DNA of 64,000 nucleotides, from assembly GCA_902515775.1 (NCBI GenBank), contig CABXVU010000003.1:32348-96347 (forward strand). Direction: 5' to 3'. A model generated the notes under the pieces. The model saw only the letters and a program-made list of their open reading frames with translations. It was not told the DNA's origin and searched no databases. Positions 1-64,000 of the stretch are shown piece by piece; the first letter of the stretch is position 1, and each line of letters starts with the position of its first letter. The DNA is from an uncultured SAR86 cluster bacterium (GTDB lineage Bacteria; Pseudomonadota; Gammaproteobacteria; Magnimaribacterales; D2472). The translations under genes and the position numbers were made by a program.

Positions 1-797
1 CGGAGAATTGAATGAGAATTATCCACTGGGCATGATGCGTTCACCATAATGAACTCACCGCCACTTGGTGGCAGATTAACCATCTTTAATCCTACAGTTC
101 CTAACCCCCAAGACTCTCTAGTAAAAGTTGTTGTAAACATATCATGATTCTCGACCTTATATTCTTCTGAAACACTATCATTATTAGGATCCATTAATGT
201 TTCAGCAATTGTCTTTTTATAAATACCTTCAGTAATAGCTTCAGTTTCAGGGAGGCTTGGTGACCCATGTACTTTAGGAAAGTGGGCCTGATCAACATCA
301 TTTTCAGCAATTTCCTGTAACACAGTATTGATATTGTAATCGTAATGATGAACTTTCCCCCATTTTTCATCATCACCATTAAAGCCCTCTATAAGAGGAA
401 CTTCCCATTGAGGTGCTTCTTTATTGAGATGATGCCATGCCCAAATAAAACCATTTACATCTACAACAGGATAACTGAATATTTTTATATCTTTGGCAGA
501 TTCTGGCACGCTACTATCTGAGGCAATTTCAGCACATGATCCAGAAATATCCCATTTGATTCCTTGCTTAGGACATGAAAGCGTTTCACCTTCAACCTTG
601 CCACTCAATGCTAGATTTATACCTGAATACCCGCAATAAGCGTCCAAAACTCCAATTTTTCCAGATTCTGTCCTGAATGCAGCTATATCATTTTCACAAA
701 ATTTAACAGACTTAACTTCACCGTTTTTTAGTTCGTGACTTCTCAGAACACAAAACCAACCATCAGGCATTGGGAATGGAAACTCTTGTTTTGGCAT
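1..797 (-). CDS. Rieske-type non-haem iron oxygenase, KshA (3-ketosteroid-9-alpha-hydroxylase)-like. The 3' end runs off the window, so it is absent from the ORF track.
   Basis: My own reverse-strand translation from the ATG at 797-795 gives MPKQEFPFPMPDGWFCVLRSHELKNGEVKSVKFCENDIAAFRTESGKIGVLDAYCGYSGINLALSGKVEGETLSCPKQGIKWD... The frame stays open to position 1. It carries the mononuclear-iron motif E-x3-D-x2-H-x4-H (ENDVDQAHFPKVH, about 267-305). The Rieske-like Cys pair is present but its His ligands are substituted. Confidence 0.7.
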   Translation of the reverse strand, partial: MPKQEFPFPMPDGWFCVLRSHELKNGEVKSVKFCENDIAAFRTESGKIGVLDAYCGYSGINLALSGKVEGETLSCPKQGIKWDISGSCAEIASDSSVPESAKDIKIFSYPVVDVNGFIWAWHHLNKEAPQWEVPLIEGFNGDDEKWGKVHHYDYNINTVLQEIAENDVDQAHFPKVHGSPSLPETEAITEGIYKKTIAETLMDPNNDSVSEEYKVENHDMFTTTFTRESWGLGTVGLKMVNLPPSGGEFIMVNASCPVDNSHSIL

Positions 798-1005
798 TTT
801 TCTTTTTCCTTTAAAGATTGTTATTACTATAATTATATTTAATTTAATGCAATTTTAAAAATATATTTTTATAATAAATATATATTAATTAATTCGAATT
901 ATCGCTTTTTAATAAATGCATATTGATAAATTACGAGTTATATTATTGTCATACATATTTCATAAAATGTATCATTAAAATAAATTAAATTAGGGAGAGA
1001 AAATA

Positions 1006-1773
1006 ATGTCTGAATTAAGATTTGTAAAAACACCAGAACAGTTAATTGAAGCTGCAGAAAACAACTTAGAATTTTTTGATGCAAACATGAATGCAATCAA
1101 AGCTTGGTATCGCACAGAGCCAGGTCTTGTTGAGCAACTAATTCCAGCTCCACTAGAGCCCCATGCAGATCCAATGGTGAGAGTAGTTATTTCGAGAGTG
1201 TTTGTTGATCTTAATGGTGGCATGGATTTTGGTGCTGCTACTTTTGGAGTGAATTGCATGTATAAGGGAAAAGAGGGCATCTATGAGATCACCATGCCAA
1301 TGGAAGGAGAAGGAGTCGTAGTTGGTGGAAGAGAAACTTATGGAGAGCCAAAGAAAATTGCAGATGTTACAGCCTCTAAAGATGGAGATGATTGTCTTGC
1401 AACTGTTACGCGGTATGGTATTACTTATCTTGAATTAAAAGGTAAAGCCACAGAAGAATTAGAAACTAGCTCTTTTACAGACGAAGTCTATTGCTTTAAG
1501 GTTTTTCCCTCATGCGAGCAACATAAACCAGTAGATCAAAATCCATTACTAGTAAAAATAAATATGCATAGAACACAATCAGTTCACATGAAAATAGATG
1601 GAGAAATTATTTTAAGAGAATCTCCAGTTGATCCGGTTGTTGATTTGCCTGTTAAAGAAATGGTTTCGCTTACATGGGAAGAGGGAACTTCTTCTTCAAA
1701 TGCATCTGTGATGGAAGAGGTTGATGCTATGTCTTACATTCCATTCATGCATTCTAGATACGATTCTGCATAG
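1006..1773 (+). CDS. acetoacetate decarboxylase (ADC) family protein
   Basis: The segment GGRETYGEPKKIADV matches the ADC-family G-R-E-x-x-G-x-P-K-K Schiff-base lysine dyad. The length of about 250 aa fits. An AGGGAGA RBS lies upstream. Confidence 0.65.
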   Translation: MSELRFVKTPEQLIEAAENNLEFFDANMNAIKAWYRTEPGLVEQLIPAPLEPHADPMVRVVISRVFVDLNGGMDFGAATFGVNCMYKGKEGIYEITMPMEGEGVVVGGRETYGEPKKIADVTASKDGDDCLATVTRYGITYLELKGKATEELETSSFTDEVYCFKVFPSCEQHKPVDQNPLLVKINMHRTQSVHMKIDGEIILRESPVDPVVDLPVKEMVSLTWEEGTSSSNASVMEEVDAMSYIPFMHSRYDSA

Positions 1774-1781
1774 GATATTTT

Positions 1782-2660
1782 ATGAAAGATTTTAATGGCA
1801 AGTTAGCTGTAGTTACCGGTGGTGCATCAGGAGTAGGTTTTGCAATTGGGGAGGCTCTTGCAAAAGAAGGGGCTAAAGTTATTCTTACTGATGTTGAGCA
1901 AGAAAGTCTTGAGGCCTCTTCTGCAACTTTAGTTGAACAATCATTGGAAGTTTCTTGTAAAGTTGCCGACGTTTCTGACCCATCTTCAATGCATGAACTT
2001 GCAAAATGGTGCAAATCAGAGCATGGCCCTGTCCACTTGCTTTTTAATAATGCAGGAGTTGCACCTGCAGAATTACTTCCAATTTGGGATACAAAACCAA
2101 ATGATTGGCAATGGGCTTATGGGGTAAATGTTATGGGAGTCCTTCACGGGATCCAAGCTTTTGTTCCAGATATGCTTGCTCACGGTGAAGAAGCAAGAGT
2201 TATTAATACCTGCTCTGGCAATGGCGCATTTATAAACCTACCTTCAACACCTATCTATACATCCTCAAAAGCTTCAGTCTCAAGCATTACTGAAGTATTA
2301 AAGTTACAACTTGATCAAGCTGAGGCCAATGTGAAAGTTTCAATATTATTTCCAGGCCCTCATACAGTTAGAACCAAACTTTTTTCTGCTGAACGTAATC
2401 GACCAGAAGAACTTGCAAGAGATCCAGATGCTCCTGAGCATCCAATATCCTCTGTTGAGGATATGTTAGAGATGATGAGTTCAATGGGTATTGAGATGGA
2501 AACAACTGAACCAGAGGAAGTGGCTTCATTTTGTTTATCCCAAATTAAATTAGGCAACTATTGGATCAATCCAATTAGTGAGAAAAGTGAACAGGCCTTT
2601 AAGGATAGAGTAGATTCAATTGTAAATAGAACCGATTTGCCAAATCCAAATATTTTTTAA
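1782..2660 (+). CDS. short-chain dehydrogenase/reductase (SDR)
   Basis: TGGASGVG Rossmann motif, NNAG, and the YTSSK catalytic Y-x3-K. It starts 8 nt after the preceding gene. Confidence 0.85.
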   Translation: MKDFNGKLAVVTGGASGVGFAIGEALAKEGAKVILTDVEQESLEASSATLVEQSLEVSCKVADVSDPSSMHELAKWCKSEHGPVHLLFNNAGVAPAELLPIWDTKPNDWQWAYGVNVMGVLHGIQAFVPDMLAHGEEARVINTCSGNGAFINLPSTPIYTSSKASVSSITEVLKLQLDQAEANVKVSILFPGPHTVRTKLFSAERNRPEELARDPDAPEHPISSVEDMLEMMSSMGIEMETTEPEEVASFCLSQIKLGNYWINPISEKSEQAFKDRVDSIVNRTDLPNPNIF

Positions 2661-2674
2661 AATTTTAATTAAAT

Positions 2675-3898
2675 ATGAACGTAAAGACTGTAGATCATTT
2701 TTTTAATCCCTCGTCAAAAGATTTTATTCATGATCCTATTCCCACACTCAAGAAATTATGTTCAGAATATCCAATTTCACGTTTCGATCAATGGCAAGCA
2801 TGGCTAGTTACTGGTCATGAAAATATACTGAAGTGTCTCTTAGATCCTAGACTTTCTACAGACTTTAATTTGTGGGAGTATGCCCCAGAAAAAAAAGCCA
2901 TCGAAGATATGGATCCCTTTGAAAAACTTATGAACAATAATCTTTTCTTTCTAGATCGTAAAAATCATTTGCGATTAAGAAAACTAGCTTTACCTGCTTT
3001 TTCTCCAAGAATCATGGAACAAATGAAAGAGAGATTTACTATTTTAGTCAAGGAAAGATTTGATGAAATAGGCACTCCTGATTCATTTAATTTTGCTGCT
3101 GAGGTTGCTGAAATAGTTCCTACTCAAGCAATAGCTAGCTTAGTTGGAATTCCAAGAGATAAATTTCCTATTTTTGATTCATTGGCATATGGAGTTGTAA
3201 GAGGTATAAATCCTATGTTAACTCCTGAAGAGAGAAAAGATGCGATTAAGGGAGTGCCGGAAGGCTTAAATCTTTTAAATGAATTAATTGATGAAAGAAG
3301 AAAAAATCCAGGAGATGACTTTTTGTCAACCCTAATACTTGCAGAGGATCAAGGCTCAAAACTTTCAAACATGGAAATGTGTGCTCTAGTTGGAGCAGTC
3401 CTAGGGGCTGGCTCTGATACAGCAGTTGATTTACATAGCTATTTAATCAAAACATTACTTCAACACCCAGACCAGTTACAAGCTTTAAAAGATGATGAAA
3501 GCCTCGTTCAAGGAGCAATATCTGAAACACTTCGATATGAATCATCCGGAAAAACTGGGTTAGCAAGATATGCGTCAGAAGATATTAATATAAATGGCTT
3601 TGATGTTAAAAAAGGACAAATGGTTCAATTGATTACAAGTACTGCAGGAATGGATCCAAAAATGTATAACAATCCAGAAGAGTTTGATATTAAAAGAGAT
3701 CACGATAAGAGTATTTCTTTTGGTCAGGGCCCACATTATTGCATTGGCGTTACACTAGTAAGGTCTCAAACAGAGGTAATGTTAAAAGAATTATTTAAAC
3801 GTTTTCCAAATATTAGCTTAGGAAATGAGATTGTTTATGATTACAATCATCACAACGCAAGACGAATGGACGTTATGACAATAAACACAAATTTATAA
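2675..3898 (+). CDS. cytochrome P450
   Basis: Haem-binding loop FGQGPHYCIG (F-x-x-G-x-H-x-C-x-G), I-helix AGSDT, and the ETLR (E-x-x-R) motif. Confidence 0.9.
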   Translation: MNVKTVDHFFNPSSKDFIHDPIPTLKKLCSEYPISRFDQWQAWLVTGHENILKCLLDPRLSTDFNLWEYAPEKKAIEDMDPFEKLMNNNLFFLDRKNHLRLRKLALPAFSPRIMEQMKERFTILVKERFDEIGTPDSFNFAAEVAEIVPTQAIASLVGIPRDKFPIFDSLAYGVVRGINPMLTPEERKDAIKGVPEGLNLLNELIDERRKNPGDDFLSTLILAEDQGSKLSNMEMCALVGAVLGAGSDTAVDLHSYLIKTLLQHPDQLQALKDDESLVQGAISETLRYESSGKTGLARYASEDININGFDVKKGQMVQLITSTAGMDPKMYNNPEEFDIKRDHDKSISFGQGPHYCIGVTLVRSQTEVMLKELFKRFPNISLGNEIVYDYNHHNARRMDVMTINTNL

Positions 3899-4151
3899 TT
3901 ATCTTTTAAAATGAAGGCACAAGTCACATAAAATATACATATTAAATACAATTTAACATTTATATTATTTATGAGTAAAAAAAATACACAAATAAATAAT
4001 TTATATGCTATCTAAAATTTAATATAAATATTAAAAATGAAAGTATCAATTTTAAAAAATACCTTTAAAATTAATTATTATCATTATAACGCAAGACTCA
4101 TGGACGTTATGACAGTAGCTACAAATTAGAATTATTTTTAAAATGAAAGCA
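3846..4151. repeat. diverged direct repeat of about 72 bp (3846-3917 and 4080-4151) flanking a very AT-rich spacer of about 160 bp
   Basis: Copy A is atcatcacaacgcaagacgaatggacgttatgacaataaacacaaatttataattatcttttaaaatgaaggca. Copy B is atcattataacgcaagactcatggacgttatgacagtagctacaaattagaattatttttaaaatgaaagca. By-eye alignment gives about 12 mismatches. Confidence 0.8.
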
Positions 4152-4346
4152 TTCGTTGAATCATTATCAACTCAAATTGAAAACTGGGGCATGGTTTGGT
4201 TTGGATTAATTTTTTTAGGAAGTATCTTTAATGAATTTTCTATTTTTAATGCGCTAAATATTTCAGTTCTAAATACAAACTTGTTTCCGTATCTATTAGG
4301 TTTAACGCTTGGTTTAGTTGCAAAATATAGAGGTCGTTGGATATGA
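4143..4346 (+). CDS. small hydrophobic membrane protein (hypothetical)
   Basis: A 67-aa ORF with two hydrophobic stretches. It overlaps the downstream desaturase-like gene by 10 nt. No family recognised. Confidence 0.4.
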   Translation: MKAFVESLSTQIENWGMVWFGLIFLGSIFNEFSIFNALNISVLNTNLFPYLLGLTLGLVAKYRGRWI

Positions 4347-5245
4347 GATTTGACAATTCAAATATACCCGCAGAATTTTCTTTTGAAAAAGAAAAAGAAG
4401 TTGCTAGGAAATTCGCTCAAAGATTTCAGTGGGAAATGATGCTAATTGGAGTTGGCCAAGCACTAGTTTGGTTATCAACATGGTTTTTGGTCATCAATAA
4501 TCATATTTCTTTATTTGTAGGATTTATTGTTGCTTCTATCTGTGCCTGTCTTGCTTATTTACCCTCGCATGAAGCGCAGCATGGAAACTATTCTCGTGGT
4601 AATAAAAAAAAGAAGTGGCTTGATACATTAATCGGTCATGTGTCTTTAATGACTTTGATGTATCCATATCCAATAATGCAGGCAACTCATATGAAGCATC
4701 ATGCAAATACAAATAATCCCGAAAAAGATATTGATTACGGTATTGTGAGCTGCAAAAATCCATGGGAGGTATTTTTGTACACTCTCCAGGGCCCGGGGAG
4801 TGCATATCAGGAATATTATGAAGTTCACAAAGGCGATAAAAATTTTGTAGATAAATTTAGCCGTGGATTGCTTGTAAGCTGGGTACAAAGATTTGTTCAA
4901 TTGCTCCTAGTTGTAATCTTTCCGCTAGAAACCTTATTTTTATGGTTCTTGCCCAGGAAGATTGGTACTTTTTATACCGCCCTGAATTTCTCATGGTATC
5001 CCCACCAAGGCCTTGGGGTCGGAAGATATAAGGATTCAAAATTTTATATGTTTAAATACATACCAAGATATTTAACTCATTCAATGCAACTCCATTTTGT
5101 TCACCATCTTCATCCTAACATTGGTCATTGGAGCGAGGCTGAGGCGATCATAGCTCTGAAGCCCTTTTTGATAGCTAGAGGAGTTCCTGGTGCTGAGGAG
5201 ATACCTGATAAAATAAATTACAGACCATTACTAAAAAAAGCTTAA
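4337..5245 (+). CDS. membrane fatty-acid-desaturase-family di-iron oxygenase (desaturase, ketolase or hydroxylase type)
   Basis: Three histidine boxes are present: HEAQHG, HMKHH and HFVHHLH. There are N-terminal transmembrane segments. Confidence 0.8.
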   Translation: MDMRFDNSNIPAEFSFEKEKEVARKFAQRFQWEMMLIGVGQALVWLSTWFLVINNHISLFVGFIVASICACLAYLPSHEAQHGNYSRGNKKKKWLDTLIGHVSLMTLMYPYPIMQATHMKHHANTNNPEKDIDYGIVSCKNPWEVFLYTLQGPGSAYQEYYEVHKGDKNFVDKFSRGLLVSWVQRFVQLLLVVIFPLETLFLWFLPRKIGTFYTALNFSWYPHQGLGVGRYKDSKFYMFKYIPRYLTHSMQLHFVHHLHPNIGHWSEAEAIIALKPFLIARGVPGAEEIPDKINYRPLLKKA

Positions 5246-5274
5246 ATTTTTTTATCATAAAAAATATTTCCTGA

Positions 5275-5508
5275 ATGAGTATTTTTAAAGAAAGGGGAAT
5301 TACTCACCTAGATCTTCATGGCGTAAAGCATCAAGATGTTAGTGATGAAGTAATAAATTTTATCTTCCAGTATCAACACCTTTTACCTTTAATTATTATA
5401 TGCGGCAACAGCAATAAGATGATTGAGATCGTTTCACAGATTTTAAAAACAAGTAATATTATTTTTTCTTCTTCAAGATTTGGAATTATAAGAATTGAAG
5501 GGATTTAA
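5275..5508 (+). CDS. small Smr-like domain protein
   Basis: The LDLHG motif sits near the N-terminus and the 77-aa size fits a stand-alone Smr domain. The HGxG position reads CGNS. Confidence 0.4.
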   Translation: MSIFKERGITHLDLHGVKHQDVSDEVINFIFQYQHLLPLIIICGNSNKMIEIVSQILKTSNIIFSSSRFGIIRIEGI

Positions 5509-5610
5509 CGATTAATTGATAAAAAAATTGTTTAAATATCCTTTGGGATGCAAAAAATGTCTATTTTTGTAATAATAGGTCCACTATTTCATTTATTTTG
5601 GGGAATATTC

Positions 5611-7788
5611 ATGAATAAACTTAAAAACATTATTTTTTTAATACCTCTAATGCTTGCATTCAATGCATCTGCACAGATTTCAATGTTAGAAGAGGTTGTA
5701 GTTACCGCACAGAAAAAAGAAGAGTCTCTTCAAGATGCACCAATCGCGATTACTGCGCTTACTGCCTCCACCATTGAAGACTTAGACATAGCCAATGTTG
5801 TTGATCTTGCTGGTATGGCACCAAACGTACATATTATAAACACTCCATCTAATAATACTGCAGCAACAATAGCAATTCGTGGCGGGTCTACCACAAATCC
5901 TGCAATTACATGGGAGCCTACTGTAGGTATGTATTTGGATGGCGTTTATTTAGGGAAAGGCCAAGGATCAATTTTTGATGTCGTTGATTTGGAGAGAGTT
6001 GAAATTCTTCGTGGGCCACAGGGAACCTTATATGGAAGAAATACACTTGGCGGAGCTATAAATCTTATAAGTAAAAAGCCTTCAGGAGAAGGGATGTCAT
6101 CAAAGCTAACTCTTGGTAATTATGGCTTAAGACAGGCTCAGTTTATTACTGACTTTGGGTTAGGAGAAAATCGTTTTGCTAAATTGGTAGTTAATAAGAA
6201 ACAAAGAGCTGGCTATGTAAGGATGTATGATTCTCCTTATCAAGCCTTTGACGGGGTTGTTCCTAATACTGTTTCATCTAATGATAAATTAGATGCTATT
6301 GATTCCACTGGTTACAAGTTTACCTACCTTTACGAGGGTGATAAAACTAGCGTAACCTTTACGACTGATAAAACAGATCAAAAGAATGTTCCTCCATTTG
6401 CTCAATTGATTTATACAATTCCAAATTGGAGTGCCGCATTTGGTCTTGGTGCATCTGCATTAACTGGTGGATTGCAAGTTGCTCCTATTGAGCTTTTTGC
6501 AAACACTGAACGTCAATCAATGGCACATAATGATACTTTGACATCAGAGCTTTCTGTTGTAAAAGGTACCAGCTTAACGGTTGCTAGAGAGACTGGTCTT
6601 GGTACTCTAAAAGCGATCTGGTCAAAACGAGAAACTAAATGGTTTGATCGCCTTGATCTAGATGGTGGCCCTTTTAATATCGCAGATACTTCAAGAGACA
6701 CCGATTATGAAGCCGACACATTTGAACTTCAGCTTTCAGGCTCTACAGATAATCTCGATTATGTGATTGGCTATTATGTGCTCGAAGATGATGCGTATAC
6801 TTCAAATCCCCAATCATTTTTCTTAGGTGGGTCAGTATTTGTTCAAAATTATTCAGGTTCAGGTGAGTCAGAAGCTATATTTGGCCAATTCAGCTATAGG
6901 TTTGCAGAGGATTGGTCAGTTACATTAGGAGCTAGATCCACTGAAGAGGACAAAACAGGCTTTAAAGAGTATGTCGGTATTATCTCAGCAAGTGGCGAAG
7001 GAAGCTTTGATGATACGACCAGCACTTTTATTCTTGAGCACGATTTCAGTGAAAATACTAATGTCTATTTTAAAGTAGCTGAAGGGTTTAAAGCTGGTGG
7101 TTTTAATGCTGAAAGTTCAAATCCGTTTGCAGCATCAACTCCATATGCTCCTGAAACCATCGAATCAAAAGAACTTGGTCTAAAAGGAAGATATTTAGAT
7201 AATAGAATGATGTTAAACGTTGCTTATTTTGATAATGAGCATGAGGATATGCAGATTTCATATTTTAATGCTGATGCTGCTGCGGCCTCTGAAGTTATAA
7301 ATAATTCTGCAAGCATTTCTGGTCTTGAGATTGAATCTATGACTATGCTCAATGACTCTACAGTCCTTACTCTTAACTTTAGTACTCTTGATTCTGAATT
7401 TACTGGAAATAAGACCGCACAAGATGGTTTTCTACTTGAAAATATTCCATATTCTCCAGAAAAAACTTTGTATGCATCTTTAGAGAAAGATTTTGGAGCT
7501 TATAGGGTTCGTTTAGATCATACCAGAGTGGATGAACATCCTTCATTTCCATATAACTCAAAAGATTTTCGAGCTGTTTTAACAAATATTGATTCAAACG
7601 CTAAAACAGATCTACTTGTATTAACTGAACCAATGGAAAATCTTCAATTAAATTTTTGGGTTAGAAATTTAACTAATGAATACCATCAATCAAGCGCCAT
7701 AAGTTTTGGCCCTGGATTTGGTTATTTAACCGTTGGGTATTTCGATGCACCAAGAACATTTGGTATGGATTTACACTATAGTTTCTAG
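5611..7788 (+). CDS. TonB-dependent outer membrane receptor
   Basis: Signal peptide MNKLKNIIFLIPLMLAFNASAQ, plug-domain start EEVVVTAQKKEESLQDAPIAITAL, a long beta-rich body and a C-terminal YSF. The ATG at 5611 is preferred over the track start at 5548. Confidence 0.9.
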   Translation: MNKLKNIIFLIPLMLAFNASAQISMLEEVVVTAQKKEESLQDAPIAITALTASTIEDLDIANVVDLAGMAPNVHIINTPSNNTAATIAIRGGSTTNPAITWEPTVGMYLDGVYLGKGQGSIFDVVDLERVEILRGPQGTLYGRNTLGGAINLISKKPSGEGMSSKLTLGNYGLRQAQFITDFGLGENRFAKLVVNKKQRAGYVRMYDSPYQAFDGVVPNTVSSNDKLDAIDSTGYKFTYLYEGDKTSVTFTTDKTDQKNVPPFAQLIYTIPNWSAAFGLGASALTGGLQVAPIELFANTERQSMAHNDTLTSELSVVKGTSLTVARETGLGTLKAIWSKRETKWFDRLDLDGGPFNIADTSRDTDYEADTFELQLSGSTDNLDYVIGYYVLEDDAYTSNPQSFFLGGSVFVQNYSGSGESEAIFGQFSYRFAEDWSVTLGARSTEEDKTGFKEYVGIISASGEGSFDDTTSTFILEHDFSENTNVYFKVAEGFKAGGFNAESSNPFAASTPYAPETIESKELGLKGRYLDNRMMLNVAYFDNEHEDMQISYFNADAAAASEVINNSASISGLEIESMTMLNDSTVLTLNFSTLDSEFTGNKTAQDGFLLENIPYSPEKTLYASLEKDFGAYRVRLDHTRVDEHPSFPYNSKDFRAVLTNIDSNAKTDLLVLTEPMENLQLNFWVRNLTNEYHQSSAISFGPGFGYLTVGYFDAPRTFGMDLHYSF

Positions 7789-7803
7789 TATTGGAATATA
7801 ATT

Positions 7804-7836
7804 AAAAGCCTTGGTATTACCCAAGGCTTTTTTTTT
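7804..7836 (+). terminator. rho-independent terminator after the TonB receptor gene
   Basis: The 11-bp stem AAAAGCCTTGG / CCAAGGCTTTT has a TATTAC loop and is followed by a T-run (7828-7836). Confidence 0.8.
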
Positions 7837-7845
7837 GCAAAAATT

Positions 7846-9012
7846 ATGAATAACAATTGGGAAGATCTACTCAGACTGGATAATCAGCTTACAGACGAAG
7901 AGCGAATGATTCGCGATAATGTTCGAGAATATTGTAAGAAATCACTCATGCCACGTATTTTAAATGCAAATAGGAATGAAGTATTTCACCCTGAGATATA
8001 TAAAGAAATGGGTGAGCTTGGCATTTTAGGTGCCACTATTAAAGGTTATGGATGTGCAGGAGTCGGCTATGTATCATACGGATTAATTACCCGAGAAATT
8101 GAGAGAGTAGATTCAAGTTATCGCTCTGCATTCAGTGTTCAATCTTCTCTGGCAATGTATGCAATTTATAAGTTCGGATCAGATGAACAAAAAGATGAGT
8201 TTTTACCTGAGATGGCAGCGGGAAATTTGATCGGTTGCTTTGGGCTAACAGAACCTGATGCTGGTTCTGATCCAGGCAGCATGTTATCAAATGCTAAAAA
8301 AGTTGAGGGTGGGTACAATCTCAATGGCTCAAAGACATGGATTACAAATGCTCCAGTTGCTGATGTATTTGTTATTTGGGCTAAAGATGAGCAAGGAGTT
8401 TTAAGAGGCTTTATTGCAAGACAGGGATGTAAGGGCCTTGAAGCTAAAGTGCTAGAAGGCAAGTTTGCTCTAAGAGCATCTACAACTGGACAAATTTTTA
8501 TGACGGATGTTTTTATTCCAGATGACTATGTTCTTCCTCTAGCTCAAAGTTTTAAAGGTCCGTTTTCCTGCTTAAATATTGCAAGATATGGTATTGCATG
8601 GGGCGCTATGGGAGCAGCTGAATTTTGTTGGCATGCTGCCCGACAATATACTCTGGACAGAACTCAGTTCGGAACTCAATTAGCTGCAAAGCAATTAGTG
8701 CAAAAAAAATTGGCAGACATGCAGACTGAAATTACGTTAGGTTTACAAGCCGCATTAAGAGTTGGGCGACTGATTGATGAGGATCAAATGATTCCCGAAA
8801 TGATTTCTCTTATCAAGCGTAATAATTGTGGTAAAGCTCTTGATATAGCAAGAATGGCTAGAGATATTCATGGAGGAAATGGCGTGATTGATGAGTATCA
8901 TGTCATGAGACATACCATGAATCTAGAAGCTGTAAATACTTATGAGGGTACTCATGATATTCATGCTTTGATTTTAGGCAATCTTCAGACAAACATTGCT
9001 GCTTTCGAGTGA
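7846..9012 (+). CDS. gcdH: glutaryl-CoA dehydrogenase (acyl-CoA dehydrogenase family)
   Basis: N-terminal [24 protein letters not shown], then [17 protein letters not shown] and [13 protein letters not shown], all typical of GcdH-type ACADs. Confidence 0.8.
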
Positions 9013-9071
9013 TCCTCAATGTCAAGTAAGCTTGATGTTTAAATTATCTCTGCATACCATGAAATTCACAT

Positions 9072-9761
9072 ATGAATGTTATAAAAGTAAATAATATTAC
9101 CAAACACTACCTCTTAGGCTCACAAAAAGTTGAGGCCCTGAGAGGAGTAACTTTTGGAATAAGGCAGGGAGAATTCATAGCAATCATGGGTCCATCTGGC
9201 TCTGGTAAATCTACGCTTATGAATATTATAGGATGCTTAGATAGCCCGACTAATGGAACATATCATTTAAACAATAAAGAAGTAAGTACATTGGAGGGTG
9301 ATGAGCTGGCAGGAATAAGAAACAGAGAAATAGGATTTGTATTTCAAAATTTTCATCTTTTAGCCAGAAATAGCGCTCTTGATAATGTCATGCTGCCTTT
9401 AAAATATGCTGGGTTCAACAGAGACGATCAGTTAAAAAAAGCAAGAGAGACACTCTCCAAGGTTGGGCTTGAGTCTCGAATGAATCATCAACCATCTGAG
9501 CTTTCAGGAGGACAGCAACAAAGAGTTGCTATTGCAAGAGCCTTAGTCAATAATCCTTCTATTCTATTCGCTGATGAGCCCACTGGTAATTTAGATAGTC
9601 AAACTGGACATGATGTAATGCAATTATTCCATAATCTTCATCAACAAGGCCAGACCATAATTTTGATTACACATGAGAATGAAATTGCTGCTGAGGCACA
9701 AAGGGTAATATATATTAAAGATGGGCTGATAGAATCAGATATCAAAAAGGATAAAGTATGA
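9072..9761 (+). CDS. ABC transporter ATP-binding protein (MacB/LolD-type)
   Basis: Walker [10 protein letters not shown], signature [15 protein letters not shown], and Walker [13 protein letters not shown]. Confidence 0.9.
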
Positions 9762-10954
9762 GTAACAAAATTTTTAAAGGAATGAGTTTATTATTGCTTC
9801 TGATTCTTGTTGTTGGCTGTGGAGGTGGTAAAGAGGAGGAAGAATTTAAATTTTATGCTTTAAAAGAAGCTGCATCTCAGCAACTGGAGCTAACAGTTGA
9901 AGCCTCAGGAGCTGTAGAAGCTATTTCTTCTATTGAAATTAAATCTAAAGCATCAGGACAAATACTTTTTTTAGGAGCAGAAATTGGAGACTATGTTGAA
10001 GAAGGAGTTGTTCTTGCAAGAATAGATCAAAGAACTCCAACAAACACTTTGGACCAAGCAAATGCAGATCTTGAGGTCGCCAAAGTACGTCTAAGCAATG
10101 CTAAAAATCAATTTGAACGCTCTAAAAGATTGCATGATGAAGGCAATATTTCTGATAAATCATTTGAAGATGCTCAAGAATCATTTTCTTCAGCAAGAGC
10201 CCAGCTTGTAAGAGCAGAGGTATTCCTTGAGAATGCAAGAATAGCTTTAGACGACACAAGTGTGAGATCTCCTATTGCAGGAACCGTTATAAGCAGACCA
10301 GCTGAAGTTGGTCAGGTAATTACTTCTCCAACATCAGCTGTGGGTGGAGGAACTTTATTAATGGAAATGGCTGATCTTGATAATGTAAGAGTAAGAGCAT
10401 TAATTGATGAGATTGACATTGGTAAAATTTCTATCGGTCAAGAAGTCACTTTAAAAGTTTCTGCATACAGAGATAAAAAATTTGTTGGAGTTGTTTCTAA
10501 GATTGAACCAATGTCAAGGGTTGATCAAAATGTCACAACATTCCCAGTATTGATTGATATTGAAAATAAAGATAATTTGCTGTTAATTGGAATGAATACA
10601 GATGTTGAAATAGAAATTCTCAATGAAAAAGTAGCATTAGCATTGCCTGCTGGATCATTAAGAACTAGAAAAGATATTTTATCTGTTGCTCCATTGTTAA
10701 ATATCAAAGAAGATCAATTAAGAAATTTTCTTGCAAATAAAGTTGATGGTGAAAACTTTGACGCATATATAGTTCTTAAAAAAACAAAAAAAGGTGCAGT
10801 ACCTACTTGGATAAAGACTGGAAAAACAGACCTTAATTATGTTGAGGTAAAGGACGGTATAAATTTAAAAGATACTGTTTATGTCCTTCCTAGTGAAGGT
10901 CTCATCAAGTATCAACAAAAATTTTCTGAACGAGTAAAAAATAGATTTGGTTAA
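9758..10954 (+). CDS. efflux periplasmic adaptor (HlyD/MacA family) lipoprotein
   Basis: Lipobox LVVGC, coiled-coil hairpin region, and a beta-barrel domain ([10 protein letters not shown]). It overlaps the ATPase gene by 4 nt. Confidence 0.85.
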
Positions 10955-10957
10955 ATT

Positions 10958-12163
10958 ATGATCCTTGATGAATCAATAACTACCGCATTAGATTCAATTA
11001 AAGCTAATTTGTTAAGGTCACTGTTAACAACTATTGCAATTGTAATAGGTACAGCCTCTGTTATAGCTATGGTAGGTATTGGCTCAAGCGCACAAAGAGC
11101 AATCGATGATTCAATTACCAATGTTTCTGCAAGAACATTATCGGTTTATCCATCTAGAGGCAGAGGAAGTCAAAAAATTAACTCTACTCCTTTAACAATT
11201 TCTGACGCTGATGCTTTAATTGAGGATAATGAAATTAATTGGAGGGTTTCTCCTGAAATTAGAAGTAGTAAAAGTCTTAAATATGGTAATGAGAGCATTA
11301 CCATTTCTGTTATTGGCGGCAGAAAAACCTATTTTGATGTTCAAGGATATGAAATTGAAACTGGTAATTTTTTTACTGAACGTGATGATTTAGCCCGCAA
11401 AAGAGTAGCAGTTTTGGGTTCAAATGTTGGCACAGAGTTAAAAACATCCTCTAAAATGTTAATTGGCAAAGAGGTTGATATGGGCGGTGTAACTTTCAAA
11501 ATTATTGGAGCCCTTAAGCCAGAAGGTGCAACTGGTTGGTCTAATCCGGACGATATTATTTATGTTCCACTACTGACTGCGTCCGACAGATTATTTGGTC
11601 GAGATAGAGTTGATTCAATTAGAGTTGAAGTTCCAAATACCTACACCCCAGAAGAAGCTATGATATCAATTGAAAGAGTTTTAAGAAGAGAGCATGATAT
11701 TGGCCCGGGAGAAGAAAATAATTTCAGAATTAATGACTGGTCACAATTTACTGATCTAAGAAAACAAGCAACCGCTATTTTCTCCGGATTGCTAATTGGT
11801 ATTGCAGGAATAAGTCTTATGGTTGGCGGCATCGGTGTAATGAATATTATGTTGGTATCTGTGACTGAAAGAACCCGGGAAATTGGATTAAGAAAGGCAT
11901 TAGGAGCCACACAAAACGCAATTTTACTTCAATTCATTATCGAGGCTGTAACTCTTTGTATTATTGGAGGCATTATTGGAGTAATTTTTGGCTCAAGCCT
12001 GTATTTCTTAGTCACAGTTTTTCAAGATTGGGTTTTTACAATACCTTTTTCTGCAATCATTGGGTCAGTAATATTTTCAGGCTGTGTTGGCTTATTTTTT
12101 GGAATTTGGCCTGCAAAAAAAGCTGCTGCACTAGATCCAGCTGTTGCCTTACGTTTTGAGTAA
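10958..12163 (+). CDS. ABC transporter permease (MacB/FtsX family)
   Basis: N-terminal TM segment, a large periplasmic domain, and a C-terminal FtsX-type 3-TM bundle with TERTREIGLRKALGA. Confidence 0.9.
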   Translation: MILDESITTALDSIKANLLRSLLTTIAIVIGTASVIAMVGIGSSAQRAIDDSITNVSARTLSVYPSRGRGSQKINSTPLTISDADALIEDNEINWRVSPEIRSSKSLKYGNESITISVIGGRKTYFDVQGYEIETGNFFTERDDLARKRVAVLGSNVGTELKTSSKMLIGKEVDMGGVTFKIIGALKPEGATGWSNPDDIIYVPLLTASDRLFGRDRVDSIRVEVPNTYTPEEAMISIERVLRREHDIGPGEENNFRINDWSQFTDLRKQATAIFSGLLIGIAGISLMVGGIGVMNIMLVSVTERTREIGLRKALGATQNAILLQFIIEAVTLCIIGGIIGVIFGSSLYFLVTVFQDWVFTIPFSAIIGSVIFSGCVGLFFGIWPAKKAAALDPAVALRFE

Positions 12164-12166
12164 AAC

Positions 12167-13261
12167 ATGAGGATACTTCAACTTTTACCCGAACTTAAGA
12201 TTGGGGGAGTTGAGCGAGGCACAGTTGATCTTTCGCACGAACTTGTTGCAGATAATCATGTTTCAGGTGTTGTGTCTGCTGGCGGACATCTAGAGGAATC
12301 CCTCAAGTCACATGGCGCACAACATTTTAATTTACCTATTGCAAAGAAAAATTTTCAAGCATTAAAGCAATTTCGTAAATTAAGAGAAATTTACAAAGAC
12401 TTTAAACCAGATATTATTCATGTAAGGTCAAGATTTCCTGCCTGGATTAACTTTCTAGCTTTAAAAAATTATTCAGATATACGACCTTTGGTCATTTCAA
12501 CTTTTCATGGTCTATACAGCAAACCTTTTTATAGTAAATCGATGTCTTACGCGGATGAAATTATTACTATTTCCAAAACTGTTAATGACTATGTGTTAAA
12601 AAATTATCGTGTCAATAAAGAAAATCTTCACTTAATTTATCGTGGTTGTGATTTAGAAGAATTCAATACTTCCAGTGTGCCAGAGGAATGGAAGAAAGAT
12701 TGGTTCGATGAATTTCCGCAAACAAAAGATAAAACCTTATTAACTCTTCCTGGAAGAATTACAGGTTGGAAGGGAATTGAATCTTTCATTAGTTTAATTA
12801 AGAATTTAAAAGGCAAAAATTATCATGGGCTCATACCTGGGCCAGTAAGTCCAAATAAGAAAAATTACTTTAACTCGTTAAAAAAGCTTGTTAAAAAAAA
12901 TGATCTTGAATCACAAATTACTTTTTGTGGGGCACGAAAGGATATAGCTAATATATATAAGATATCTGCTATAGTTTTTAATCTATCATCTAAACCTGAA
13001 CCATTTGGCAGAACAATTATTGAGGCAGCTGGTTGCGGCACGCGTGTTATGGGATGGAATCAAGGCGGAGTTGGAGAATCGATTGATGCAATTAACCCAG
13101 TAGGACTTATTCCGTTTGAAGATGAAAGGGCCCTCATAGAAGGAATACCAGCGTTAATAAAAGAAGACTGCCCTCAATCGATACCTGAGAAATTTTCAAA
13201 AAAGTATCAAGCAAATCAAACCATTGCATTATATAAACAAGCATTAAAAGACCATCGATAA
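12167..13261 (+). CDS. glycosyltransferase family 1 (GT-B)
   Basis: N-terminal KIGGVERGTVDL and C-terminal EPFGRTIIEAAGCGTRV (the E-x7-E region). Confidence 0.8.
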   Translation: MRILQLLPELKIGGVERGTVDLSHELVADNHVSGVVSAGGHLEESLKSHGAQHFNLPIAKKNFQALKQFRKLREIYKDFKPDIIHVRSRFPAWINFLALKNYSDIRPLVISTFHGLYSKPFYSKSMSYADEIITISKTVNDYVLKNYRVNKENLHLIYRGCDLEEFNTSSVPEEWKKDWFDEFPQTKDKTLLTLPGRITGWKGIESFISLIKNLKGKNYHGLIPGPVSPNKKNYFNSLKKLVKKNDLESQITFCGARKDIANIYKISAIVFNLSSKPEPFGRTIIEAAGCGTRVMGWNQGGVGESIDAINPVGLIPFEDERALIEGIPALIKEDCPQSIPEKFSKKYQANQTIALYKQALKDHR

Positions 13262-13273
13262 ATCAAGAATTAA

Positions 13274-13810
13274 TTAATAATTTTCTATAACTGCTCTTTT
13301 AATTGCCGAGAGATCAAACTGAGATAACATGGGAATCATTTCTTCAATCACTGATTGCAATGAGTTTAAATCCTTTGGCGTAGCTAAGAATTCTTTGGGG
13401 ATTATTTTAGAAATTTCATGTAAATCTGTACCAATTATTGGAATTTCATAATTCAATGCTTGACGAATCAAATCAACATTTTCTTCTTTTAGATAGGGAA
13501 TGATTAAACATTTAGCATTTTGAAATTTTTCATAAATTTTTTTAACTGAATCATTTCTTTCAATTTTAATTTTGTTATCTAAACCATTAGATTTAATTAA
13601 TTCATTAAGTGAAGACTCTTGACTCCCTTTGCCAATGATCTCCAGTTTTTCATCAATGTTAATCCATGATTGAATCAGTAAATCAAAACCACTATTAATC
13701 TCTAAAGGGCCAACTGAAATTATTTTTCCATTTTTCGATGACTTAAATTTTTGCTTATCAATCACGAAGATATTTTTGAATCGCAAATGAAACTTTTTCC
13801 ACTTCTGCAA
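13274..13810 (-). CDS. glycosyltransferase C-terminal-domain-only protein (possibly a truncated remnant)
   Basis: The 178-aa product resembles only the second Rossmann half of GT1 enzymes (EENVDLIRQALNYEIPIIGTDL). Its start overlaps the upstream gene by 53 nt. Confidence 0.4.
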   Translation of the reverse strand: MQKWKKFHLRFKNIFVIDKQKFKSSKNGKIISVGPLEINSGFDLLIQSWINIDEKLEIIGKGSQESSLNELIKSNGLDNKIKIERNDSVKKIYEKFQNAKCLIIPYLKEENVDLIRQALNYEIPIIGTDLHEISKIIPKEFLATPKDLNSLQSVIEEMIPMLSQFDLSAIKRAVIENY

Positions 13811-14723
13811 GCGGCTCTAAAATAGGATGTGGATTTTCAATTTTTGATATATTTAAGTTATTTTTCTTTGCAAGCAGACTTACTACCCCAACTCGCTTTG
13901 AAATTACTAGCTCATTCATAGTGGACCTAATCTTTTTAGAACCAAACCATCTTCTATAACTTGGACTTTCTATTTGAATTAAATATGTTTTTCCATGCGT
14001 TGAAAGTGATTCAAAGACCAGATTTGCACTATCTGGCGTAACAAATTTTAAAGATGATTCACTCAGACTTGCATTAAATGAAATATCATTTGGATGGTTA
14101 ATATCTATGAATCTTGCATTACTAAAATTTTTCAATTCATTTTCAATTCGAGCATTTAAGGATTGAGGCGTTCTTCTTGAGTTAAAGATTTTAAAGTCAT
14201 GATTTGGATGGATGTTTAAAACATATTGTAACTGCATCAAAACTACTTCTTCGAAAAACTTGTAATGTTTGCTTTTGCCACCGATAGCAATAATTGCTTT
14301 TTTATCATCTGAGGCTGTAAAGGAGGGTGATGCAAGCGCTCCTTGATATGTAATGACGTTTTTTGGAACTATTCGTCTAATAAAATCATGTTCTGGAGCA
14401 CAAATTAAATCAAAAGCAGTTATATTTCTCGAGGGACACATAATAGCAATAGAGATTGAATCTAAATCTAAGGTTTCTTTAATAAATTTTTTTGAACTAA
14501 TAATTTTAGGGTAAACACCATGGCCTGCTCCTATAAGAACAATAGGTAAGTTTTTATTATCAACCCTCATCAATGTAGATTGAAGAATATCAACAGCATT
14601 ATTCTTTTTATCGCAATTGATTGAGGATAGAGTAAGCTGAACTTCTTTTTGAAGTTGCGTTAGTAAAGCATCAACTTGTTTAAGATGCCCGGTTACCGAA
14701 TCTTTAAACCAAAATACATGCAT
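13758..14723 (-). CDS. ELM1/DUF1022-like putative glycosyltransferase
   Basis: N-terminal FKDSVTGHLKQVDAL, then VLIGAGHG and AIGGKSKHYKF, recalled as features of the ELM1 family. By-eye call only. Confidence 0.5.
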   Translation of the reverse strand: MHVFWFKDSVTGHLKQVDALLTQLQKEVQLTLSSINCDKKNNAVDILQSTLMRVDNKNLPIVLIGAGHGVYPKIISSKKFIKETLDLDSISIAIMCPSRNITAFDLICAPEHDFIRRIVPKNVITYQGALASPSFTASDDKKAIIAIGGKSKHYKFFEEVVLMQLQYVLNIHPNHDFKIFNSRRTPQSLNARIENELKNFSNARFIDINHPNDISFNASLSESSLKFVTPDSANLVFESLSTHGKTYLIQIESPSYRRWFGSKKIRSTMNELVISKRVGVVSLLAKKNNLNISKIENPHPILEPLAEVEKVSFAIQKYLRD

Positions 14724-14804
14724 TAAGTCATAACTCTCTTTATAATTAAAAACAATACCTACAAATTCATTGTATAGAAATCTTTATTTATCATAGAGTA
14801 ATTC

Positions 14805-14984
14805 ATGAAAGATATTAACCAAATCGCAATTGATCTGATATCACAATACGGTGAAGACGCAGAATCAATTGCTATGCTTAGAGCTGCAGAGTACGCTGCA
14901 AATCTAAACACTGAAGAATGGGCTATTTGGGAGATTGTTTTAAAAGAAATAAAAAATATTTCAAATAGTTCCAGCAAACAATAG
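14805..14984 (+). CDS. 59-aa conserved-looking small helical protein (below the ORF-track cutoff)
   Basis: My own translation gives MKDINQIAIDLISQYGEDAESIAMLRAAEYAANLNTEEWAIWEIVLKEIKNISNSSSKQ. The composition looks protein-like, unlike the listed antisense 81-aa ORF. Confidence 0.5.
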   Translation: MKDINQIAIDLISQYGEDAESIAMLRAAEYAANLNTEEWAIWEIVLKEIKNISNSSSKQ

Positions 14985-15003
14985 ACTTTACTCCAAAGGA
15001 GCA

Positions 15004-15024
15004 AGCGGGCATGGCCAGCCCGCT
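15004..15024. other. GC-rich hairpin in AT-rich spacer
   Basis: AGCGGGC-atggcca-GCCCGCT, a 7-bp stem. No T-run follows it. Confidence 0.3.
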
Positions 15025-15245
15025 CTAATTGGTCTTAGGGAAAATTTTAGAGGAAAATTTTAACCAACATACTATTAAGACAAGTCGATTGATAAAAAGT
15101 TCAGATATATTTTATTTTTAATTTAGAAATAAGAATTATCTAAAAACATTTATTATTTTTTACGAGATATTAAAAAACATACAATTAAAAGCCCAATGGT
15201 TGGAATTGCATATGCAGTTATTACCAAAATTTTGTCAACCATTAC

Positions 15246-16943
15246 TTAATATCCTGCAGCCCTTGAATCAGGTCTTCTAGTGTCTCCAAACCCGTAGAAT
15301 AAATCATTTTGAATTTCGAGGCTTTCTAATGAAGTTCTGGGGCCTGAAGAAATTATTTTTTGACCAAAAGACTCTATTTCTCTTGCATGATTTATATCAA
15401 ATCCTTTCTCTAGGAATAATATGTCAGGGACCCACTGATGATGAATTCTAGGCACGACAGTTGCGTCAGATATTTCCATATCAAAAACAAGCATATTTAG
15501 AAGAAATTGAAGTACTGCAGTAATAATTACTGAGCCTCCTGGAGACCCTGTAGCGATAATTGGGCTTGAATCTTTAAATACTAAAGTAGGAGTCATTGAG
15601 CTAAGAGGCCGTTTAAATGGCTCAATTTTATTTGCCTCACCCCCCAACAATCCAAATTGATTTGGAACTCCCGGTGCTGAAACAAAATCATCCATTTCAT
15701 TATTCATAATAATGCCAGTGTCTGTAATGACCACACCTGATCCATATCCTGAGTTTAAGGTATAAGTATTTGATACAATATTACCAAAACTATCGGCCAC
15801 AGAAAAATGAGTTGTATCTTCGCTTTCATATGGAATTAATTTTCCAGGAAGAATTTCAGAGGAGGGCGTGACCTTGTTTATTTTAATTTTTTTAAAAATT
15901 GCTTGAGCATACTGTTTACTGACTAGTCTTGATGTTGGTACCTCAAAAAAATCAGGATCAGCTAAATATTTTGATCGGTCTGCATAAGCGAATTTCATGA
16001 CTTCTGAAAGCAGAGCTGCATATGCAGCTGAATTATGCCCAAGTTCTTCTAAATTAAAATTTTCTAAAATATTTAGCATTTGGATGATATGAATTCCACC
16101 TGATGATGGTGGGGCCATGGTAATTATTTCATATTCTTTAAAATTTCCTTTTAAGGGTTCCCGCCAAACTGGACGATACTCCTTGAGATCTTGCAGACTG
16201 ATTAGGCCCTCTCTATTTTCCATATCTGTGACAATTTTGTCTGCGACTTCACCTCCATAAAAACCTTTTACACCTTTCTTAGAAATAATTTTTAAAGTCT
16301 CTGCAAGCTCTAATTGCAACAATCTTTTATTCATCTGTACAGGATATTCTTTATAAAATATTTTTTTAAAATTTTTATAATTACTTAATTTTTTATATCT
16401 TTTATTTAATGCATCAACCATAAAAGGAGACATAATAAAGCCTTCCTCAGCTAACTTAATTGCAGGATCAAGCAATTTTTTCCATGGTAGACTGCCAAAT
16501 TTTTTGTGAACTTCCCACATTCCATAAACGGTTCCAGGAACACCTATTGAAAGAATTCCCTCTCTTGCTCTTTTGTTATTAACCGAACCGTCATCATTTA
16601 GATACATGTCTTTACTTGCTAAAGCTGGAGCTTTTTCTCTGTAATCTATGCTGTAAGATTTATTAGTTTTTTCATCATACATGACCATGAATCCACCGCC
16701 GCCAATATTTCCAGCTCTCGGTAAAACAACAGCTAAGGCAAAAGCTACAGCAATTGATGCATCATATGCATTGCCTCCATCTTCAAGAATTTGGGCTCCG
16801 ACACTTGATGCTAGATAGTGTTGAGATACAACCATGCCATTTTGATCAACTTCTGGGTGAACAATAGAATCGGAACTAAAAATAGATGCATGAATAACAA
16901 AAGGTAGAAATAATATAGTTAAGCAAATATATTTTGCTCTCAT
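15246..16943 (-). CDS. ggt: gamma-glutamyltranspeptidase
   Basis: Signal peptide, the autoprocessing and nucleophile region EDTTHFSVAD, plus GGGGFMVMY and TGSPGGS motifs. Confidence 0.95.
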   Translation of the reverse strand: MRAKYICLTILFLPFVIHASIFSSDSIVHPEVDQNGMVVSQHYLASSVGAQILEDGGNAYDASIAVAFALAVVLPRAGNIGGGGFMVMYDEKTNKSYSIDYREKAPALASKDMYLNDDGSVNNKRAREGILSIGVPGTVYGMWEVHKKFGSLPWKKLLDPAIKLAEEGFIMSPFMVDALNKRYKKLSNYKNFKKIFYKEYPVQMNKRLLQLELAETLKIISKKGVKGFYGGEVADKIVTDMENREGLISLQDLKEYRPVWREPLKGNFKEYEIITMAPPSSGGIHIIQMLNILENFNLEELGHNSAAYAALLSEVMKFAYADRSKYLADPDFFEVPTSRLVSKQYAQAIFKKIKINKVTPSSEILPGKLIPYESEDTTHFSVADSFGNIVSNTYTLNSGYGSGVVITDTGIIMNNEMDDFVSAPGVPNQFGLLGGEANKIEPFKRPLSSMTPTLVFKDSSPIIATGSPGGSVIITAVLQFLLNMLVFDMEISDATVVPRIHHQWVPDILFLEKGFDINHAREIESFGQKIISSGPRTSLESLEIQNDLFYGFGDTRRPDSRAAGY

Positions 16944-17686
16944 GTTAACAATCCACCATCAACTCTGAGATCTATTCCATTGATATGAATAGCATCCTCA
17001 GATGCTAAAAATGCAATAGTACTGGCAATATCATCTGGGGATCTATTTACTCCATCAAGAGGCATGATTTTCTTTAATAAACGAGTATCAATATCTTTTG
17101 GCATTTTTGGATTTGTAGACATTGGAGTTTGAATAGATGCAGGACATACGCAATTTATATTTAAACCACGCATTCCATACTCTACTGCTAGGGTCTTTGA
17201 AAAAGCACTTATTCCTCCTTTTGAAGCGCTATAGGCTGCAGTCCAAGCATGGGCTCCTATGGCTGCCGATGAGGAAACATTTACAATTGCTCCCTTACTC
17301 TCAAGAAGTAATGGAAGAGCATATCGACACATAAAAAATGTGCCAGTTAAATTTATTTCCAAAATCTTATTCCAATTTTCAATTTCTACCTCATGCGAAT
17401 TATCAAAACGTAAAATTCCAGCAACATTGATTAGTGCGTCTAGTTGTTTATTGGTTTCTTGGAAATCTTTGAAAAATTTTTTTGTTTCATTTAGAGAGGC
17501 TATATTAATTATGTGAGAAGTTGAACTTTGATTTTTTAACATAGAGTGAGTTGTACCGAGTTCCTCCTCATTGATATCAATAACTAATAATTTTGCTCCC
17601 TCAGCATCCAACCTTAGAGCAGTAGATTTACCAATGCCAGACCCAGCTCCAGTGACAATTACAGTTTTATCTTTAAATCTATCCAT
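16940..17686 (-). CDS. SDR family oxidoreductase (FabG-like)
   Basis: TGAGSGIGK, NVAG, and YSASKGG (Y-x3-K). An ATGA overlap links it to ggt. Confidence 0.9.
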   Translation of the reverse strand: MDRFKDKTVIVTGAGSGIGKSTALRLDAEGAKLLVIDINEEELGTTHSMLKNQSSTSHIINIASLNETKKFFKDFQETNKQLDALINVAGILRFDNSHEVEIENWNKILEINLTGTFFMCRYALPLLLESKGAIVNVSSSAAIGAHAWTAAYSASKGGISAFSKTLAVEYGMRGLNINCVCPASIQTPMSTNPKMPKDIDTRLLKKIMPLDGVNRSPDDIASTIAFLASEDAIHINGIDLRVDGGLLT

Positions 17687-17700
17687 ACTATTTTTATAAT

Positions 17701-19320
17701 TTATGAAAGTTTTTCTTCAGCAAAAGATTTAGCCCATTTATAATTTGCTTTTCCATTTGGAGCTCTTTGAACTTCATTTGTAAAAATGATTGCTTTTGGA
17801 AGTTTATAGCCGGCTATTGTTTTTCTGGTGTCTTCAATGAGTTGCAATTGATCTAATTCCTTGTTGTCTACCGTTGATACAACAGCAACGATTTTTTGTC
17901 CAAACTTTTCATCTGGCAAGCCTACAACTAAACAATCAAAAACATCATCATTTTTCTTTAGCGCCTCCTCAACTTCTTCAGGATAGATTTTTTCACCAGC
18001 CGAATTTATGCAATTACTACCTCTACCTAAAAGAGTAATTGTTCCATCACTTGCAAACTTTGCATAATCTCCCGGGAAACTATATCTAGTGCCATTGATT
18101 TCTCTAAAAGTTTCAGCAGATTTTTTTTCATCTTTGTAATAACCAACAGGCACCAATCCAGATGTGCCTATTAACCCAATTTTTTTTGAACCTGGTTCAA
18201 GTATTTCTCCATCATCGGCCAATATAATAACTCCTGGATTAATGGAAAATTTTGCAGTTTCAGAAGGATTATCTCTAGTAGTCACAGAACTACCAATGCC
18301 TCCCTCAGTAGAACCCATGGTATCCATTAAAGTCATGTCATGATGACTTAATAAACCTTGTTTTACCTCAGAGCTCCACATTACCCCGCTGGAGATAATA
18401 ACCTGCACTGAACTTATATCGTATGGATTATTTGTTTCTTTTGCTGCATTCAGAGAATCTAACATTGGCTTGGCAAATGCATCACCTACAATCACTATAT
18501 TAGTTGCTTTTTTATCTTGTACTTGTTTCCATAATTTATCTGAGTCAAAACCTAGATTAGATGTTGTGATAACTGTTCCTCCCAATAGCAATGGAAGGAA
18601 GGCTCCTAACCACATACCAGTTCCATGCATCAATGGACAGCCAACTAAACTTTTTATAAATTGATCATTTGCTTTCGATGTCTTAATGGATTCCTCTAAA
18701 TTATTCAGATCCTCAGGAACATCGTATCCCATTGCTTTAAGGGTTCTAAACAAAAACGCTAAAAATTCCCCTTGTTTATACATCACTCCTTTTGGCATAC
18801 CAGTTGTCCCACCGGTATAAAGCATATATACGGTTTCAGGATCTCTAGAAATTCTCTCCATAGGAGAGTAATTTTGTAATATTTCTTCATACTGCATGGC
18901 ATGATCAAAGTCAGGTTTTCTTCCATCAGGCACTTCAATCCAAGCTTTTATATTAGGTAAAGATTTGGCAATTTCATTAATTCTTGAGCTGTAACATGCA
19001 TGGTAAAAAACTGCCTCAGAATCAGAATTATCCAGCAGATAAATTAGCTCTTCTTCTACATACCGATAATTTACATTTATTGGGACACCGCCAATTTTAA
19101 AAATAGCATTTTGTCCAATTAAGTATTCATTCGAATTATTTAAATAAAGTCCCGCTTTAGAATTAGGCCCAAGTCCAGCTTTAACAAGTGCAGATGCAAC
19201 TTTGCTAGATCTATAATCATAATCTTTCCAAGAAACTATTTCTTCACCACATATAAGAGCATCATTCTCAGGCACTAAGTCTGCAACCATTTCCCAAACT
19301 GAAGCAAAATCTAAATTCAT
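17701..19320 (-). CDS. AMP-dependent acyl-CoA synthetase/ligase
   Basis: AMP-binding motif YTGGTTGMPKGV. The preferred start MNLDFAS at 19320 forms an ATGA overlap with the upstream stop. The track start at 19374 would overlap the upstream gene by 58 nt. Confidence 0.9.
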   Translation of the reverse strand: MNLDFASVWEMVADLVPENDALICGEEIVSWKDYDYRSSKVASALVKAGLGPNSKAGLYLNNSNEYLIGQNAIFKIGGVPINVNYRYVEEELIYLLDNSDSEAVFYHACYSSRINEIAKSLPNIKAWIEVPDGRKPDFDHAMQYEEILQNYSPMERISRDPETVYMLYTGGTTGMPKGVMYKQGEFLAFLFRTLKAMGYDVPEDLNNLEESIKTSKANDQFIKSLVGCPLMHGTGMWLGAFLPLLLGGTVITTSNLGFDSDKLWKQVQDKKATNIVIVGDAFAKPMLDSLNAAKETNNPYDISSVQVIISSGVMWSSEVKQGLLSHHDMTLMDTMGSTEGGIGSSVTTRDNPSETAKFSINPGVIILADDGEILEPGSKKIGLIGTSGLVPVGYYKDEKKSAETFREINGTRYSFPGDYAKFASDGTITLLGRGSNCINSAGEKIYPEEVEEALKKNDDVFDCLVVGLPDEKFGQKIVAVVSTVDNKELDQLQLIEDTRKTIAGYKLPKAIIFTNEVQRAPNGKANYKWAKSFAEEKLS

Positions 19321-21026
19321 AATTCCTGTCCTTTTCCTAAATTTTGGCCTATTCTTCTCCCAGAAAAAATACAATCAGCTATTGAAAGCCCAGATACATA
19401 GATATTTGAACAGATTCCAATTGCAGTTCTACCTGCTGCATATAAACCTTTAATTTCGTTTTTGTTTTGATCCAAGACTTCACCTGTTTCTTCATTTACC
19501 ATTAAACCCCCGAGGGTTAAAGTGGTTAATGGTGCCAGCTTTGAATCAATAGAAATATCCATAATATAAAAAGGACCCTTAAGGAATTTAACATCTGTCG
19601 CAGCCTTACCATATTCACAAGGGATACCTGAATTAGCTGCCTCATTATATTTACTTACTTCAGATATAAGATTTTCTGCTGGGAGATCATAAACCTTTGC
19701 AATGTCTTCAAGTGTTGTCTTCTTTTTGGCATTGAAATACATCAACATTTTAGCCATGTCCCTTTGAAAAGGCAGAGCTTTGTTTGCTTGCTCTTTAGAC
19801 TCTATAAATAATTCTGCACTTAGTATTAAGTATGCTTTACCCTCATTGTCCTCGCACATGGCATCTCCAAGAGTTGCACCATAAACCATCTCATTACAAA
19901 ATCTTTGTCCATGCTTATTCACTACAATACCTTGTGCAAATGCAAGGGGAGGGTTTAAAAATCTCCAAGCAGTTACTCGATTCATATGATCTGTCTTTCC
20001 ACCAACGCTTTGACCTAGTCTAATTCCGCACCCCTGATCATTAGATGTGCCCAATGGCATTCCAGCATAGTACTTAGGAGCATACTCTTTGACCATTTGA
20101 CGATTAAAAATAAAACCACCTGTTGAAAGACAAACACCCTTTTTTGCTCTTATGTATTTAACTTCCCTAAAGTTGTCTTCAATTTTCATTGCTTTTTTAA
20201 TAAAAAAACTCCCAATAAGCTGTAATAGATTAGATCCTGGATACGATGGCGGTAGGAGCATTTGGAACATTTCGCCTCGTGAAACAAGTTTTTTATGCTT
20301 TTCTGCAAGTTTTCCAGATGGAAGCATCAACACTTTCATTCCAACAACTCTACCTTCGGAAGTGATAACCAGTGATCTTGCTTCTGTTTGTGGGAAAATT
20401 TTTAATCCTTTTTTTAAAGCAGATTTTTTTAATGGATAATAAATAGTTCCACCGACTCCAATAGGCCGGAATGGACCTTCCTCAAAGCCTCTGTGGCCTC
20501 TGGGAGCTGGAATAGATTTCTCCATATATGATGGAACCAATGAGTTGTCTGAATGGTATAAAAAGTATCCTGCGCCTGGATAACTGGTTTTAATTTTATA
20601 ATAGGAGGGATCAAATTGAACGCCATTATCCATCAACCATTGAGTATTCTCAGCCGAAGTATCACAAAAGTTTTTTAATGTAGATTTTTTAACTATATCT
20701 CCAGTTTCTTGAATAAGATAATTAAACATATTTTTAGCAGAATCTTCTACGCCAGCAGCAATTTGGATAGGGGTCCCACCACCTGCGTAATACACGCCAC
20801 CACTTTTTGCTGTTGCGCCACCACCATTTGTCTTATCAATTCCAATAACCGTGAGACCTTGATCTAATGCTTCATTAGCAGCCGCAATACCTGCACCCCC
20901 CAAGCCAGCGATCACCAGATCTGCCTCATCATCCCATGCAAATAAATTTGCATCGGTAATAATTTGAGGCGCTTCAACCTTTGAAAGCCAAAGTTCGTCG
21001 TTTGGATTAATTTCAGTTACCAGCAT
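19317..21026 (-). CDS. FAD-dependent oxidoreductase, 3-ketosteroid-delta1-dehydrogenase / fumarate-reductase flavoprotein-like
   Basis: N-terminal dinucleotide fold DLVIAGLGGAGIAAANEA and C-terminal GLYAAGRTA. Confidence 0.75.
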   Translation of the reverse strand: MLVTEINPNDELWLSKVEAPQIITDANLFAWDDEADLVIAGLGGAGIAAANEALDQGLTVIGIDKTNGGGATAKSGGVYYAGGGTPIQIAAGVEDSAKNMFNYLIQETGDIVKKSTLKNFCDTSAENTQWLMDNGVQFDPSYYKIKTSYPGAGYFLYHSDNSLVPSYMEKSIPAPRGHRGFEEGPFRPIGVGGTIYYPLKKSALKKGLKIFPQTEARSLVITSEGRVVGMKVLMLPSGKLAEKHKKLVSRGEMFQMLLPPSYPGSNLLQLIGSFFIKKAMKIEDNFREVKYIRAKKGVCLSTGGFIFNRQMVKEYAPKYYAGMPLGTSNDQGCGIRLGQSVGGKTDHMNRVTAWRFLNPPLAFAQGIVVNKHGQRFCNEMVYGATLGDAMCEDNEGKAYLILSAELFIESKEQANKALPFQRDMAKMLMYFNAKKKTTLEDIAKVYDLPAENLISEVSKYNEAANSGIPCEYGKAATDVKFLKGPFYIMDISIDSKLAPLTTLTLGGLMVNEETGEVLDQNKNEIKGLYAAGRTAIGICSNIYVSGLSIADCIFSGRRIGQNLGKGQEL

Positions 21027-21780
21027 TTAAATCCGCAGTTTTTCCACCATCTACAACTAGACTTGCTCCAGTAATAAATGATGCATCAGAGCTTAACAAG
21101 AAAGCTATAGGGTTAGCTATCTCTATTGGTTCAGCAATTCTTTTTAAAGGTATAGTTTTAATAGTGTTAGCCATCATATCATCGTCTGGTATTGCACGTT
21201 TTGTTGCAGGTGTATCTACAGCACCTGGAATAATGGAATTTACTCTTACGTGAGGAGCACCTTCTACAGCACTTGCCCGAGAGAAATTAATTAAACCTGC
21301 CTTTGCTGCTCCATACGCAGACATATATTCAACTCCTTTAAGGCCAACAACAGATGCGACATTCACAATTGAGCCTTTCTTTGCATCAATCATCCAAGGC
21401 AAAACAGTCTTAGTTGTAAGAAAAACAGCATCTAAATTAGCTTTAAAGTTAGTTTTCCACGCAGCAAGATCAAGGTCTACAATTTTTCCCACATGAATAG
21501 ATGGCGCGTTATTTACCAGTCCATCAATCTTGCCACAAGAAGAGTAAACACTCTGAAGCGATTCAACGATTTCAGATTCATTACTAACATCAATGTTATG
21601 AGCTATTACATTAGATGAAATTTTATGAAGTTTCTTTTGTGCATTCGAAAGGGTTTCATTGCTCCTTCCTGTAATTACTACAGTCGCACCTTTTTTTAAG
21701 AGTAGTTCAGCTGATGCAAATCCTATTCCAGCTGTCGCACCAGTAATGTAAATGACCTCGTTGTTAAATGCTTCTTTCAT
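21013..21780 (-). CDS. SDR family oxidoreductase
   Basis: TGATAGIGF, NNAP, and YGAAKAG (Y-x3-K). Confidence 0.9.
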   Translation of the reverse strand: MKEAFNNEVIYITGATAGIGFASAELLLKKGATVVITGRSNETLSNAQKKLHKISSNVIAHNIDVSNESEIVESLQSVYSSCGKIDGLVNNAPSIHVGKIVDLDLAAWKTNFKANLDAVFLTTKTVLPWMIDAKKGSIVNVASVVGLKGVEYMSAYGAAKAGLINFSRASAVEGAPHVRVNSIIPGAVDTPATKRAIPDDDMMANTIKTIPLKRIAEPIEIANPIAFLLSSDASFITGASLVVDGGKTADLNAGN

Positions 21781-21797
21781 GCTCCCCCAAAAAAAGA

Positions 21798-24296
21798 TTA
21801 TATTTTAAAATCAAATCCTAAAGAAACATACCAATAATCATCCATGTATTTAATGTGATACGGATCCGATTTGTAACCTAGCGCAACGCCATAATTTAAA
21901 ATTTTATATGAGAATGAATATTCTAACTTTGAATTAATTTCTCTTCCGCTTGGACTTAAATTAATATCCAGTGAATTAAATAAGACATTCTTCTTTTTAG
22001 TTCTGTAGACAGGAACTTCAAGATTCAAATTACCTGATTCGACTCTAATTGGCTGATCGATGGTCAAAGTTAACAGATCATTTTTCTGGAAAATAGAACT
22101 TATTAAATAACCTAGACCAAATGAAGATGAGCGAATATCATTTATTACTGAAATCATTCCTCTTTCGTTTTTACTATCAGCAGTTTGGCCCCAGTACACA
22201 GATCCAAAAAGCTTACCGCCAAACGCATCCATTGAATTAGTGATGCCTAAAAAGCTAGTTAATTGGTTGCCCTGACCATTTAAAGCACCTGATCCACTGA
22301 GACCCATTTGAGAGTCATTTTCTTTTAATAATCCAAGTTGAAATGATGGGATACCAAGATTTGTTTGAAGTTCAATCATTGCAAGAGAGCTTGTATTGGT
22401 GTCACCAAATATTTCATTAGACTGAAATTTATTTCTGCCACTTGAAATCGTTAAAGCTACATTAAAATTTTCATCGATATCTTTGATGGATCCTATAGAA
22501 GTACCAGCTGCTGTGAAATTCATCCATGGATTATTAAATTTAGACCTAAGATTGATTTTAGATCTTAAGAATTCGTCCTGGAAAATGCCCAATACCCAGC
22601 CAGCGTTAATTCCGTGAGACATGAAAGTATTTTTTTCGTAATTAAAATATGCAAAGTATTGATCATTATCCGATTTAATATTTAGTAAATGATAGGGTGT
22701 TATCAGTTCGTTGCTATGATTTGAATAAGACGACAACCCAACCTGGAAAAAACTTTCCTCAGTAATAGAGGTTTTAGTATTGTAATTATCCATCTCAGCA
22801 TAACCATTTAGATTCGTGATTTGATTTCTATAGTCTGAAATAATGCCTGCTAGAGGTCTTCGAAACGGAGCTTGGAGTTCATCAAAAAATATTACAGTTT
22901 CATTATTTATACCTCTGGAAATTGAGTCTCCAAACGATGGATTGGTAAGATGAATGGAGGTAAAAGCGGCTGATGTCATTGGTCCTGACAAGTTATTTCC
23001 AAGCATTGCACTAACTTGACCTACTGGAGCAGTTGCTGCCGCAAGATCCATCAGTCCATGTCCATATATTTCAGGATTACTGTAAATACCATCTTTGTTA
23101 GCTGTTGTAAAAAGTCTATCTACCAGTTCAGTATTACCAAGCTGACCTTCAAAATGTTGAGCGATTACAGCCAAACCACCAGTTACAAATGGAGCTGCAA
23201 AGGAGGTTCCACCTGCAACTGCATAACAAGAGTTATCTTCAACACAGCCGTTATACTCTGGATCTGTCCTATCGCCTGTATATATTCCATAATCATCAGC
23301 AGAAGTTGGATATGCGACTGTTACGCTTCCTCCTGGAGCTGCAATACAATAGTCTTTAGAAACTCCACATCTACTTGAAAAATCACTTATCTCACCTTCT
23401 TCATTAATCGAAACAACGGCAATTGAGTGGCCTTGAATTTCCTCTATGAAGTAGGCCATACCTGGAAGTAGTTCTGGATGGAAATAGTCAACCCCTTGAT
23501 CTGCATAGGAGCCAGCATTTCCAGCCGCCCAAACATAGATAGTTTTGTCTTCATCTGGAGTATCAATTTGAGACATTTCGAGAATAGTTTTTGGAAAAGC
23601 AGTTCTGACTTGAGATTCCGTATAGTCAATAATATTTCCAGAAAAACCGTAACTATTATTTACAATATCTACGTCATAAAAATTATAAAATTCAAACAAA
23701 GAACTAAAAAAATTATCTATTCCAGCAAACTCTGCTTCTAAGCCATCAGAATTGGTAACTTCTCCACTTGAATCAGTTTCTCCAAGGTCAATGGGATCAT
23801 ACTCTGGATCTGGTTCAGCTAATTGAATAGCTACAAAGAGAACTCGAGAATCAAATGCAACACCATGCATTGGAGTTTGATTATTTTTATCTAAAGTCCC
23901 TGCTGTAATAGAGGTGACCATAGTTCCATGTCTTTTTTGTCTAGTATTTGGAATATAATTTGAGTACTCCAAATCGCTATCAGGTGAAATCCTTGCTTGA
24001 TCTATTTCAGAGTGAGTAACATCAAGTCCAGAATCAGTAATACCAATGGTTATGCCTGCTCCAGTCGCTCCTCTTGCATAGGCTGAAGATGCGTTCACTG
24101 CTCCTAGGCCCCAATGTCTTCTATATTCATAGTAACCCTCAAAATCTGCTTTTAATTCGTCAAATGTTGGTGTAGCTGGAGCGGGTGGGGGGGTTGGAGC
24201 CACTGATATTGTTGGTGTTGGCTCTGAACCACCACCACCACCACCGCATGCAAATAAGAAGAGTATGACAAGCAAGGAAGTTCTGTTTTTTAGCAT
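21798..24296 (-). CDS. subtilisin-like (S8) serine peptidase autotransporter with a lipoprotein signal (NalP/SphB1-like architecture)
   Basis: Lipobox LFLFAC followed by a Gly6 and Pro/Thr linker. Catalytic triad contexts are ITDSGLD (Asp), HGTMVTS (His) and GGTSFAAPFVTG (Ser). The C-terminal region of about 280 aa shows a beta-barrel-like alternating pattern. Confidence 0.8.
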   Translation of the reverse strand: MLKNRTSLLVILFLFACGGGGGGSEPTPTISVAPTPPPAPATPTFDELKADFEGYYEYRRHWGLGAVNASSAYARGATGAGITIGITDSGLDVTHSEIDQARISPDSDLEYSNYIPNTRQKRHGTMVTSITAGTLDKNNQTPMHGVAFDSRVLFVAIQLAEPDPEYDPIDLGETDSSGEVTNSDGLEAEFAGIDNFFSSLFEFYNFYDVDIVNNSYGFSGNIIDYTESQVRTAFPKTILEMSQIDTPDEDKTIYVWAAGNAGSYADQGVDYFHPELLPGMAYFIEEIQGHSIAVVSINEEGEISDFSSRCGVSKDYCIAAPGGSVTVAYPTSADDYGIYTGDRTDPEYNGCVEDNSCYAVAGGTSFAAPFVTGGLAVIAQHFEGQLGNTELVDRLFTTANKDGIYSNPEIYGHGLMDLAAATAPVGQVSAMLGNNLSGPMTSAAFTSIHLTNPSFGDSISRGINNETVIFFDELQAPFRRPLAGIISDYRNQITNLNGYAEMDNYNTKTSITEESFFQVGLSSYSNHSNELITPYHLLNIKSDNDQYFAYFNYEKNTFMSHGINAGWVLGIFQDEFLRSKINLRSKFNNPWMNFTAAGTSIGSIKDIDENFNVALTISSGRNKFQSNEIFGDTNTSSLAMIELQTNLGIPSFQLGLLKENDSQMGLSGSGALNGQGNQLTSFLGITNSMDAFGGKLFGSVYWGQTADSKNERGMISVINDIRSSSFGLGYLISSIFQKNDLLTLTIDQPIRVESGNLNLEVPVYRTKKKNVLFNSLDINLSPSGREINSKLEYSFSYKILNYGVALGYKSDPYHIKYMDDYWYVSLGFDFKI

Positions 24297-24333
24297 AATA
24301 GTTTACGATTGTAATAAATTTTATACTTCTATT

Positions 24334-26043
24334 ATGACAGATAAATACACAGAAACTCTAGAACGATTAACTGCTTCTGATCAAGTTTTTGCCTTTCATG
24401 AGGAGTTGCATGATTCAGGCATCACTTATCGTGAATTTACCAATGCGCCTAAAACATTAACTGCTTTTTTTGAGTTTGGATTACTTTTCCCAGAGTGGGA
24501 ATTTATTGTTTTTAATGATGAACGATATTCATTTCAAGATATACATAAGAAGGCTGCCCAAACTGCTAATGCATTAAAAGATGTTGGAGTTAAAAAGGGT
24601 GATCGTGTGGCTATCTGCATGGCAAATAACCCTGAGTACATTATTTCTTTTATGGCCATAACCTCCATGGGAGCAGTTTGTGTTCTTTTAAATTCTTGGT
24701 GGGTGCCCAGTGAAATTTCATATGGCTTAGAAAATTCCGAGGCATCAATTCTAATTGGAGATCAAAAACGTCTACAGGGATTAGAAAAATTCACTGATCT
24801 CAAAAAAATCATCGTAAGGCCTGAAACTAATGATCATGGTTTCACAGATTTTAATACTTTCATTAAATCAAAATCAGATGAGTTTAAAAGCACAGTTGAA
24901 ACAAATGATTATGCAACTATCTTTTATACTTCAGGTTCTACAGGTTTTCCGAAAGGAGTCCTCTCAAGTCACCGTAACATTTTAGCAACTCTTTTTAGTT
25001 GGGCACTAGTTACCACCTTAAAGCGAGAGGTTGAAGCTGCTGAAAATCAAACTGAAACATTAGAGAAAACAGAAACAACTCCAACAAATCAATCTGCAAT
25101 TCTGCATTGCGTCCCATTGTTTCATGTCACCGGAAGTCACTCTGGCTTTCTGATGAGCATTATTGCAGGAAGAAAAATGGTGATGATGCCTAAGTGGGAT
25201 CCAACTGCGGCATTGCAACTTATTCAAGATGAAAAAATAGGCGCCATAACAGGAGTCCCTACCCAAACTTGGGACTTGTTAACTCATCCAGATAGAGAAA
25301 AATATGACCTTTCAACTTTTAAAGAGCTCAGTGGGGGCGGTGCACCTAGGCCTCCAGAGCATGTAAAAAAATTAAAAGATGGTTTTAAAGACAGTGAGCC
25401 TTCAATAGGTTATGGCCTTACAGAGACAAATGCAGCTGGCACATTAAACTTAGGTAAAGATTACCTCAACCATCCTGGTAGCTGTGGAAGAGCCATACCC
25501 CCAGTAACAGACGTTGCGATAATCGATGAGAATTGGAATTTTTTAGATGAACCTAAAGCAATTGGAGAAATTGTCATTAAAAGTCCTGCCAACATGGTCG
25601 GATATTGGAAAAACGAAGAAGCAACCAAAGAGGTTTTTAATGATGATGGTTGGTTTAAATCTGGTGATCTAGGCTACATCGATGATGGATTTGTCTACAT
25701 TGTTGATCGAGTAAAAGATATGGTAATTAGAGGTGGCGAAAACATTTCATGCATTGAAGTTGAAACTGCTATTTACGATCATCCATCCGTGCAAGAGGCA
25801 GCAGTATTTGGTATTCCAGAAGAGCGATTAGGAGAATCTCTTTGCGTTGCAATATGCTTGAAACCATCAATGAACCTTACTCAAGCTGAGCTAGAAAGTT
25901 TCTTGCAAGACAAACTCGCATCATTCAAAATACCTTCAATTATGCAAATTGGTCATGAAGAACTTCCAAGAGTTGCTTCAGGAAAGTTCTCTAAGACACA
26001 ATTGCGCGACGTTTTTGTGTCCATTGAGAAAAATCAATCATAA
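24334..26043 (+). CDS. AMP-dependent acyl-CoA synthetase/ligase
   Basis: YTSGSTGFPKGV, GYGLTETNA, and the C-terminal SGKFSK lysine. The ATG at 24334 (MTDKYTE) is preferred, because the track start at 24265 overlaps the divergent protease gene. Confidence 0.9.
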   Translation: MTDKYTETLERLTASDQVFAFHEELHDSGITYREFTNAPKTLTAFFEFGLLFPEWEFIVFNDERYSFQDIHKKAAQTANALKDVGVKKGDRVAICMANNPEYIISFMAITSMGAVCVLLNSWWVPSEISYGLENSEASILIGDQKRLQGLEKFTDLKKIIVRPETNDHGFTDFNTFIKSKSDEFKSTVETNDYATIFYTSGSTGFPKGVLSSHRNILATLFSWALVTTLKREVEAAENQTETLEKTETTPTNQSAILHCVPLFHVTGSHSGFLMSIIAGRKMVMMPKWDPTAALQLIQDEKIGAITGVPTQTWDLLTHPDREKYDLSTFKELSGGGAPRPPEHVKKLKDGFKDSEPSIGYGLTETNAAGTLNLGKDYLNHPGSCGRAIPPVTDVAIIDENWNFLDEPKAIGEIVIKSPANMVGYWKNEEATKEVFNDDGWFKSGDLGYIDDGFVYIVDRVKDMVIRGGENISCIEVETAIYDHPSVQEAAVFGIPEERLGESLCVAICLKPSMNLTQAELESFLQDKLASFKIPSIMQIGHEELPRVASGKFSKTQLRDVFVSIEKNQS

Positions 26044-26101
26044 TGCGATTAACTCTCACTAAATTTTATTGTATAAAGGGATTTTAAATTAGTAAGTAAA
26101 T

Positions 26102-26797
26102 ATGTCATCTCAGGTTTTAATTATTGAAGACGAACCGGATATTCGAAAAACAATTGATTACAATTTAACTAAAGAGTCTTTTAAAGTAGTTCAGGCCGGA
26201 TCAATAGAAGAGGGTGAAAAAGCTCTAGTTTCAAATCAAATAGACGTAATCATTTTAGATTTAATGTTGCCGGATGGTTCAGGTCTTACCTTATGTCGTG
26301 ATATTAAATCCGATGATAAAACAAAGCATATTCCTATTATTATCCTAACTGCCAAGACCGAAGAAGTTGATAGAGTTGTTGGTTTTGAATTAGGTGCAGA
26401 TGATTATGTAACAAAACCATTTAGTGTAAGAGAATTAATTCTGAGAGTTAAAGCTATTTTAAAGAGAGGCCCTACATCTAATAAAAATCCTGAAGACGAT
26501 GAGTATTCATTTGGTGAGTTGACCTTAAATTTTGAGGCACATCAAGCCTATATCAATGGAAATGAGATCTCTCTTACTGCTTTAGAATTTAGATTGTTGA
26601 AGCATTTGATTGATAGAAAAGGCAGAGTGCAAACAAGAGATCAGCTCCTCGAAGATGTATGGGGATACAGTTCCGATGTAACAACAAGGACTGTTGATAC
26701 TCACATCAAGCGTTTACGGGAAAAACTTGGATCGGTCGGCAATCATATTCAAACCATACGTGGTGTAGGTTACAGATTTTCTAGAGATCCAGATTAA
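26102..26797 (+). CDS. phoB: OmpR-family response regulator, PhoB-like
   Basis: Receiver domain DVIILDLMLPDGSG and winged helix TRTVDTHIKRLREKLG. The gene name rests on context (adjacent kinase, ppx, ppk2 and a Pho box nearby). Confidence 0.7.
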   Translation: MSSQVLIIEDEPDIRKTIDYNLTKESFKVVQAGSIEEGEKALVSNQIDVIILDLMLPDGSGLTLCRDIKSDDKTKHIPIIILTAKTEEVDRVVGFELGADDYVTKPFSVRELILRVKAILKRGPTSNKNPEDDEYSFGELTLNFEAHQAYINGNEISLTALEFRLLKHLIDRKGRVQTRDQLLEDVWGYSSDVTTRTVDTHIKRLREKLGSVGNHIQTIRGVGYRFSRDPD

Positions 26798-26802
26798 TTA
26801 AT

Positions 26803-28560
26803 ATGGGCATTCGCACCCGCATTTTTTTTATCACTCTTTCATGCCTTTTCATAGGAATCTCACTTTCATTTGTTGTTGCTGAAAGAGATTTATCTCTTAA
26901 GCTTCAAGATCAAATTGAAACAGAGCTTTCTAGACAAGCGAAGATCTTAAGAAAATCAATTGCTAACATTATAGATGCCGGTGACTTTTATAAATTAAAA
27001 GTTCAAATAGATGAATATGCTGCAGCCTCAGATTCACGAATTACCATTATTTTACAAGATGGTTATGTAATAGTTGACTCAGATGTGGAAGCTAGCAAAA
27101 TTGATGATCTTGATAATCACAGCGATAGACCTGAAATTATTTCTGCATTCAAAAATGGTTATGGATCTAGCAAGAGATATAGCTCTACAGTTAAGAAAGA
27201 AATGTTCTATTTTGCACTGTTAGATAGTTCAAATGATGCAGAGAAAGTTATTCGAATATCAGTTCCTTATGAAAGTTTAGATCAGATTTTGGCCTCGCTG
27301 GGCAATTCAATTACTCTTATAGTTGTTGTTGGACTAATTGTTGCAATCATAGCAAGTGTTTTAGCTGGGGATTATATTCGTAGTAGCTTTATGGATCTTG
27401 AAAAAGCTGCAGCTGATATTTCTGCAGGAAGTTATAAGAAAAAAGATTTAGAATCTCTTCCGATCAAACGCTCGGATGAAATCGGTTCTATGGCAAGAAA
27501 TATTTCTACTATTTCGTCAAACTTAAGAGAACAAATTTCTTTAATCGCAAAGCAACGAGATCAGTTTGGATTGGTCCTGGATGGTTTAGGTGAGGGAATC
27601 ATGGTTCTTGATGAAGATGGAACTATCACTTTTAGAAATGATCAGATAATGCAAATTCTGGGATTGGATGAAATCTTGAATAAATCTATCGCTGATCTAA
27701 ATTTACCGCCTTTGAAACAAATATTTAAAAAAGCTTTAAAGAAGGGTCAACATGAAAGTGAATTTGAGATTGATACTGATGGCGATGATACAAAATGGAT
27801 ATTGGCTCACATGAATAAAGCCAAGGCAACGCGAGAATTAATTTTAGTTGTACACGAAACAACTCAGCTTCGAGAGATGGATTCAATGCGAAGAGACTTC
27901 GTTTCGAACTTATCACACGAACTAAGGACTCCAGTAAGTGTAATTAAAGCAAATTCAGAAACATTATTGGATGGGGCGCTAGAGAATTCCAAAGATGCAA
28001 AAACATTTTCAAAAGCTATCTTACATAATGCAGATCGTTTGAGTGAAATGGTGACATCTCTGATTGATTTATCACGTATTGAATATGGAGATTTAAAATT
28101 TGTAATAGAACCAATAATTATCAATCAAGTTGTTGATACTGTTATTTCATCATTTACAAATAAAGCAAAAAGAAAAAATATTAAATTAGTTTTTAATCGA
28201 CAAAGTGATGTTGTTGTTCAAACTGATGCTAAGGCAATTGAAAGAGTGCTTAATAATTTGGTAGATAATGCATTCAAATATAGCTCAGAAAATACAGTAA
28301 TTGAGATTAGAGCAAGAAAGCAGTCGAATTTTATTCGAATTTCAGTTCTTGACTCTGGAGAGGGAGTTCCTGAAGAAGAACAAAGATTTGTTTTCAAGAG
28401 ATTTTATAGGACAGCTAAAGTAAGAGCTAATACTAAACAGGGTAGTGGATTAGGCCTAGCGATAGTTAGGAATCTCGTTAATAATTTACAAGGTGAAGTT
28501 GGAGTCGAGTCGAGAAAAGAGGGCGGCTCTGAATTTTGGTTCACCATACCTCTCTCATAG
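26803..28560 (+). CDS. phoR: sensor histidine kinase, PhoR-like (TM-periplasmic-TM-HAMP-PAS-HisKA-HATPase)
   Basis: H-box SHELRTPVSVI, G2 box GSGLGLAIV, and two TM segments bracketing about 140 aa. Confidence 0.65.
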   Translation: MGIRTRIFFITLSCLFIGISLSFVVAERDLSLKLQDQIETELSRQAKILRKSIANIIDAGDFYKLKVQIDEYAAASDSRITIILQDGYVIVDSDVEASKIDDLDNHSDRPEIISAFKNGYGSSKRYSSTVKKEMFYFALLDSSNDAEKVIRISVPYESLDQILASLGNSITLIVVVGLIVAIIASVLAGDYIRSSFMDLEKAAADISAGSYKKKDLESLPIKRSDEIGSMARNISTISSNLREQISLIAKQRDQFGLVLDGLGEGIMVLDEDGTITFRNDQIMQILGLDEILNKSIADLNLPPLKQIFKKALKKGQHESEFEIDTDGDDTKWILAHMNKAKATRELILVVHETTQLREMDSMRRDFVSNLSHELRTPVSVIKANSETLLDGALENSKDAKTFSKAILHNADRLSEMVTSLIDLSRIEYGDLKFVIEPIIINQVVDTVISSFTNKAKRKNIKLVFNRQSDVVVQTDAKAIERVLNNLVDNAFKYSSENTVIEIRARKQSNFIRISVLDSGEGVPEEEQRFVFKRFYRTAKVRANTKQGSGLGLAIVRNLVNNLQGEVGVESRKEGGSEFWFTIPLS

Positions 28561-28599
28561 TTATTTTTATAATAATAAGAAAAAACTAGGATTTATATA

Positions 28600-29457
28600 C
28601 TATTTTGAGATTGTTACTTTATTAGAATAAATTTCATGAAATAGTTTAATTGCAATGGAATCTGATATGCCCCATTTTGTAGAGGTAATTTGTTGAATTT
28701 CTAATTGCTCTGAAATAAATTTAAAAATATTTAAAGCGTGATCTATAACATCAGCTCTATCAGGAGAAAATGCATATTTTTTAATTTTTTCTTCTGTAGT
28801 CAGTTTAGATATTTTTTTCACTTTTTTTCTAAATTCACTTAATGACATGTCTTTTGCTTTATGTGCGTTAAGAAATGATCTAATGTTTCCACCTATACCA
28901 ATTAATTTTTTCTTTGGTTTAATAGATTGCAGCCACTCCTCTAAACGATTCCATTCTTGTTGTTCATCTTTACCAAGTAAATTACGAACTGCTCCAAGTT
29001 GAAAAGATCGAATCACAGTATCTTCATTATTACGAATAAAGAATTCAGTGCTACCTCCTCCTAAGTCAACAAAAATCTTATTTTTACCAGTATTACTTTT
29101 AGGATGAAATCGAATTAATTTTGCCTCTTCTAGTCCAGATATCACTCTTAGGGGCCGGTTGATAGCTGTTTCTATATATCGCCTTGCATCTTCAGAGTTT
29201 TCTGTATCTCTAAATGCCGAGGTAGCCACGATTTCATATTGCGTAATAAGATTCTGCGTAAATATTTCCTCATATTCACGAATTGTTTTAATTACTTGAT
29301 CAAGTTTAGATTCACTTAAATTTCCTTGATTGAATACATCACTTCCAAGCCTGATCGGCGATCTGATTCCTTGAACAAACTCTATAGAGGCAGGAGTTGT
29401 TTTAAATATTTTTGATTTAATAGCATTAGTCCCTATGTCAATCGATGCAATCTTCAT
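28600..29457 (-). CDS. ppx: Ppx/GppA-family phosphatase (short form, ASKHA domains only)
   Basis: N-terminal IASIDIGTNAIKSKIF and DLGGGSTEF. At 285 aa it has no C-terminal HD region. Confidence 0.75.
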   Translation of the reverse strand: MKIASIDIGTNAIKSKIFKTTPASIEFVQGIRSPIRLGSDVFNQGNLSESKLDQVIKTIREYEEIFTQNLITQYEIVATSAFRDTENSEDARRYIETAINRPLRVISGLEEAKLIRFHPKSNTGKNKIFVDLGGGSTEFFIRNNEDTVIRSFQLGAVRNLLGKDEQQEWNRLEEWLQSIKPKKKLIGIGGNIRSFLNAHKAKDMSLSEFRKKVKKISKLTTEEKIKKYAFSPDRADVIDHALNIFKFISEQLEIQQITSTKWGISDSIAIKLFHEIYSNKVTISK

Positions 29458-30293
29458 TAATCATCATCCATATATTTGCTTAAAATCTTATATTGCTCAT
29501 AGTCTAAGTTATTAAATTCAACTCCCTCTAACAAAACTTTATAGTTATTTATATTTTTTGACCATGTAAGAGGTTTCAAAAGTTTTTTGTTTTCATAATC
29601 TGTTTGATTAAGTAAAAATCTTAACGCTGTAAGGCGAGCAATCATTTTATTATTGGCGTTGATTGCAATCCATGGAGAAAAATCGGGAGAAGTTTTTTCA
29701 AACATTTGTTCTTTGTATAGTGTAAATGCATCCCATTTGGTGACGATGCGTTCATCATTAGGAGAGAGTTTCCAATATTTAAGTTCCGAATGTTTACGAG
29801 CTTTCATTCTTCGCTTTTGTTGATCTTTAGATAATGAAAAATAAAATTTAATAATTTCAACTCCAGAATCTATGAGATTTTGTTCCCATGAAAGGACCTG
29901 ATTCATAAAATCTCTATATTGCTTTTCACTGCAATAACCCATGACTGGTTCTGTTAAGGCTCTTGTATACCAAGATCTGTCAAGAAAGGCTATTTCACCT
30001 TTTTTAGGAATAACTTTTTTCCATCGTTGAAACCAATGTGCAGATTCCCATTTAGTTGGTATGCCAAGATTTACATATTTAAAGTTTTTTGGAATTAAGT
30101 ATTGAGTAAAAAATTTATATGCTGAGCTTTTGCCTGCTGTATCTCTTCCTTCTAAAACAATACAAATTCTCCGTTTATTTTTTATCACATCCTCTTGAAG
30201 CTTTAGAAGTTCAATTTGAAGCCTTCTTTTCTCAAGTTGATACGATTTATCGTTGAGTTTTTGATATTCTTTTTGATCAAATGAAATGAGCAT
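29457..30293 (-). CDS. ppk2: polyphosphate kinase 2
   Basis: Walker A-like LEGRDTAGKSS, the PPK2-type DRSWY motif, and a single-domain size (278 aa). Confidence 0.85.
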   Translation of the reverse strand: MLISFDQKEYQKLNDKSYQLEKRRLQIELLKLQEDVIKNKRRICIVLEGRDTAGKSSAYKFFTQYLIPKNFKYVNLGIPTKWESAHWFQRWKKVIPKKGEIAFLDRSWYTRALTEPVMGYCSEKQYRDFMNQVLSWEQNLIDSGVEIIKFYFSLSKDQQKRRMKARKHSELKYWKLSPNDERIVTKWDAFTLYKEQMFEKTSPDFSPWIAINANNKMIARLTALRFLLNQTDYENKKLLKPLTWSKNINNYKVLLEGVEFNNLDYEQYKILSKYMDDD

Positions 30294-30420
30294 AAATAAT
30301 ATTTACGGTTTTATCTAATAAAGAATTTATTAAATAGTTATTGTAGCTTGAGATTGCATTTTTTAACTTAAGAAAAATAAAATTTTATAATAAGTTCCAA
30401 ATAAGTATTAATATATTCAT

Positions 30421-30903
30421 ATGAACAAAGATCTAGAAAAACGCGTTCAAGCATTAGAAGATACTTTAGCTATTCAGAATTTGAAACATACATATCTCAA
30501 TGCATGCGATACAAAAGATGTCGATGCAATGATTGAAACATTTGTGGCCTCTGAATGCATGATTGATTATGGTCCAGTTGGCTCCTTTTCAAATAGAAAT
30601 GAGCTAGCAGCTGTTTTCCAAGAAGCTGCATGTCATGACTACATGCTTGAATCTCATCATGCACATAACCCACTAATTAATATCATTGATGCCGAAAATG
30701 CTACTGGAAAATGGGCGCTAACCTATAATTTAATAAACACAAATGATAAGACAATTACAACCTTGCAAGGTGAGTATCATGACGTATATAAAAAAATTGA
30801 TAATAAATGGTTAATCAAGGAAACAACATTTGTTGGATGTTCTTCGATTAACTTGGAATTAGAAGAAGATTTGCTAAAGGTTATTTTTGCGGGGAGACCT
30901 TAA
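30421..30903 (+). CDS. NTF2/SnoaL-like fold protein
   Basis: The opening LEDTLAIQNLKHTYLNACD and the 160-aa length are typical of SnoaL_4-type proteins. Confidence 0.55.
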   Translation: MNKDLEKRVQALEDTLAIQNLKHTYLNACDTKDVDAMIETFVASECMIDYGPVGSFSNRNELAAVFQEAACHDYMLESHHAHNPLINIIDAENATGKWALTYNLINTNDKTITTLQGEYHDVYKKIDNKWLIKETTFVGCSSINLELEEDLLKVIFAGRP

Positions 30904-31493
30904 GCGGGAGTGGCGATGCAGCTCAAAAGATAAGCATTTGCAGCTCTTACCGCTTCATTTAATCCAACTTCAGTTAGCTTAGTGGTCTCTTTGACGTCTA
31001 ATGAGAGAATAGACACAATGATTTGAGTCACAACTAGAAATACACCAGACTTGTTAAACATACTTGGTAGCCCGATAGATTGCTCAATATGCATTTGAAT
31101 GGTCTCTGCAATTTCATATAAATCAGAACTCGGCATGGGAGGCGAGACAGTATTTTCTAGTAGTAGTTTTTGAGCTCCCGGATTGTTTCGATAGAATTCA
31201 ATAATTAAAATCACACATTCCTTTAAACAAAGCATGTAATCCGCCTCAGGGTTTTGACTTAAATTACTTTTGAGATACTGATTACAATCCTCCAAATATC
31301 TTTTAATTAGAGCTGACTTGATTTCATCAGGAGTTTCAAAAAATTTATATGTTGAGGTACGTTTTAAACCAGCAAACATAGAAATCTTTGCAATAGTCAG
31401 TGATTCGATGTTGCTTTCTTCTAACAGATCATTAGATGCATCTAAAATCTTTTTTATGCGTTCAATGCTTCTTTTCTGTTTTGGTTTTTGCAT
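30900..31493 (-). CDS. TetR-family transcriptional regulator
   Basis: N-terminal HTH region SIERIKKILDASNDLLEESNIESLTIAKISMFAGLKRTSTYKFF. Confidence 0.8.
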   Translation of the reverse strand: MQKPKQKRSIERIKKILDASNDLLEESNIESLTIAKISMFAGLKRTSTYKFFETPDEIKSALIKRYLEDCNQYLKSNLSQNPEADYMLCLKECVILIIEFYRNNPGAQKLLLENTVSPPMPSSDLYEIAETIQMHIEQSIGLPSMFNKSGVFLVVTQIIVSILSLDVKETTKLTEVGLNEAVRAANAYLLSCIATPA

Positions 31494-31559
31494 AATTTAT
31501 TATCGACATTTGTTGTAAAAAAAACAATTAAACTAGCACAATAAAAAAAAATAGTGTAT

Positions 31560-31592
31560 TGTGTCATTATTGTGACATAAATGTGTCACCAT
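31560..31592. promoter_or_regulatory. three tandem 11-bp units forming overlapping TGTCA/TGACA palindromes (candidate operator)
   Basis: The units are TGTGTCATTAT / TGTGACATAAA / TGTGTCACCAT. TGTCA-N6-TGACA-N6-TGTCA lies about 70 bp upstream of the tetR start. Confidence 0.4.
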
Positions 31593-31775
31593 AGAAACAG
31601 TAAATATGAATACAAAAAAAATTCTTAAGCAACATGGCTTGCTACCAAAGGCTTCAAAAGCACATGAAATGCAATTGTTTGGATTTTTATCAATGTGGGT
31701 AGTTTTAACAGCTATAGTCTATTTTTCTTAAAAATAAAATTTTTCTAAGATCAGAAATTATTTTTAGGCATATTT

Positions 31776-31793
31776 GTGTCATTTTTATGTCAC
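31776..31793 (+). promoter_or_regulatory. Pho-box-like PhoB binding site upstream of pit
   Basis: GTGTCATTTTTATGTCAC compares with the E. coli consensus CTGTCATA(A/T)A(A/T)CTGTCA(C/T). The two TGTCA(T/C) half-sites are 11 bp apart. A CATAGT -10-like hexamer follows at about 31800. Confidence 0.55.
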
Positions 31794-31907
31794 TTGCTTC
31801 ATAGTTTTGTTGCAAACAAACTAAAAATTGTTTCAAAGAATTAATCATATTTTCACATAAATCTTCTCTAATAAGATCCATATTTTAACTATCTTACATT
31901 TCAAAAT

Positions 31908-33158
31908 ATGGAAACTTTATTTTTAGATCCTTTCACAATATTACTTATAGCTGGTTTCATTGGTTTTTTCATGGCGTTTGGCATCGGGGCAAATGACGTT
32001 GCCAATTCAATGGGAACATCAGTTGGAAGTAGAGCTATCACTATAAAACAAGCCATAATCATTGCAGCAATATTTGAATTTCTTGGAGCATTTTTAGCTG
32101 GTGGAGAGGTTACTTCAACCATCAGAAAAGGGATTGTTGATCCAGAGTTATACGCAGATCAGACAAATATTTTTGTTATTGGAATGCTTTCAGCGCTTCT
32201 TGCTGGAGGAACCTGGTTGTATTTAGCTAGCTTAAGAGGTTGGCCAGTTTCAACTACTCATACTATCGTTGGTTCAATTGTTGGATTTGTTTTGATTACC
32301 AAAGGCGTTGACGCTGTTTCATGGGGCAAAGTAGGTAATATTGCTATGAGCTGGTTCACATCTCCATTATTTTCAGCAACATTAGCGTTTGGTTTATATA
32401 TTTCCGCTAAAAAACTTATTTTAGACAGATCTAATCCTGGTGAAGCTGCGATAAATTACATCCCTTTTTATAGCTTTCTTGTTGCTGTTGTCATTTCACT
32501 TGTTACTGCAAGAAAGGGCTTAAAGCATGTTGGAGTTGAGTTCACTGATAATGAAGTCTATTTATTTATTGCAATATTTAGCTCACTAGTTGGGCTTGCA
32601 ACCGCTTTTTTCTTAAGAACCAATAAAGAACAAATTATGCGAGAGGGCGGCATTGAATTTGCTTTCGGTATATTAATGGTTGTGTCTGCTAGTGCTATGG
32701 CCTTTGCACATGGATCAAATGATGTTGCGAATGCAATTGGTCCTTTGGCAGCAATTGTAAGTGTTGTAGACACAGGAGAAATAGGATCTAAAGCTGCTAT
32801 TAGTCCCTGGGTCCTATTTATTGGAGCGATTGGAATTGTTTTTGGTTTAGCCACTCTTGGATCAAGAGTAATTACAACAGTTGGCAGAAAAATCACAGCC
32901 CTAACACCTAGTCTTGGATTTTCAGCTGAGATGGCTACAGCATCAACAGTTGTTGCTGCATCATATTTAGGCTTTCCAATTTCAACAACTCATACACTGG
33001 TTGGAGGAGTAATTGGTGTTGGTTTAGCTAAGGGTGCTGAGCATTTAGATTTTTCATCAATAAAAAGAATTATTGCCTCTTGGTTAGTAACAATTCCAGC
33101 TGGAGCCGCATTTACCGTTTTATTTTATGTTTTACTCAGAATTATTTTCGGAGTGTAG
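31908..33158 (+). CDS. pit: inorganic phosphate transporter, PiT family
   Basis: The duplicated signature GANDVANSMGTSVGS (N-terminal half) and GSNDVANAIGPLAA (C-terminal half) is present, and the protein is multi-TM. Confidence 0.9.
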   Translation: METLFLDPFTILLIAGFIGFFMAFGIGANDVANSMGTSVGSRAITIKQAIIIAAIFEFLGAFLAGGEVTSTIRKGIVDPELYADQTNIFVIGMLSALLAGGTWLYLASLRGWPVSTTHTIVGSIVGFVLITKGVDAVSWGKVGNIAMSWFTSPLFSATLAFGLYISAKKLILDRSNPGEAAINYIPFYSFLVAVVISLVTARKGLKHVGVEFTDNEVYLFIAIFSSLVGLATAFFLRTNKEQIMREGGIEFAFGILMVVSASAMAFAHGSNDVANAIGPLAAIVSVVDTGEIGSKAAISPWVLFIGAIGIVFGLATLGSRVITTVGRKITALTPSLGFSAEMATASTVVAASYLGFPISTTHTLVGGVIGVGLAKGAEHLDFSSIKRIIASWLVTIPAGAAFTVLFYVLLRIIFGV

Positions 33159-33161
33159 AAA

Positions 33162-34097
33162 GTGTCTTCTAGATATTTTATAAATAAGGTATTTATTATT
33201 GCATTTTCATTTTTTTTATTAGGCAATAGTGTCTTTGCATCGCCTACCTGGTACGGAAAAATATTTGTTGACGCTCAGTCTTTTTCCAATGATGTCATGG
33301 GAACCAAAACTGATATTAAAAATAATTCTTCAAGATTAGGGCTAAAAGGTGAGTATTCTTTTTCTGAAAATTCTAATCTTAGATTAATTTATCAAGCAGA
33401 GTATCAGTTTGATCCTGTAGATGGAAAGGCTAGAGGAGATGATGGTACTCTCAAACAGCGGAATACATTCCTTGGTATTAAATCAAATATAGGGACACTT
33501 TTTGCAGGCACCCACGATTCAGCGCTTAAAAAGTCTCAATTAAAAATTGATTTATTTAATGATCTTGCACCCGATATTAAAAATATTCTACATGGCGAAA
33601 ATCGGCTTGAAGATTTTATTGGTTATACAACCCCAAAATACAAAAACATGATTTCCGCAACATTTAATAGTATTAAAAATCCCTCATCAGAAAAAAAATA
33701 TAAATCTTATTCAATAAATTTTTCTAGCGATGCTTTTCAAGCAGCTATAGGAATTGATGAATCAATGAAAGGTTATGATAGCTCGAGAATCTCAATTTTA
33801 ATTCCAATTAATAAATTTAAGATTGGATTGTTGGCTCAAAAAACTAAAAATCTTGTATCAGGTCAAAGTGATAGTGGGCATGTCACTAGTTTATCCAGAA
33901 AAATAAGCTCCAAGGGAACGTTTAAAATTCAACGCTCATCATCAAACATGAAGATAAGCACAGGAAGACAAACCACAATTGGATATGATTACCAATTTAA
34001 AAAATATCTTAAAATTTTTACATTCTATTCTCAATTGGAGTCCAATAATTCAAAAGAGAAAGACATTTTTTCCATAGGGCTAGAATATAAATTTTAA
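33162..34097 (+). CDS. Gram-negative porin
   Basis: Signal peptide, WYGKIFVDAQ...SRLGLKGEYSF typical of the first porin strands, and C-terminal GLEYKF. GTG start 3 nt after pit. Confidence 0.7.
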   Translation: MSSRYFINKVFIIAFSFFLLGNSVFASPTWYGKIFVDAQSFSNDVMGTKTDIKNNSSRLGLKGEYSFSENSNLRLIYQAEYQFDPVDGKARGDDGTLKQRNTFLGIKSNIGTLFAGTHDSALKKSQLKIDLFNDLAPDIKNILHGENRLEDFIGYTTPKYKNMISATFNSIKNPSSEKKYKSYSINFSSDAFQAAIGIDESMKGYDSSRISILIPINKFKIGLLAQKTKNLVSGQSDSGHVTSLSRKISSKGTFKIQRSSSNMKISTGRQTTIGYDYQFKKYLKIFTFYSQLESNNSKEKDIFSIGLEYKF

Positions 34098-34136
34098 AAT
34101 TTTTTAATGATTTTATATTAGCGTTACAATGTAGAC

Positions 34137-35183
34137 ATGTCTTGGTTTGTAAAGCTCATCTTCTCTTTAAGTATTTTCTTTTTAGCTAGTTGCTCCAGTG
34201 ATTACTCGATTAATGCAATTGCTGAGACAGAGCCTGTTGCATCGAGTGGAGATGCCGCAGATGATCCAGCAATAGTTATAAATTTTAGTAATCCAGCGCA
34301 ATCACTTATTTTTGGAACTGATAAGCGAGCAGGAGTTTATTTATATAATCTTTCTGGAGAAAAAATTTCATATGCTTCTTTAGGCGAAATAAATAACATA
34401 GACGTTAGACAGGCTGATAATAAAATTTATGTAGCTGCATCAAATAGAACAGCTCAATCAATTGAGTTTTGGGAATTTAATCAGCAAGAATTTTTTAAAA
34501 ATATTGTTTATTCAGATAACCTTTTTGATTTATCTACGCAGTCAATAACCATACCTACTAATATAGATGTCTATGGTATTTGTGCTGGCTTAATAGATGG
34601 AGTGCCCATTGTTTTTATTACAGAGGATAAGGGTCCTCGCGTTGAGTTGTGGGTACCCCAGACTCGAACACTCATAGGAACTTTCAGTAATGGAGGCGAA
34701 TCAGAGGGTTGCGTTTTTGATGATGAAAATAAAACGGTTTTTATTTCAGAAGAAGAGGTGAATGGAGTTTTAAAAACCTACAACTTAAATAATGAATTTC
34801 CATTTGAAAGTCCCTTCATTGTGGATTCTCGAGAGGGAAATATTGGCGGTGATCCAGAGGGGCTTACAATCTATAAAACTTCTGAAAAAGAGGGTTATAT
34901 CTTACTTTCATCCCAAGGAGATAATAAATACAACGTTTATAATCGAATTTATCCTCACGAATTTATCTCAAGTTTTACTATTGATGATGACCCCCAAGGC
35001 ATTGACGGCACATCAGAAACTGATGGGATCGACGTCACCAATTACAATCTAAGAGGTAAATTTTCCAAAGGTCTGTTTGTTGCTCAGGACGGTTACAACT
35101 TTGATGGAAAAGAGCTGAAGAATCAAAATTTTAAAATTGTTCCTTTTAATCCCATTCTTAAATTTATAAATAAAAGAAAGTAG
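34137..35183 (+). CDS. beta-propeller phytase (3-phytase), lipoprotein
   Basis: Lipobox FLASC. AADDPAIVINFSNPAQSLIFGTDKRAGVYLYNLSGEK matches the BPP DDPAIW...GT.K..G..VY.L.G signature. Confidence 0.8.
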   Translation: MSWFVKLIFSLSIFFLASCSSDYSINAIAETEPVASSGDAADDPAIVINFSNPAQSLIFGTDKRAGVYLYNLSGEKISYASLGEINNIDVRQADNKIYVAASNRTAQSIEFWEFNQQEFFKNIVYSDNLFDLSTQSITIPTNIDVYGICAGLIDGVPIVFITEDKGPRVELWVPQTRTLIGTFSNGGESEGCVFDDENKTVFISEEEVNGVLKTYNLNNEFPFESPFIVDSREGNIGGDPEGLTIYKTSEKEGYILLSSQGDNKYNVYNRIYPHEFISSFTIDDDPQGIDGTSETDGIDVTNYNLRGKFSKGLFVAQDGYNFDGKELKNQNFKIVPFNPILKFINKRK

Positions 35184-35185
35184 TT

Positions 35186-36025
35186 TTATTCTTTGGTTGT
35201 TGATTCAATAAGTTCTGTTGAGTAACCTGAGTAAACCTCTATGAACTCTGGATGAGTCAATATCCAAAATTCATCATTTTCAATTTTTTTAAAAACAATG
35301 ATAGCTAAGTCTTCAGGACTCATGCCTTCTTTAACGCCATCAGCAAGCCATTGAGCATTATTCTTGGCGCTTTCGTGTTGGTCAATTGAGGATTCGTCAA
35401 GATCTAATCCAAGGTGATCTCTTTCAATGATGTTGGTTTGAACTAATCCAGGACAGAGTACAGACACCCCAACCTTATCAATGTCTGCTAAATCCTCATG
35501 TAAGGTTCGGGTTAAACCTACAACTGCATGCTTGGTCGTTGTATAAGGAGCAAGCGCAGGGCCAACAATGATACCTGCCATGGATGATGTATTAATAATG
35601 TGACAGCGTTCTTGGCTAGCAACCATCTCATCAACAAACAGATTTAAGCCATAAATTATACTCATTAAATTTACATCAATAATTCGTTGCCAGTTTTTTT
35701 GGTCTGCTTTCCATGCTCTACCTTCTAAAAAGATTCCTGCGTTATTAAATAGGAAATGAACTGTGCCAAACTCACTTTCAATTTGTCCTTTCGCTTTTGC
35801 AAAGTCTTCTAAGTTAGATACATCACACTGGATGATCATCGATGGACAATCTGCCATAAGGCTATGAGTCTCACTTAAACCATTTTTGTTGAGGTCCATT
35901 AAGACTACATTCATTTGAAGTTTTGCAGCATGCAATGCCAAGCCTCTACCAATTCCACTGGCAGCACCTGTAATTAAGACAGTTTTATTTGTAAAAATAT
36001 CAGCTTGCAAGATACCCACCATCAA
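35186..36025 (-). CDS. SDR family oxidoreductase
   Basis: TGAASGIGR, NNAG, and YTTTKHA (Y-x3-K). Confidence 0.9.
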   Translation of the reverse strand: MMVGILQADIFTNKTVLITGAASGIGRGLALHAAKLQMNVVLMDLNKNGLSETHSLMADCPSMIIQCDVSNLEDFAKAKGQIESEFGTVHFLFNNAGIFLEGRAWKADQKNWQRIIDVNLMSIIYGLNLFVDEMVASQERCHIINTSSMAGIIVGPALAPYTTTKHAVVGLTRTLHEDLADIDKVGVSVLCPGLVQTNIIERDHLGLDLDESSIDQHESAKNNAQWLADGVKEGMSPEDLAIIVFKKIENDEFWILTHPEFIEVYSGYSTELIESTTKE

Positions 36026-36764
36026 TGGGGTAATAAGATCCTGTAATATAAGATGCTTCTGATGATGCTAAAAAATATATTAAATTAGCCACTTCATCTG
36101 CAGAAGCCACTCTTTTCATAGGAACTCTTTGCAAAAGGTATTGCATGACATTTTCATCTTTCATCAATTCTGTATTCATTGGCGTATCTATGACACCTGG
36201 ACCGATTGCATTTGCCCTTATGTTAATCGTTGCGTAGTCTTGCGCAATTGATTTGGTGAGACCAACCACGGCATGTTTGGAGGCACCATACGAAGCTTGA
36301 GCTGCACTGGCTCTTGTTCCCATTATCGATGCCACATTCACAATGGAACCTTCTTCAATGTTCATCGCAGTAGCAAGCTTTAAGAATTCTCTACAGGCAT
36401 AAAAAGTTCCATGTAAATTTATGTCTATGGTTCTGAGCCATTCATCTACTGAGTATTCATGCAAGGGATTCAATGCTGGGCTGATGCCTGCACAATTAAT
36501 TAATACTTGAGCAGGGCGTTTTTCCTCTAATAAGGCATTAAAAATAGACTCAATTTGAGAATGATTTGTTATATCGCAATGAGTAAAATTTAATTTGTAT
36601 GTATCTGATTTAAGGTCATTGATTGATTTATCTCCAGTTTCTTTATTAGCGTCTAAGCTCAACACCTCATATCCTTCTTTTAAAAAACGTTTTACTGCGC
36701 CTAGACCGATTCCAGAGGCTCCGCCAGTTATCACTGCCAAAGGTTGAGGTTTATTAGTCGACAT
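36000..36764 (-). CDS. SDR family oxidoreductase
   Basis: TGGASGIGL, NCAG, and YGASKHA (Y-x3-K). Confidence 0.9.
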   Translation of the reverse strand: MSTNKPQPLAVITGGASGIGLGAVKRFLKEGYEVLSLDANKETGDKSINDLKSDTYKLNFTHCDITNHSQIESIFNALLEEKRPAQVLINCAGISPALNPLHEYSVDEWLRTIDINLHGTFYACREFLKLATAMNIEEGSIVNVASIMGTRASAAQASYGASKHAVVGLTKSIAQDYATINIRANAIGPGVIDTPMNTELMKDENVMQYLLQRVPMKRVASADEVANLIYFLASSEASYITGSYYPIDGGYLAS

Positions 36765-36923
36765 ATCTATTTATAAAAATTTATTCTTAAAGTTCTAACT
36801 AATCCACTATAACGAATCATGAATTTTCTAACAATATAAATAAAATGATTAGATTTCTTGACAAAAAAAATCCTATTGATACTCGTTGATTAATGAATTT
36901 ATTTATAAGATAGTTAAATCCTA

Positions 36924-38588
36924 ATGTTGCATTCAGACAAATACATTCAAGCCCTAATTAGCGAGCAACCTTTTTTTGAAATTCATCAAGAAAATGTTCT
37001 TGGAGTAAAGATGGATGTTTTTAAAAATAGGCCTAAGTCATTGGTGGATTTCATTGAATCATCTGCAGTACATGGCGACAAACCTTATTTAATATTTAAA
37101 GACCAAGTTATTACCTTCAATCAACATTTAACTCTTGTAAAAAAGGCTGCACATATTCTTCAGACTAAATATGAAGTTCAACAAGGGGATAGGGTGGCTA
37201 TATATGCTGCCAATTCACCTGAGTGGATAATATTTTTTTGGGCCACAGTCAGTCTTGGCGCAATTGCCTGCGGATTGAATGGTTGGTGGAAAGGTTCTGA
37301 GGCAATTAAAGCAATTAATGATGCAGATCCTAAAGTCGTTGTTGCAGATCAAGCGCGATTTGAAAGAATTGACGAAACACTTGAGCATCCTGTCATTATA
37401 TTTGAGCAGCATGATCTCCCAGCACATGAACAAGCACTTGATTCATTTATTCGAGTGGACGAAGATGAATGCGCATGCCTTTTATATACATCCGGAACCA
37501 CAGGGACTCCAAAAGGCGTCATGACATCTCATAGATCAATGATTGCAAACTCAACGCTCCAAATGCTTCAAGGAGCTGCCGTATCCCAAGATTCCTCCAG
37601 TAAAGGCATCGATTGGTCCAAGAACACCCCAACAACTCTGCTTACTTCACCCTTATTTCATGTGTCAGGATTATCTGCAGGAGCTGTTACGAGTCTATTT
37701 GCAGGTTCTACAACTTTGCTTTATGACGGGAGATTTTTGGCAAATAGAGTCATTGAGTTAATCCAAAAATATAATGTGACATCATGGGGAGGAGCAGTTC
37801 CAACAGCCCTAAAAAGAGTCTTAGATGATGCAGAGGCACAAGGATTAAAAATGATGAGTGTACTGGTAGTAGGTGGGGGGGGTGCACCAATGCCCCCAGA
37901 GTTAATTTCGCGAACAAAAGATGTTTTTCCAAATTCAAAGTATAGTTTTGGATATGGCTACGGACTTACAGAATCTGGCGCCATTACAATTATTAATTGG
38001 GGAGATAATCTTAAAAATGAACCAGCTTCCCCAGGGCAGCCAATGCCAACAATTCAAGTTCAGCTAAGAGATGAGGATGGGGAGTTGATAGATAAGGACT
38101 CAATTGAGGGTGAAATATATGTTAAAAGCCCCTCAGTTATGCTTGGCTACTATAACAATACTCTTGCTTCTAAAGATTCATTAACTGAGGATAGGTGGCT
38201 AAAAACCGGAGATTGGGGATTTAAGAAAAAATCTCTTTACTATATTTCTTCTAGACGCACTGATCTGATTTTAAGGGGAGCAGAGAATGTTTACCCGCAG
38301 GAGATAGAATTGGTGATAGATTCTCATGAAGGAGTAGAGGAGTCAGCTGTTATTGGAATACCACACGATGATTTGGGTGAGGAAGTAATGGCAATTGTGT
38401 ATGCAAAGAAATCTGATGTTGACAATTTAGAATTAAGTGCATGGGTGGCAAAAGATCTTGCTGACTTTAAAGTGCCCTCTAAGTGGAAATTTGTTAATTC
38501 GCCATTGCCAAGAAATGCTTCCGGTAAATTGATGAAACATGTTTTAATAGACACATCTAAAAATACAATGATTGAAGAAAATGAGTGA
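36924..38588 (+). CDS. AMP-dependent acyl-CoA synthetase/ligase
   Basis: YTSGTTGTPKGV, GYGLTESGA, and the C-terminal SGKLMK. Confidence 0.9.
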   Translation: MLHSDKYIQALISEQPFFEIHQENVLGVKMDVFKNRPKSLVDFIESSAVHGDKPYLIFKDQVITFNQHLTLVKKAAHILQTKYEVQQGDRVAIYAANSPEWIIFFWATVSLGAIACGLNGWWKGSEAIKAINDADPKVVVADQARFERIDETLEHPVIIFEQHDLPAHEQALDSFIRVDEDECACLLYTSGTTGTPKGVMTSHRSMIANSTLQMLQGAAVSQDSSSKGIDWSKNTPTTLLTSPLFHVSGLSAGAVTSLFAGSTTLLYDGRFLANRVIELIQKYNVTSWGGAVPTALKRVLDDAEAQGLKMMSVLVVGGGGAPMPPELISRTKDVFPNSKYSFGYGYGLTESGAITIINWGDNLKNEPASPGQPMPTIQVQLRDEDGELIDKDSIEGEIYVKSPSVMLGYYNNTLASKDSLTEDRWLKTGDWGFKKKSLYYISSRRTDLILRGAENVYPQEIELVIDSHEGVEESAVIGIPHDDLGEEVMAIVYAKKSDVDNLELSAWVAKDLADFKVPSKWKFVNSPLPRNASGKLMKHVLIDTSKNTMIEENE

Positions 38589-39027
38589 TCAAAAAGATCT
38601 GCTAAGAGCTCCCTTTGAGCTTGCCTATAATTATAAGCGTTCAAGTGGTCCTCTGATGTCAAAATTTTTTGACGCCCTAGCAGAACAAAAAATCTTAGGC
38701 ACAAAAAGTAGCACTGGAAAGGTTTATGCTCCGGCTGCTGAATTTGATCCGGAAACTCATGAGTCATTGAGTGATTTAGTTGAAGTTGGACCTGGGGGAG
38801 TGATCGAATCATTTAGTTGGATTGAAGAGCCAAAACATCATCACTTAATTAAAAATCCATTTGCATTTGCTTTAATCAAATTGGATGGAGCTGATACAGC
38901 TTTGCTCCATATGGTTACCGAGTGTAATGAGGCAGATCTAAAAATTGGATCAAGGGTCACAGCAAATTGGTCTGCAACTATGGAGAATCGAATTACCGAT
39001 ATTAAATTTTTTACTTTAGAAAAATGA
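38581..39027 (+). CDS. DUF35 OB-fold protein lacking the zinc ribbon
   Basis: OB-fold region GVIESFSWIEEP...FALIKLDGADTALLHMV...LKIGSRVTANW. Only one Cys occurs in the whole protein. The ATG at 38581 is preferred over the TTG at 38572. Confidence 0.65.
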   Translation: MSDQKDLLRAPFELAYNYKRSSGPLMSKFFDALAEQKILGTKSSTGKVYAPAAEFDPETHESLSDLVEVGPGGVIESFSWIEEPKHHHLIKNPFAFALIKLDGADTALLHMVTECNEADLKIGSRVTANWSATMENRITDIKFFTLEK

Positions 39028-39521
39028 GCGAAGAAGAAAAAAAAGATTACGCCGAGTCTCCAATAAATTTGGAATATCACTATACAGCTGGATCAGCCAC
39101 CACCCGATTTCTTAATCAAGTTAAAGAGGGCAAAATTGTAGGCCAGTCATGCCCAAAATGCAGCGCTGTCTATGTACCGCCTAGAGGCAGCTGTCCAAGA
39201 TGTGGAGTGGCAACAAACATCGAGGTTCCATTGACTGATAAAGGTTGCATTGAATCATTCACCATTGTGCATATTCCTATTCCAGGTAATCCCATCGTTC
39301 CGCCATATGTTTGTGCAATGATCAGGCTCGATGGAGCTAACATTTCTTTTTTGCATCTCATTCAAGGAATTGATGTTGAAGAAATAAGAATTGGGATGCG
39401 TATACAAGCAGTTTGGAAGCCTAAAGATGAATGGACTCATTCATTAGAGAACATCAAATGGTTTACTCCTATAGATGAACCAGATGTTGATGTTGCAACA
39501 TTGAGGTTTGAAGAATCATGA
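39024..39521 (+). CDS. DUF35 OB-fold protein with N-terminal zinc ribbon
   Basis: CPKCSAVYVPPRGSCPRC (CxxC-x11-CxxC) is followed by the OB fold GCIESFTIVH...MIRLDGANISFLHLI...IRIGMRIQAVW. An ATGA overlap links it to the upstream gene. Confidence 0.8.
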   Translation: MSEEEKKDYAESPINLEYHYTAGSATTRFLNQVKEGKIVGQSCPKCSAVYVPPRGSCPRCGVATNIEVPLTDKGCIESFTIVHIPIPGNPIVPPYVCAMIRLDGANISFLHLIQGIDVEEIRIGMRIQAVWKPKDEWTHSLENIKWFTPIDEPDVDVATLRFEES

Positions 39522-40573
39522 AAAAAGTAGCAATCGTGGGATATGCTCAACACCCCATTTTAGAGAATGCGGGAGCTTTAAACGAAGTGGAACTCATCAT
39601 GCCTGTTGTTCATCAGCTGTTTGATGAATTAGGCATCAGTCAAAACAACATAGATTTTACCTGCTCAGGTAGTTGTGATTATTTGCAAGGAGCTGCTTTT
39701 GCATTTGTTGAAGGTTTATCTGCCATTCAAACTAATCCTCCCATTAAAGAGTCGCATGTAGAAATGGATGCAGCTTGGGCGATGTATGAATCAATGCTAA
39801 AAATTCAAATGGGAGATGCAGATACTGCATTGATTTATGGATTTGGTAAATCTTCTCCCGGTAGACTCGATTCAATTATTTCATTACAAATGGATCCTTA
39901 CTACATTTCACCTCTTTGGCCAGATCGAGTCAGTTTAGCTGCAATACAGGCAAGGGTGCTGCTTGAAAAAAATATCGTAACTCCTGAACAAATGATTACA
40001 GCAGTTATTGAGGCAAGAACTAATTCTAAAAATAATAAAAATGCACTTGTTACTGAGCTGGTGGATAAAGAAGCATATTTAGCAAGTGAGAAAATTTCTT
40101 CTCCACTCAATGAATTTGATTGTCCTCCAATATCTGACGGATCTTCTGCCATGATTATTGCCTCAGAAGAAAAAGCATATGATTTTACCGATCAACCCAT
40201 TTTTATTGAAGGCATCGATCATAGAATTGAATCATCGAATATAGGCTCACGGGATCTTTCAAAACCTACTGGGATACTGGCTTCAATTGAGCAGTTAAAA
40301 CTTGAAAAAACAAATTTTGATGTTGCTGAGTTACATACTCAATTTAGTCATGAGGTGCCTTATTTACAATCCGTTTTAAACCTTAATGATGTTCCTACAA
40401 ATCTTTCTGGCGGACCATTGGTTGGTAATGTCATGATGTGTGCAGGTTTGGATGCAATTGGTAAAACTTACGAGTCATTAAAATCCAATGATCTTACAAA
40501 TGGTCTGGCGCATGCATCCTCTGGCCCATGTTTACAACATAATATGCTTGTTCATTTGGAGAAAAAATCATGA
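39518..40573 (+). CDS. thiolase-fold protein (SCP-x/Ltp-like), apparently lacking catalytic Cys and His
   Basis: N-terminal KKVAIVGYAQHP, SDGSSAMIIAS and NLSGGPLVGNVMMCAG. ATGA overlaps occur at both ends. Confidence 0.7.
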   Translation: MKKVAIVGYAQHPILENAGALNEVELIMPVVHQLFDELGISQNNIDFTCSGSCDYLQGAAFAFVEGLSAIQTNPPIKESHVEMDAAWAMYESMLKIQMGDADTALIYGFGKSSPGRLDSIISLQMDPYYISPLWPDRVSLAAIQARVLLEKNIVTPEQMITAVIEARTNSKNNKNALVTELVDKEAYLASEKISSPLNEFDCPPISDGSSAMIIASEEKAYDFTDQPIFIEGIDHRIESSNIGSRDLSKPTGILASIEQLKLEKTNFDVAELHTQFSHEVPYLQSVLNLNDVPTNLSGGPLVGNVMMCAGLDAIGKTYESLKSNDLTNGLAHASSGPCLQHNMLVHLEKKS

Positions 40574-41718
40574 TTCAGGCGGGTGTAATTGGAGTTGGGC
40601 AAACTAAATATGATGCCAAAAGAAGGGATGTATCCATGGGTGGATTAGTCCGAGAGGCAATAGATAATGCCATGTTAGCTGCTAATGTTGAATGGGATGC
40701 AATAGATGCTGTCATATTAGGTAAAGCACCAGATATGTTTGAGGGTGTGGTTATGCCTGAGTTATATTTAGCTGATGCTATTGGAGCCGTTGGTAAGCCG
40801 GTTCTGCGAGTTCATACAGCTGGAAGTGTTGGAGGGAGCACAGGAGTTATTGCTGCAACCCATGTTTGTTCAGGACAATTTAAAACAGTTTTAACAGTAA
40901 CATTTGAAAAACAATCTGAATCAAATGCAACATGGGCACTGTCACCACGTTACCCATATTCTCCTCATATCAATGCAGGAGCTGGAGGATATTTTGCTCC
41001 ATTTATTAGAGAGTACATTCGCAGATACGATGCTCCAGAACATATTGGTTGGAAAGTTGCTGTAAAAGATCGTTTGAATGCACTCAAGAATCCGTTAGCT
41101 CATCTGCATATTCCAGGGATAGATGAAAAAATGGTAAGTGATACCCCTATGCTTTGGGAGCCACTGAGATATTTAGAGAGCTGCCCATCGTCCGATGGAG
41201 CTTGTGCCATGGTGATTACATCCAAAGATCTTGTCGGTTCAAGGGATGTTGCTTGGATAAAAGGAATGGCAGTTAGATCTGAGGGTACTTTGTCCGCAGG
41301 CAGAGATGAGGTCAATCCTCAGGCAGGAATTGATTGCGCAAAAGATATCTATGATCAAGCAGGCATAACCAATCCATACAAGGATATTGATTGTGCAGAA
41401 ATTTATGTTCCATTTTCTTGGTATGAGCCAATGTGGCTGGAAAATTTAGGATTTTGTGATCTAGGAGAAGGATGGAAACTGACCGATAAAGATGCAACAG
41501 CTATAGATGGAGAAATACCTTTTAATATGTCTGGTGGAGTTATGTCGTCCAATCCGATCGGAGCATCGGGCATGATTCGTTTTGGTGAAGCAGCCTTACA
41601 AGTTATGGGTAAGGCAAATGACCATCAAGTTGAGGATGCGAAAGTTGCAATGGGACATGCTTATGGTGGAGCTGCACAATTTTTTGCGATGTGGATTGTC
41701 TCATCATCACTTGATTAG
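40570..41718 (+). CDS. thiolase-fold protein (SCP-x/Ltp2-like), apparently lacking catalytic Cys and His
   Basis: GVIGVGQTKY, RVHTAGSVGGSTG at the expected nucleophile loop, SSDGACAMVITS, and NMSGGVMSSNPIGASG where thiolases have GHP. Confidence 0.75.
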   Translation: MIQAGVIGVGQTKYDAKRRDVSMGGLVREAIDNAMLAANVEWDAIDAVILGKAPDMFEGVVMPELYLADAIGAVGKPVLRVHTAGSVGGSTGVIAATHVCSGQFKTVLTVTFEKQSESNATWALSPRYPYSPHINAGAGGYFAPFIREYIRRYDAPEHIGWKVAVKDRLNALKNPLAHLHIPGIDEKMVSDTPMLWEPLRYLESCPSSDGACAMVITSKDLVGSRDVAWIKGMAVRSEGTLSAGRDEVNPQAGIDCAKDIYDQAGITNPYKDIDCAEIYVPFSWYEPMWLENLGFCDLGEGWKLTDKDATAIDGEIPFNMSGGVMSSNPIGASGMIRFGEAALQVMGKANDHQVEDAKVAMGHAYGGAAQFFAMWIVSSSLD

Positions 41719-41731
41719 TAAGGAGATATTT

Positions 41732-42529
41732 ATGAATACCGAGCATGCGATTGTAGAAGAAAAAGGCCACATCATGGTCATCACACTTAATCGTCCTGAA
41801 AAAAGAAATGCGTTAAGTCCAGGCATGTTGTTGACTGTATATGAAGCTTGGAGAAAGCTTGATGAAGATTCCAATTTAAGATGCGCTATCTTGACTGGTG
41901 CAGGCGGTACTTTTTGTTCTGGAGCTGACCTAAGTGCTATGAAGGATGGAAATGAAGATTCTGAGATGATGGAAAAATTAAAAGAAATTCCTGATTTACA
42001 TTGGCAATCTCTACTAAGGCACAACAGGCCTAATAAACCAATCATTGCAGCAGTCGAGGGGTTTGCACTTGCTGGAGGTACAGAGATTTTACAGGGTACA
42101 GATATTAGAGTTGCAGGAAAAAGTGCTGTGTTTGGTTTAACTGAGCCCTTAAGAGGTCTATTTCCATTAGGTGGTTCGACCGTCCGACTTAGAAGGCAAA
42201 TACCATATACTCTAGCAGCAGAAGCATTGTTAACTGGGAGGAGAATTTCCTCTGAAGAAGCATTAAGATTTGGGCTGATTGGTCATATCGTAGATGATGG
42301 AACTGCGCTAGAGAAAGCCATGGAAATTGCGGAAACCGTCAGTGCAAATGCACCTTTATCTATTCAGGCGATTGTAAAATCTTTAAGAGAAATTGATGAG
42401 AGCTATCTAGAATCAGAAGCATTGGAAAAAGAATTAGAAATAGGGCAACCCGTTTTCTCCACAGAAGATATGATGGAAGGTCTGACTGCTTTTGCAGAAA
42501 AAAGAAAACCAAATTTCAAAGGTAAGTGA
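41732..42529 (+). CDS. enoyl-CoA hydratase (crotonase family)
   Basis: ITLNRPEKRNAL, oxyanion GAGGTFCSGADL, and both catalytic Glu contexts (LAGGTEIL and GLTEPLRGLFP). AGGAGA RBS at 41721. The track start at 41582 lies inside the upstream gene. Confidence 0.9.
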   Translation: MNTEHAIVEEKGHIMVITLNRPEKRNALSPGMLLTVYEAWRKLDEDSNLRCAILTGAGGTFCSGADLSAMKDGNEDSEMMEKLKEIPDLHWQSLLRHNRPNKPIIAAVEGFALAGGTEILQGTDIRVAGKSAVFGLTEPLRGLFPLGGSTVRLRRQIPYTLAAEALLTGRRISSEEALRFGLIGHIVDDGTALEKAMEIAETVSANAPLSIQAIVKSLREIDESYLESEALEKELEIGQPVFSTEDMMEGLTAFAEKRKPNFKGK

Positions 42530-43260
42530 GTAAACTTTTAACAGAGACCGAAGAAGGTATTCGTACCTTAATTTTTAATCGTCCTAAAAAAAAGAACGCA
42601 TTTGATGCTGAATTGTGGGCGATGTTTAGGAACGAGCTAAATCTAGCAAGTGATGATCCAGAGATCTATTCAGTGATTGTAACCGGTTCGGCTAATACTT
42701 TTTCATCAGGTGTTGATCTAAATAGCATGATGGGAGATGGGGGTGCTGAATACGAAGAGCCATTTGAAACTTGTATCGATGCATTAATAAATTTTAAAAA
42801 ACCATTAATAGGAGCTGTTGAGGGGGCTGCTGTAGGTGGAGGCGCAACCATTTTATTGCATTTTGATGCTGTTTTTATTTCTCCTAATGCAAAAATAAAA
42901 TATCCATTTTCTGAATTAGGTTTAGCCCCTGAGGTTGGCAGTTCTTATCTATTATTTCAGGCACTTGGATATCAACAAGCGGCTCAACTTTTATTTCAAT
43001 CTAAAGCTATTGAGGGAACAAAATATTTTGAGTTAGGTCTAGCCAAATATGTTGGTGATGATTTTCTAGATCAAGCTAATAGTTATGCACGGGAGTTAAA
43101 GGAACAATCACTTAGCTCAATTATAGAAACAAAAGCTATCTTAAAATCATTTATGTTAGAAGAACTTGCTAAGGCTCGCTCAATGGAAACCAAAGCAATG
43201 AAAAAATTGTTTGGTTCTGAAGATAACTTAAAAGCTGTAGAAAAGTTTTTTAATAAATAA
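42526..43260 (+). CDS. crotonase-family enoyl-CoA hydratase/isomerase (one-Glu type)
   Basis: FNRPKKKNAF and SSGVDL. GGGATILL places Thr where the first catalytic Glu normally sits, and FSELGLAPE retains the second Glu. The GTG start forms a GTGA overlap. Confidence 0.8.
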   Translation: MSKLLTETEEGIRTLIFNRPKKKNAFDAELWAMFRNELNLASDDPEIYSVIVTGSANTFSSGVDLNSMMGDGGAEYEEPFETCIDALINFKKPLIGAVEGAAVGGGATILLHFDAVFISPNAKIKYPFSELGLAPEVGSSYLLFQALGYQQAAQLLFQSKAIEGTKYFELGLAKYVGDDFLDQANSYARELKEQSLSSIIETKAILKSFMLEELAKARSMETKAMKKLFGSEDNLKAVEKFFNK

Positions 43261-43272
43261 AGTTAATAGCTT

Positions 43273-43779
43273 ATGTCTTTTGAAAGAATTCAAATATTTT
43301 TAGAATCTAATCCAGAATATGGTTGGCTGCTAGTTTTTTTGTTTGGGTTCTTGGAATCAATGATTATCACGGGAAGTTTTATGCCGAGCGCAATTCTTTT
43401 TTCTTTGTGTATCTATTTGTACAACATTGAATTATTAACCTTGCCATGGATATGTGGAATTGCACTTTTAGGTTCTCATGTTGGTGATGTCGGGGGATTT
43501 TTAGTTGGTAAATCCCTTGGACCTACTTTGTTGAATTCAAAGTTTATTCAAAAAAGACAAAAACCTCTTCATAGAGCACAAAAATTTTTAGATCGCTTTG
43601 GCCCCTATACAGTTTTAGTTGGAAGATTTATTCCTGCAATAAGACCCTTGGTACCTTTTATGCTTGGAGTGACTGATCTAAAATTAAAAAGATTTTACGT
43701 TGCTGATTTAATTGCTTGTTCTTTATGGGCGATTGCTTTAGCCTTGCTTGTAGTTTCAGTAGGTTCTATATTTAAATAA
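43273..43779 (+). CDS. DedA/SNARE-associated family membrane protein
   Basis: A multi-TM 168-aa protein with LVGRFIPAIRPLVPFMLG, typical of DedA. Confidence 0.8.
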   Translation: MSFERIQIFLESNPEYGWLLVFLFGFLESMIITGSFMPSAILFSLCIYLYNIELLTLPWICGIALLGSHVGDVGGFLVGKSLGPTLLNSKFIQKRQKPLHRAQKFLDRFGPYTVLVGRFIPAIRPLVPFMLGVTDLKLKRFYVADLIACSLWAIALALLVVSVGSIFK

Positions 43780-43781
43780 TT

Positions 43782-43970
43782 ATGATTACTTTATTAATAT
43801 TATTCTTAACCATTATTGCTCTTCTTTTTTTAGTGCAGCAATTATTAAAAAATACACCCGAGGGAAAATTCTTAAAATCCTTAAGAGATTTGCTGGTCAT
43901 AGTTCTAGCTTTAGGAATTTCTGCTGGCGTATTTTATGTTGGTTTTAGATTATTTAGATTTTTAATATAA
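43782..43970 (+). CDS. small two-TM membrane protein (hypothetical)
   Basis: A 62-aa ORF with two hydrophobic helices, tightly packed between dedA-like and hit. Confidence 0.4.
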   Translation: MITLLILFLTIIALLFLVQQLLKNTPEGKFLKSLRDLLVIVLALGISAGVFYVGFRLFRFLI

Positions 43971-43974
43971 GTTC

Positions 43975-44313
43975 ATGGAAACATTGTTTACAAAAATCAT
44001 TAATAAAGAAATCCCTGCCGATATTATCTTTGAAGATGATCTGTCTCTTGTGTTTAAAGATATCAATCCTCAGGCTCCCACCCATTTATTAATTATTCCA
44101 AAAAAACCTATTCCTAAATTATCCGATGCTTCGGAAGAAGATAAAGAGTTACTGGGCCACTTAATGTGGGTTGCTGGTGAAATATCTCGAGAACTCGGTT
44201 TAGATGAAACCTTTAGATTGGTTACCAACAACGGGGCCAAAGCGGGCCAAAGTGTTTTTCATCTTCATTTGCATTTATTAAGCGGCAGACCACTTCAATG
44301 GCCACCTGGTTAA
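43975..44313 (+). CDS. hinT: HIT-family (histidine triad) nucleotide hydrolase
   Basis: HLHLHLL histidine triad, and FKDINPQAPTHLLIIPK. Confidence 0.9.
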   Translation: METLFTKIINKEIPADIIFEDDLSLVFKDINPQAPTHLLIIPKKPIPKLSDASEEDKELLGHLMWVAGEISRELGLDETFRLVTNNGAKAGQSVFHLHLHLLSGRPLQWPPG

Positions 44314-44316
44314 TAA

Positions 44317-44931
44317 ATGTCAATTGAAGAAAGAATAGATCGACTTGAATCGCTTGATGAAATTAGACAATTAGCAGCCAAGTATTCTGTAACTCTAGAT
44401 ATGCGAGATATTGATATGCATGTAAATCTTTTTGTGCCAGATGTTCGAGTGGGTAAAGAGGAGAGTGGCCGTCAAGCTCTTAAAAAATGGGCTGATGCAA
44501 CTTTTAGAGATAAATTTACAGGCACTTCTCATCACATAGGAAATCACATTATTGATTTTGAGACGCCTGATTCAGCTATTGGCTTGGTCTATTCAAAAAA
44601 TGAACATGAAACTAATAATGAGTGGATTATCATGCAAATGCTTTACTGGGATTCATATAAAAGAATAAATGGAACCTGGCTTTTTAAAAAAAGACTACCT
44701 ATGTACTGGTATGCAACAGACTTAAACAAACCACCCCTTGGCAATAAAAAAATGCGCTGGCCGGACGAAGATAATTATGATGGATACTTTCATGACTTAT
44801 TCCCATCTTGGAAAGAGTTTTGGAGCAGTGAATACATACGTGAAAATGATGTCACAGAGCCTGTTGAAGCCAATCAATTTTTAAGAGCTCTTAGGCGCGG
44901 TTCTGAACCAGGTAAATTAAAGGTTAAATAA
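44317..44931 (+). CDS. NTF2/SnoaL-like fold protein
   Basis: The opening IEERIDRLESLDEIRQLAAKYSVTLD is typical of SnoaL_4. No closer assignment is possible. Confidence 0.55.
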   Translation: MSIEERIDRLESLDEIRQLAAKYSVTLDMRDIDMHVNLFVPDVRVGKEESGRQALKKWADATFRDKFTGTSHHIGNHIIDFETPDSAIGLVYSKNEHETNNEWIIMQMLYWDSYKRINGTWLFKKRLPMYWYATDLNKPPLGNKKMRWPDEDNYDGYFHDLFPSWKEFWSSEYIRENDVTEPVEANQFLRALRRGSEPGKLKVK

Positions 44932-45060
44932 ATAGGCTACAATACCTATTAGAAAAACGAATCCACCTATGCCAATAACAAATAATCCTAAATTTTTTAT
45001 TGTTTGTGTATCTTCATCCATTCATTAAGTATAACCATCTAATAATTCTTAAATCAAATT

Positions 45061-46089
45061 ATGAGTATAGAAACAAGATTAAAATTTCCTATTGATGAAG
45101 TTCCCAAATATGGAATTTTTCATCAGATAAATAAACAAATCCATTGGATAAGAATGCCATTACCAATGTCATTAAATCATGTGAATTTATGGACTGTGGG
45201 TGATAAAGACAACCTAACTCTCATTGATACAGGCATGCAATTAGATGACACCATGAAGCTTTGGAAAGCTTTAATTAAAAAAGAAAAACTTTCTATAAAA
45301 AATGTTATTGCTACGCACATGCATCCTGATCATATTGGTCTGGCTGGCTGGTTTGTAAAAAAATATAATTCAAATTTTAGTATGAGTAGAACTGATTATT
45401 TACAGTGCAGAATATTGTCTGCTGATACTGGAAACGATGTTCCAAATGATGCAATTGAATTTTATATTCAAGCAGGCATGACTAAAGATCAAATTCATGC
45501 TTTTACTAAAAGATTTGGTTTTTTTGGTTCTATTGTTCATCCATTGCCGCGCTCTTACAATCGATTAAAAGATGGCGATGTCATTGATATTAATGGAGCA
45601 GATTGGTTAGTAATAGATGGTCAAGGGCACACTATGGAACATTTATCATTTTTTTCTGAGGAATTAAATGTATTTATCAGTGGGGATCAACTTCTACCAA
45701 CTATAAGCTCTCATGTTGGCACTTTTCCAACTGAGCCTGAAGCTAATCCAGTAGAAGATTGGATCGCATCTTGCCATAAATTATTAAAAATCTTGCCTGA
45801 GGCTGTATTAGTATTACCTGGTCATGGAAGACCTTTTATCGGCGCTCAAAAAAGACTTAAAGCTCTTATTGATCACCATGAAACATCTTTAGAAAAACTC
45901 CATAATATTTTGAAAACCCCCAAAAGAGCTGTTGACGTTTTTGATGTTTTGTTTAAGAGAGAAATTGATGACAGTAATATAATTATGGCAACTGGTGAAT
46001 CATTAGGTCATTTGAATTGCTTGTATTATCGCGGGATGATAAAAAAATCTTTAGATCAAAATAATCAATGCTGGTATGAGCAAAGCTAA
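45061..46089 (+). CDS. MBL-fold metallo-hydrolase
   Basis: The HxHxDH motif reads THMHPDHIG, and downstream His and Asp ligands are present (GHTMEH, PGHG). Confidence 0.8.
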   Translation: MSIETRLKFPIDEVPKYGIFHQINKQIHWIRMPLPMSLNHVNLWTVGDKDNLTLIDTGMQLDDTMKLWKALIKKEKLSIKNVIATHMHPDHIGLAGWFVKKYNSNFSMSRTDYLQCRILSADTGNDVPNDAIEFYIQAGMTKDQIHAFTKRFGFFGSIVHPLPRSYNRLKDGDVIDINGADWLVIDGQGHTMEHLSFFSEELNVFISGDQLLPTISSHVGTFPTEPEANPVEDWIASCHKLLKILPEAVLVLPGHGRPFIGAQKRLKALIDHHETSLEKLHNILKTPKRAVDVFDVLFKREIDDSNIIMATGESLGHLNCLYYRGMIKKSLDQNNQCWYEQS

Positions 46090-47326
46090 ACTCTCTGCAG
46101 AAGCTAAAGCGTGGATTCTCTATGACGGCGGTAATTCTGCATTTGCTACAACTGTCATAGCAGCTTTCTTTCCAATTTTTTTTAATGATTTTTGGGCTTC
46201 TGGTCTTGAAGCTGAAGTAAAAACTGCCTACCTTGGATGGGGATTAACAATTTCAAATTTAGTTCTTTTATTCACATCTCCATTTATTGGTGCCATAACT
46301 GATGTTTCTAGAACAACAAAAATTTTATTTTCTGGATTTGGCGCAATATCGATAATCTCTGTAGCTGTTTTATTTTTAATACCAGCTGGTTCTTGGCTTC
46401 AAGCTTTAATATTTTTTGGAATAGCAAATTATTGTTTTGCTGCTGGTAATACTTTGTATGACAAGATGTTAGTTCAAGTTTCTAATCAAGATAACATTGC
46501 CCGAATATCTAGTTATGGATTTGCATTTGGTTATCTTGGAGGAGGTTTTTTATTCCTTATCAATGCAGCCATGACAATTAAACCAGAGTTTTTTGGATTA
46601 TCTAGTGTTGCAGACGCCGTGAGATGGTCTTTTTTAAGTGTGTCTGTTTGGTGGACTTTATTTTTAATACCCATTTTATTAAAAATTCAAGATAAGGGAG
46701 TTAGTTTACCTGGGTCACATTTTAAAATGGCCTATTCAAGAGTAATCAATACATTAAGAACTGTTTCCTCTAAAAAAAATGTTTTCATTTTTTTATTAGC
46801 TTTCTTTTTATACATTGATGGAGTTCACACTATTATGGCAATGGCAGCTGATTTTGCGCTCAACCTAGGGTTGCCTAGCAGCGATATAATTGTGGCACTT
46901 ATATTAGTTCAATTTGTGGCTTTCCCAACAACTTTATTGTGGTCAAAATTTGCATATAAATTTGGTGAGAAAAATACATTATTATTCACAATTTTTCTTT
47001 ATCTTATTGTAATAGCCTATTCTGCGTTTTTATCTAATGCTATTGAGTTTTATGTCCTCGCATCAATGGTTGGCGCTATTCAGGGAGGCATTCAATCAAT
47101 TTCTAGAAGCTATTATGCAACTCTTATTCCGCAAGGTGAATCCGGAGAATACTTTGGATTTTACAATATGTTTGGTCGAGCAGGTGCTTTTATGGGACCA
47201 GCATTGGTAGCAATTTTTGTAACTTTTTTTCAAGATACAAAATTTGGCTTGATACCTATAGCAGCACTGTTTATCATGGGTGCGATTATTCTTTTAAAAG
47301 TTAAAAGCAACCATGAATCTCTTTAG
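46076..47326 (+). CDS. MFS transporter (UMF1/Atg22-like)
   Basis: A 12-TM-like hydrophobic profile with N-terminal WILYDGGNSAFATTV. It overlaps the MBL gene by 14 nt. Confidence 0.75.
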   Translation: MSKAKLSAEAKAWILYDGGNSAFATTVIAAFFPIFFNDFWASGLEAEVKTAYLGWGLTISNLVLLFTSPFIGAITDVSRTTKILFSGFGAISIISVAVLFLIPAGSWLQALIFFGIANYCFAAGNTLYDKMLVQVSNQDNIARISSYGFAFGYLGGGFLFLINAAMTIKPEFFGLSSVADAVRWSFLSVSVWWTLFLIPILLKIQDKGVSLPGSHFKMAYSRVINTLRTVSSKKNVFIFLLAFFLYIDGVHTIMAMAADFALNLGLPSSDIIVALILVQFVAFPTTLLWSKFAYKFGEKNTLLFTIFLYLIVIAYSAFLSNAIEFYVLASMVGAIQGGIQSISRSYYATLIPQGESGEYFGFYNMFGRAGAFMGPALVAIFVTFFQDTKFGLIPIAALFIMGAIILLKVKSNHESL

Positions 47327-47501
47327 TCGAAAATCAATCATTTTATATAGCTTACTAGGTCTAGTAAGTCTTTTTTTGGCAGGCTTCATAAGAGAATTCC
47401 TGCAATTTTCTACTTGGTTAGAAATCTTAATTACTTCTTGCATTATTATTCCGATGTACATTTTTGCAAGAAAAATCTTTGCAAAATTTCTTCAGAGTTA
47501 A
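47313..47501 (+). CDS. small two-TM membrane protein (hypothetical)
   Basis: A 62-aa hydrophobic ORF overlapping the MFS 3' end by 14 nt. Confidence 0.35.
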   Translation: MNLFSRKSIILYSLLGLVSLFLAGFIREFLQFSTWLEILITSCIIIPMYIFARKIFAKFLQS

Positions 47502-48238
47502 CGATTTGATAAAAGATCTTTAAGAACTTTAGGTCTATCAGTAATAATTCCATCTACGCCTAAATCAATCAGTTTTTGCATTGTATCTTCATCGTTAATT
47601 GTCCACACATGAATCTTCAATCCAATTTCATGAATGTATCGTATAAATCGCCTTGTCACTAATTTTATTCCATACTGATATATAGGAATTTGTAAACAGT
47701 TACCAGGAACCCTCTTTTTGTAGAAACCATAGCTGGCTAGCAAAAGTTTCAACACCTCATTTGGACCCATAGACAAACAAATTTCAGGATAAAGGTCGTG
47801 AACCTGCTTTAGCCTTTTACTGCTAAAGCTTGCTATACAGACATTATTAATTGAATTTGTTTTCTTTATTACCTCCAATGCTGGTAGAACCACCTCATCA
47901 GTTTTTACATCTATTTGAAACAATGTATTAGGAAATTTAACGAGAGTTGATTCGAGTGTGGGAATTTTATATTTATCAAAAAGCATTAATTTATCTATTT
48001 CATCGCTATGCAATGAATTAAAAATCATATCTTTTCCAAATAATCTACTGAGGTCATCATCATGAAAAATATATGGAATTCCATCAGATGATAGTTGAAC
48101 ATCTGTCTCAATGTATGAAGATCCAATTTCAAGAGAATACACAAAAGACTCGATAGTATTTTCTGGTGCTTCAATACTGCCACCTCGGTGAGCAGAAATT
48201 GCTACACCTGAAACATTTAAATAGGGGTGGATAGACAT
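47498..48238 (-). CDS. ugpQ: glycerophosphodiester phosphodiesterase
   Basis: HRGG...PENT, ETDVQLSSDGIPYIFHDDDL, and the C-terminal GVDGIITDRP. Confidence 0.85.
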   Translation of the reverse strand: MSIHPYLNVSGVAISAHRGGSIEAPENTIESFVYSLEIGSSYIETDVQLSSDGIPYIFHDDDLSRLFGKDMIFNSLHSDEIDKLMLFDKYKIPTLESTLVKFPNTLFQIDVKTDEVVLPALEVIKKTNSINNVCIASFSSKRLKQVHDLYPEICLSMGPNEVLKLLLASYGFYKKRVPGNCLQIPIYQYGIKLVTRRFIRYIHEIGLKIHVWTINDEDTMQKLIDLGVDGIITDRPKVLKDLLSNR

Positions 48239-48300
48239 TTTATTATTGTACTGAGATTAGTGTAAAATCACTAAATTCGTACCAAGATTATAAGTAATAC

Positions 48301-48531
48301 ATGGAAGAACAGGATATCTTAATAGAGGAAGGAATGAATCTGCTATATAGCGGAATGATTGTTGTATTCAGTTTTTTGGTGTTGCTGATAATTTCAGTCA
48401 ATATACTAAGAGTCATCTTTTCTGTATTAACTCAAAATAAAGCTGAGGAGAGCTTTGATCCGTTATTAGTTGAGCAAAATAATATTCATCATAAAATTAT
48501 AAAAGAAGTGTTAGGAGATATTAGATCGTGA
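48301..48531 (+). CDS. oadG: oxaloacetate decarboxylase gamma subunit
   Basis: A 76-aa single-TM protein immediately upstream of oadA and overlapping it. Confidence 0.7.
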   Translation: MEEQDILIEEGMNLLYSGMIVVFSFLVLLIISVNILRVIFSVLTQNKAEESFDPLLVEQNNIHHKIIKEVLGDIRS

Positions 48532-50282
48532 CAGATTCTAAAAAAATTGGTGTAACTGAATTGGTATTAAGAGATGCGCATCAATCCTTGCTTGCAACTA
48601 GATTCAGATACTCTGATATGGAAACTGCCTTGAAGGATCTTGACAGCATTGGTTTTTGGTCAGTTGAATCTTGGGGTGGAGCTATATTTGATTCTTGTAT
48701 TAGATATTTAGGTGAGGATCCTTGGGAAAGAATTAGGAAAATAAAATCAATGATGCCCAATACTCCTCAACAAATGCTTTTGAGAGGGCAAAATTTACTT
48801 GGTTACAAACATTATTCTGATGATGTAGTGAATAAATTTGTTGAGTGCTCTAAAAAGAATGGCGTAGATGTTTTCAGGGTTTTTGATGCCTTAAATGATA
48901 CAAGAAATATGCATCAAGCTTTACAAGCAGTCATTAGTACAGATGGCCATGCGCAGGGAACTATTTCTTATACAACAAGTCCTGTTCACACGATCGATTT
49001 ATGGGTAGAGCTTGCAAAGAAAATTCAAGATATGGGCGCGCATTCATTGGCAATCAAAGATATGGCAGGATTATTGAAGCCTTATGTAGCATTTGAGTTA
49101 GTTTCTAAACTGAAAGAGGAGCTTGAAATTCCTATTCATTTGCATTGTCATGCAACCACAGGTTTTTCAGTAGCTACCGGTGTAAAAGCAATAGAAGCAG
49201 GATTAGATGTAATAGATACTTCAATTTCTTCTATGAGTATGACATATGGACACACACCAACAGAAACAATGATAAGCATTCTTGATGGAACAAATCGTGA
49301 GACAGATTTAAATCTTGAAAACCTCAAACCTATTGCTGAGCATTTTCAGTCAGTAAGAAAAAAATATAAGAAATTTGAAGGATCTTTAAGGGGTGTGGAT
49401 GCAAGAATCATAGCATCGCAAGTTCCAGGCGGGATGCTTACAAACCTTGAAAATCAGTTAAAAGCTCAAGATTCAATTGATAAATTTGATAGCGTTATTA
49501 AGGAAATCCCAAAAGTTAGAAAAGAACTAGGTTTTATTCCCCTAGTTACACCTACTTCACAGATTGTAGGAACACAATCTGTTATCAATGTCTTGTCTGG
49601 TTCTAGATATTCAACTATTACCAATGAAGTGAAATCTTTATTGAAAGGTGAATATGGAGAAACTCCTGCACCAGTTGATAAAGATTTGCAGCAACAGGCT
49701 ATTGGTGATAGTGCTGTAATTAATTGCAGACCAGCTGACTTGTTGAATGATGATTATCAATCAGCAAAAGAAGACTTTGAAAAGGCAATGACTGAAAATA
49801 ATCTCTTGTCAGAATCATCTGATGAAAACGTCCTCATTTATACAATGTTTCCAGAAATTGGAGTGAATTTTTTAGCAAACGTCGATAATCCAGATTACTT
49901 TGAACCTGAGCCATTAGATATTCATGAATTAACCGATTCTTCTTATCTTGTAAGCGTGGATGATAAAGAATATTCGGTAACTCTTAAAGCTGATAATTCA
50001 GTGATAATAAATGATGGATCGCAGGTAAATAAAGTTAACAGCAGCCCAATAGTTGAAGCTGGACTTGGAACAATCATAGAAGCTCCTCTTGGTGGAAATA
50101 TCTTTAGAACAATTGCCTCCGAGGGAGATTCTGTTGAGGCAGATACAACCATTCTCATACTAGAGGCTATGAAGATGGAGACAGAGATCAAGGCACCTTC
50201 AGCTGGAATCATCTCAAAAATTTTTGTTAAGCCTGGAGATATTGTTAAACCTGGCAATCCTTTATTTGAAATTCAAAGTTAA
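48528..50282 (+). CDS. oadA: oxaloacetate decarboxylase alpha subunit (carboxyltransferase + biotin carrier)
   Basis: N-terminal [16 protein letters not shown] and C-terminal biotinylation motif [10 protein letters not shown]. Confidence 0.9.
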
Positions 50283-51571
50283 TGAACTTAGAAGCAATAT
50301 TTTCTAATTTAGGAATCTTCAGTTTAACTTCTGGACAATCAATAATGCTATTGGTTGGATTATTAATACTGTATTTAGCTATTAGTAAGAAATTTGAACC
50401 TCTACTATTGCTACCTATCGGTTTTGGCGCAATTCTTACAAATATTCCTGAAATTGGCTTAGCCCTTAGCCCAATAGAAAAGTTAATTTATTACTCTGAT
50501 GTTAATGAGTTAGCTGGAGCTATGTCATTAGTCTCAGTAATTGATGGAGAATCTTTAACATCATTTCTTAAAACAGCCTCACATTCTCAGCTATGGTTAC
50601 TTAATGAATATGCAGCAGAGTTAGGTTATAAGTCAGGAATCTTAAATACTTTTTATAATGTAGCGATTGGCTCAGGAGTTGCCCCATTGGTAATTTTTAT
50701 GGGTGTTGGTGCCATGACAGATTTTGGTCCAATGTTAGCTAATCCTAAAACATTAATATTAGGAGCTGCAGCACAATTTGGTATTTTTGCTACCGTTATT
50801 GGCGCATTGTTATTGAATAAATTAGGTTTAGTTTCATTTACCTTAAAGCAAGCTGCTGCAACAGGAATTATCGGAGGTGCAGATGGACCAACTGCAATTT
50901 ATGTCTCTTCAATTTTAGCTCCAGAACTTTTAGGAGCAATTGCTGTTGCTGCTTATTCATATATGGCATTAGTTCCATTGATACAGCCTCCGATTATGAG
51001 GCTCTTAACATCAAATTCTGAGAGAACAATTAGAATGGTTCAATTAAGAGAGGTCTCTCAAAAAGAAAAAATTATATTCCCAATTATATTGGTTTTTCTT
51101 GTTGGCATGATGCTCCCAAGTGCTGCTCCACTAATTGGCATGTTTTGTTTCGGAAACTTAATGAGAGAATCTCTAGTTGTCGAAAGGTTAAGCGAAGTGG
51201 TGCAAAACTCACTCATTAATATAGTTACAATTTTTTTAGGATTAGCTGTTGGGTCTAGACTTGCAGCGGATCAGTTTCTCACTCCTGAAACGCTTGGCAT
51301 TCTATCTTTAGGAATTATTGCTTTTTCGATCGGTACAGCATCAGGTATTTTGATGGCTAAATTAATGAATGTTCTTAGCAAAAACAAAATAAATCCCCTA
51401 ATTGGAGCTGCTGGAGTATCTGCTGTGCCTATGGCTGCAAGAGTTGTAAATAAAGTAGGGCTTGAAAATGATTCCCAAAACTTTTTATTAATGCATGCCA
51501 TGGGTCCCAATGTAGCTGGAGTAATTGGTTCTGCAGTTGCAGCTGGAGTAATGATTCAACTTTTAGCCTAA
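50282..51571 (+). CDS. oadB: oxaloacetate decarboxylase beta subunit (Na+ pump)
   Basis: A polytopic membrane protein with [13 protein letters not shown] and [15 protein letters not shown], typical of OadB/GcdB/MmdB. Confidence 0.9.
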
Positions 51572-51575
51572 TGCT

Positions 51576-52709
51576 ATGGATCCTTTTAAAGATATCAGAC
51601 CTTATATTGACTCTGAAGTAGCAGAGGTTCTATCGTCACTAACATCTAATCAATTAGTCATAAATGCTTTAATAGGCCTACAATTTCCAGGAATTTTTTC
51701 AAAAATTCCTTTTTTTAAGTTTTTTATTAAGCAAAGGCTTATTTCTAGAGCAAAAATAATCAACACAATTGATGATTATCAAAAATTATTTAAAAAGTTA
51801 ATGGAAAAAGTTGTCGAAGAATCCATAAATGGCTTTCGAGTAAATGGGCTAGATCAACTTGATAAAAATGATAGTTATTTATTTATCTCTAATCACAGAG
51901 ATATTACATTAGATGCGGCACTTCTTGCGCTCAATCTTTATCAATCAGGATTTAAAACATTTAATATTGCTGTCGGAAATAATCTTATGGAGGAGAAATG
52001 GGCATCTGATTTATTTCGATTAAATAAAAGCTTTATTATTCAAAGATCTGGAGCAACAAAAAAAGAAATTTATTCAGGTTTGTCGCTTGCTTCTCAATTC
52101 ATCAATAAAAGCATCTTTCAAGATAATGATTCTATATGGATTGCTCAAAAACAAGGAAGAGCCAAGGATGGGATTGATGAAACTGATCCAGCACTACTAA
52201 AAATGATTCATCTAACAGAGAGAAAATCAAAATCTATCGCCGATTATTTTAATTCTTTAAAAGTAGTGCCTGTTTCTGTTTCATATGAGTTCGATCCAAA
52301 TGATCAATTGAAAGCACTAGAGCTAGATGCATATGAATCCAAAAATCAATATGTTAAACAAAAAGATGAAGATCTTAAAAGTATTGCCAATGGGATAACT
52401 GGATTTAAAGGAAATGTCACAATAAATATATCTGAGCCATTGCAATTTGAACCTAGTGACAATTATCAAGAAATTTCAAATAAAATAACTAATTTAATAG
52501 TAAGCATGTATGAGCTCTACCCAACAAACTTTGCTGCGTGTAATTTGCTTGGTTGGGATTGGCAAGTGCAAACAAGCTACTCAACTAAACAAATTAAAGA
52601 AGCACAGGAAATATTAGATGGCAGAACAAAGTCATTACCAGTTAGCGTACGTTCGAAATTGTTAGAACAATACGCTAATCCTGTGATTAGAAAACTACAA
52701 TTAGATTAG
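51576..52709 (+). CDS. glycerolipid acyltransferase family protein (PlsC-like H-x4-D)
   Basis: NHRDITLD (H-x4-D acyltransferase motif) and the downstream RSGATKKE block. Confidence 0.65.
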   Translation: MDPFKDIRPYIDSEVAEVLSSLTSNQLVINALIGLQFPGIFSKIPFFKFFIKQRLISRAKIINTIDDYQKLFKKLMEKVVEESINGFRVNGLDQLDKNDSYLFISNHRDITLDAALLALNLYQSGFKTFNIAVGNNLMEEKWASDLFRLNKSFIIQRSGATKKEIYSGLSLASQFINKSIFQDNDSIWIAQKQGRAKDGIDETDPALLKMIHLTERKSKSIADYFNSLKVVPVSVSYEFDPNDQLKALELDAYESKNQYVKQKDEDLKSIANGITGFKGNVTINISEPLQFEPSDNYQEISNKITNLIVSMYELYPTNFAACNLLGWDWQVQTSYSTKQIKEAQEILDGRTKSLPVSVRSKLLEQYANPVIRKLQLD

Positions 52710-53992
52710 CCTGTAATGTAGCTACTTTCATTATGTTCCGTTAAATCTAGGCCTTCATGCTCATTTTCATCGCTTACTCTTAAATCTGTAACGAACGAGG
52801 TAATTTTTAAGGCTATCCAAGAAAATACTAGAGTCCAAATACAAATCACCAAAACTCCTTGAAGCTGAATCATAAATTGCTCAAATACAGATGGATCAAA
52901 TCCAGTAGCGCCAGATCCTAGAAATCCATCTGGTTTACCAACGAATGCAAGCATTAAAATTCCTAAAATACCTCCAACTCCATGAACAGGAAAAACATCC
53001 AATGAATCATCAATTTTAAAATTACCCTTAATGATTTGAGTTGCATAAAAACATACAAAACCTGCTAGAAAACCTATCAAAACGGCTCCTTGAGGACCCA
53101 CAGTACCAGAGGCGGGCGTAATAGTGGCTAGTCCAGCTACCATACCAGTGGCTATGCCAACTACTGTAGGCTTACCAGTTTTGAGCCATTCTACTAGCAT
53201 CCAAGTTAGTGCACCAACTGCTGCGCTTATATGAGTAACTAAAATAGCCATGGCAGCACTTGAATCTGCTGCTAGAGCACTACCACCGTTAAATCCGAAC
53301 CATCCAACCCACAGCATAGCTGCTCCCATTACTACCATAGGTCTGTTATGGGGAATCAATGAACCACCTGGAAATCCTTTCCTAGGGCCAAGCACTATCG
53401 CGGCAACCAAAGCTCCAACTCCACATGTTGCATGCACCACTAAACCTCCAGCAAAATCAATGACACCAATGCTTCCAAGGTATCCTCCGCCCCATACCAT
53501 ATGGCATGCTGGCAAATAAACCAAAGTTACCCAAAGAATAGTAAAAATACACATAGCACTGAACCTCATTCGCTCAGCAAATGCACCAACAACCAAAGCT
53601 GGTGTAATAACAGCAAATGTCATTTGAAAAACAATAAATAGACTTTCAGGAAGAGATCCAGAAACAGAATCTCTCGTTAAATTAGATAAGAAAAAAGCAT
53701 CAGTTCCACCAATAATAGAACCATTACCGGTAAATGCTAGGCTGTAGCCATAAACAACCCATACTACAGAAACAATGCAACAAATTGCAAAGCATTGCAT
53801 TAGGACTGATAACACATTTTGTGATCTAACGAGCCCACCATAAAAAAGTGCTAGCCCAGGAAGAGTCATAAATAAAACTAAAGCAGTAGCAGTTAAAATC
53901 CAGGCCGTATCTCCAGCGTTAATTTCAGATGAAAGCACTGCTGGTGAGAGAAGAGTAATTAAACCGACAAGAGAGTAATTTAATAATTTCAT
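52706..53992 (-). CDS. amtB: ammonium transporter AmtB (with signal peptide)
   Basis: Signal peptide followed by GDTAWILTATALVLFMTLPGLALFYGG, then DFAGGLVVH and VHGVGGILG. Confidence 0.95.
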   Translation of the reverse strand: MKLLNYSLVGLITLLSPAVLSSEINAGDTAWILTATALVLFMTLPGLALFYGGLVRSQNVLSVLMQCFAICCIVSVVWVVYGYSLAFTGNGSIIGGTDAFFLSNLTRDSVSGSLPESLFIVFQMTFAVITPALVVGAFAERMRFSAMCIFTILWVTLVYLPACHMVWGGGYLGSIGVIDFAGGLVVHATCGVGALVAAIVLGPRKGFPGGSLIPHNRPMVVMGAAMLWVGWFGFNGGSALAADSSAAMAILVTHISAAVGALTWMLVEWLKTGKPTVVGIATGMVAGLATITPASGTVGPQGAVLIGFLAGFVCFYATQIIKGNFKIDDSLDVFPVHGVGGILGILMLAFVGKPDGFLGSGATGFDPSVFEQFMIQLQGVLVICIWTLVFSWIALKITSFVTDLRVSDENEHEGLDLTEHNESSYITG

Positions 53993-54004
53993 TTTTTTCC
54001 CTAA

Positions 54005-54352
<348 letters not shown>

Positions 54353-54413
54353 TTATAAAAATTTAGAATAGTTAATATTAAAACCTGCACTATTATGCAC
54401 TTAATAAAAGCAA

Positions 54414-54442
54414 AATATAGTTTTTGTGTGATATTTGGTCAG
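54414..54442 (-). promoter_or_regulatory. candidate sigma-70 promoter for the second glnK-amtB module
   Basis: The minus strand reads CTGACC-N17-TATATT, about 70 nt upstream of glnK. Confidence 0.3.
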
Positions 54443-54472
54443 AATTGACTCACTTTTGCACAATTTCAATGC

Positions 54473-54506
54473 AAAAAAAACCGCCAACGATAATTGACGG
54501 TTTTTT
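54473..54506 (-). terminator. rho-independent (bidirectional-looking) terminator after the first amt gene
   Basis: An A8 run, then stem CCGCCAA / TTGACGG (one mismatch) with loop CGATAA, then a T6 run. On the minus strand the hairpin is followed by T8. Confidence 0.7.
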
Positions 54507-54520
54507 ATATGATTTAAGCT

Positions 54521-55798
54521 TTACTTAAATTCTGGGTAAGCTTCAACTCCAATTTCAGAAGCATCTAGACCAGCTTCTTGTTCAGAATCAGTAGCTCTAA
54601 TTGGCATGAACATGTTTATTACATAAACAGTTCCTAGGCTAGCTAAAAAGCCAAACCCACCAATGGATACAACACCAATGAACTGATACAAGAATGATGC
54701 ATCGCCATTAGTGAAAGGTACAACCATACAACCAAATATTCCAGCAGTTCCGTGAGCAGAAATTGCTCCTACTGGATCATCTACCTTAATACTATCAAAG
54801 AATAAGATTGAACCATATACAATCAAGCCTCCAATAAACCCTATAATTACAGCTTCACCACCAGTTGGTGCACTTGGTCCAGCAGTTATTGCTACTAAGC
54901 CAGCAATAGCACCATTTATTACCATGGTTACATCACTTTTACCTGTCATAAATAGACTAAGTACTAGGGCTCCAAGGACTCCACCTGCTGCAGCCATATT
55001 AGTATTTAAAAATACCTGACTAACTGCAATAGCGCTTGCTTCATCACTGATAACAAGCTCTGATCCGCCGTTAAATCCAAACCAACCTAACCATAGAATA
55101 AGAGTACCTAAGGCTGCGAGAGGAATATTTGATCCTGGCATTGGGTTAACAGTTCCATCAAAACCATACTTTCCATTTCTTGGTCCTAATAGAGTCACAA
55201 CTCCTAAGGCAGCAGCTGCGCCTAAAAGATGTACCGTACCAGATCCGGCATAGTCAGAGTATCCAAGAGTACTTAAAAATCCACCGCCCCAATTCCAATA
55301 TCCCTGTGTAGGATAAATAAAGGCAGTTAAGACAACTGCAAATAAGAAAAATGGTACTAGTTTCATTCTTCCAGCGACAGCTCCTGATACAATTGACATT
55401 GCGGTAGCAACAAAAACAACCTGAAAAAAGAAGTCAGCTTGTTGTGAGTAATCCATACCATATGCCATACCAATTTCATCAAGAGGCATATCAGTACTTA
55501 AACCCCATGAGGTTCCAATTGCTGGTAAAATACCATATACGATTGCTTCACCGGCATCATCTAAACCACCAGATATTGCAAATACTGCATCTGATGGATA
55601 CATAAGCACAAATCCACATACTAGGTACATGACACATGCTATTGAAAATAAACCAAGGTTTTTGGTTACGATTTCAGAAACATCTTTCTTTTGGACTAAC
55701 CCTGCCTCCAGCATGGTAAATCCAGCTGCCATCCACATGACAAGCGCCCCTGACATAATTGCATAGAACGTATCTAATGCAAATTTTACTTCATCCAT
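54521..55798 (-). CDS. amt: ammonium transporter (Amt family, no cleavable signal peptide)
   Basis: DTFYAIMSGALVMWMAAGFTMLEAG, DYAGSGTVHLLG and AHGTAGIFG. Confidence 0.9.
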   Translation of the reverse strand: MDEVKFALDTFYAIMSGALVMWMAAGFTMLEAGLVQKKDVSEIVTKNLGLFSIACVMYLVCGFVLMYPSDAVFAISGGLDDAGEAIVYGILPAIGTSWGLSTDMPLDEIGMAYGMDYSQQADFFFQVVFVATAMSIVSGAVAGRMKLVPFFLFAVVLTAFIYPTQGYWNWGGGFLSTLGYSDYAGSGTVHLLGAAAALGVVTLLGPRNGKYGFDGTVNPMPGSNIPLAALGTLILWLGWFGFNGGSELVISDEASAIAVSQVFLNTNMAAAGGVLGALVLSLFMTGKSDVTMVINGAIAGLVAITAGPSAPTGGEAVIIGFIGGLIVYGSILFFDSIKVDDPVGAISAHGTAGIFGCMVVPFTNGDASFLYQFIGVVSIGGFGFLASLGTVYVINMFMPIRATDSEQEAGLDASEIGVEAYPEFK

Positions 55799-55821
55799 AA
55801 TAATCCTCCTTATTTAAATTA

Positions 55822-56166
<345 letters not shown>

Positions 56167-56760
56167 TTATAAACTTGCTGCTATTGAGAAGAAAATCCCG
56201 TCTTCATCTCCAGTTCCATAACCTTCATCAGTCATGTCATACATTGTCAAACCACATTCATATGAACCACATGCAAAACCATAACTTAGAGTTATATTGT
56301 CACTGACATCATCATAAGTACCATATGATAAAGATACTGGACCAATTCCGTATGAAAATTCTGTGTAATCTGGAGCACCATCTTGTCCGGAAGCAAAGAA
56401 TAATCCCAAATCACCAAATGATAGACCTAGGTAAATTTCTTCAAAATCAAGACCAGTTTGATTTTCAGGATAATCAAAAGCTATGTAGCCAATGTCTACA
56501 CCGACGTCACCCATAGAAAAACCATAGCCAGCATAGTAATCTAATTCACTACCTGCACCATCGTTAAAGTTAACATTTGATCCCCATATACCTGCATAGA
56601 AACCGCCTTCAGCTTCATAGTCAAAACCACCTTGAATCGCAGGGCCATCACTTTGAGTCATACCTCTCCAAACATAATCTGAAGTAAAGGCTACATTAGC
56701 GCTAACAGCTGCAAAAGAGGGCATAGCAAGCATGCCGACTAGCAATAATAATCTTTTCAT
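56167..56760 (-). CDS. small beta-barrel outer membrane protein (Gcw_chp/TIGR02001-like)
   Basis: Signal peptide MKRLLLLVGMLAMPSFA, then VSANVAFTSDYVWRGMTQSDGPAIQGGFDY and Gly/aromatic-rich alternating strands. Confidence 0.55.
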   Translation of the reverse strand: MKRLLLLVGMLAMPSFAAVSANVAFTSDYVWRGMTQSDGPAIQGGFDYEAEGGFYAGIWGSNVNFNDGAGSELDYYAGYGFSMGDVGVDIGYIAFDYPENQTGLDFEEIYLGLSFGDLGLFFASGQDGAPDYTEFSYGIGPVSLSYGTYDDVSDNITLSYGFACGSYECGLTMYDMTDEGYGTGDEDGIFFSIAASL

Positions 56761-56801
56761 AATTTCTCCTATATATATTTATGAAGTTATATATTATGAA
56801 A

Positions 56802-56817
56802 TGCAATAATCGTGCCA
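56802..56817 (-). promoter_or_regulatory. sigma-54 (RpoN) promoter
   Basis: The minus strand reads TGGCAC-GATTA-TTGCA, an exact match to the -24/-12 consensus TGGCAC-N5-TTGCW. It lies about 40 nt upstream of the OMP start codon. Confidence 0.7.
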
Positions 56818-56895
56818 ATCTCACTTTTTAACTTTCTTATGGGATCTTTTTTTGAAATTGGTAGGTATAATTTCTTTTAAATATGGAGACACCAA

Positions 56896-57666
56896 ATGGA
56901 ATTAAAAGATAAAGTTATTGCAATTACTGGGGGCGCATCTGGTTTGGGTGAAGCATCAACTAGACATTTTGTTAGTCAAGGTGCAAAAGTTATGATCTTA
57001 GATATTAACGATGACAATGCAAAGTCTATTTGTTCTGAATTAGGCGATGATAGCGTTAAGTATATCAATACGAACATCATGGAAGAAGAGCCTGTAAAAG
57101 ACGCAATGTCAAAAATAGCAGAAGAGTTTGGAAAATTACACGTTGCTATTAATTGCGCCGGTACTGGATATGGAGCTAGGATTATTGGCAAGGATGCTCC
57201 ACATCCACTGGATCACTTCAAATTTATCATTGATCTCAATTTGGTTGGAACATTTAATGTAATGCGCTTAGCCGCAGAATTGATGGATAAAAACGAGCCA
57301 GATGAGGATGGTGAAAAAGGTGTAATTATCAATACTGCTTCAATTGCTGGCTATGAGGGACAAATTGGACAATCAGCCTATAGCGCATCCAAGGCTGGTG
57401 TAATTGGTTTAACTTTGACTGCAGCAAGAGATCTGGCAAGGCATGGAATAAGGGTTAATACAATTGCACCAGGTATTTTTGATACGCCGTTGATGAAATT
57501 AGCTCCAGATAAAGTAAGAGATCCTCTGCTTGAATCAACCCAATTTCCTCACAGATTTGGCATTCCTTCTGAATTTGGCAATTTAGCTGCACATATTGTT
57601 GAAAATACATATTTGAATGGTGAAACAATAAGACTTGATTCAGCTATGAGAATGAAGCCAAGATAA
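56896..57666 (+). CDS. 3-hydroxyacyl-CoA dehydrogenase type-2-like SDR
   Basis: TGGASGLGE, and YSASKAGVIGLTLTAARDLARHGIRVNTIAPGIFDTPLM, characteristic of HSD10/FadB2x-type SDRs. Confidence 0.8.
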   Translation: MELKDKVIAITGGASGLGEASTRHFVSQGAKVMILDINDDNAKSICSELGDDSVKYINTNIMEEEPVKDAMSKIAEEFGKLHVAINCAGTGYGARIIGKDAPHPLDHFKFIIDLNLVGTFNVMRLAAELMDKNEPDEDGEKGVIINTASIAGYEGQIGQSAYSASKAGVIGLTLTAARDLARHGIRVNTIAPGIFDTPLMKLAPDKVRDPLLESTQFPHRFGIPSEFGNLAAHIVENTYLNGETIRLDSAMRMKPR

Positions 57667-58649
57667 TGAAATACTCAGCATATTATGTTGAGGAGATAGA
57701 CGGAGTTTTTTCTGCCTCAATATCTGAACTTGAGCTGGAAAAACCGTCAGATGGATTTGTTCAAATACAGGTTTCTTGTTCTTCACTAAATTATAAAGAT
57801 GCTTTATCAGCATCTGGAAATAAGGGAGTTACCAGAAATTATCCCTTTGTACCTGGAATCGACGCTGCAGGAGAAATTACCGATGGCAATAGTTCTCAAT
57901 TTAATAATGGAGATCAAGTCATAGTAACTGGTTATGACATGGGTATGAACACACCAGGAGGTTTTGGTGAGTTTATAAATGTTCCAGCTAACTGGGTTGT
58001 CAAAAAGCCGCCAGCTTTGACAAGCATAGAAGCTATGTCTATAGGTACTGCAGGGTTAACAGCTGCTGCTAGCGTATTAAAAATACAAGAATCTACACAG
58101 GAATCAGATCTTCCTGTTTTAATATCGGGAGCCACCGGTGGAGTAGGTTCTATTGGTGTAATGTTAATGTCAAAATTAGGTAAAGAGGTTACAGCGTTAA
58201 CTGGTAAGTCATCGTCGACTGATTTTCTAAAATCAATTGGTGCTAAAAATGTAATTTTGCGTGATGATTTTTTAGAGGGCCATGCAAAACCTATGGATAG
58301 AGCTTTATTTTCTTCAGCAATTGATACCGTTGGAGGAAGTATATTAAGTAAAATGCTTAGTCAAATTTCACATCATGGTGTTGTTGCATGTTGTGGTAAT
58401 GTTGCAGGTGTTGAAGTGAATACTACAGTTTTTCCATTTATTTTAAGAGGAATAACACTTGCGGGTATTGACTCAGCAGAATCATCATTGGAATTTAAAA
58501 CTAGCGTTTGGAAGAAATTTGCCAACGAGTGGAAATTAGACCTTTCGCCGATAATAAAAGTTGTAACTAAAGAAAACCTACAACAAGAAATCGATCTAAT
58601 TTTACAAGGCGGTCAACAAGGCAGAGTCGTTTTAAAACATGGAGAATAA
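57666..58649 (+). CDS. acuI: YhdH/AcuI-type MDR oxidoreductase (acrylyl-CoA reductase-like)
   Basis: VSCSSLNYKDALSASGNKGVTRNYPFVPGIDAAGE and GATGGVGS, a pattern typical of YhdH/YhfP. Confidence 0.75.
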   Translation: MKYSAYYVEEIDGVFSASISELELEKPSDGFVQIQVSCSSLNYKDALSASGNKGVTRNYPFVPGIDAAGEITDGNSSQFNNGDQVIVTGYDMGMNTPGGFGEFINVPANWVVKKPPALTSIEAMSIGTAGLTAAASVLKIQESTQESDLPVLISGATGGVGSIGVMLMSKLGKEVTALTGKSSSTDFLKSIGAKNVILRDDFLEGHAKPMDRALFSSAIDTVGGSILSKMLSQISHHGVVACCGNVAGVEVNTTVFPFILRGITLAGIDSAESSLEFKTSVWKKFANEWKLDLSPIIKVVTKENLQQEIDLILQGGQQGRVVLKHGE

Positions 58650-58651
58650 AT

Positions 58652-58783
58652 ATGTCAGATAAATATGATGAATATTTTGAATCACAAGAAGCTAATGATG
58701 ACAGCAAATCAGACTCAAGAGTTGCGATTACTCTTATAGCTGTTTTTGTAGTAGGTATGGTTTTTTGGGTTTCTGGTCAGTAA
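58652..58783 (+). CDS. 43-aa tail-anchored small membrane protein (hypothetical, below ORF-track cutoff)
   Basis: My own translation gives MSDKYDEYFESQEANDDSKSDSRVAITLIAVFVVGMVFWVSGQ. It starts 3 nt after the acuI stop, with GGAGA upstream. Confidence 0.3.
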   Translation: MSDKYDEYFESQEANDDSKSDSRVAITLIAVFVVGMVFWVSGQ

Positions 58784-59740
<957 letters not shown>

Positions 59741-59838
59741 TTAAAGAAATTGTTATCTTTTGTAACTAAATAAGTCATATCTCAATATAATATTAAAAAC
59801 AGGAGAAAATCATCGCTAAAAAACAAGAGCAATCAAAT

Positions 59839-62139
59839 TTGCCAATTGGAACTTTAAAAAATGTATTTGCATTTTTCTGTTTGGGCTCAGTTTTATATAT
59901 TTTAATATCTCTTGTTTCTTATTCTTCTCTAGATCCTAGTCTATCTTCTATTAGCTCTTTGTCAGGTAATATCCAAAATCTTGGCGGACCGTTTGGAGCT
60001 TACCTTTCTGATGCATTATTCTCTGTTGTTGGGTTAGGCGCATATTTGTTTTTAGTAATCATATCTTTCGCTGCCGTAAAATCACTTTTTTTCTATCAAC
60101 TAACAGATAGGTTTCATAAAGTCTTTAAAATTACTTCAGCAATTTTTTTAATCTCTTCATTCGCAACTTTATGTGAATTCTATTATTCAGGTGATTACTT
60201 TCCACAGTCTTCATCTGGGGGTTTGGTTGGAGATTTAATCTTTTCTAATCTATCTAATATTTTTGGCGTTGTTGGCTCTTTAATATTTATAGTAATTTTC
60301 TTTCTTGCTTCACTTTCTATTACTTTTTCATTTTCTTGGCTATCTCTTATAGATGCCATTGGGAAAACCACTAAATATTTTTTCCTAGAATTTACATCTC
60401 AATTTATTCGCTTAGTAAAATTTATATTTAACTCACTGAGATTACTTGATATTTCAAAATTTAAACCTGTTAATAAAATAGCTCCAAAGCCTGCCACTTT
60501 AGAGGTTAAACCAAGAGAATTAAACCTCCCGCTGGCAGCCAAATCTCCTCAGGGAGAGGACAAGTCTGCTGAAATTTCTAGTGCACCAACTAAACCTGAA
60601 GCTCAAAAAAGTGAATCCGTTAGCTCATCTACAGTTTTTAAATCTAAAGATAAAAATTTTAACCAAGAGATGCCTTCAACTGATCTTCTTGATAGAGTTC
60701 TTGACGATGGGTCATCTCTTACCAAAGAACAACTTGACGAGGTTGCAGATAGACTTGAAGTAAAACTCCAAGAATTTGGAATTGAAGCATCTGTTGTTTC
60801 TGTAATCCCAGGACCAGTTGTAACTCGATTTGAAATTCAACCAGCCCCAGGAACAAAAGCAAGCAAAATTACAAATATAGCTCAAGATATTGCTAGGTCT
60901 CTTGCTGTAACAAGCGTTCGGGTTGTTGAGGTAATACCTGGAAAGTCTGTTGTTGGAATTGAGATACCTAATACAAATAGAAAGATGGTTCGTTTAACCG
61001 AAATATTGTCCTCTGATACATTCCATAACTCTCACTCACCTCTTTCGATGGCCCTAGGTCATGACATAGCTGGCAAACCTATAGTTGTTAATTTAGAAAA
61101 AATGCCTCATTTATTAGTTGCAGGCACCACTGGTTCGGGTAAGTCTGTCGGACTTAATGCGATGTTACTAAGTTTATTATTTAAATCTGATCCTGAAAGA
61201 GTTCGTCTAATAATGATAGATCCTAAAATACTTGAACTTTCAGTATATGAGGGGATACCACATCTACTAACGCCAGTTATCACAGACATGAATGATGCAT
61301 CGAATGGATTGAGATGGTGTGTAGCTGAGATGGATAGACGTTATAAGTTAATGTCTGAAATGGGTGTTAGAGGTCTTTCAGCATTTAATCAGAAAGTAGC
61401 TGAAGCCAATGCAGCTGGCAATCCATTACTTGATCCATTTCGGGAAGACGAGGAGATTCTTCTAGAGGAATTGCCTTCTATTGTGGTGGTGGTGGATGAG
61501 TTTGCAGACATGATAATGATTGTAGGTAAGAAAGTTGAACATCTCATTGCACGAATCGCTCAAAAGGCAAGGGCAGCAGGAATTCATCTAATTCTTGCAA
61601 CTCAAAGACCTTCTGTCGATGTTATAACCGGACTTATAAAAGCTAATATTCCTTCAAGAATTGCATTTCAAGTATCTTCTAAAATTGATTCAAGAACCAT
61701 TCTTGATCAAGGAGGTGCTGAGCAACTTCTGGGGGCAGGTGACATGCTATACCTCCCTGCAGGGCAAGGTGTTCCTGAAAGAGTTCATGGCGCATTTGTT
61801 GGTGACGACGAGGTTCATAGAGTTGTTAACAGTTGGAGAGAGAAATCTGAGCCCAACTATTTAGATGAGATTACATCTGACATGCAGGAAACAGGGCCTA
61901 TTCCTGGATGGTCTGATGCAGATTACTCAGACTCATCTGATGAAAATGATGAACTCTATGATGAAGCAGTGAGTTTTGTAATAGAATCCAGAAGAGCATC
62001 AATTTCTGCTGTTCAACGAAAACTAAGAATTGGTTATAACCGAGCAGCTAGGATAATCGAAGCCATGGAAATGGCTGGATTAGTTTCAGAAATGAGCAGC
62101 AATGGCAGTCGAGAAGTTTTGGTTCCTAAGCAGCAATGA
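59839..62139 (+). CDS. ftsK: DNA translocase FtsK
   Basis: N-terminal TM segments, a Pro/Ser/Lys linker, Walker [19 protein letters not shown], and the gamma domain [24 protein letters not shown]. The start codon is uncertain (TTG in the track). Confidence 0.95.
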
Positions 62140-62648
62140 TTGCTCGCTCACTTTTAATAATATTTGCTATCAATTTTTCAGTTTTAGCTAACGAAGATAA
62201 AATTTCATTATCACTGCTTAACGTTGAACTCAAAAAAAATTACGCCTTTATTGAGAGATCATTAAATCAGTCTGCTATGAAGATAGATAATTCCTCAGGC
62301 AAAATATTTTTTGATGAAACTGGAATCACAATTAATATTCTTACTCCATTTAAAGAAAACTATAGAATCGAAGGCGGCATAATTGAGATTCATGATTTGT
62401 ACTTAGATCAAAAGCAATCAATTAATATTGATCAAGCCAATAATTTTTTTCTTAATCTTTTAATTGAAGGTATTGATGAAAATAATCCAACATACACAGT
62501 AAAAATTGTTAATGATGATGCAATAGAAGTTATGTCTTTTGAGCAGGATAATTTAATCAGTTTTTTATTTTTTAAGAATAAACTTGAACTTATTCGATAC
62601 ACAGACTCCCTTGGGATAGAGCATGGAATAGAGCTGCAACCGTTATGA
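62136..62648 (+). CDS. lolA: LolA-like outer-membrane lipoprotein carrier (short, divergent)
   Basis: Signal peptide, conserved position after ftsK, and a LolA-like central pattern [42 protein letters not shown]. Confidence 0.55.
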
Positions 62649-63013
62649 TTTCAAAATTATTTTTTATAGCATTAGGTGGCTCATTAGGCGCTCCGCTGAG
62701 GTATTTAATTAATGATTCAATGAAAGATTTTTATTTTTTTATGCTGCCTAGTGGAATAATGCTTGTAAATTTTATTGGATGTTTTTTTATTGGAATTGCA
62801 ATGGCATATATTTCTGACTTCAAATCAAATGCTTATTATTTTTTAATTGTCGGATTTCTTGGATCTTTTACAACAATGTCAGCCTTCTCACAGCAAACAA
62901 TTGAATTGCTATACAATGGAAAGGAACTGAACGCTTTAATGTACGTTTTAGCCTCAATAATTACATGCTTAGTAGGAACATTTTTAGCTTTTTATTTGTT
63001 TAAAACTTCTTAA
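62645..63013 (+). CDS. crcB: fluoride ion channel CrcB/FluC
   Basis: A 122-aa, 4-TM protein with GGSLGAPLRY and GFLGSFTTMSAF. Confidence 0.9.
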   Translation: MISKLFFIALGGSLGAPLRYLINDSMKDFYFFMLPSGIMLVNFIGCFFIGIAMAYISDFKSNAYYFLIVGFLGSFTTMSAFSQQTIELLYNGKELNALMYVLASIITCLVGTFLAFYLFKTS

Positions 63014-63017
63014 AAAA

Positions 63018-64000
63018 ATGATTGATGCAAACTTAATAAAAAACAATTCTCAGGTTGTTATTGAAAATCTAAAGTCTAGAAATTATGACTTAGATTATGA
63101 ATTATATGAAAGTTTAGAATCTGATCGAAAAAAATATCAAACCGAAACTGAGGATTTACAGGCACTGCGTAAAGTCCTTTCGCAGGATTTTGGATTATTG
63201 AAAAAAGAAGGTAAGAATGATCCAAAGCTAAGCAAAAAAATTGAATCTGTTAACAATGATCTTGAAATATGCTCAAGCAAACTGAATGAAGTTCAGCTAG
63301 CTTTGGAGAATTTTTTGTTGGATTTACCCAACCTTGCAGATGCATCGGCTCCGATAGGGCTAAATGAAGAGAATAATGTAAAAATCAGGGAGCATGGTAA
63401 GCCAAAAATTTTTAAAGGAAAAGATCATCTAGATATAACATCAATGATTGATACAGAATCAGCTAATCTGTTGGCCGGATCTCGTTTTGCAGTCTTGAAA
63501 GGAGAAATAGCTAAATTGCAAAGAGCTTTAATAGCCTTTATGTTGGATAAAGCTTCAGTACACGGCTATGCGGAGCATTATCTACCCTTGGTTGCTAATA
63601 CAGCATCTTTGACTTCAACGGGTCAGCTGCCAAAATTCTCAGACGATTTATTTCAGCTCACCGATGATTATTATTTAATACCAACTGCTGAAGTGCCTCT
63701 TACTAATTTATATAGAAATAAGATTTTAGATATTGATAAATTACCTATAAAGTTAACTGCTCATACAAGTTGTTTTAGGTCTGAGGCTGGAAGTTACGGA
63801 AAAGATACAAAGGGTTTGATAAGACAACATCAATTTGAAAAAGTTGAGTTAGTGCAAATTTGTCACCCAGATCATTCATCCAAGGCATTAGAGGACCTTA
63901 CTTCTCATGCTGAAGCAGTGCTTATTGACCTTGATCTTCCATACCAAGTTGTTGAAATTTGTTCCGGAGATTTAGGGTTCTCTGCTGCTAAAACTTATGA
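63018..64000 (+). CDS. serS: seryl-tRNA synthetase (3' end beyond window; not in ORF track)
   Basis: My own translation from the ATG at 63018 gives MIDANLIKNNSQVVIENLKSRNYDLDYELYESLESDRKKYQTETEDLQALRK (tRNA-binding coiled coil). Later comes the class-II motif 2, TSCFRSEAGSYGKDTKGLIRQHQFEKVE. Confidence 0.9.
   Translation, partial: MIDANLIKNNSQVVIENLKSRNYDLDYELYESLESDRKKYQTETEDLQALRKVLSQDFGLLKKEGKNDPKLSKKIESVNNDLEICSSKLNEVQLALENFLLDLPNLADASAPIGLNEENNVKIREHGKPKIFKGKDHLDITSMIDTESANLLAGSRFAVLKGEIAKLQRALIAFMLDKASVHGYAEHYLPLVANTASLTSTGQLPKFSDDLFQLTDDYYLIPTAEVPLTNLYRNKILDIDKLPIKLTAHTSCFRSEAGSYGKDTKGLIRQHQFEKVELVQICHPDHSSKALEDLTSHAEAVLIDLDLPYQVVEICSGDLGFSAAKTY

Follow-up and report, generated by a model that had tools for sequence, protein, structure and literature searches.

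The operon at positions 36924-43260 of the analysed window, a stretch of 64 kb, is by sequence comparison orthologous to the Rv3521 (double DUF35)-Ltp4-Ltp3 module of actinobacteria, together with the EchA19 hydratase. Its thiolase-fold subunits are co-conserved with their DUF35 partners and have lost the thiolase residues, and the Ltp3-like one retains a Gly and a Tyr of the aldolase type. We consider it probable that the operon is a SAR86 form of the Rv3521/Ltp4/Ltp3 aldol-lyase module that acts in the catabolism of sterol side chains, most likely encoding a thiolase-shaped complex without thiolase chemistry that would cleave C-C bonds by a retro-aldol reaction. The preliminary description had proposed a ligase, hydratase and retro-aldol sequence for a branched or unsaturated acyl-CoA, which is still the best reading and matches the proposal in the steroid literature for the orthologous genes. 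Its statement that the arrangement fits no characterised system does not hold: the arrangement corresponds to the Rv3521-Ltp4-Ltp3 genes, with EchA19 and a steroid acyl-CoA ligase, of actinobacterial sterol clusters.

The ORF listing of the window places seven genes in this region, all in the same direction (+ strand). They encode an acyl-CoA ligase (36924..38588, 554 aa; Pfam AMP-binding and AMP-binding_C), a DUF35 OB-fold protein without Zn ribbon termed DufA (38581..39027; only PF01796, OB_ChsH2_C), a DUF35 protein with a rubredoxin-like Zn ribbon termed DufB (39024..39521; PF12172, zf-ChsH2, and PF01796, OB_ChsH2_C), an Ltp4-like thiolase-fold subunit of 351 aa with a non-canonical active site (39518..40573), an Ltp3-like thiolase-fold subunit of 382 aa (40570..41718), an EchA19-type enoyl-CoA hydratase of the crotonase fold (41732..42529), and a second crotonase-fold protein that is isomerase-like and not a canonical hydratase (42526..43260). 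The seven genes and the overlaps described previously (ATGA at 39024, 39518 and 40570; GTGA at 42526) were confirmed from the sequence, as were, by Pfam domains, the two DUF35 types with and without a Zn ribbon. A further overlap of 8 nt, absent from the preliminary description, lies between the probable ATG start of DufA at 38581 and the stop of the ligase gene (ATGAGTGA); the ORF listing offers an upstream TTG at 38572 as the alternative start. Start/stop overlaps of 4 or 8 nt occur at five of the six operon junctions, an enrichment over the 6/33 of the remaining same-strand junctions in the window, and the tight coupling proposed for the four DUF35 and thiolase-fold genes is borne out by their overlapping junctions. 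The sole non-overlapping junction, ltp3-like/ech1, has a 13-nt gap with AGGAG before the ATG of the EchA19-type gene. Start/stop overlaps are frequent in this genome generally.

Two divergently transcribed SDR genes (35186-36025 and 36000-36764, together 35186..36764, - strand; adh_short/adh_short_C2) are possibly associated with the operon: they occupy the same position in a SAR86 relative, with 83% identity, and an SDR of ~34% identity sits directly after ltp3 in Frankiales/Mycobacteriales loci. At the other end, a VTT/DedA-family membrane protein gene (43273..43779, + strand; PF09335) lies 12 nt downstream of the operon. It holds the same position in the SAR86 relative and was not found adjoining the module in the loci of other taxa; its membership of the operon is uncertain.

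Comparison with the Tsukamurella locus supports the orthology. The Ltp3-like subunit shares 60% identity with Tsukamurella Ltp3, and the Ltp4-like subunit shares 42% identity with Tsukamurella Ltp4 over the full length. This locus, arranged in the order of F420 oxidoreductase, crotonase, ligase, 309-aa double-DUF35 protein, ltp4 and ltp3, passes the NCBIfam models for which the window proteins score above or close to the cutoff. The Ltp3-like subunit matches PRK08313 with 635 bits, over the cutoff of 514, and the Ltp4-like subunit matches PRK07937 ("lipid-transfer protein") with 399 bits, just under the cutoff of 419, compared to 593 for Tsukamurella Ltp4. The Tsukamurella locus has a pair of P450 and "steroid 3-ketoacyl-CoA thiolase" genes nearby and shows synteny to the cholesterol cluster of M. 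tuberculosis at Rv3515c-Rv3523 and Rv3545c/46 (genes listed in PMC6429209). DufA shares 42% identity with residues 1-133 of the 309-aa OB protein, and DufB shares 48% with residues 157-299; by this alignment, the two are the collinear N- and C-terminal halves of the fused Rv3521-type protein. A CxxC motif is absent from 78 of the 79 DufA family members, and C43, C46 and C57 of DufB are kept in at least 90% of its family.

The neighbourhood check named in the preliminary description found the four-part module intact in 76 of 77 reference loci from several phyla, with the DUF35 protein split in 35 and fused in 41 of them. In a Mycobacteriales MAG the module adjoins genes for a KstR-like regulator and for a FadA5 equivalog that scores 663 against a cutoff of 515, and in Halioglobus, Litorivivens and a second SAR86 lineage it is accompanied by a ligase and two crotonases. 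Overall, the SAR86 operon resembles the actinobacterial module, which comprises Rv3523/Rv3522 (Ltp3/Ltp4), Rv3521 and EchA19/FadD19 and represents the C24-branched sterol side-chain genes of Rhodococcus rhodochrous and Mycobacterium, in its orthologous Ltp3, Ltp4 and EchA19, in the gene order DUF35-DUF35-ltp4-ltp3, in the equal loss of thiolase residues, and in the start/stop overlaps found at the junctions of most loci. They differ in that the DUF35 domains are separate genes in SAR86 and fused in Tsukamurella, and that the SAR86 operon has a CasG-like ligase, an extra isomerase-type crotonase and EchA19 within the operon. Moreover, the host is a streamlined marine gammaproteobacterium, with no large KstR-type cluster around the genes.

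The active sites were mapped by phmmer alignments to the Cys-bearing thiolases 7yvy, 6hsj and 6esq, and by a merged alignment of 83 Ltp3-like and 78 Ltp4-like members with four PDB thiolases. All 83 and all 78 members lack the Cys nucleophile, the Cys of HDCF and the His of GHP, which extends to both families the loss of Cys and His first noted in the two window proteins; the four peptide strings quoted at that time are all present. In the Ltp3-like family, 41% of positions are at least 97% invariant, and every member has Gly for the nucleophilic Cys (G85), YVPF for HDCF (Y279-V-P-F282) and Asn for the GHP His (N328; GHP to SNP). In the Ltp4-like family, the Cys position is Glu in 78/78 (ESHVEMD), HDCF becomes H-[ATV]-[QP]-F, the GHP His is Asn in 69/78, and the nucleophile loop is invariant as E78-S-H80-x-E82-M-D84. 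That the Ltp4-like subunit also bears such invariant candidate catalytic residues was counted against the sterol aldol-lyase reading. As aligned, both subunits are incompatible with a classical Claisen thiolase, as had been suspected. An ordinary beta-ketothiolase pair, the function implied by database names of homologues such as "acetyl-CoA C-acetyltransferase", is of negligible probability; with all three canonical catalytic residues gone from both subunits family-wide, the residue analysis rules it out.

The profile-HMM search suggested earlier detected Thiolase_C_1 and a weak Thiolase_N in the 382-aa protein and no Pfam match in the 351-aa protein. Judged by profile and model, the latter is a genuine thiolase-fold homologue, with an hhalign probability of 99.8% over 332 columns against the 382-aa family and an AF2 model (pTM 0.86) that gives Foldseek TM scores of 0.72-0.81 to thiolases; the Ltp3-like model has a pTM of 0.87. 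The Foldseek neighbours of both models include 6esq, PhlC, MucABC and BbsB (TM 0.75-0.89), all of them DUF35-partnered, which would suit a C-C bond-forming or acyl-transfer complex like PhlABC/MucABC or the archaeal thiolase/HMG-CoA synthase/DUF35 complex, or a BbsAB-type thiolase. All of these combine thiolase-fold subunit(s) with DUF35 in one complex, and PhlABC/MucABC and the archaeal complex have two different thiolase-fold subunits. We regard such an assignment as very improbable: those enzymes keep the nucleophilic Cys, have a single DUF35 type and perform biosynthetic or thiolytic chemistry; the genomic context here is catabolic, and sequence identity to them is at most 25%. The second subunit in those complexes resembles KAS III or HMGCS rather than being another SCP2-type paralogue, and the Pfam search found no KAS III/PhlA or HMG-CoA synthase domain. 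In addition, the BbsB and BbsA equivalogs score only 95 (cutoff 750) and 24 (cutoff 250).

The aldolases Ltp2-ChsH2(DUF35) (6ok1) and Sal-Shy(DUF35) (9myr) share with the SAR86 proteins the SCP2-thiolase fold (TM ~0.8), a DUF35 partner, a Gly at the nucleophile position, a Tyr as the first residue of the HDCF-equivalent motif, a place after a hydratase, and a proposed beta-hydroxyacyl-CoA substrate barred from thiolysis. In Sal a Gly occupies the nucleophile position, and both Sal and Ltp2 use the Tyr of YDCY/YDHF as their catalytic base (PMC12329534). Ltp2 had been cited as lacking both thiolase Cys and His; the Gly-for-Cys exchange stands, but a His is present within YDHF (PMC12329534). Because it has the Gly and the motif Tyr in common with these steroid aldolases, the Ltp3-like protein is probably the catalytic aldolase subunit. 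Identity to them is only ~25% (phmmer 5e-14 and 1e-12), and the SAR86 pair is predicted to be heteromeric whereas Ltp2 and Sal are homodimeric. SAR86 has two distinct, unfused DUF35 proteins, of which one lacks the Zn ribbon, and a crotonase hydratase, compared to DUF35 fused to a MaoC hydratase, and its motif is YVPF instead of YDHF or YDCY. The Ltp3-like subunit also lacks the second catalytic residue of Ltp2 (Tyr344) and Sal (Cys304), and has an Asn that, judging by spacing, takes the place of the Ltp2 acid Tyr344 and Sal Gln352.

The best NCBIfam match of the ligase is Str24CoAsynCasG, with 547 bits (cutoff 750; runner-up 333), and it shares only 32% identity with the Tsukamurella ligase at the FadD19 position; in sequence it appears closest to the steroid-24-oyl-CoA synthetase CasG, acting on C24 acids, and not FadD19-like. 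The preliminary description had two crotonases, and ECH_1 is indeed found in both, but only the first is a likely hydratase. It retains both catalytic Glu residues, scores 367 bits to PRK07799 (cutoff 316) and 343 to the EchA19 equivalog (cutoff 400), and is 53% identical to Tsukamurella EchA19, which itself scores 428. In the second, the first catalytic Glu is Thr in 4/4 orthologues, the second Glu is unconserved and LGLxPE is invariant; with PDB phmmer matches to ECI2/peroxisomal 3,2-enoyl-CoA isomerase (8e-25) ahead of rat hydratase (8e-17), it looks like an isomerase-type member without the hydratase Glu pair.

A CasG-like ligase would also suit the same complex and retro-aldol chemistry with a C5 side chain as the physiological substrate. 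A bile-acid-like steroid-24-oic acid would be activated and hydrated by the EchA19-type enzyme to (22R)-hydroxy-24-oyl-CoA, and cleaved by Ltp3/Ltp4 into acetyl-CoA and a C22 aldehyde, the job of Sal/Shy in other Proteobacteria. EchA19 of M. tuberculosis favours a C24 enoyl-CoA, and its product is the 22R alcohol, not oxidised by the beta-oxidation dehydrogenase ChsB1, for which the authors propose aldolytic cleavage, possibly by Ltp3/4 (PMC8204306); "bile acid-CoA ligase" homologues occur in SAR86 genomes (PMC11582366). We hold this substrate to be unlikely, as in M. neoaurum the C22 product persists in ltp3 and ltp4 deletions and is lost without the Sal-like atf1 (PMC10398937), and ordinary beta-oxidation could process a secondary alcohol. 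Moreover, in the passages that report Wilbrink 2012, ltp3/ltp4 and fadD19 are indispensable solely for sterols branched at C24, and ltp3/ltp4 are not needed for cholesterol (PMC6273163, PMC6678751); a further passage cites that work for the C24-branched sterol role of the module (PMC6593523), which phytosterol induces ~97-fold in a Mycobacterium (PMC6593523).

The 90% cluster of the FtsK protein carries the name SAR86. Degradation of steroid side chains has been predicted for SAR86 (PMC4810484, PMC11582366), and the window encodes, 20 kb upstream, a homologue of 3-ketosteroid-delta4-(5alpha)-dehydrogenase (4e-62). The C28 carboxylase and ACAD required by the published pathway are both absent from the operon, and the sole carboxylase-type genes in the window resemble Na+-pumping oxaloacetate decarboxylase; the window P450 shows no specific CYP125 likeness. 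The substrate might instead be a non-steroid beta-branched acyl-CoA, such as an isoprenoid, the side chain of a hopanoid or some other lipid with methyl or ethyl branches, with the steroid association being specific to actinobacteria. Members of the family occur in 596 or more species-level genomes, among them those of Myxococcota, Chloroflexi and Opitutales, and on Streptomyces plasmids, the Litorivivens module lies amid housekeeping genes, no ring-cleavage genes were found in the 64-kb window, and SAR86 has been characterised as degrading lipids broadly (PMC11582366). We give this a low probability: the Ltp3-like protein retains 60-70% identity from phylum to phylum, pointing to a single, conserved type of substrate, steroid-specific models are the best matches of ligase and hydratase, and steroid genes flank the actinobacterial module. 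The ketosteroid dehydrogenase homologue, and an HsaC-like dioxygenase flanking the Halioglobus module (weak, 259 against a cutoff of 450), point in the same direction.

For the sterol aldol-lyase module, the ligase would form a steroid-type acyl-CoA, and the 2-enoyl-CoA would come from the isomerase-like crotonase, from an ACAD encoded outside the operon, or from both. The EchA19-type crotonase would hydrate it; with a side chain alkylated at C24, the product would be a tertiary beta-hydroxyacyl-CoA that dehydrogenases could not oxidise. A putative DufA-Ltp4-Ltp3-DufB heterotetramer, a pseudo-symmetric counterpart to the DUF35-aldolase-aldolase-DUF35 arrangement seen in the Ltp2 and Sal structures, would then split the C-alpha/C-beta bond by retro-aldol reaction into propionyl-CoA or acetyl-CoA and a ketone or beta-keto acid. 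Tyr279 of the Ltp3-like subunit may serve as the base on the beta-hydroxyl, with the Gly85 backbone touching the hydroxyl and Asn328 in place of the GHP His. The Ltp4-like subunit would be a divergent partner; its invariant loop of acidic and His residues may complete the active site or take part in substrate binding. As no Ltp3/Ltp4 assay or structure was found in the literature searched or in the PDB, the retro-aldol step is a proposal even in actinobacteria. Its pathway logic parallels the leucine/acyclic terpene (Liu/Atu) pathways, in which a beta-methyl branch blocks beta-oxidation and is dealt with by carboxylation, hydration and then cleavage of the tertiary 3-hydroxyacyl-CoA by HMG-CoA lyase; the analogy ends there, since that lyase is a TIM-barrel metallolyase without homology. 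The module is already known genetically in actinobacteria, and SAR86, an abundant ocean bacterium, would possess a counterpart of the Ltp3/Ltp4 genes needed for removing the branch at C24 from the sterols of plants and algae.

The seven co-directional ORFs of the operon (36924-43260, + strand) were recovered by ORF listing as the preliminary description had stated them. Pfam assigns AMP-binding and AMP-binding_C domains to the ligase (36924-38588), OB_ChsH2_C only to the first small protein, DufA (38581-39027), and zf-ChsH2 plus OB_ChsH2_C to the second, DufB (39024-39521). The 351-aa Ltp4-like protein (39518-40573) has no Pfam match, the 382-aa Ltp3-like protein (40570-41718) matches Thiolase_C_1 and, marginally, Thiolase_N, and the two crotonases, ech1 (41732-42529) and ech2 (42526-43260), carry one ECH_1 domain each. 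Direct reading of the sequence also recovered the overlaps noted earlier, ATGA at 39024, 39518 and 40570 and GTGA at 42526, and placed the likely ATG of DufA at 38581, where gene calling on an identical public contig also starts it, in an 8-nt overlap with the ligase stop. The sole gapped junction, 13 nt containing AGGAG, lies ahead of ech1. Start/stop overlaps, frequent across this streamlined genome, are enriched in the operon: they occur at five of its six junctions, whereas elsewhere in the window they occur at 6 of 33 junctions between genes on the same strand. Promoter and terminator scans were uninformative, with fewer matches than in shuffled sequence, and no convincing operator palindrome was found in the divergent intergenic region (36765-36923).

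Searches against NCBIfam matched the 382-aa protein to PRK08313 (635 bits, cutoff 514) and ech1 to PRK07799 (367 bits, cutoff 316), the family that includes Mycobacterium tuberculosis EchA19 (PMC8204306); against the EchA19 equivalog itself, ech1 reaches 343 bits (cutoff 400). The 351-aa protein just misses the cutoff of the PRK07937 ‘lipid-transfer protein’ model (399 versus 419 bits), and its close homologues carry this name at NCBI. The ligase scores 547 bits against the steroid-24-oyl-CoA synthetase CasG (cutoff 750); this CasG-like enzyme differs in type from the ligase of the actinobacterial Ltp3/Ltp4 module. A Tsukamurella tyrosinosolvens record in the plasmid collection, found by tblastn, served as the actinobacterial reference. 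Its genes run in the order F420-dependent oxidoreductase, crotonase, AMP-ligase, 309-aa OB-fold protein and two thiolase-domain proteins, with a divergent P450/‘steroid 3-ketoacyl-CoA thiolase’ pair a few kb further along, an arrangement that parallels the one listed for Rv3515c-Rv3523 and Rv3545c/Rv3546 in PMC6429209. The Tsukamurella proteins score above the cutoffs of PRK07937 (593), PRK08313 (734) and EchA19 (428). The 309-aa protein possesses two OB_ChsH2_C domains and a single zf-ChsH2 in its second half (residues 176-203). Rv3521 itself presumably shares this double-DUF35 architecture, in which the first unit lacks and the second carries the Zn ribbon.

The SAR86 proteins align with this locus part by part. 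Ltp3-like is 60% identical to Tsukamurella Ltp3 over 98% of its length, Ltp4-like is 42% identical to Ltp4 over the full length, and ech1 is 53% identical to EchA19. DufA and DufB are collinear with the two halves of the fused OB-fold protein, at 42% identity to residues 1-133 and 48% to residues 157-299, respectively. The NCBIfam matches, together with these identities and this collinearity, identify the set of two DUF35 and two thiolase-fold proteins as the Rv3521-Ltp4-Ltp3 module, its DUF35 pair being encoded by separate genes; for Ltp4, the assignment is supported by synteny and is marginal by HMM score. The system, which had been regarded as unplaceable, thus has a known counterpart, and the operon is a new representative of this known Ltp3/Ltp4 type, from a marine gammaproteobacterium.

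A scan of species-representative genomes yielded at least 596 loci in Actinomycetota, Myxococcota/‘Deltaproteobacteria’, Chloroflexi and Opitutales, and protein searches returned thousands of homologues, including those of Halioglobus, Spongiibacteraceae and Litorivivens. The scan-derived loci fetched were the best 80 of the at least 596 matches to a Mycobacteriales MAG query, and these 80 include none from Mycobacterium or Rhodococcus. The complete module is present in 76 of the 77 fetched loci whose upstream flank was long enough, 35 of them encoding the DUF35 pair as two genes and 41 as a single fused gene; the four genes are thus co-conserved, a point the preliminary description had raised. 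The Ltp4-like gene lies directly upstream of the Ltp3-like gene, likewise in 76/77; within 8 kb, 46 of the 77 loci also have an EchA19-like gene and 57 have a ligase. In the Mycobacteriales MAG, the module sits between a P450 and an SDR-ACAD-ACAD-ligase-TetR array, and adjoins a FadA5 equivalog (663, cutoff 515) and a KstR-like regulator. In Halioglobus maricola and Litorivivens, the core is accompanied by a ligase, an EchA19-like gene, a second crotonase and a nitroreductase-family gene, which in these two Cellvibrionales loci lies between the crotonases downstream of the module (L003 6865-7770 in H. maricola; L088 13842-15681 in Litorivivens). Upstream of the Halioglobus module is an extradiol dioxygenase whose best model is HsaC, below cutoff (259 versus 450), and the Litorivivens locus additionally has a family-III CoA-transferase; the SAR86 operon lacks all three accessory genes.

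Within SAR86, a lineage at only 83% identity keeps the entire gene order of the window. Between SAR86 and Actinomycetota/Myxococcota, Ltp3-like retains 62-70% identity, with 41% of positions at least 97% invariant, compared to 35-51% identity and 18% invariant positions for Ltp4-like; the three partners of Ltp3-like altogether fall at 35-51%. Such asymmetry points either to one subunit being under extreme constraint or to the module having spread laterally.

Comparison with Cys-bearing thiolases revealed that the canonical catalytic residues are replaced in both thiolase-fold subunits. The 382-aa protein was aligned by phmmer to the thiolases of Pyrococcus (7yvy) and Methanothermococcus (6esq) and to zebrafish SCP2-thiolase (6hsj), with E-values of 1e-22 to 1e-29, and all three alignments concur that the nucleophilic Cys is changed to Gly (HTAGSVGG), HDCF to YVPF and GHP to SNP. 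The 351-aa protein is a genuine thiolase-fold paralogue despite having no Pfam match, because hhalign relates the two families with 99.8% probability across 332 columns and its AlphaFold2 (AF2) model (pTM 0.86) superimposes on thiolases with TM-scores of 0.72-0.81. In a merged alignment of 83 Ltp3-like and 78 Ltp4-like sequences from the fetched loci with four PDB thiolases, the nucleophile position in the Nβ3/Nα3 loop is Gly in 83/83 Ltp3-like proteins and Glu in 78/78 Ltp4-like proteins, where it belongs to an invariant ESHVEMD loop. The HDCF position reads YVPF in every Ltp3-like sequence (83/83) and H-[ATV]-[QP]-F in Ltp4-like, which retains the His in 73 of 78; the GHP motif becomes SNP and G-N, with Asn for the His in 83/83 and 69/78, respectively. 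The replacements are therefore family-wide, the by-eye alignment behind the preliminary description was right for both subunits, and its claim that neither can be a Claisen thiolase holds across the 83 and 78 sequences. A classical SCP2-type or biosynthetic thiolase was rejected on the same grounds, since the nucleophilic Cys, the HDCF Cys and the GHP His are all missing. The closest solved relative by sequence is an archaeal ‘thiolase-like protein’, ST0096 of Sulfolobus tokodaii (PDB 4yzo), another thiolase-fold protein with an altered nucleophile: it has Ser at that position and retains HD and GHP, and the entry title appears to give no function.

Other assemblies of thiolase-fold and DUF35 proteins were compared in turn. 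The benzoylsuccinyl-CoA thiolase BbsAB was rejected, with scores of 95 against a cutoff of 750 for BbsB and 24 against 250 for BbsA, and with the Cys absent. A PhlABC-type C-acyltransferase was also rejected, as Pfam finds neither a KAS III-like PhlA domain nor a Cys-bearing PhlC in the operon; PhlC matches only the C-terminal 120 residues (1e-11). The archaeal thiolase-HMGCS-DUF35 complex does not fit either, since the operon lacks an HMG-CoA synthase domain and has an SCP2-type paralogue as its second subunit. In the Actinomadura loci, an ORF close to the module was considered as an ‘Ltp2’ candidate but proved to be an SCP2-type thiolase that bears the Cys.

The steroid aldolases Ltp2 and Sal, although of low sequence similarity to the 382-aa protein (phmmer E-values of 5e-14 and 1e-12), share its Gly and motif Tyr. 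Both are SCP2-thiolase-fold homodimers with a DUF35 domain clamping each protomer; Sal has Gly in place of the nucleophilic Cys, and the Tyr of YDCY in Sal or YDHF in Ltp2, equivalent to the His of SCP2 HDCF, is the catalytic base acting on the β-hydroxyl (PMC12329534). In Ltp3-like proteins the corresponding Gly (G85) and motif Tyr (Y279), matched through the SCP2 HDCF motif, are invariant. These proteins lack the second catalytic residue, which is Tyr344 in Ltp2 and Cys304 of the motif in Sal: within the motif, Pro281 takes the place of the Cys or His, and Asn328 would stand where Ltp2 has Tyr344 and Sal has Gln352, judging from a spacing of 49-50 residues. The architecture differs as well. 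Whereas the Ltp2 and Sal homodimers sit on the DUF35 domain of a MaoC hydratase, the SAR86 operon encodes two thiolase-fold paralogues and two stand-alone DUF35 proteins, and its hydratases are crotonases; Pfam finds no MaoC domain in the operon.

Together, the loss of the thiolase residues and the Gly/Tyr pair shared with Ltp2 and Sal support the earlier proposal of a non-thiolase complex that may carry out retro-aldol cleavage. DufA, Ltp4, Ltp3 and DufB are proposed to assemble into a pseudo-symmetric heterotetramer in which Ltp3 would be the catalytic aldolase subunit, as proposed from its invariant G85 and Y279, and Ltp4 a diverged partner. In such a scheme, hydration of a C24-alkylated 24(25)-enoyl-CoA would give a tertiary alcohol; because this product could not be dehydrogenated, a retro-aldol cleavage would be the chemically sensible next step, a rationale shared with Ltp2 and HMG-CoA lyase. 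The physiological substrate in SAR86 may be a C24-alkyl sterol side chain, a C5 side chain or a non-steroid branched acyl-CoA. In the AF2 monomers, segments with pLDDT below 50 (residues 54-79 and 116-136 of Ltp4-like; 117-136 and 326-329 of Ltp3-like) fall on those motifs that vary least within each subunit; among them are the SNP loop of Ltp3-like and, in Ltp4-like, the residues running into the ESHVEMD loop. As the monomer models cannot place the most invariant parts, this suggests that these segments become ordered at an interface or active site, and fold only in the complex or upon substrate binding. Searches of the accessible literature and a PDB copy found no enzyme assay or structure of any Ltp3 or Ltp4, and no explicit link to their DUF35 partners.

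The two crotonases appear to differ in function. The EchA19-type ech1 retains both hydratase glutamates. In ech2, the first Glu is replaced by Thr in 4/4 orthologues and the second is not conserved, whereas LGLxPE is invariant; ech2 matches ECI2/peroxisomal enoyl-CoA isomerase more strongly than the rat hydratase, and is probably an isomerase-type enzyme. A joint reading of all these features, which we offer as a speculation more likely to fail than to hold as a whole, is a 1:1:1:1 DUF35a-Ltp4-Ltp3-DUF35b pseudo-symmetric heterotetramer with a single active site, where the Gly/Tyr-x-Pro-Phe/Asn set of Ltp3 would be completed by the invariant Glu-Ser-His-x-Glu-Met-Asp loop of Ltp4, a third catalytic solution so far undescribed among thiolase-fold aldolases. 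In SAR86, ech2 would additionally act on 24-methylene and 24-ethylidene sterols, which are abundant in algae, once these are C26-oxidised and CoA-activated, and would turn their Δ24(28) double bond into a 2-enoyl-CoA without an acyl-CoA dehydrogenase.

No ACAD adjoins the operon, and neither KshA/HsaC-type ring-cleavage genes nor a carboxylase suited to the pathway was found in the 64-kb window. Oxaloacetate decarboxylase α (HMGL-like, PYC_OADA and biotinyl domains) and β subunits are encoded at 48528-51571; they most likely form a Na+-pumping decarboxylase rather than the C28 carboxylase needed by the published sterol de-branching scheme. About 20 kb upstream, a tightly packed operon (15246-21780, - strand) encodes a gamma-glutamyltranspeptidase, an SDR, an acyl-CoA ligase, an FAD flavoprotein and another SDR. 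Its ligase matches PRK07798 (615, cutoff 543) and its flavoprotein PRK07121.1-4 (650, cutoff 466); the only strong PDB match of the latter is Rhodococcus 3-ketosteroid-Δ4-(5α)-dehydrogenase 4at0 (4e-62), the next being ~1e-23. A PRK07798-type ligase is the gene directly after ltp3 in Halioglobus; in the Mycobacteriales MAG it also comes after ltp3, separated from it by the SDR and the ACAD pair. From these matches, the upstream cluster looks like a second steroid-type operon.

The 1006-9012 cluster comprises an acetoacetate-decarboxylase-family protein, an SDR, a cytochrome P450, a fatty-acid desaturase, a TonB-dependent receptor and an acyl-CoA dehydrogenase, possibly for lipid or sterol uptake and oxidation. 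Its P450 shows no specific likeness to CYP125, with EpoK as the best PDB match and the reconstructed CYP125 ancestor at only 2e-47, so it gives no evidence for sterol C26 oxidation. SnoaL_4-fold proteins at 30421-30903 and 44317-44931 flank the region and occupy the same positions in the SAR86 relative (L086/L087); their SnoaL/ketosteroid-isomerase-like fold might have a bearing on steroid or polycyclic substrates. A phosphate-acquisition island (26102-35183), located between the two catabolic regions, has a PhoB/PhoR-like two-component pair, Ppx/GppA, PPK2, a PHO4 transporter, a porin and a phytase-domain lipoprotein; upstream of the phytase, the relative has a TonB receptor where the window has PHO4 and the porin. 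Two ammonium-transporter genes (428 and 425 aa, ~530 bp apart) are located at 52706-55798 on the - strand.

Three papers citing Wilbrink 2012 (PMC6273163, PMC6678751 and PMC10832528) describe ltp3/ltp4 as encoding aldol-lyases that act together with FadD19 and are essential for C24-branched sterol side chains, not for cholesterol; by these citations, the requirement is known from Rhodococcus and Mycobacterium only. In one Mycobacterium, ltp3, ltp4, echA19, fadD19, fadD17 and fadE26/27 are neighbouring genes, and phytosterol induces them 70- to 100-fold (PMC6593523), and the physiological role of EchA19 is still open (PMC8204306). Within the bacterial breakdown of sterol side chains, the Ltp3/Ltp4 step is the one understood least, known as it is from knockouts and expression data only. 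The comparative data outline an apparently obligate four-component module of two distinct DUF35 units and two distinct thiolase-fold subunits, with loss of the thiolase residues across the family, an aldolase-type Gly/Tyr in Ltp3 and a conserved genomic link to EchA19. These enzymes are also relevant to the industrial conversion of phytosterols to steroid synthons.

The FtsK encoded in the window falls into a 90%-identity cluster labelled ‘SAR86 cluster bacterium’. For the host, with a window G+C of ~35% and 2,151 member sequences in the 90%-identity cluster of its Ltp3-like protein, steroid catabolic genes have already been predicted (PMC4810484). The paper on the first SAR86 isolate reported widespread side-chain β-oxidation genes, cyp125 homologues and ‘bile-acid-CoA ligases’, with ring degradation in some lineages only (PMC11582366); neither paper mentions Ltp3/Ltp4. 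The operon fits these recent genome-based claims that SAR86 feeds on membrane-steroid side chains; more specifically, it points to algal sterols alkylated at C24, and their use would matter for marine carbon cycling. If the joint reading is true, one of the ocean's most abundant bacteria could strip carbon from the C24-alkylated sterols of phytoplankton.
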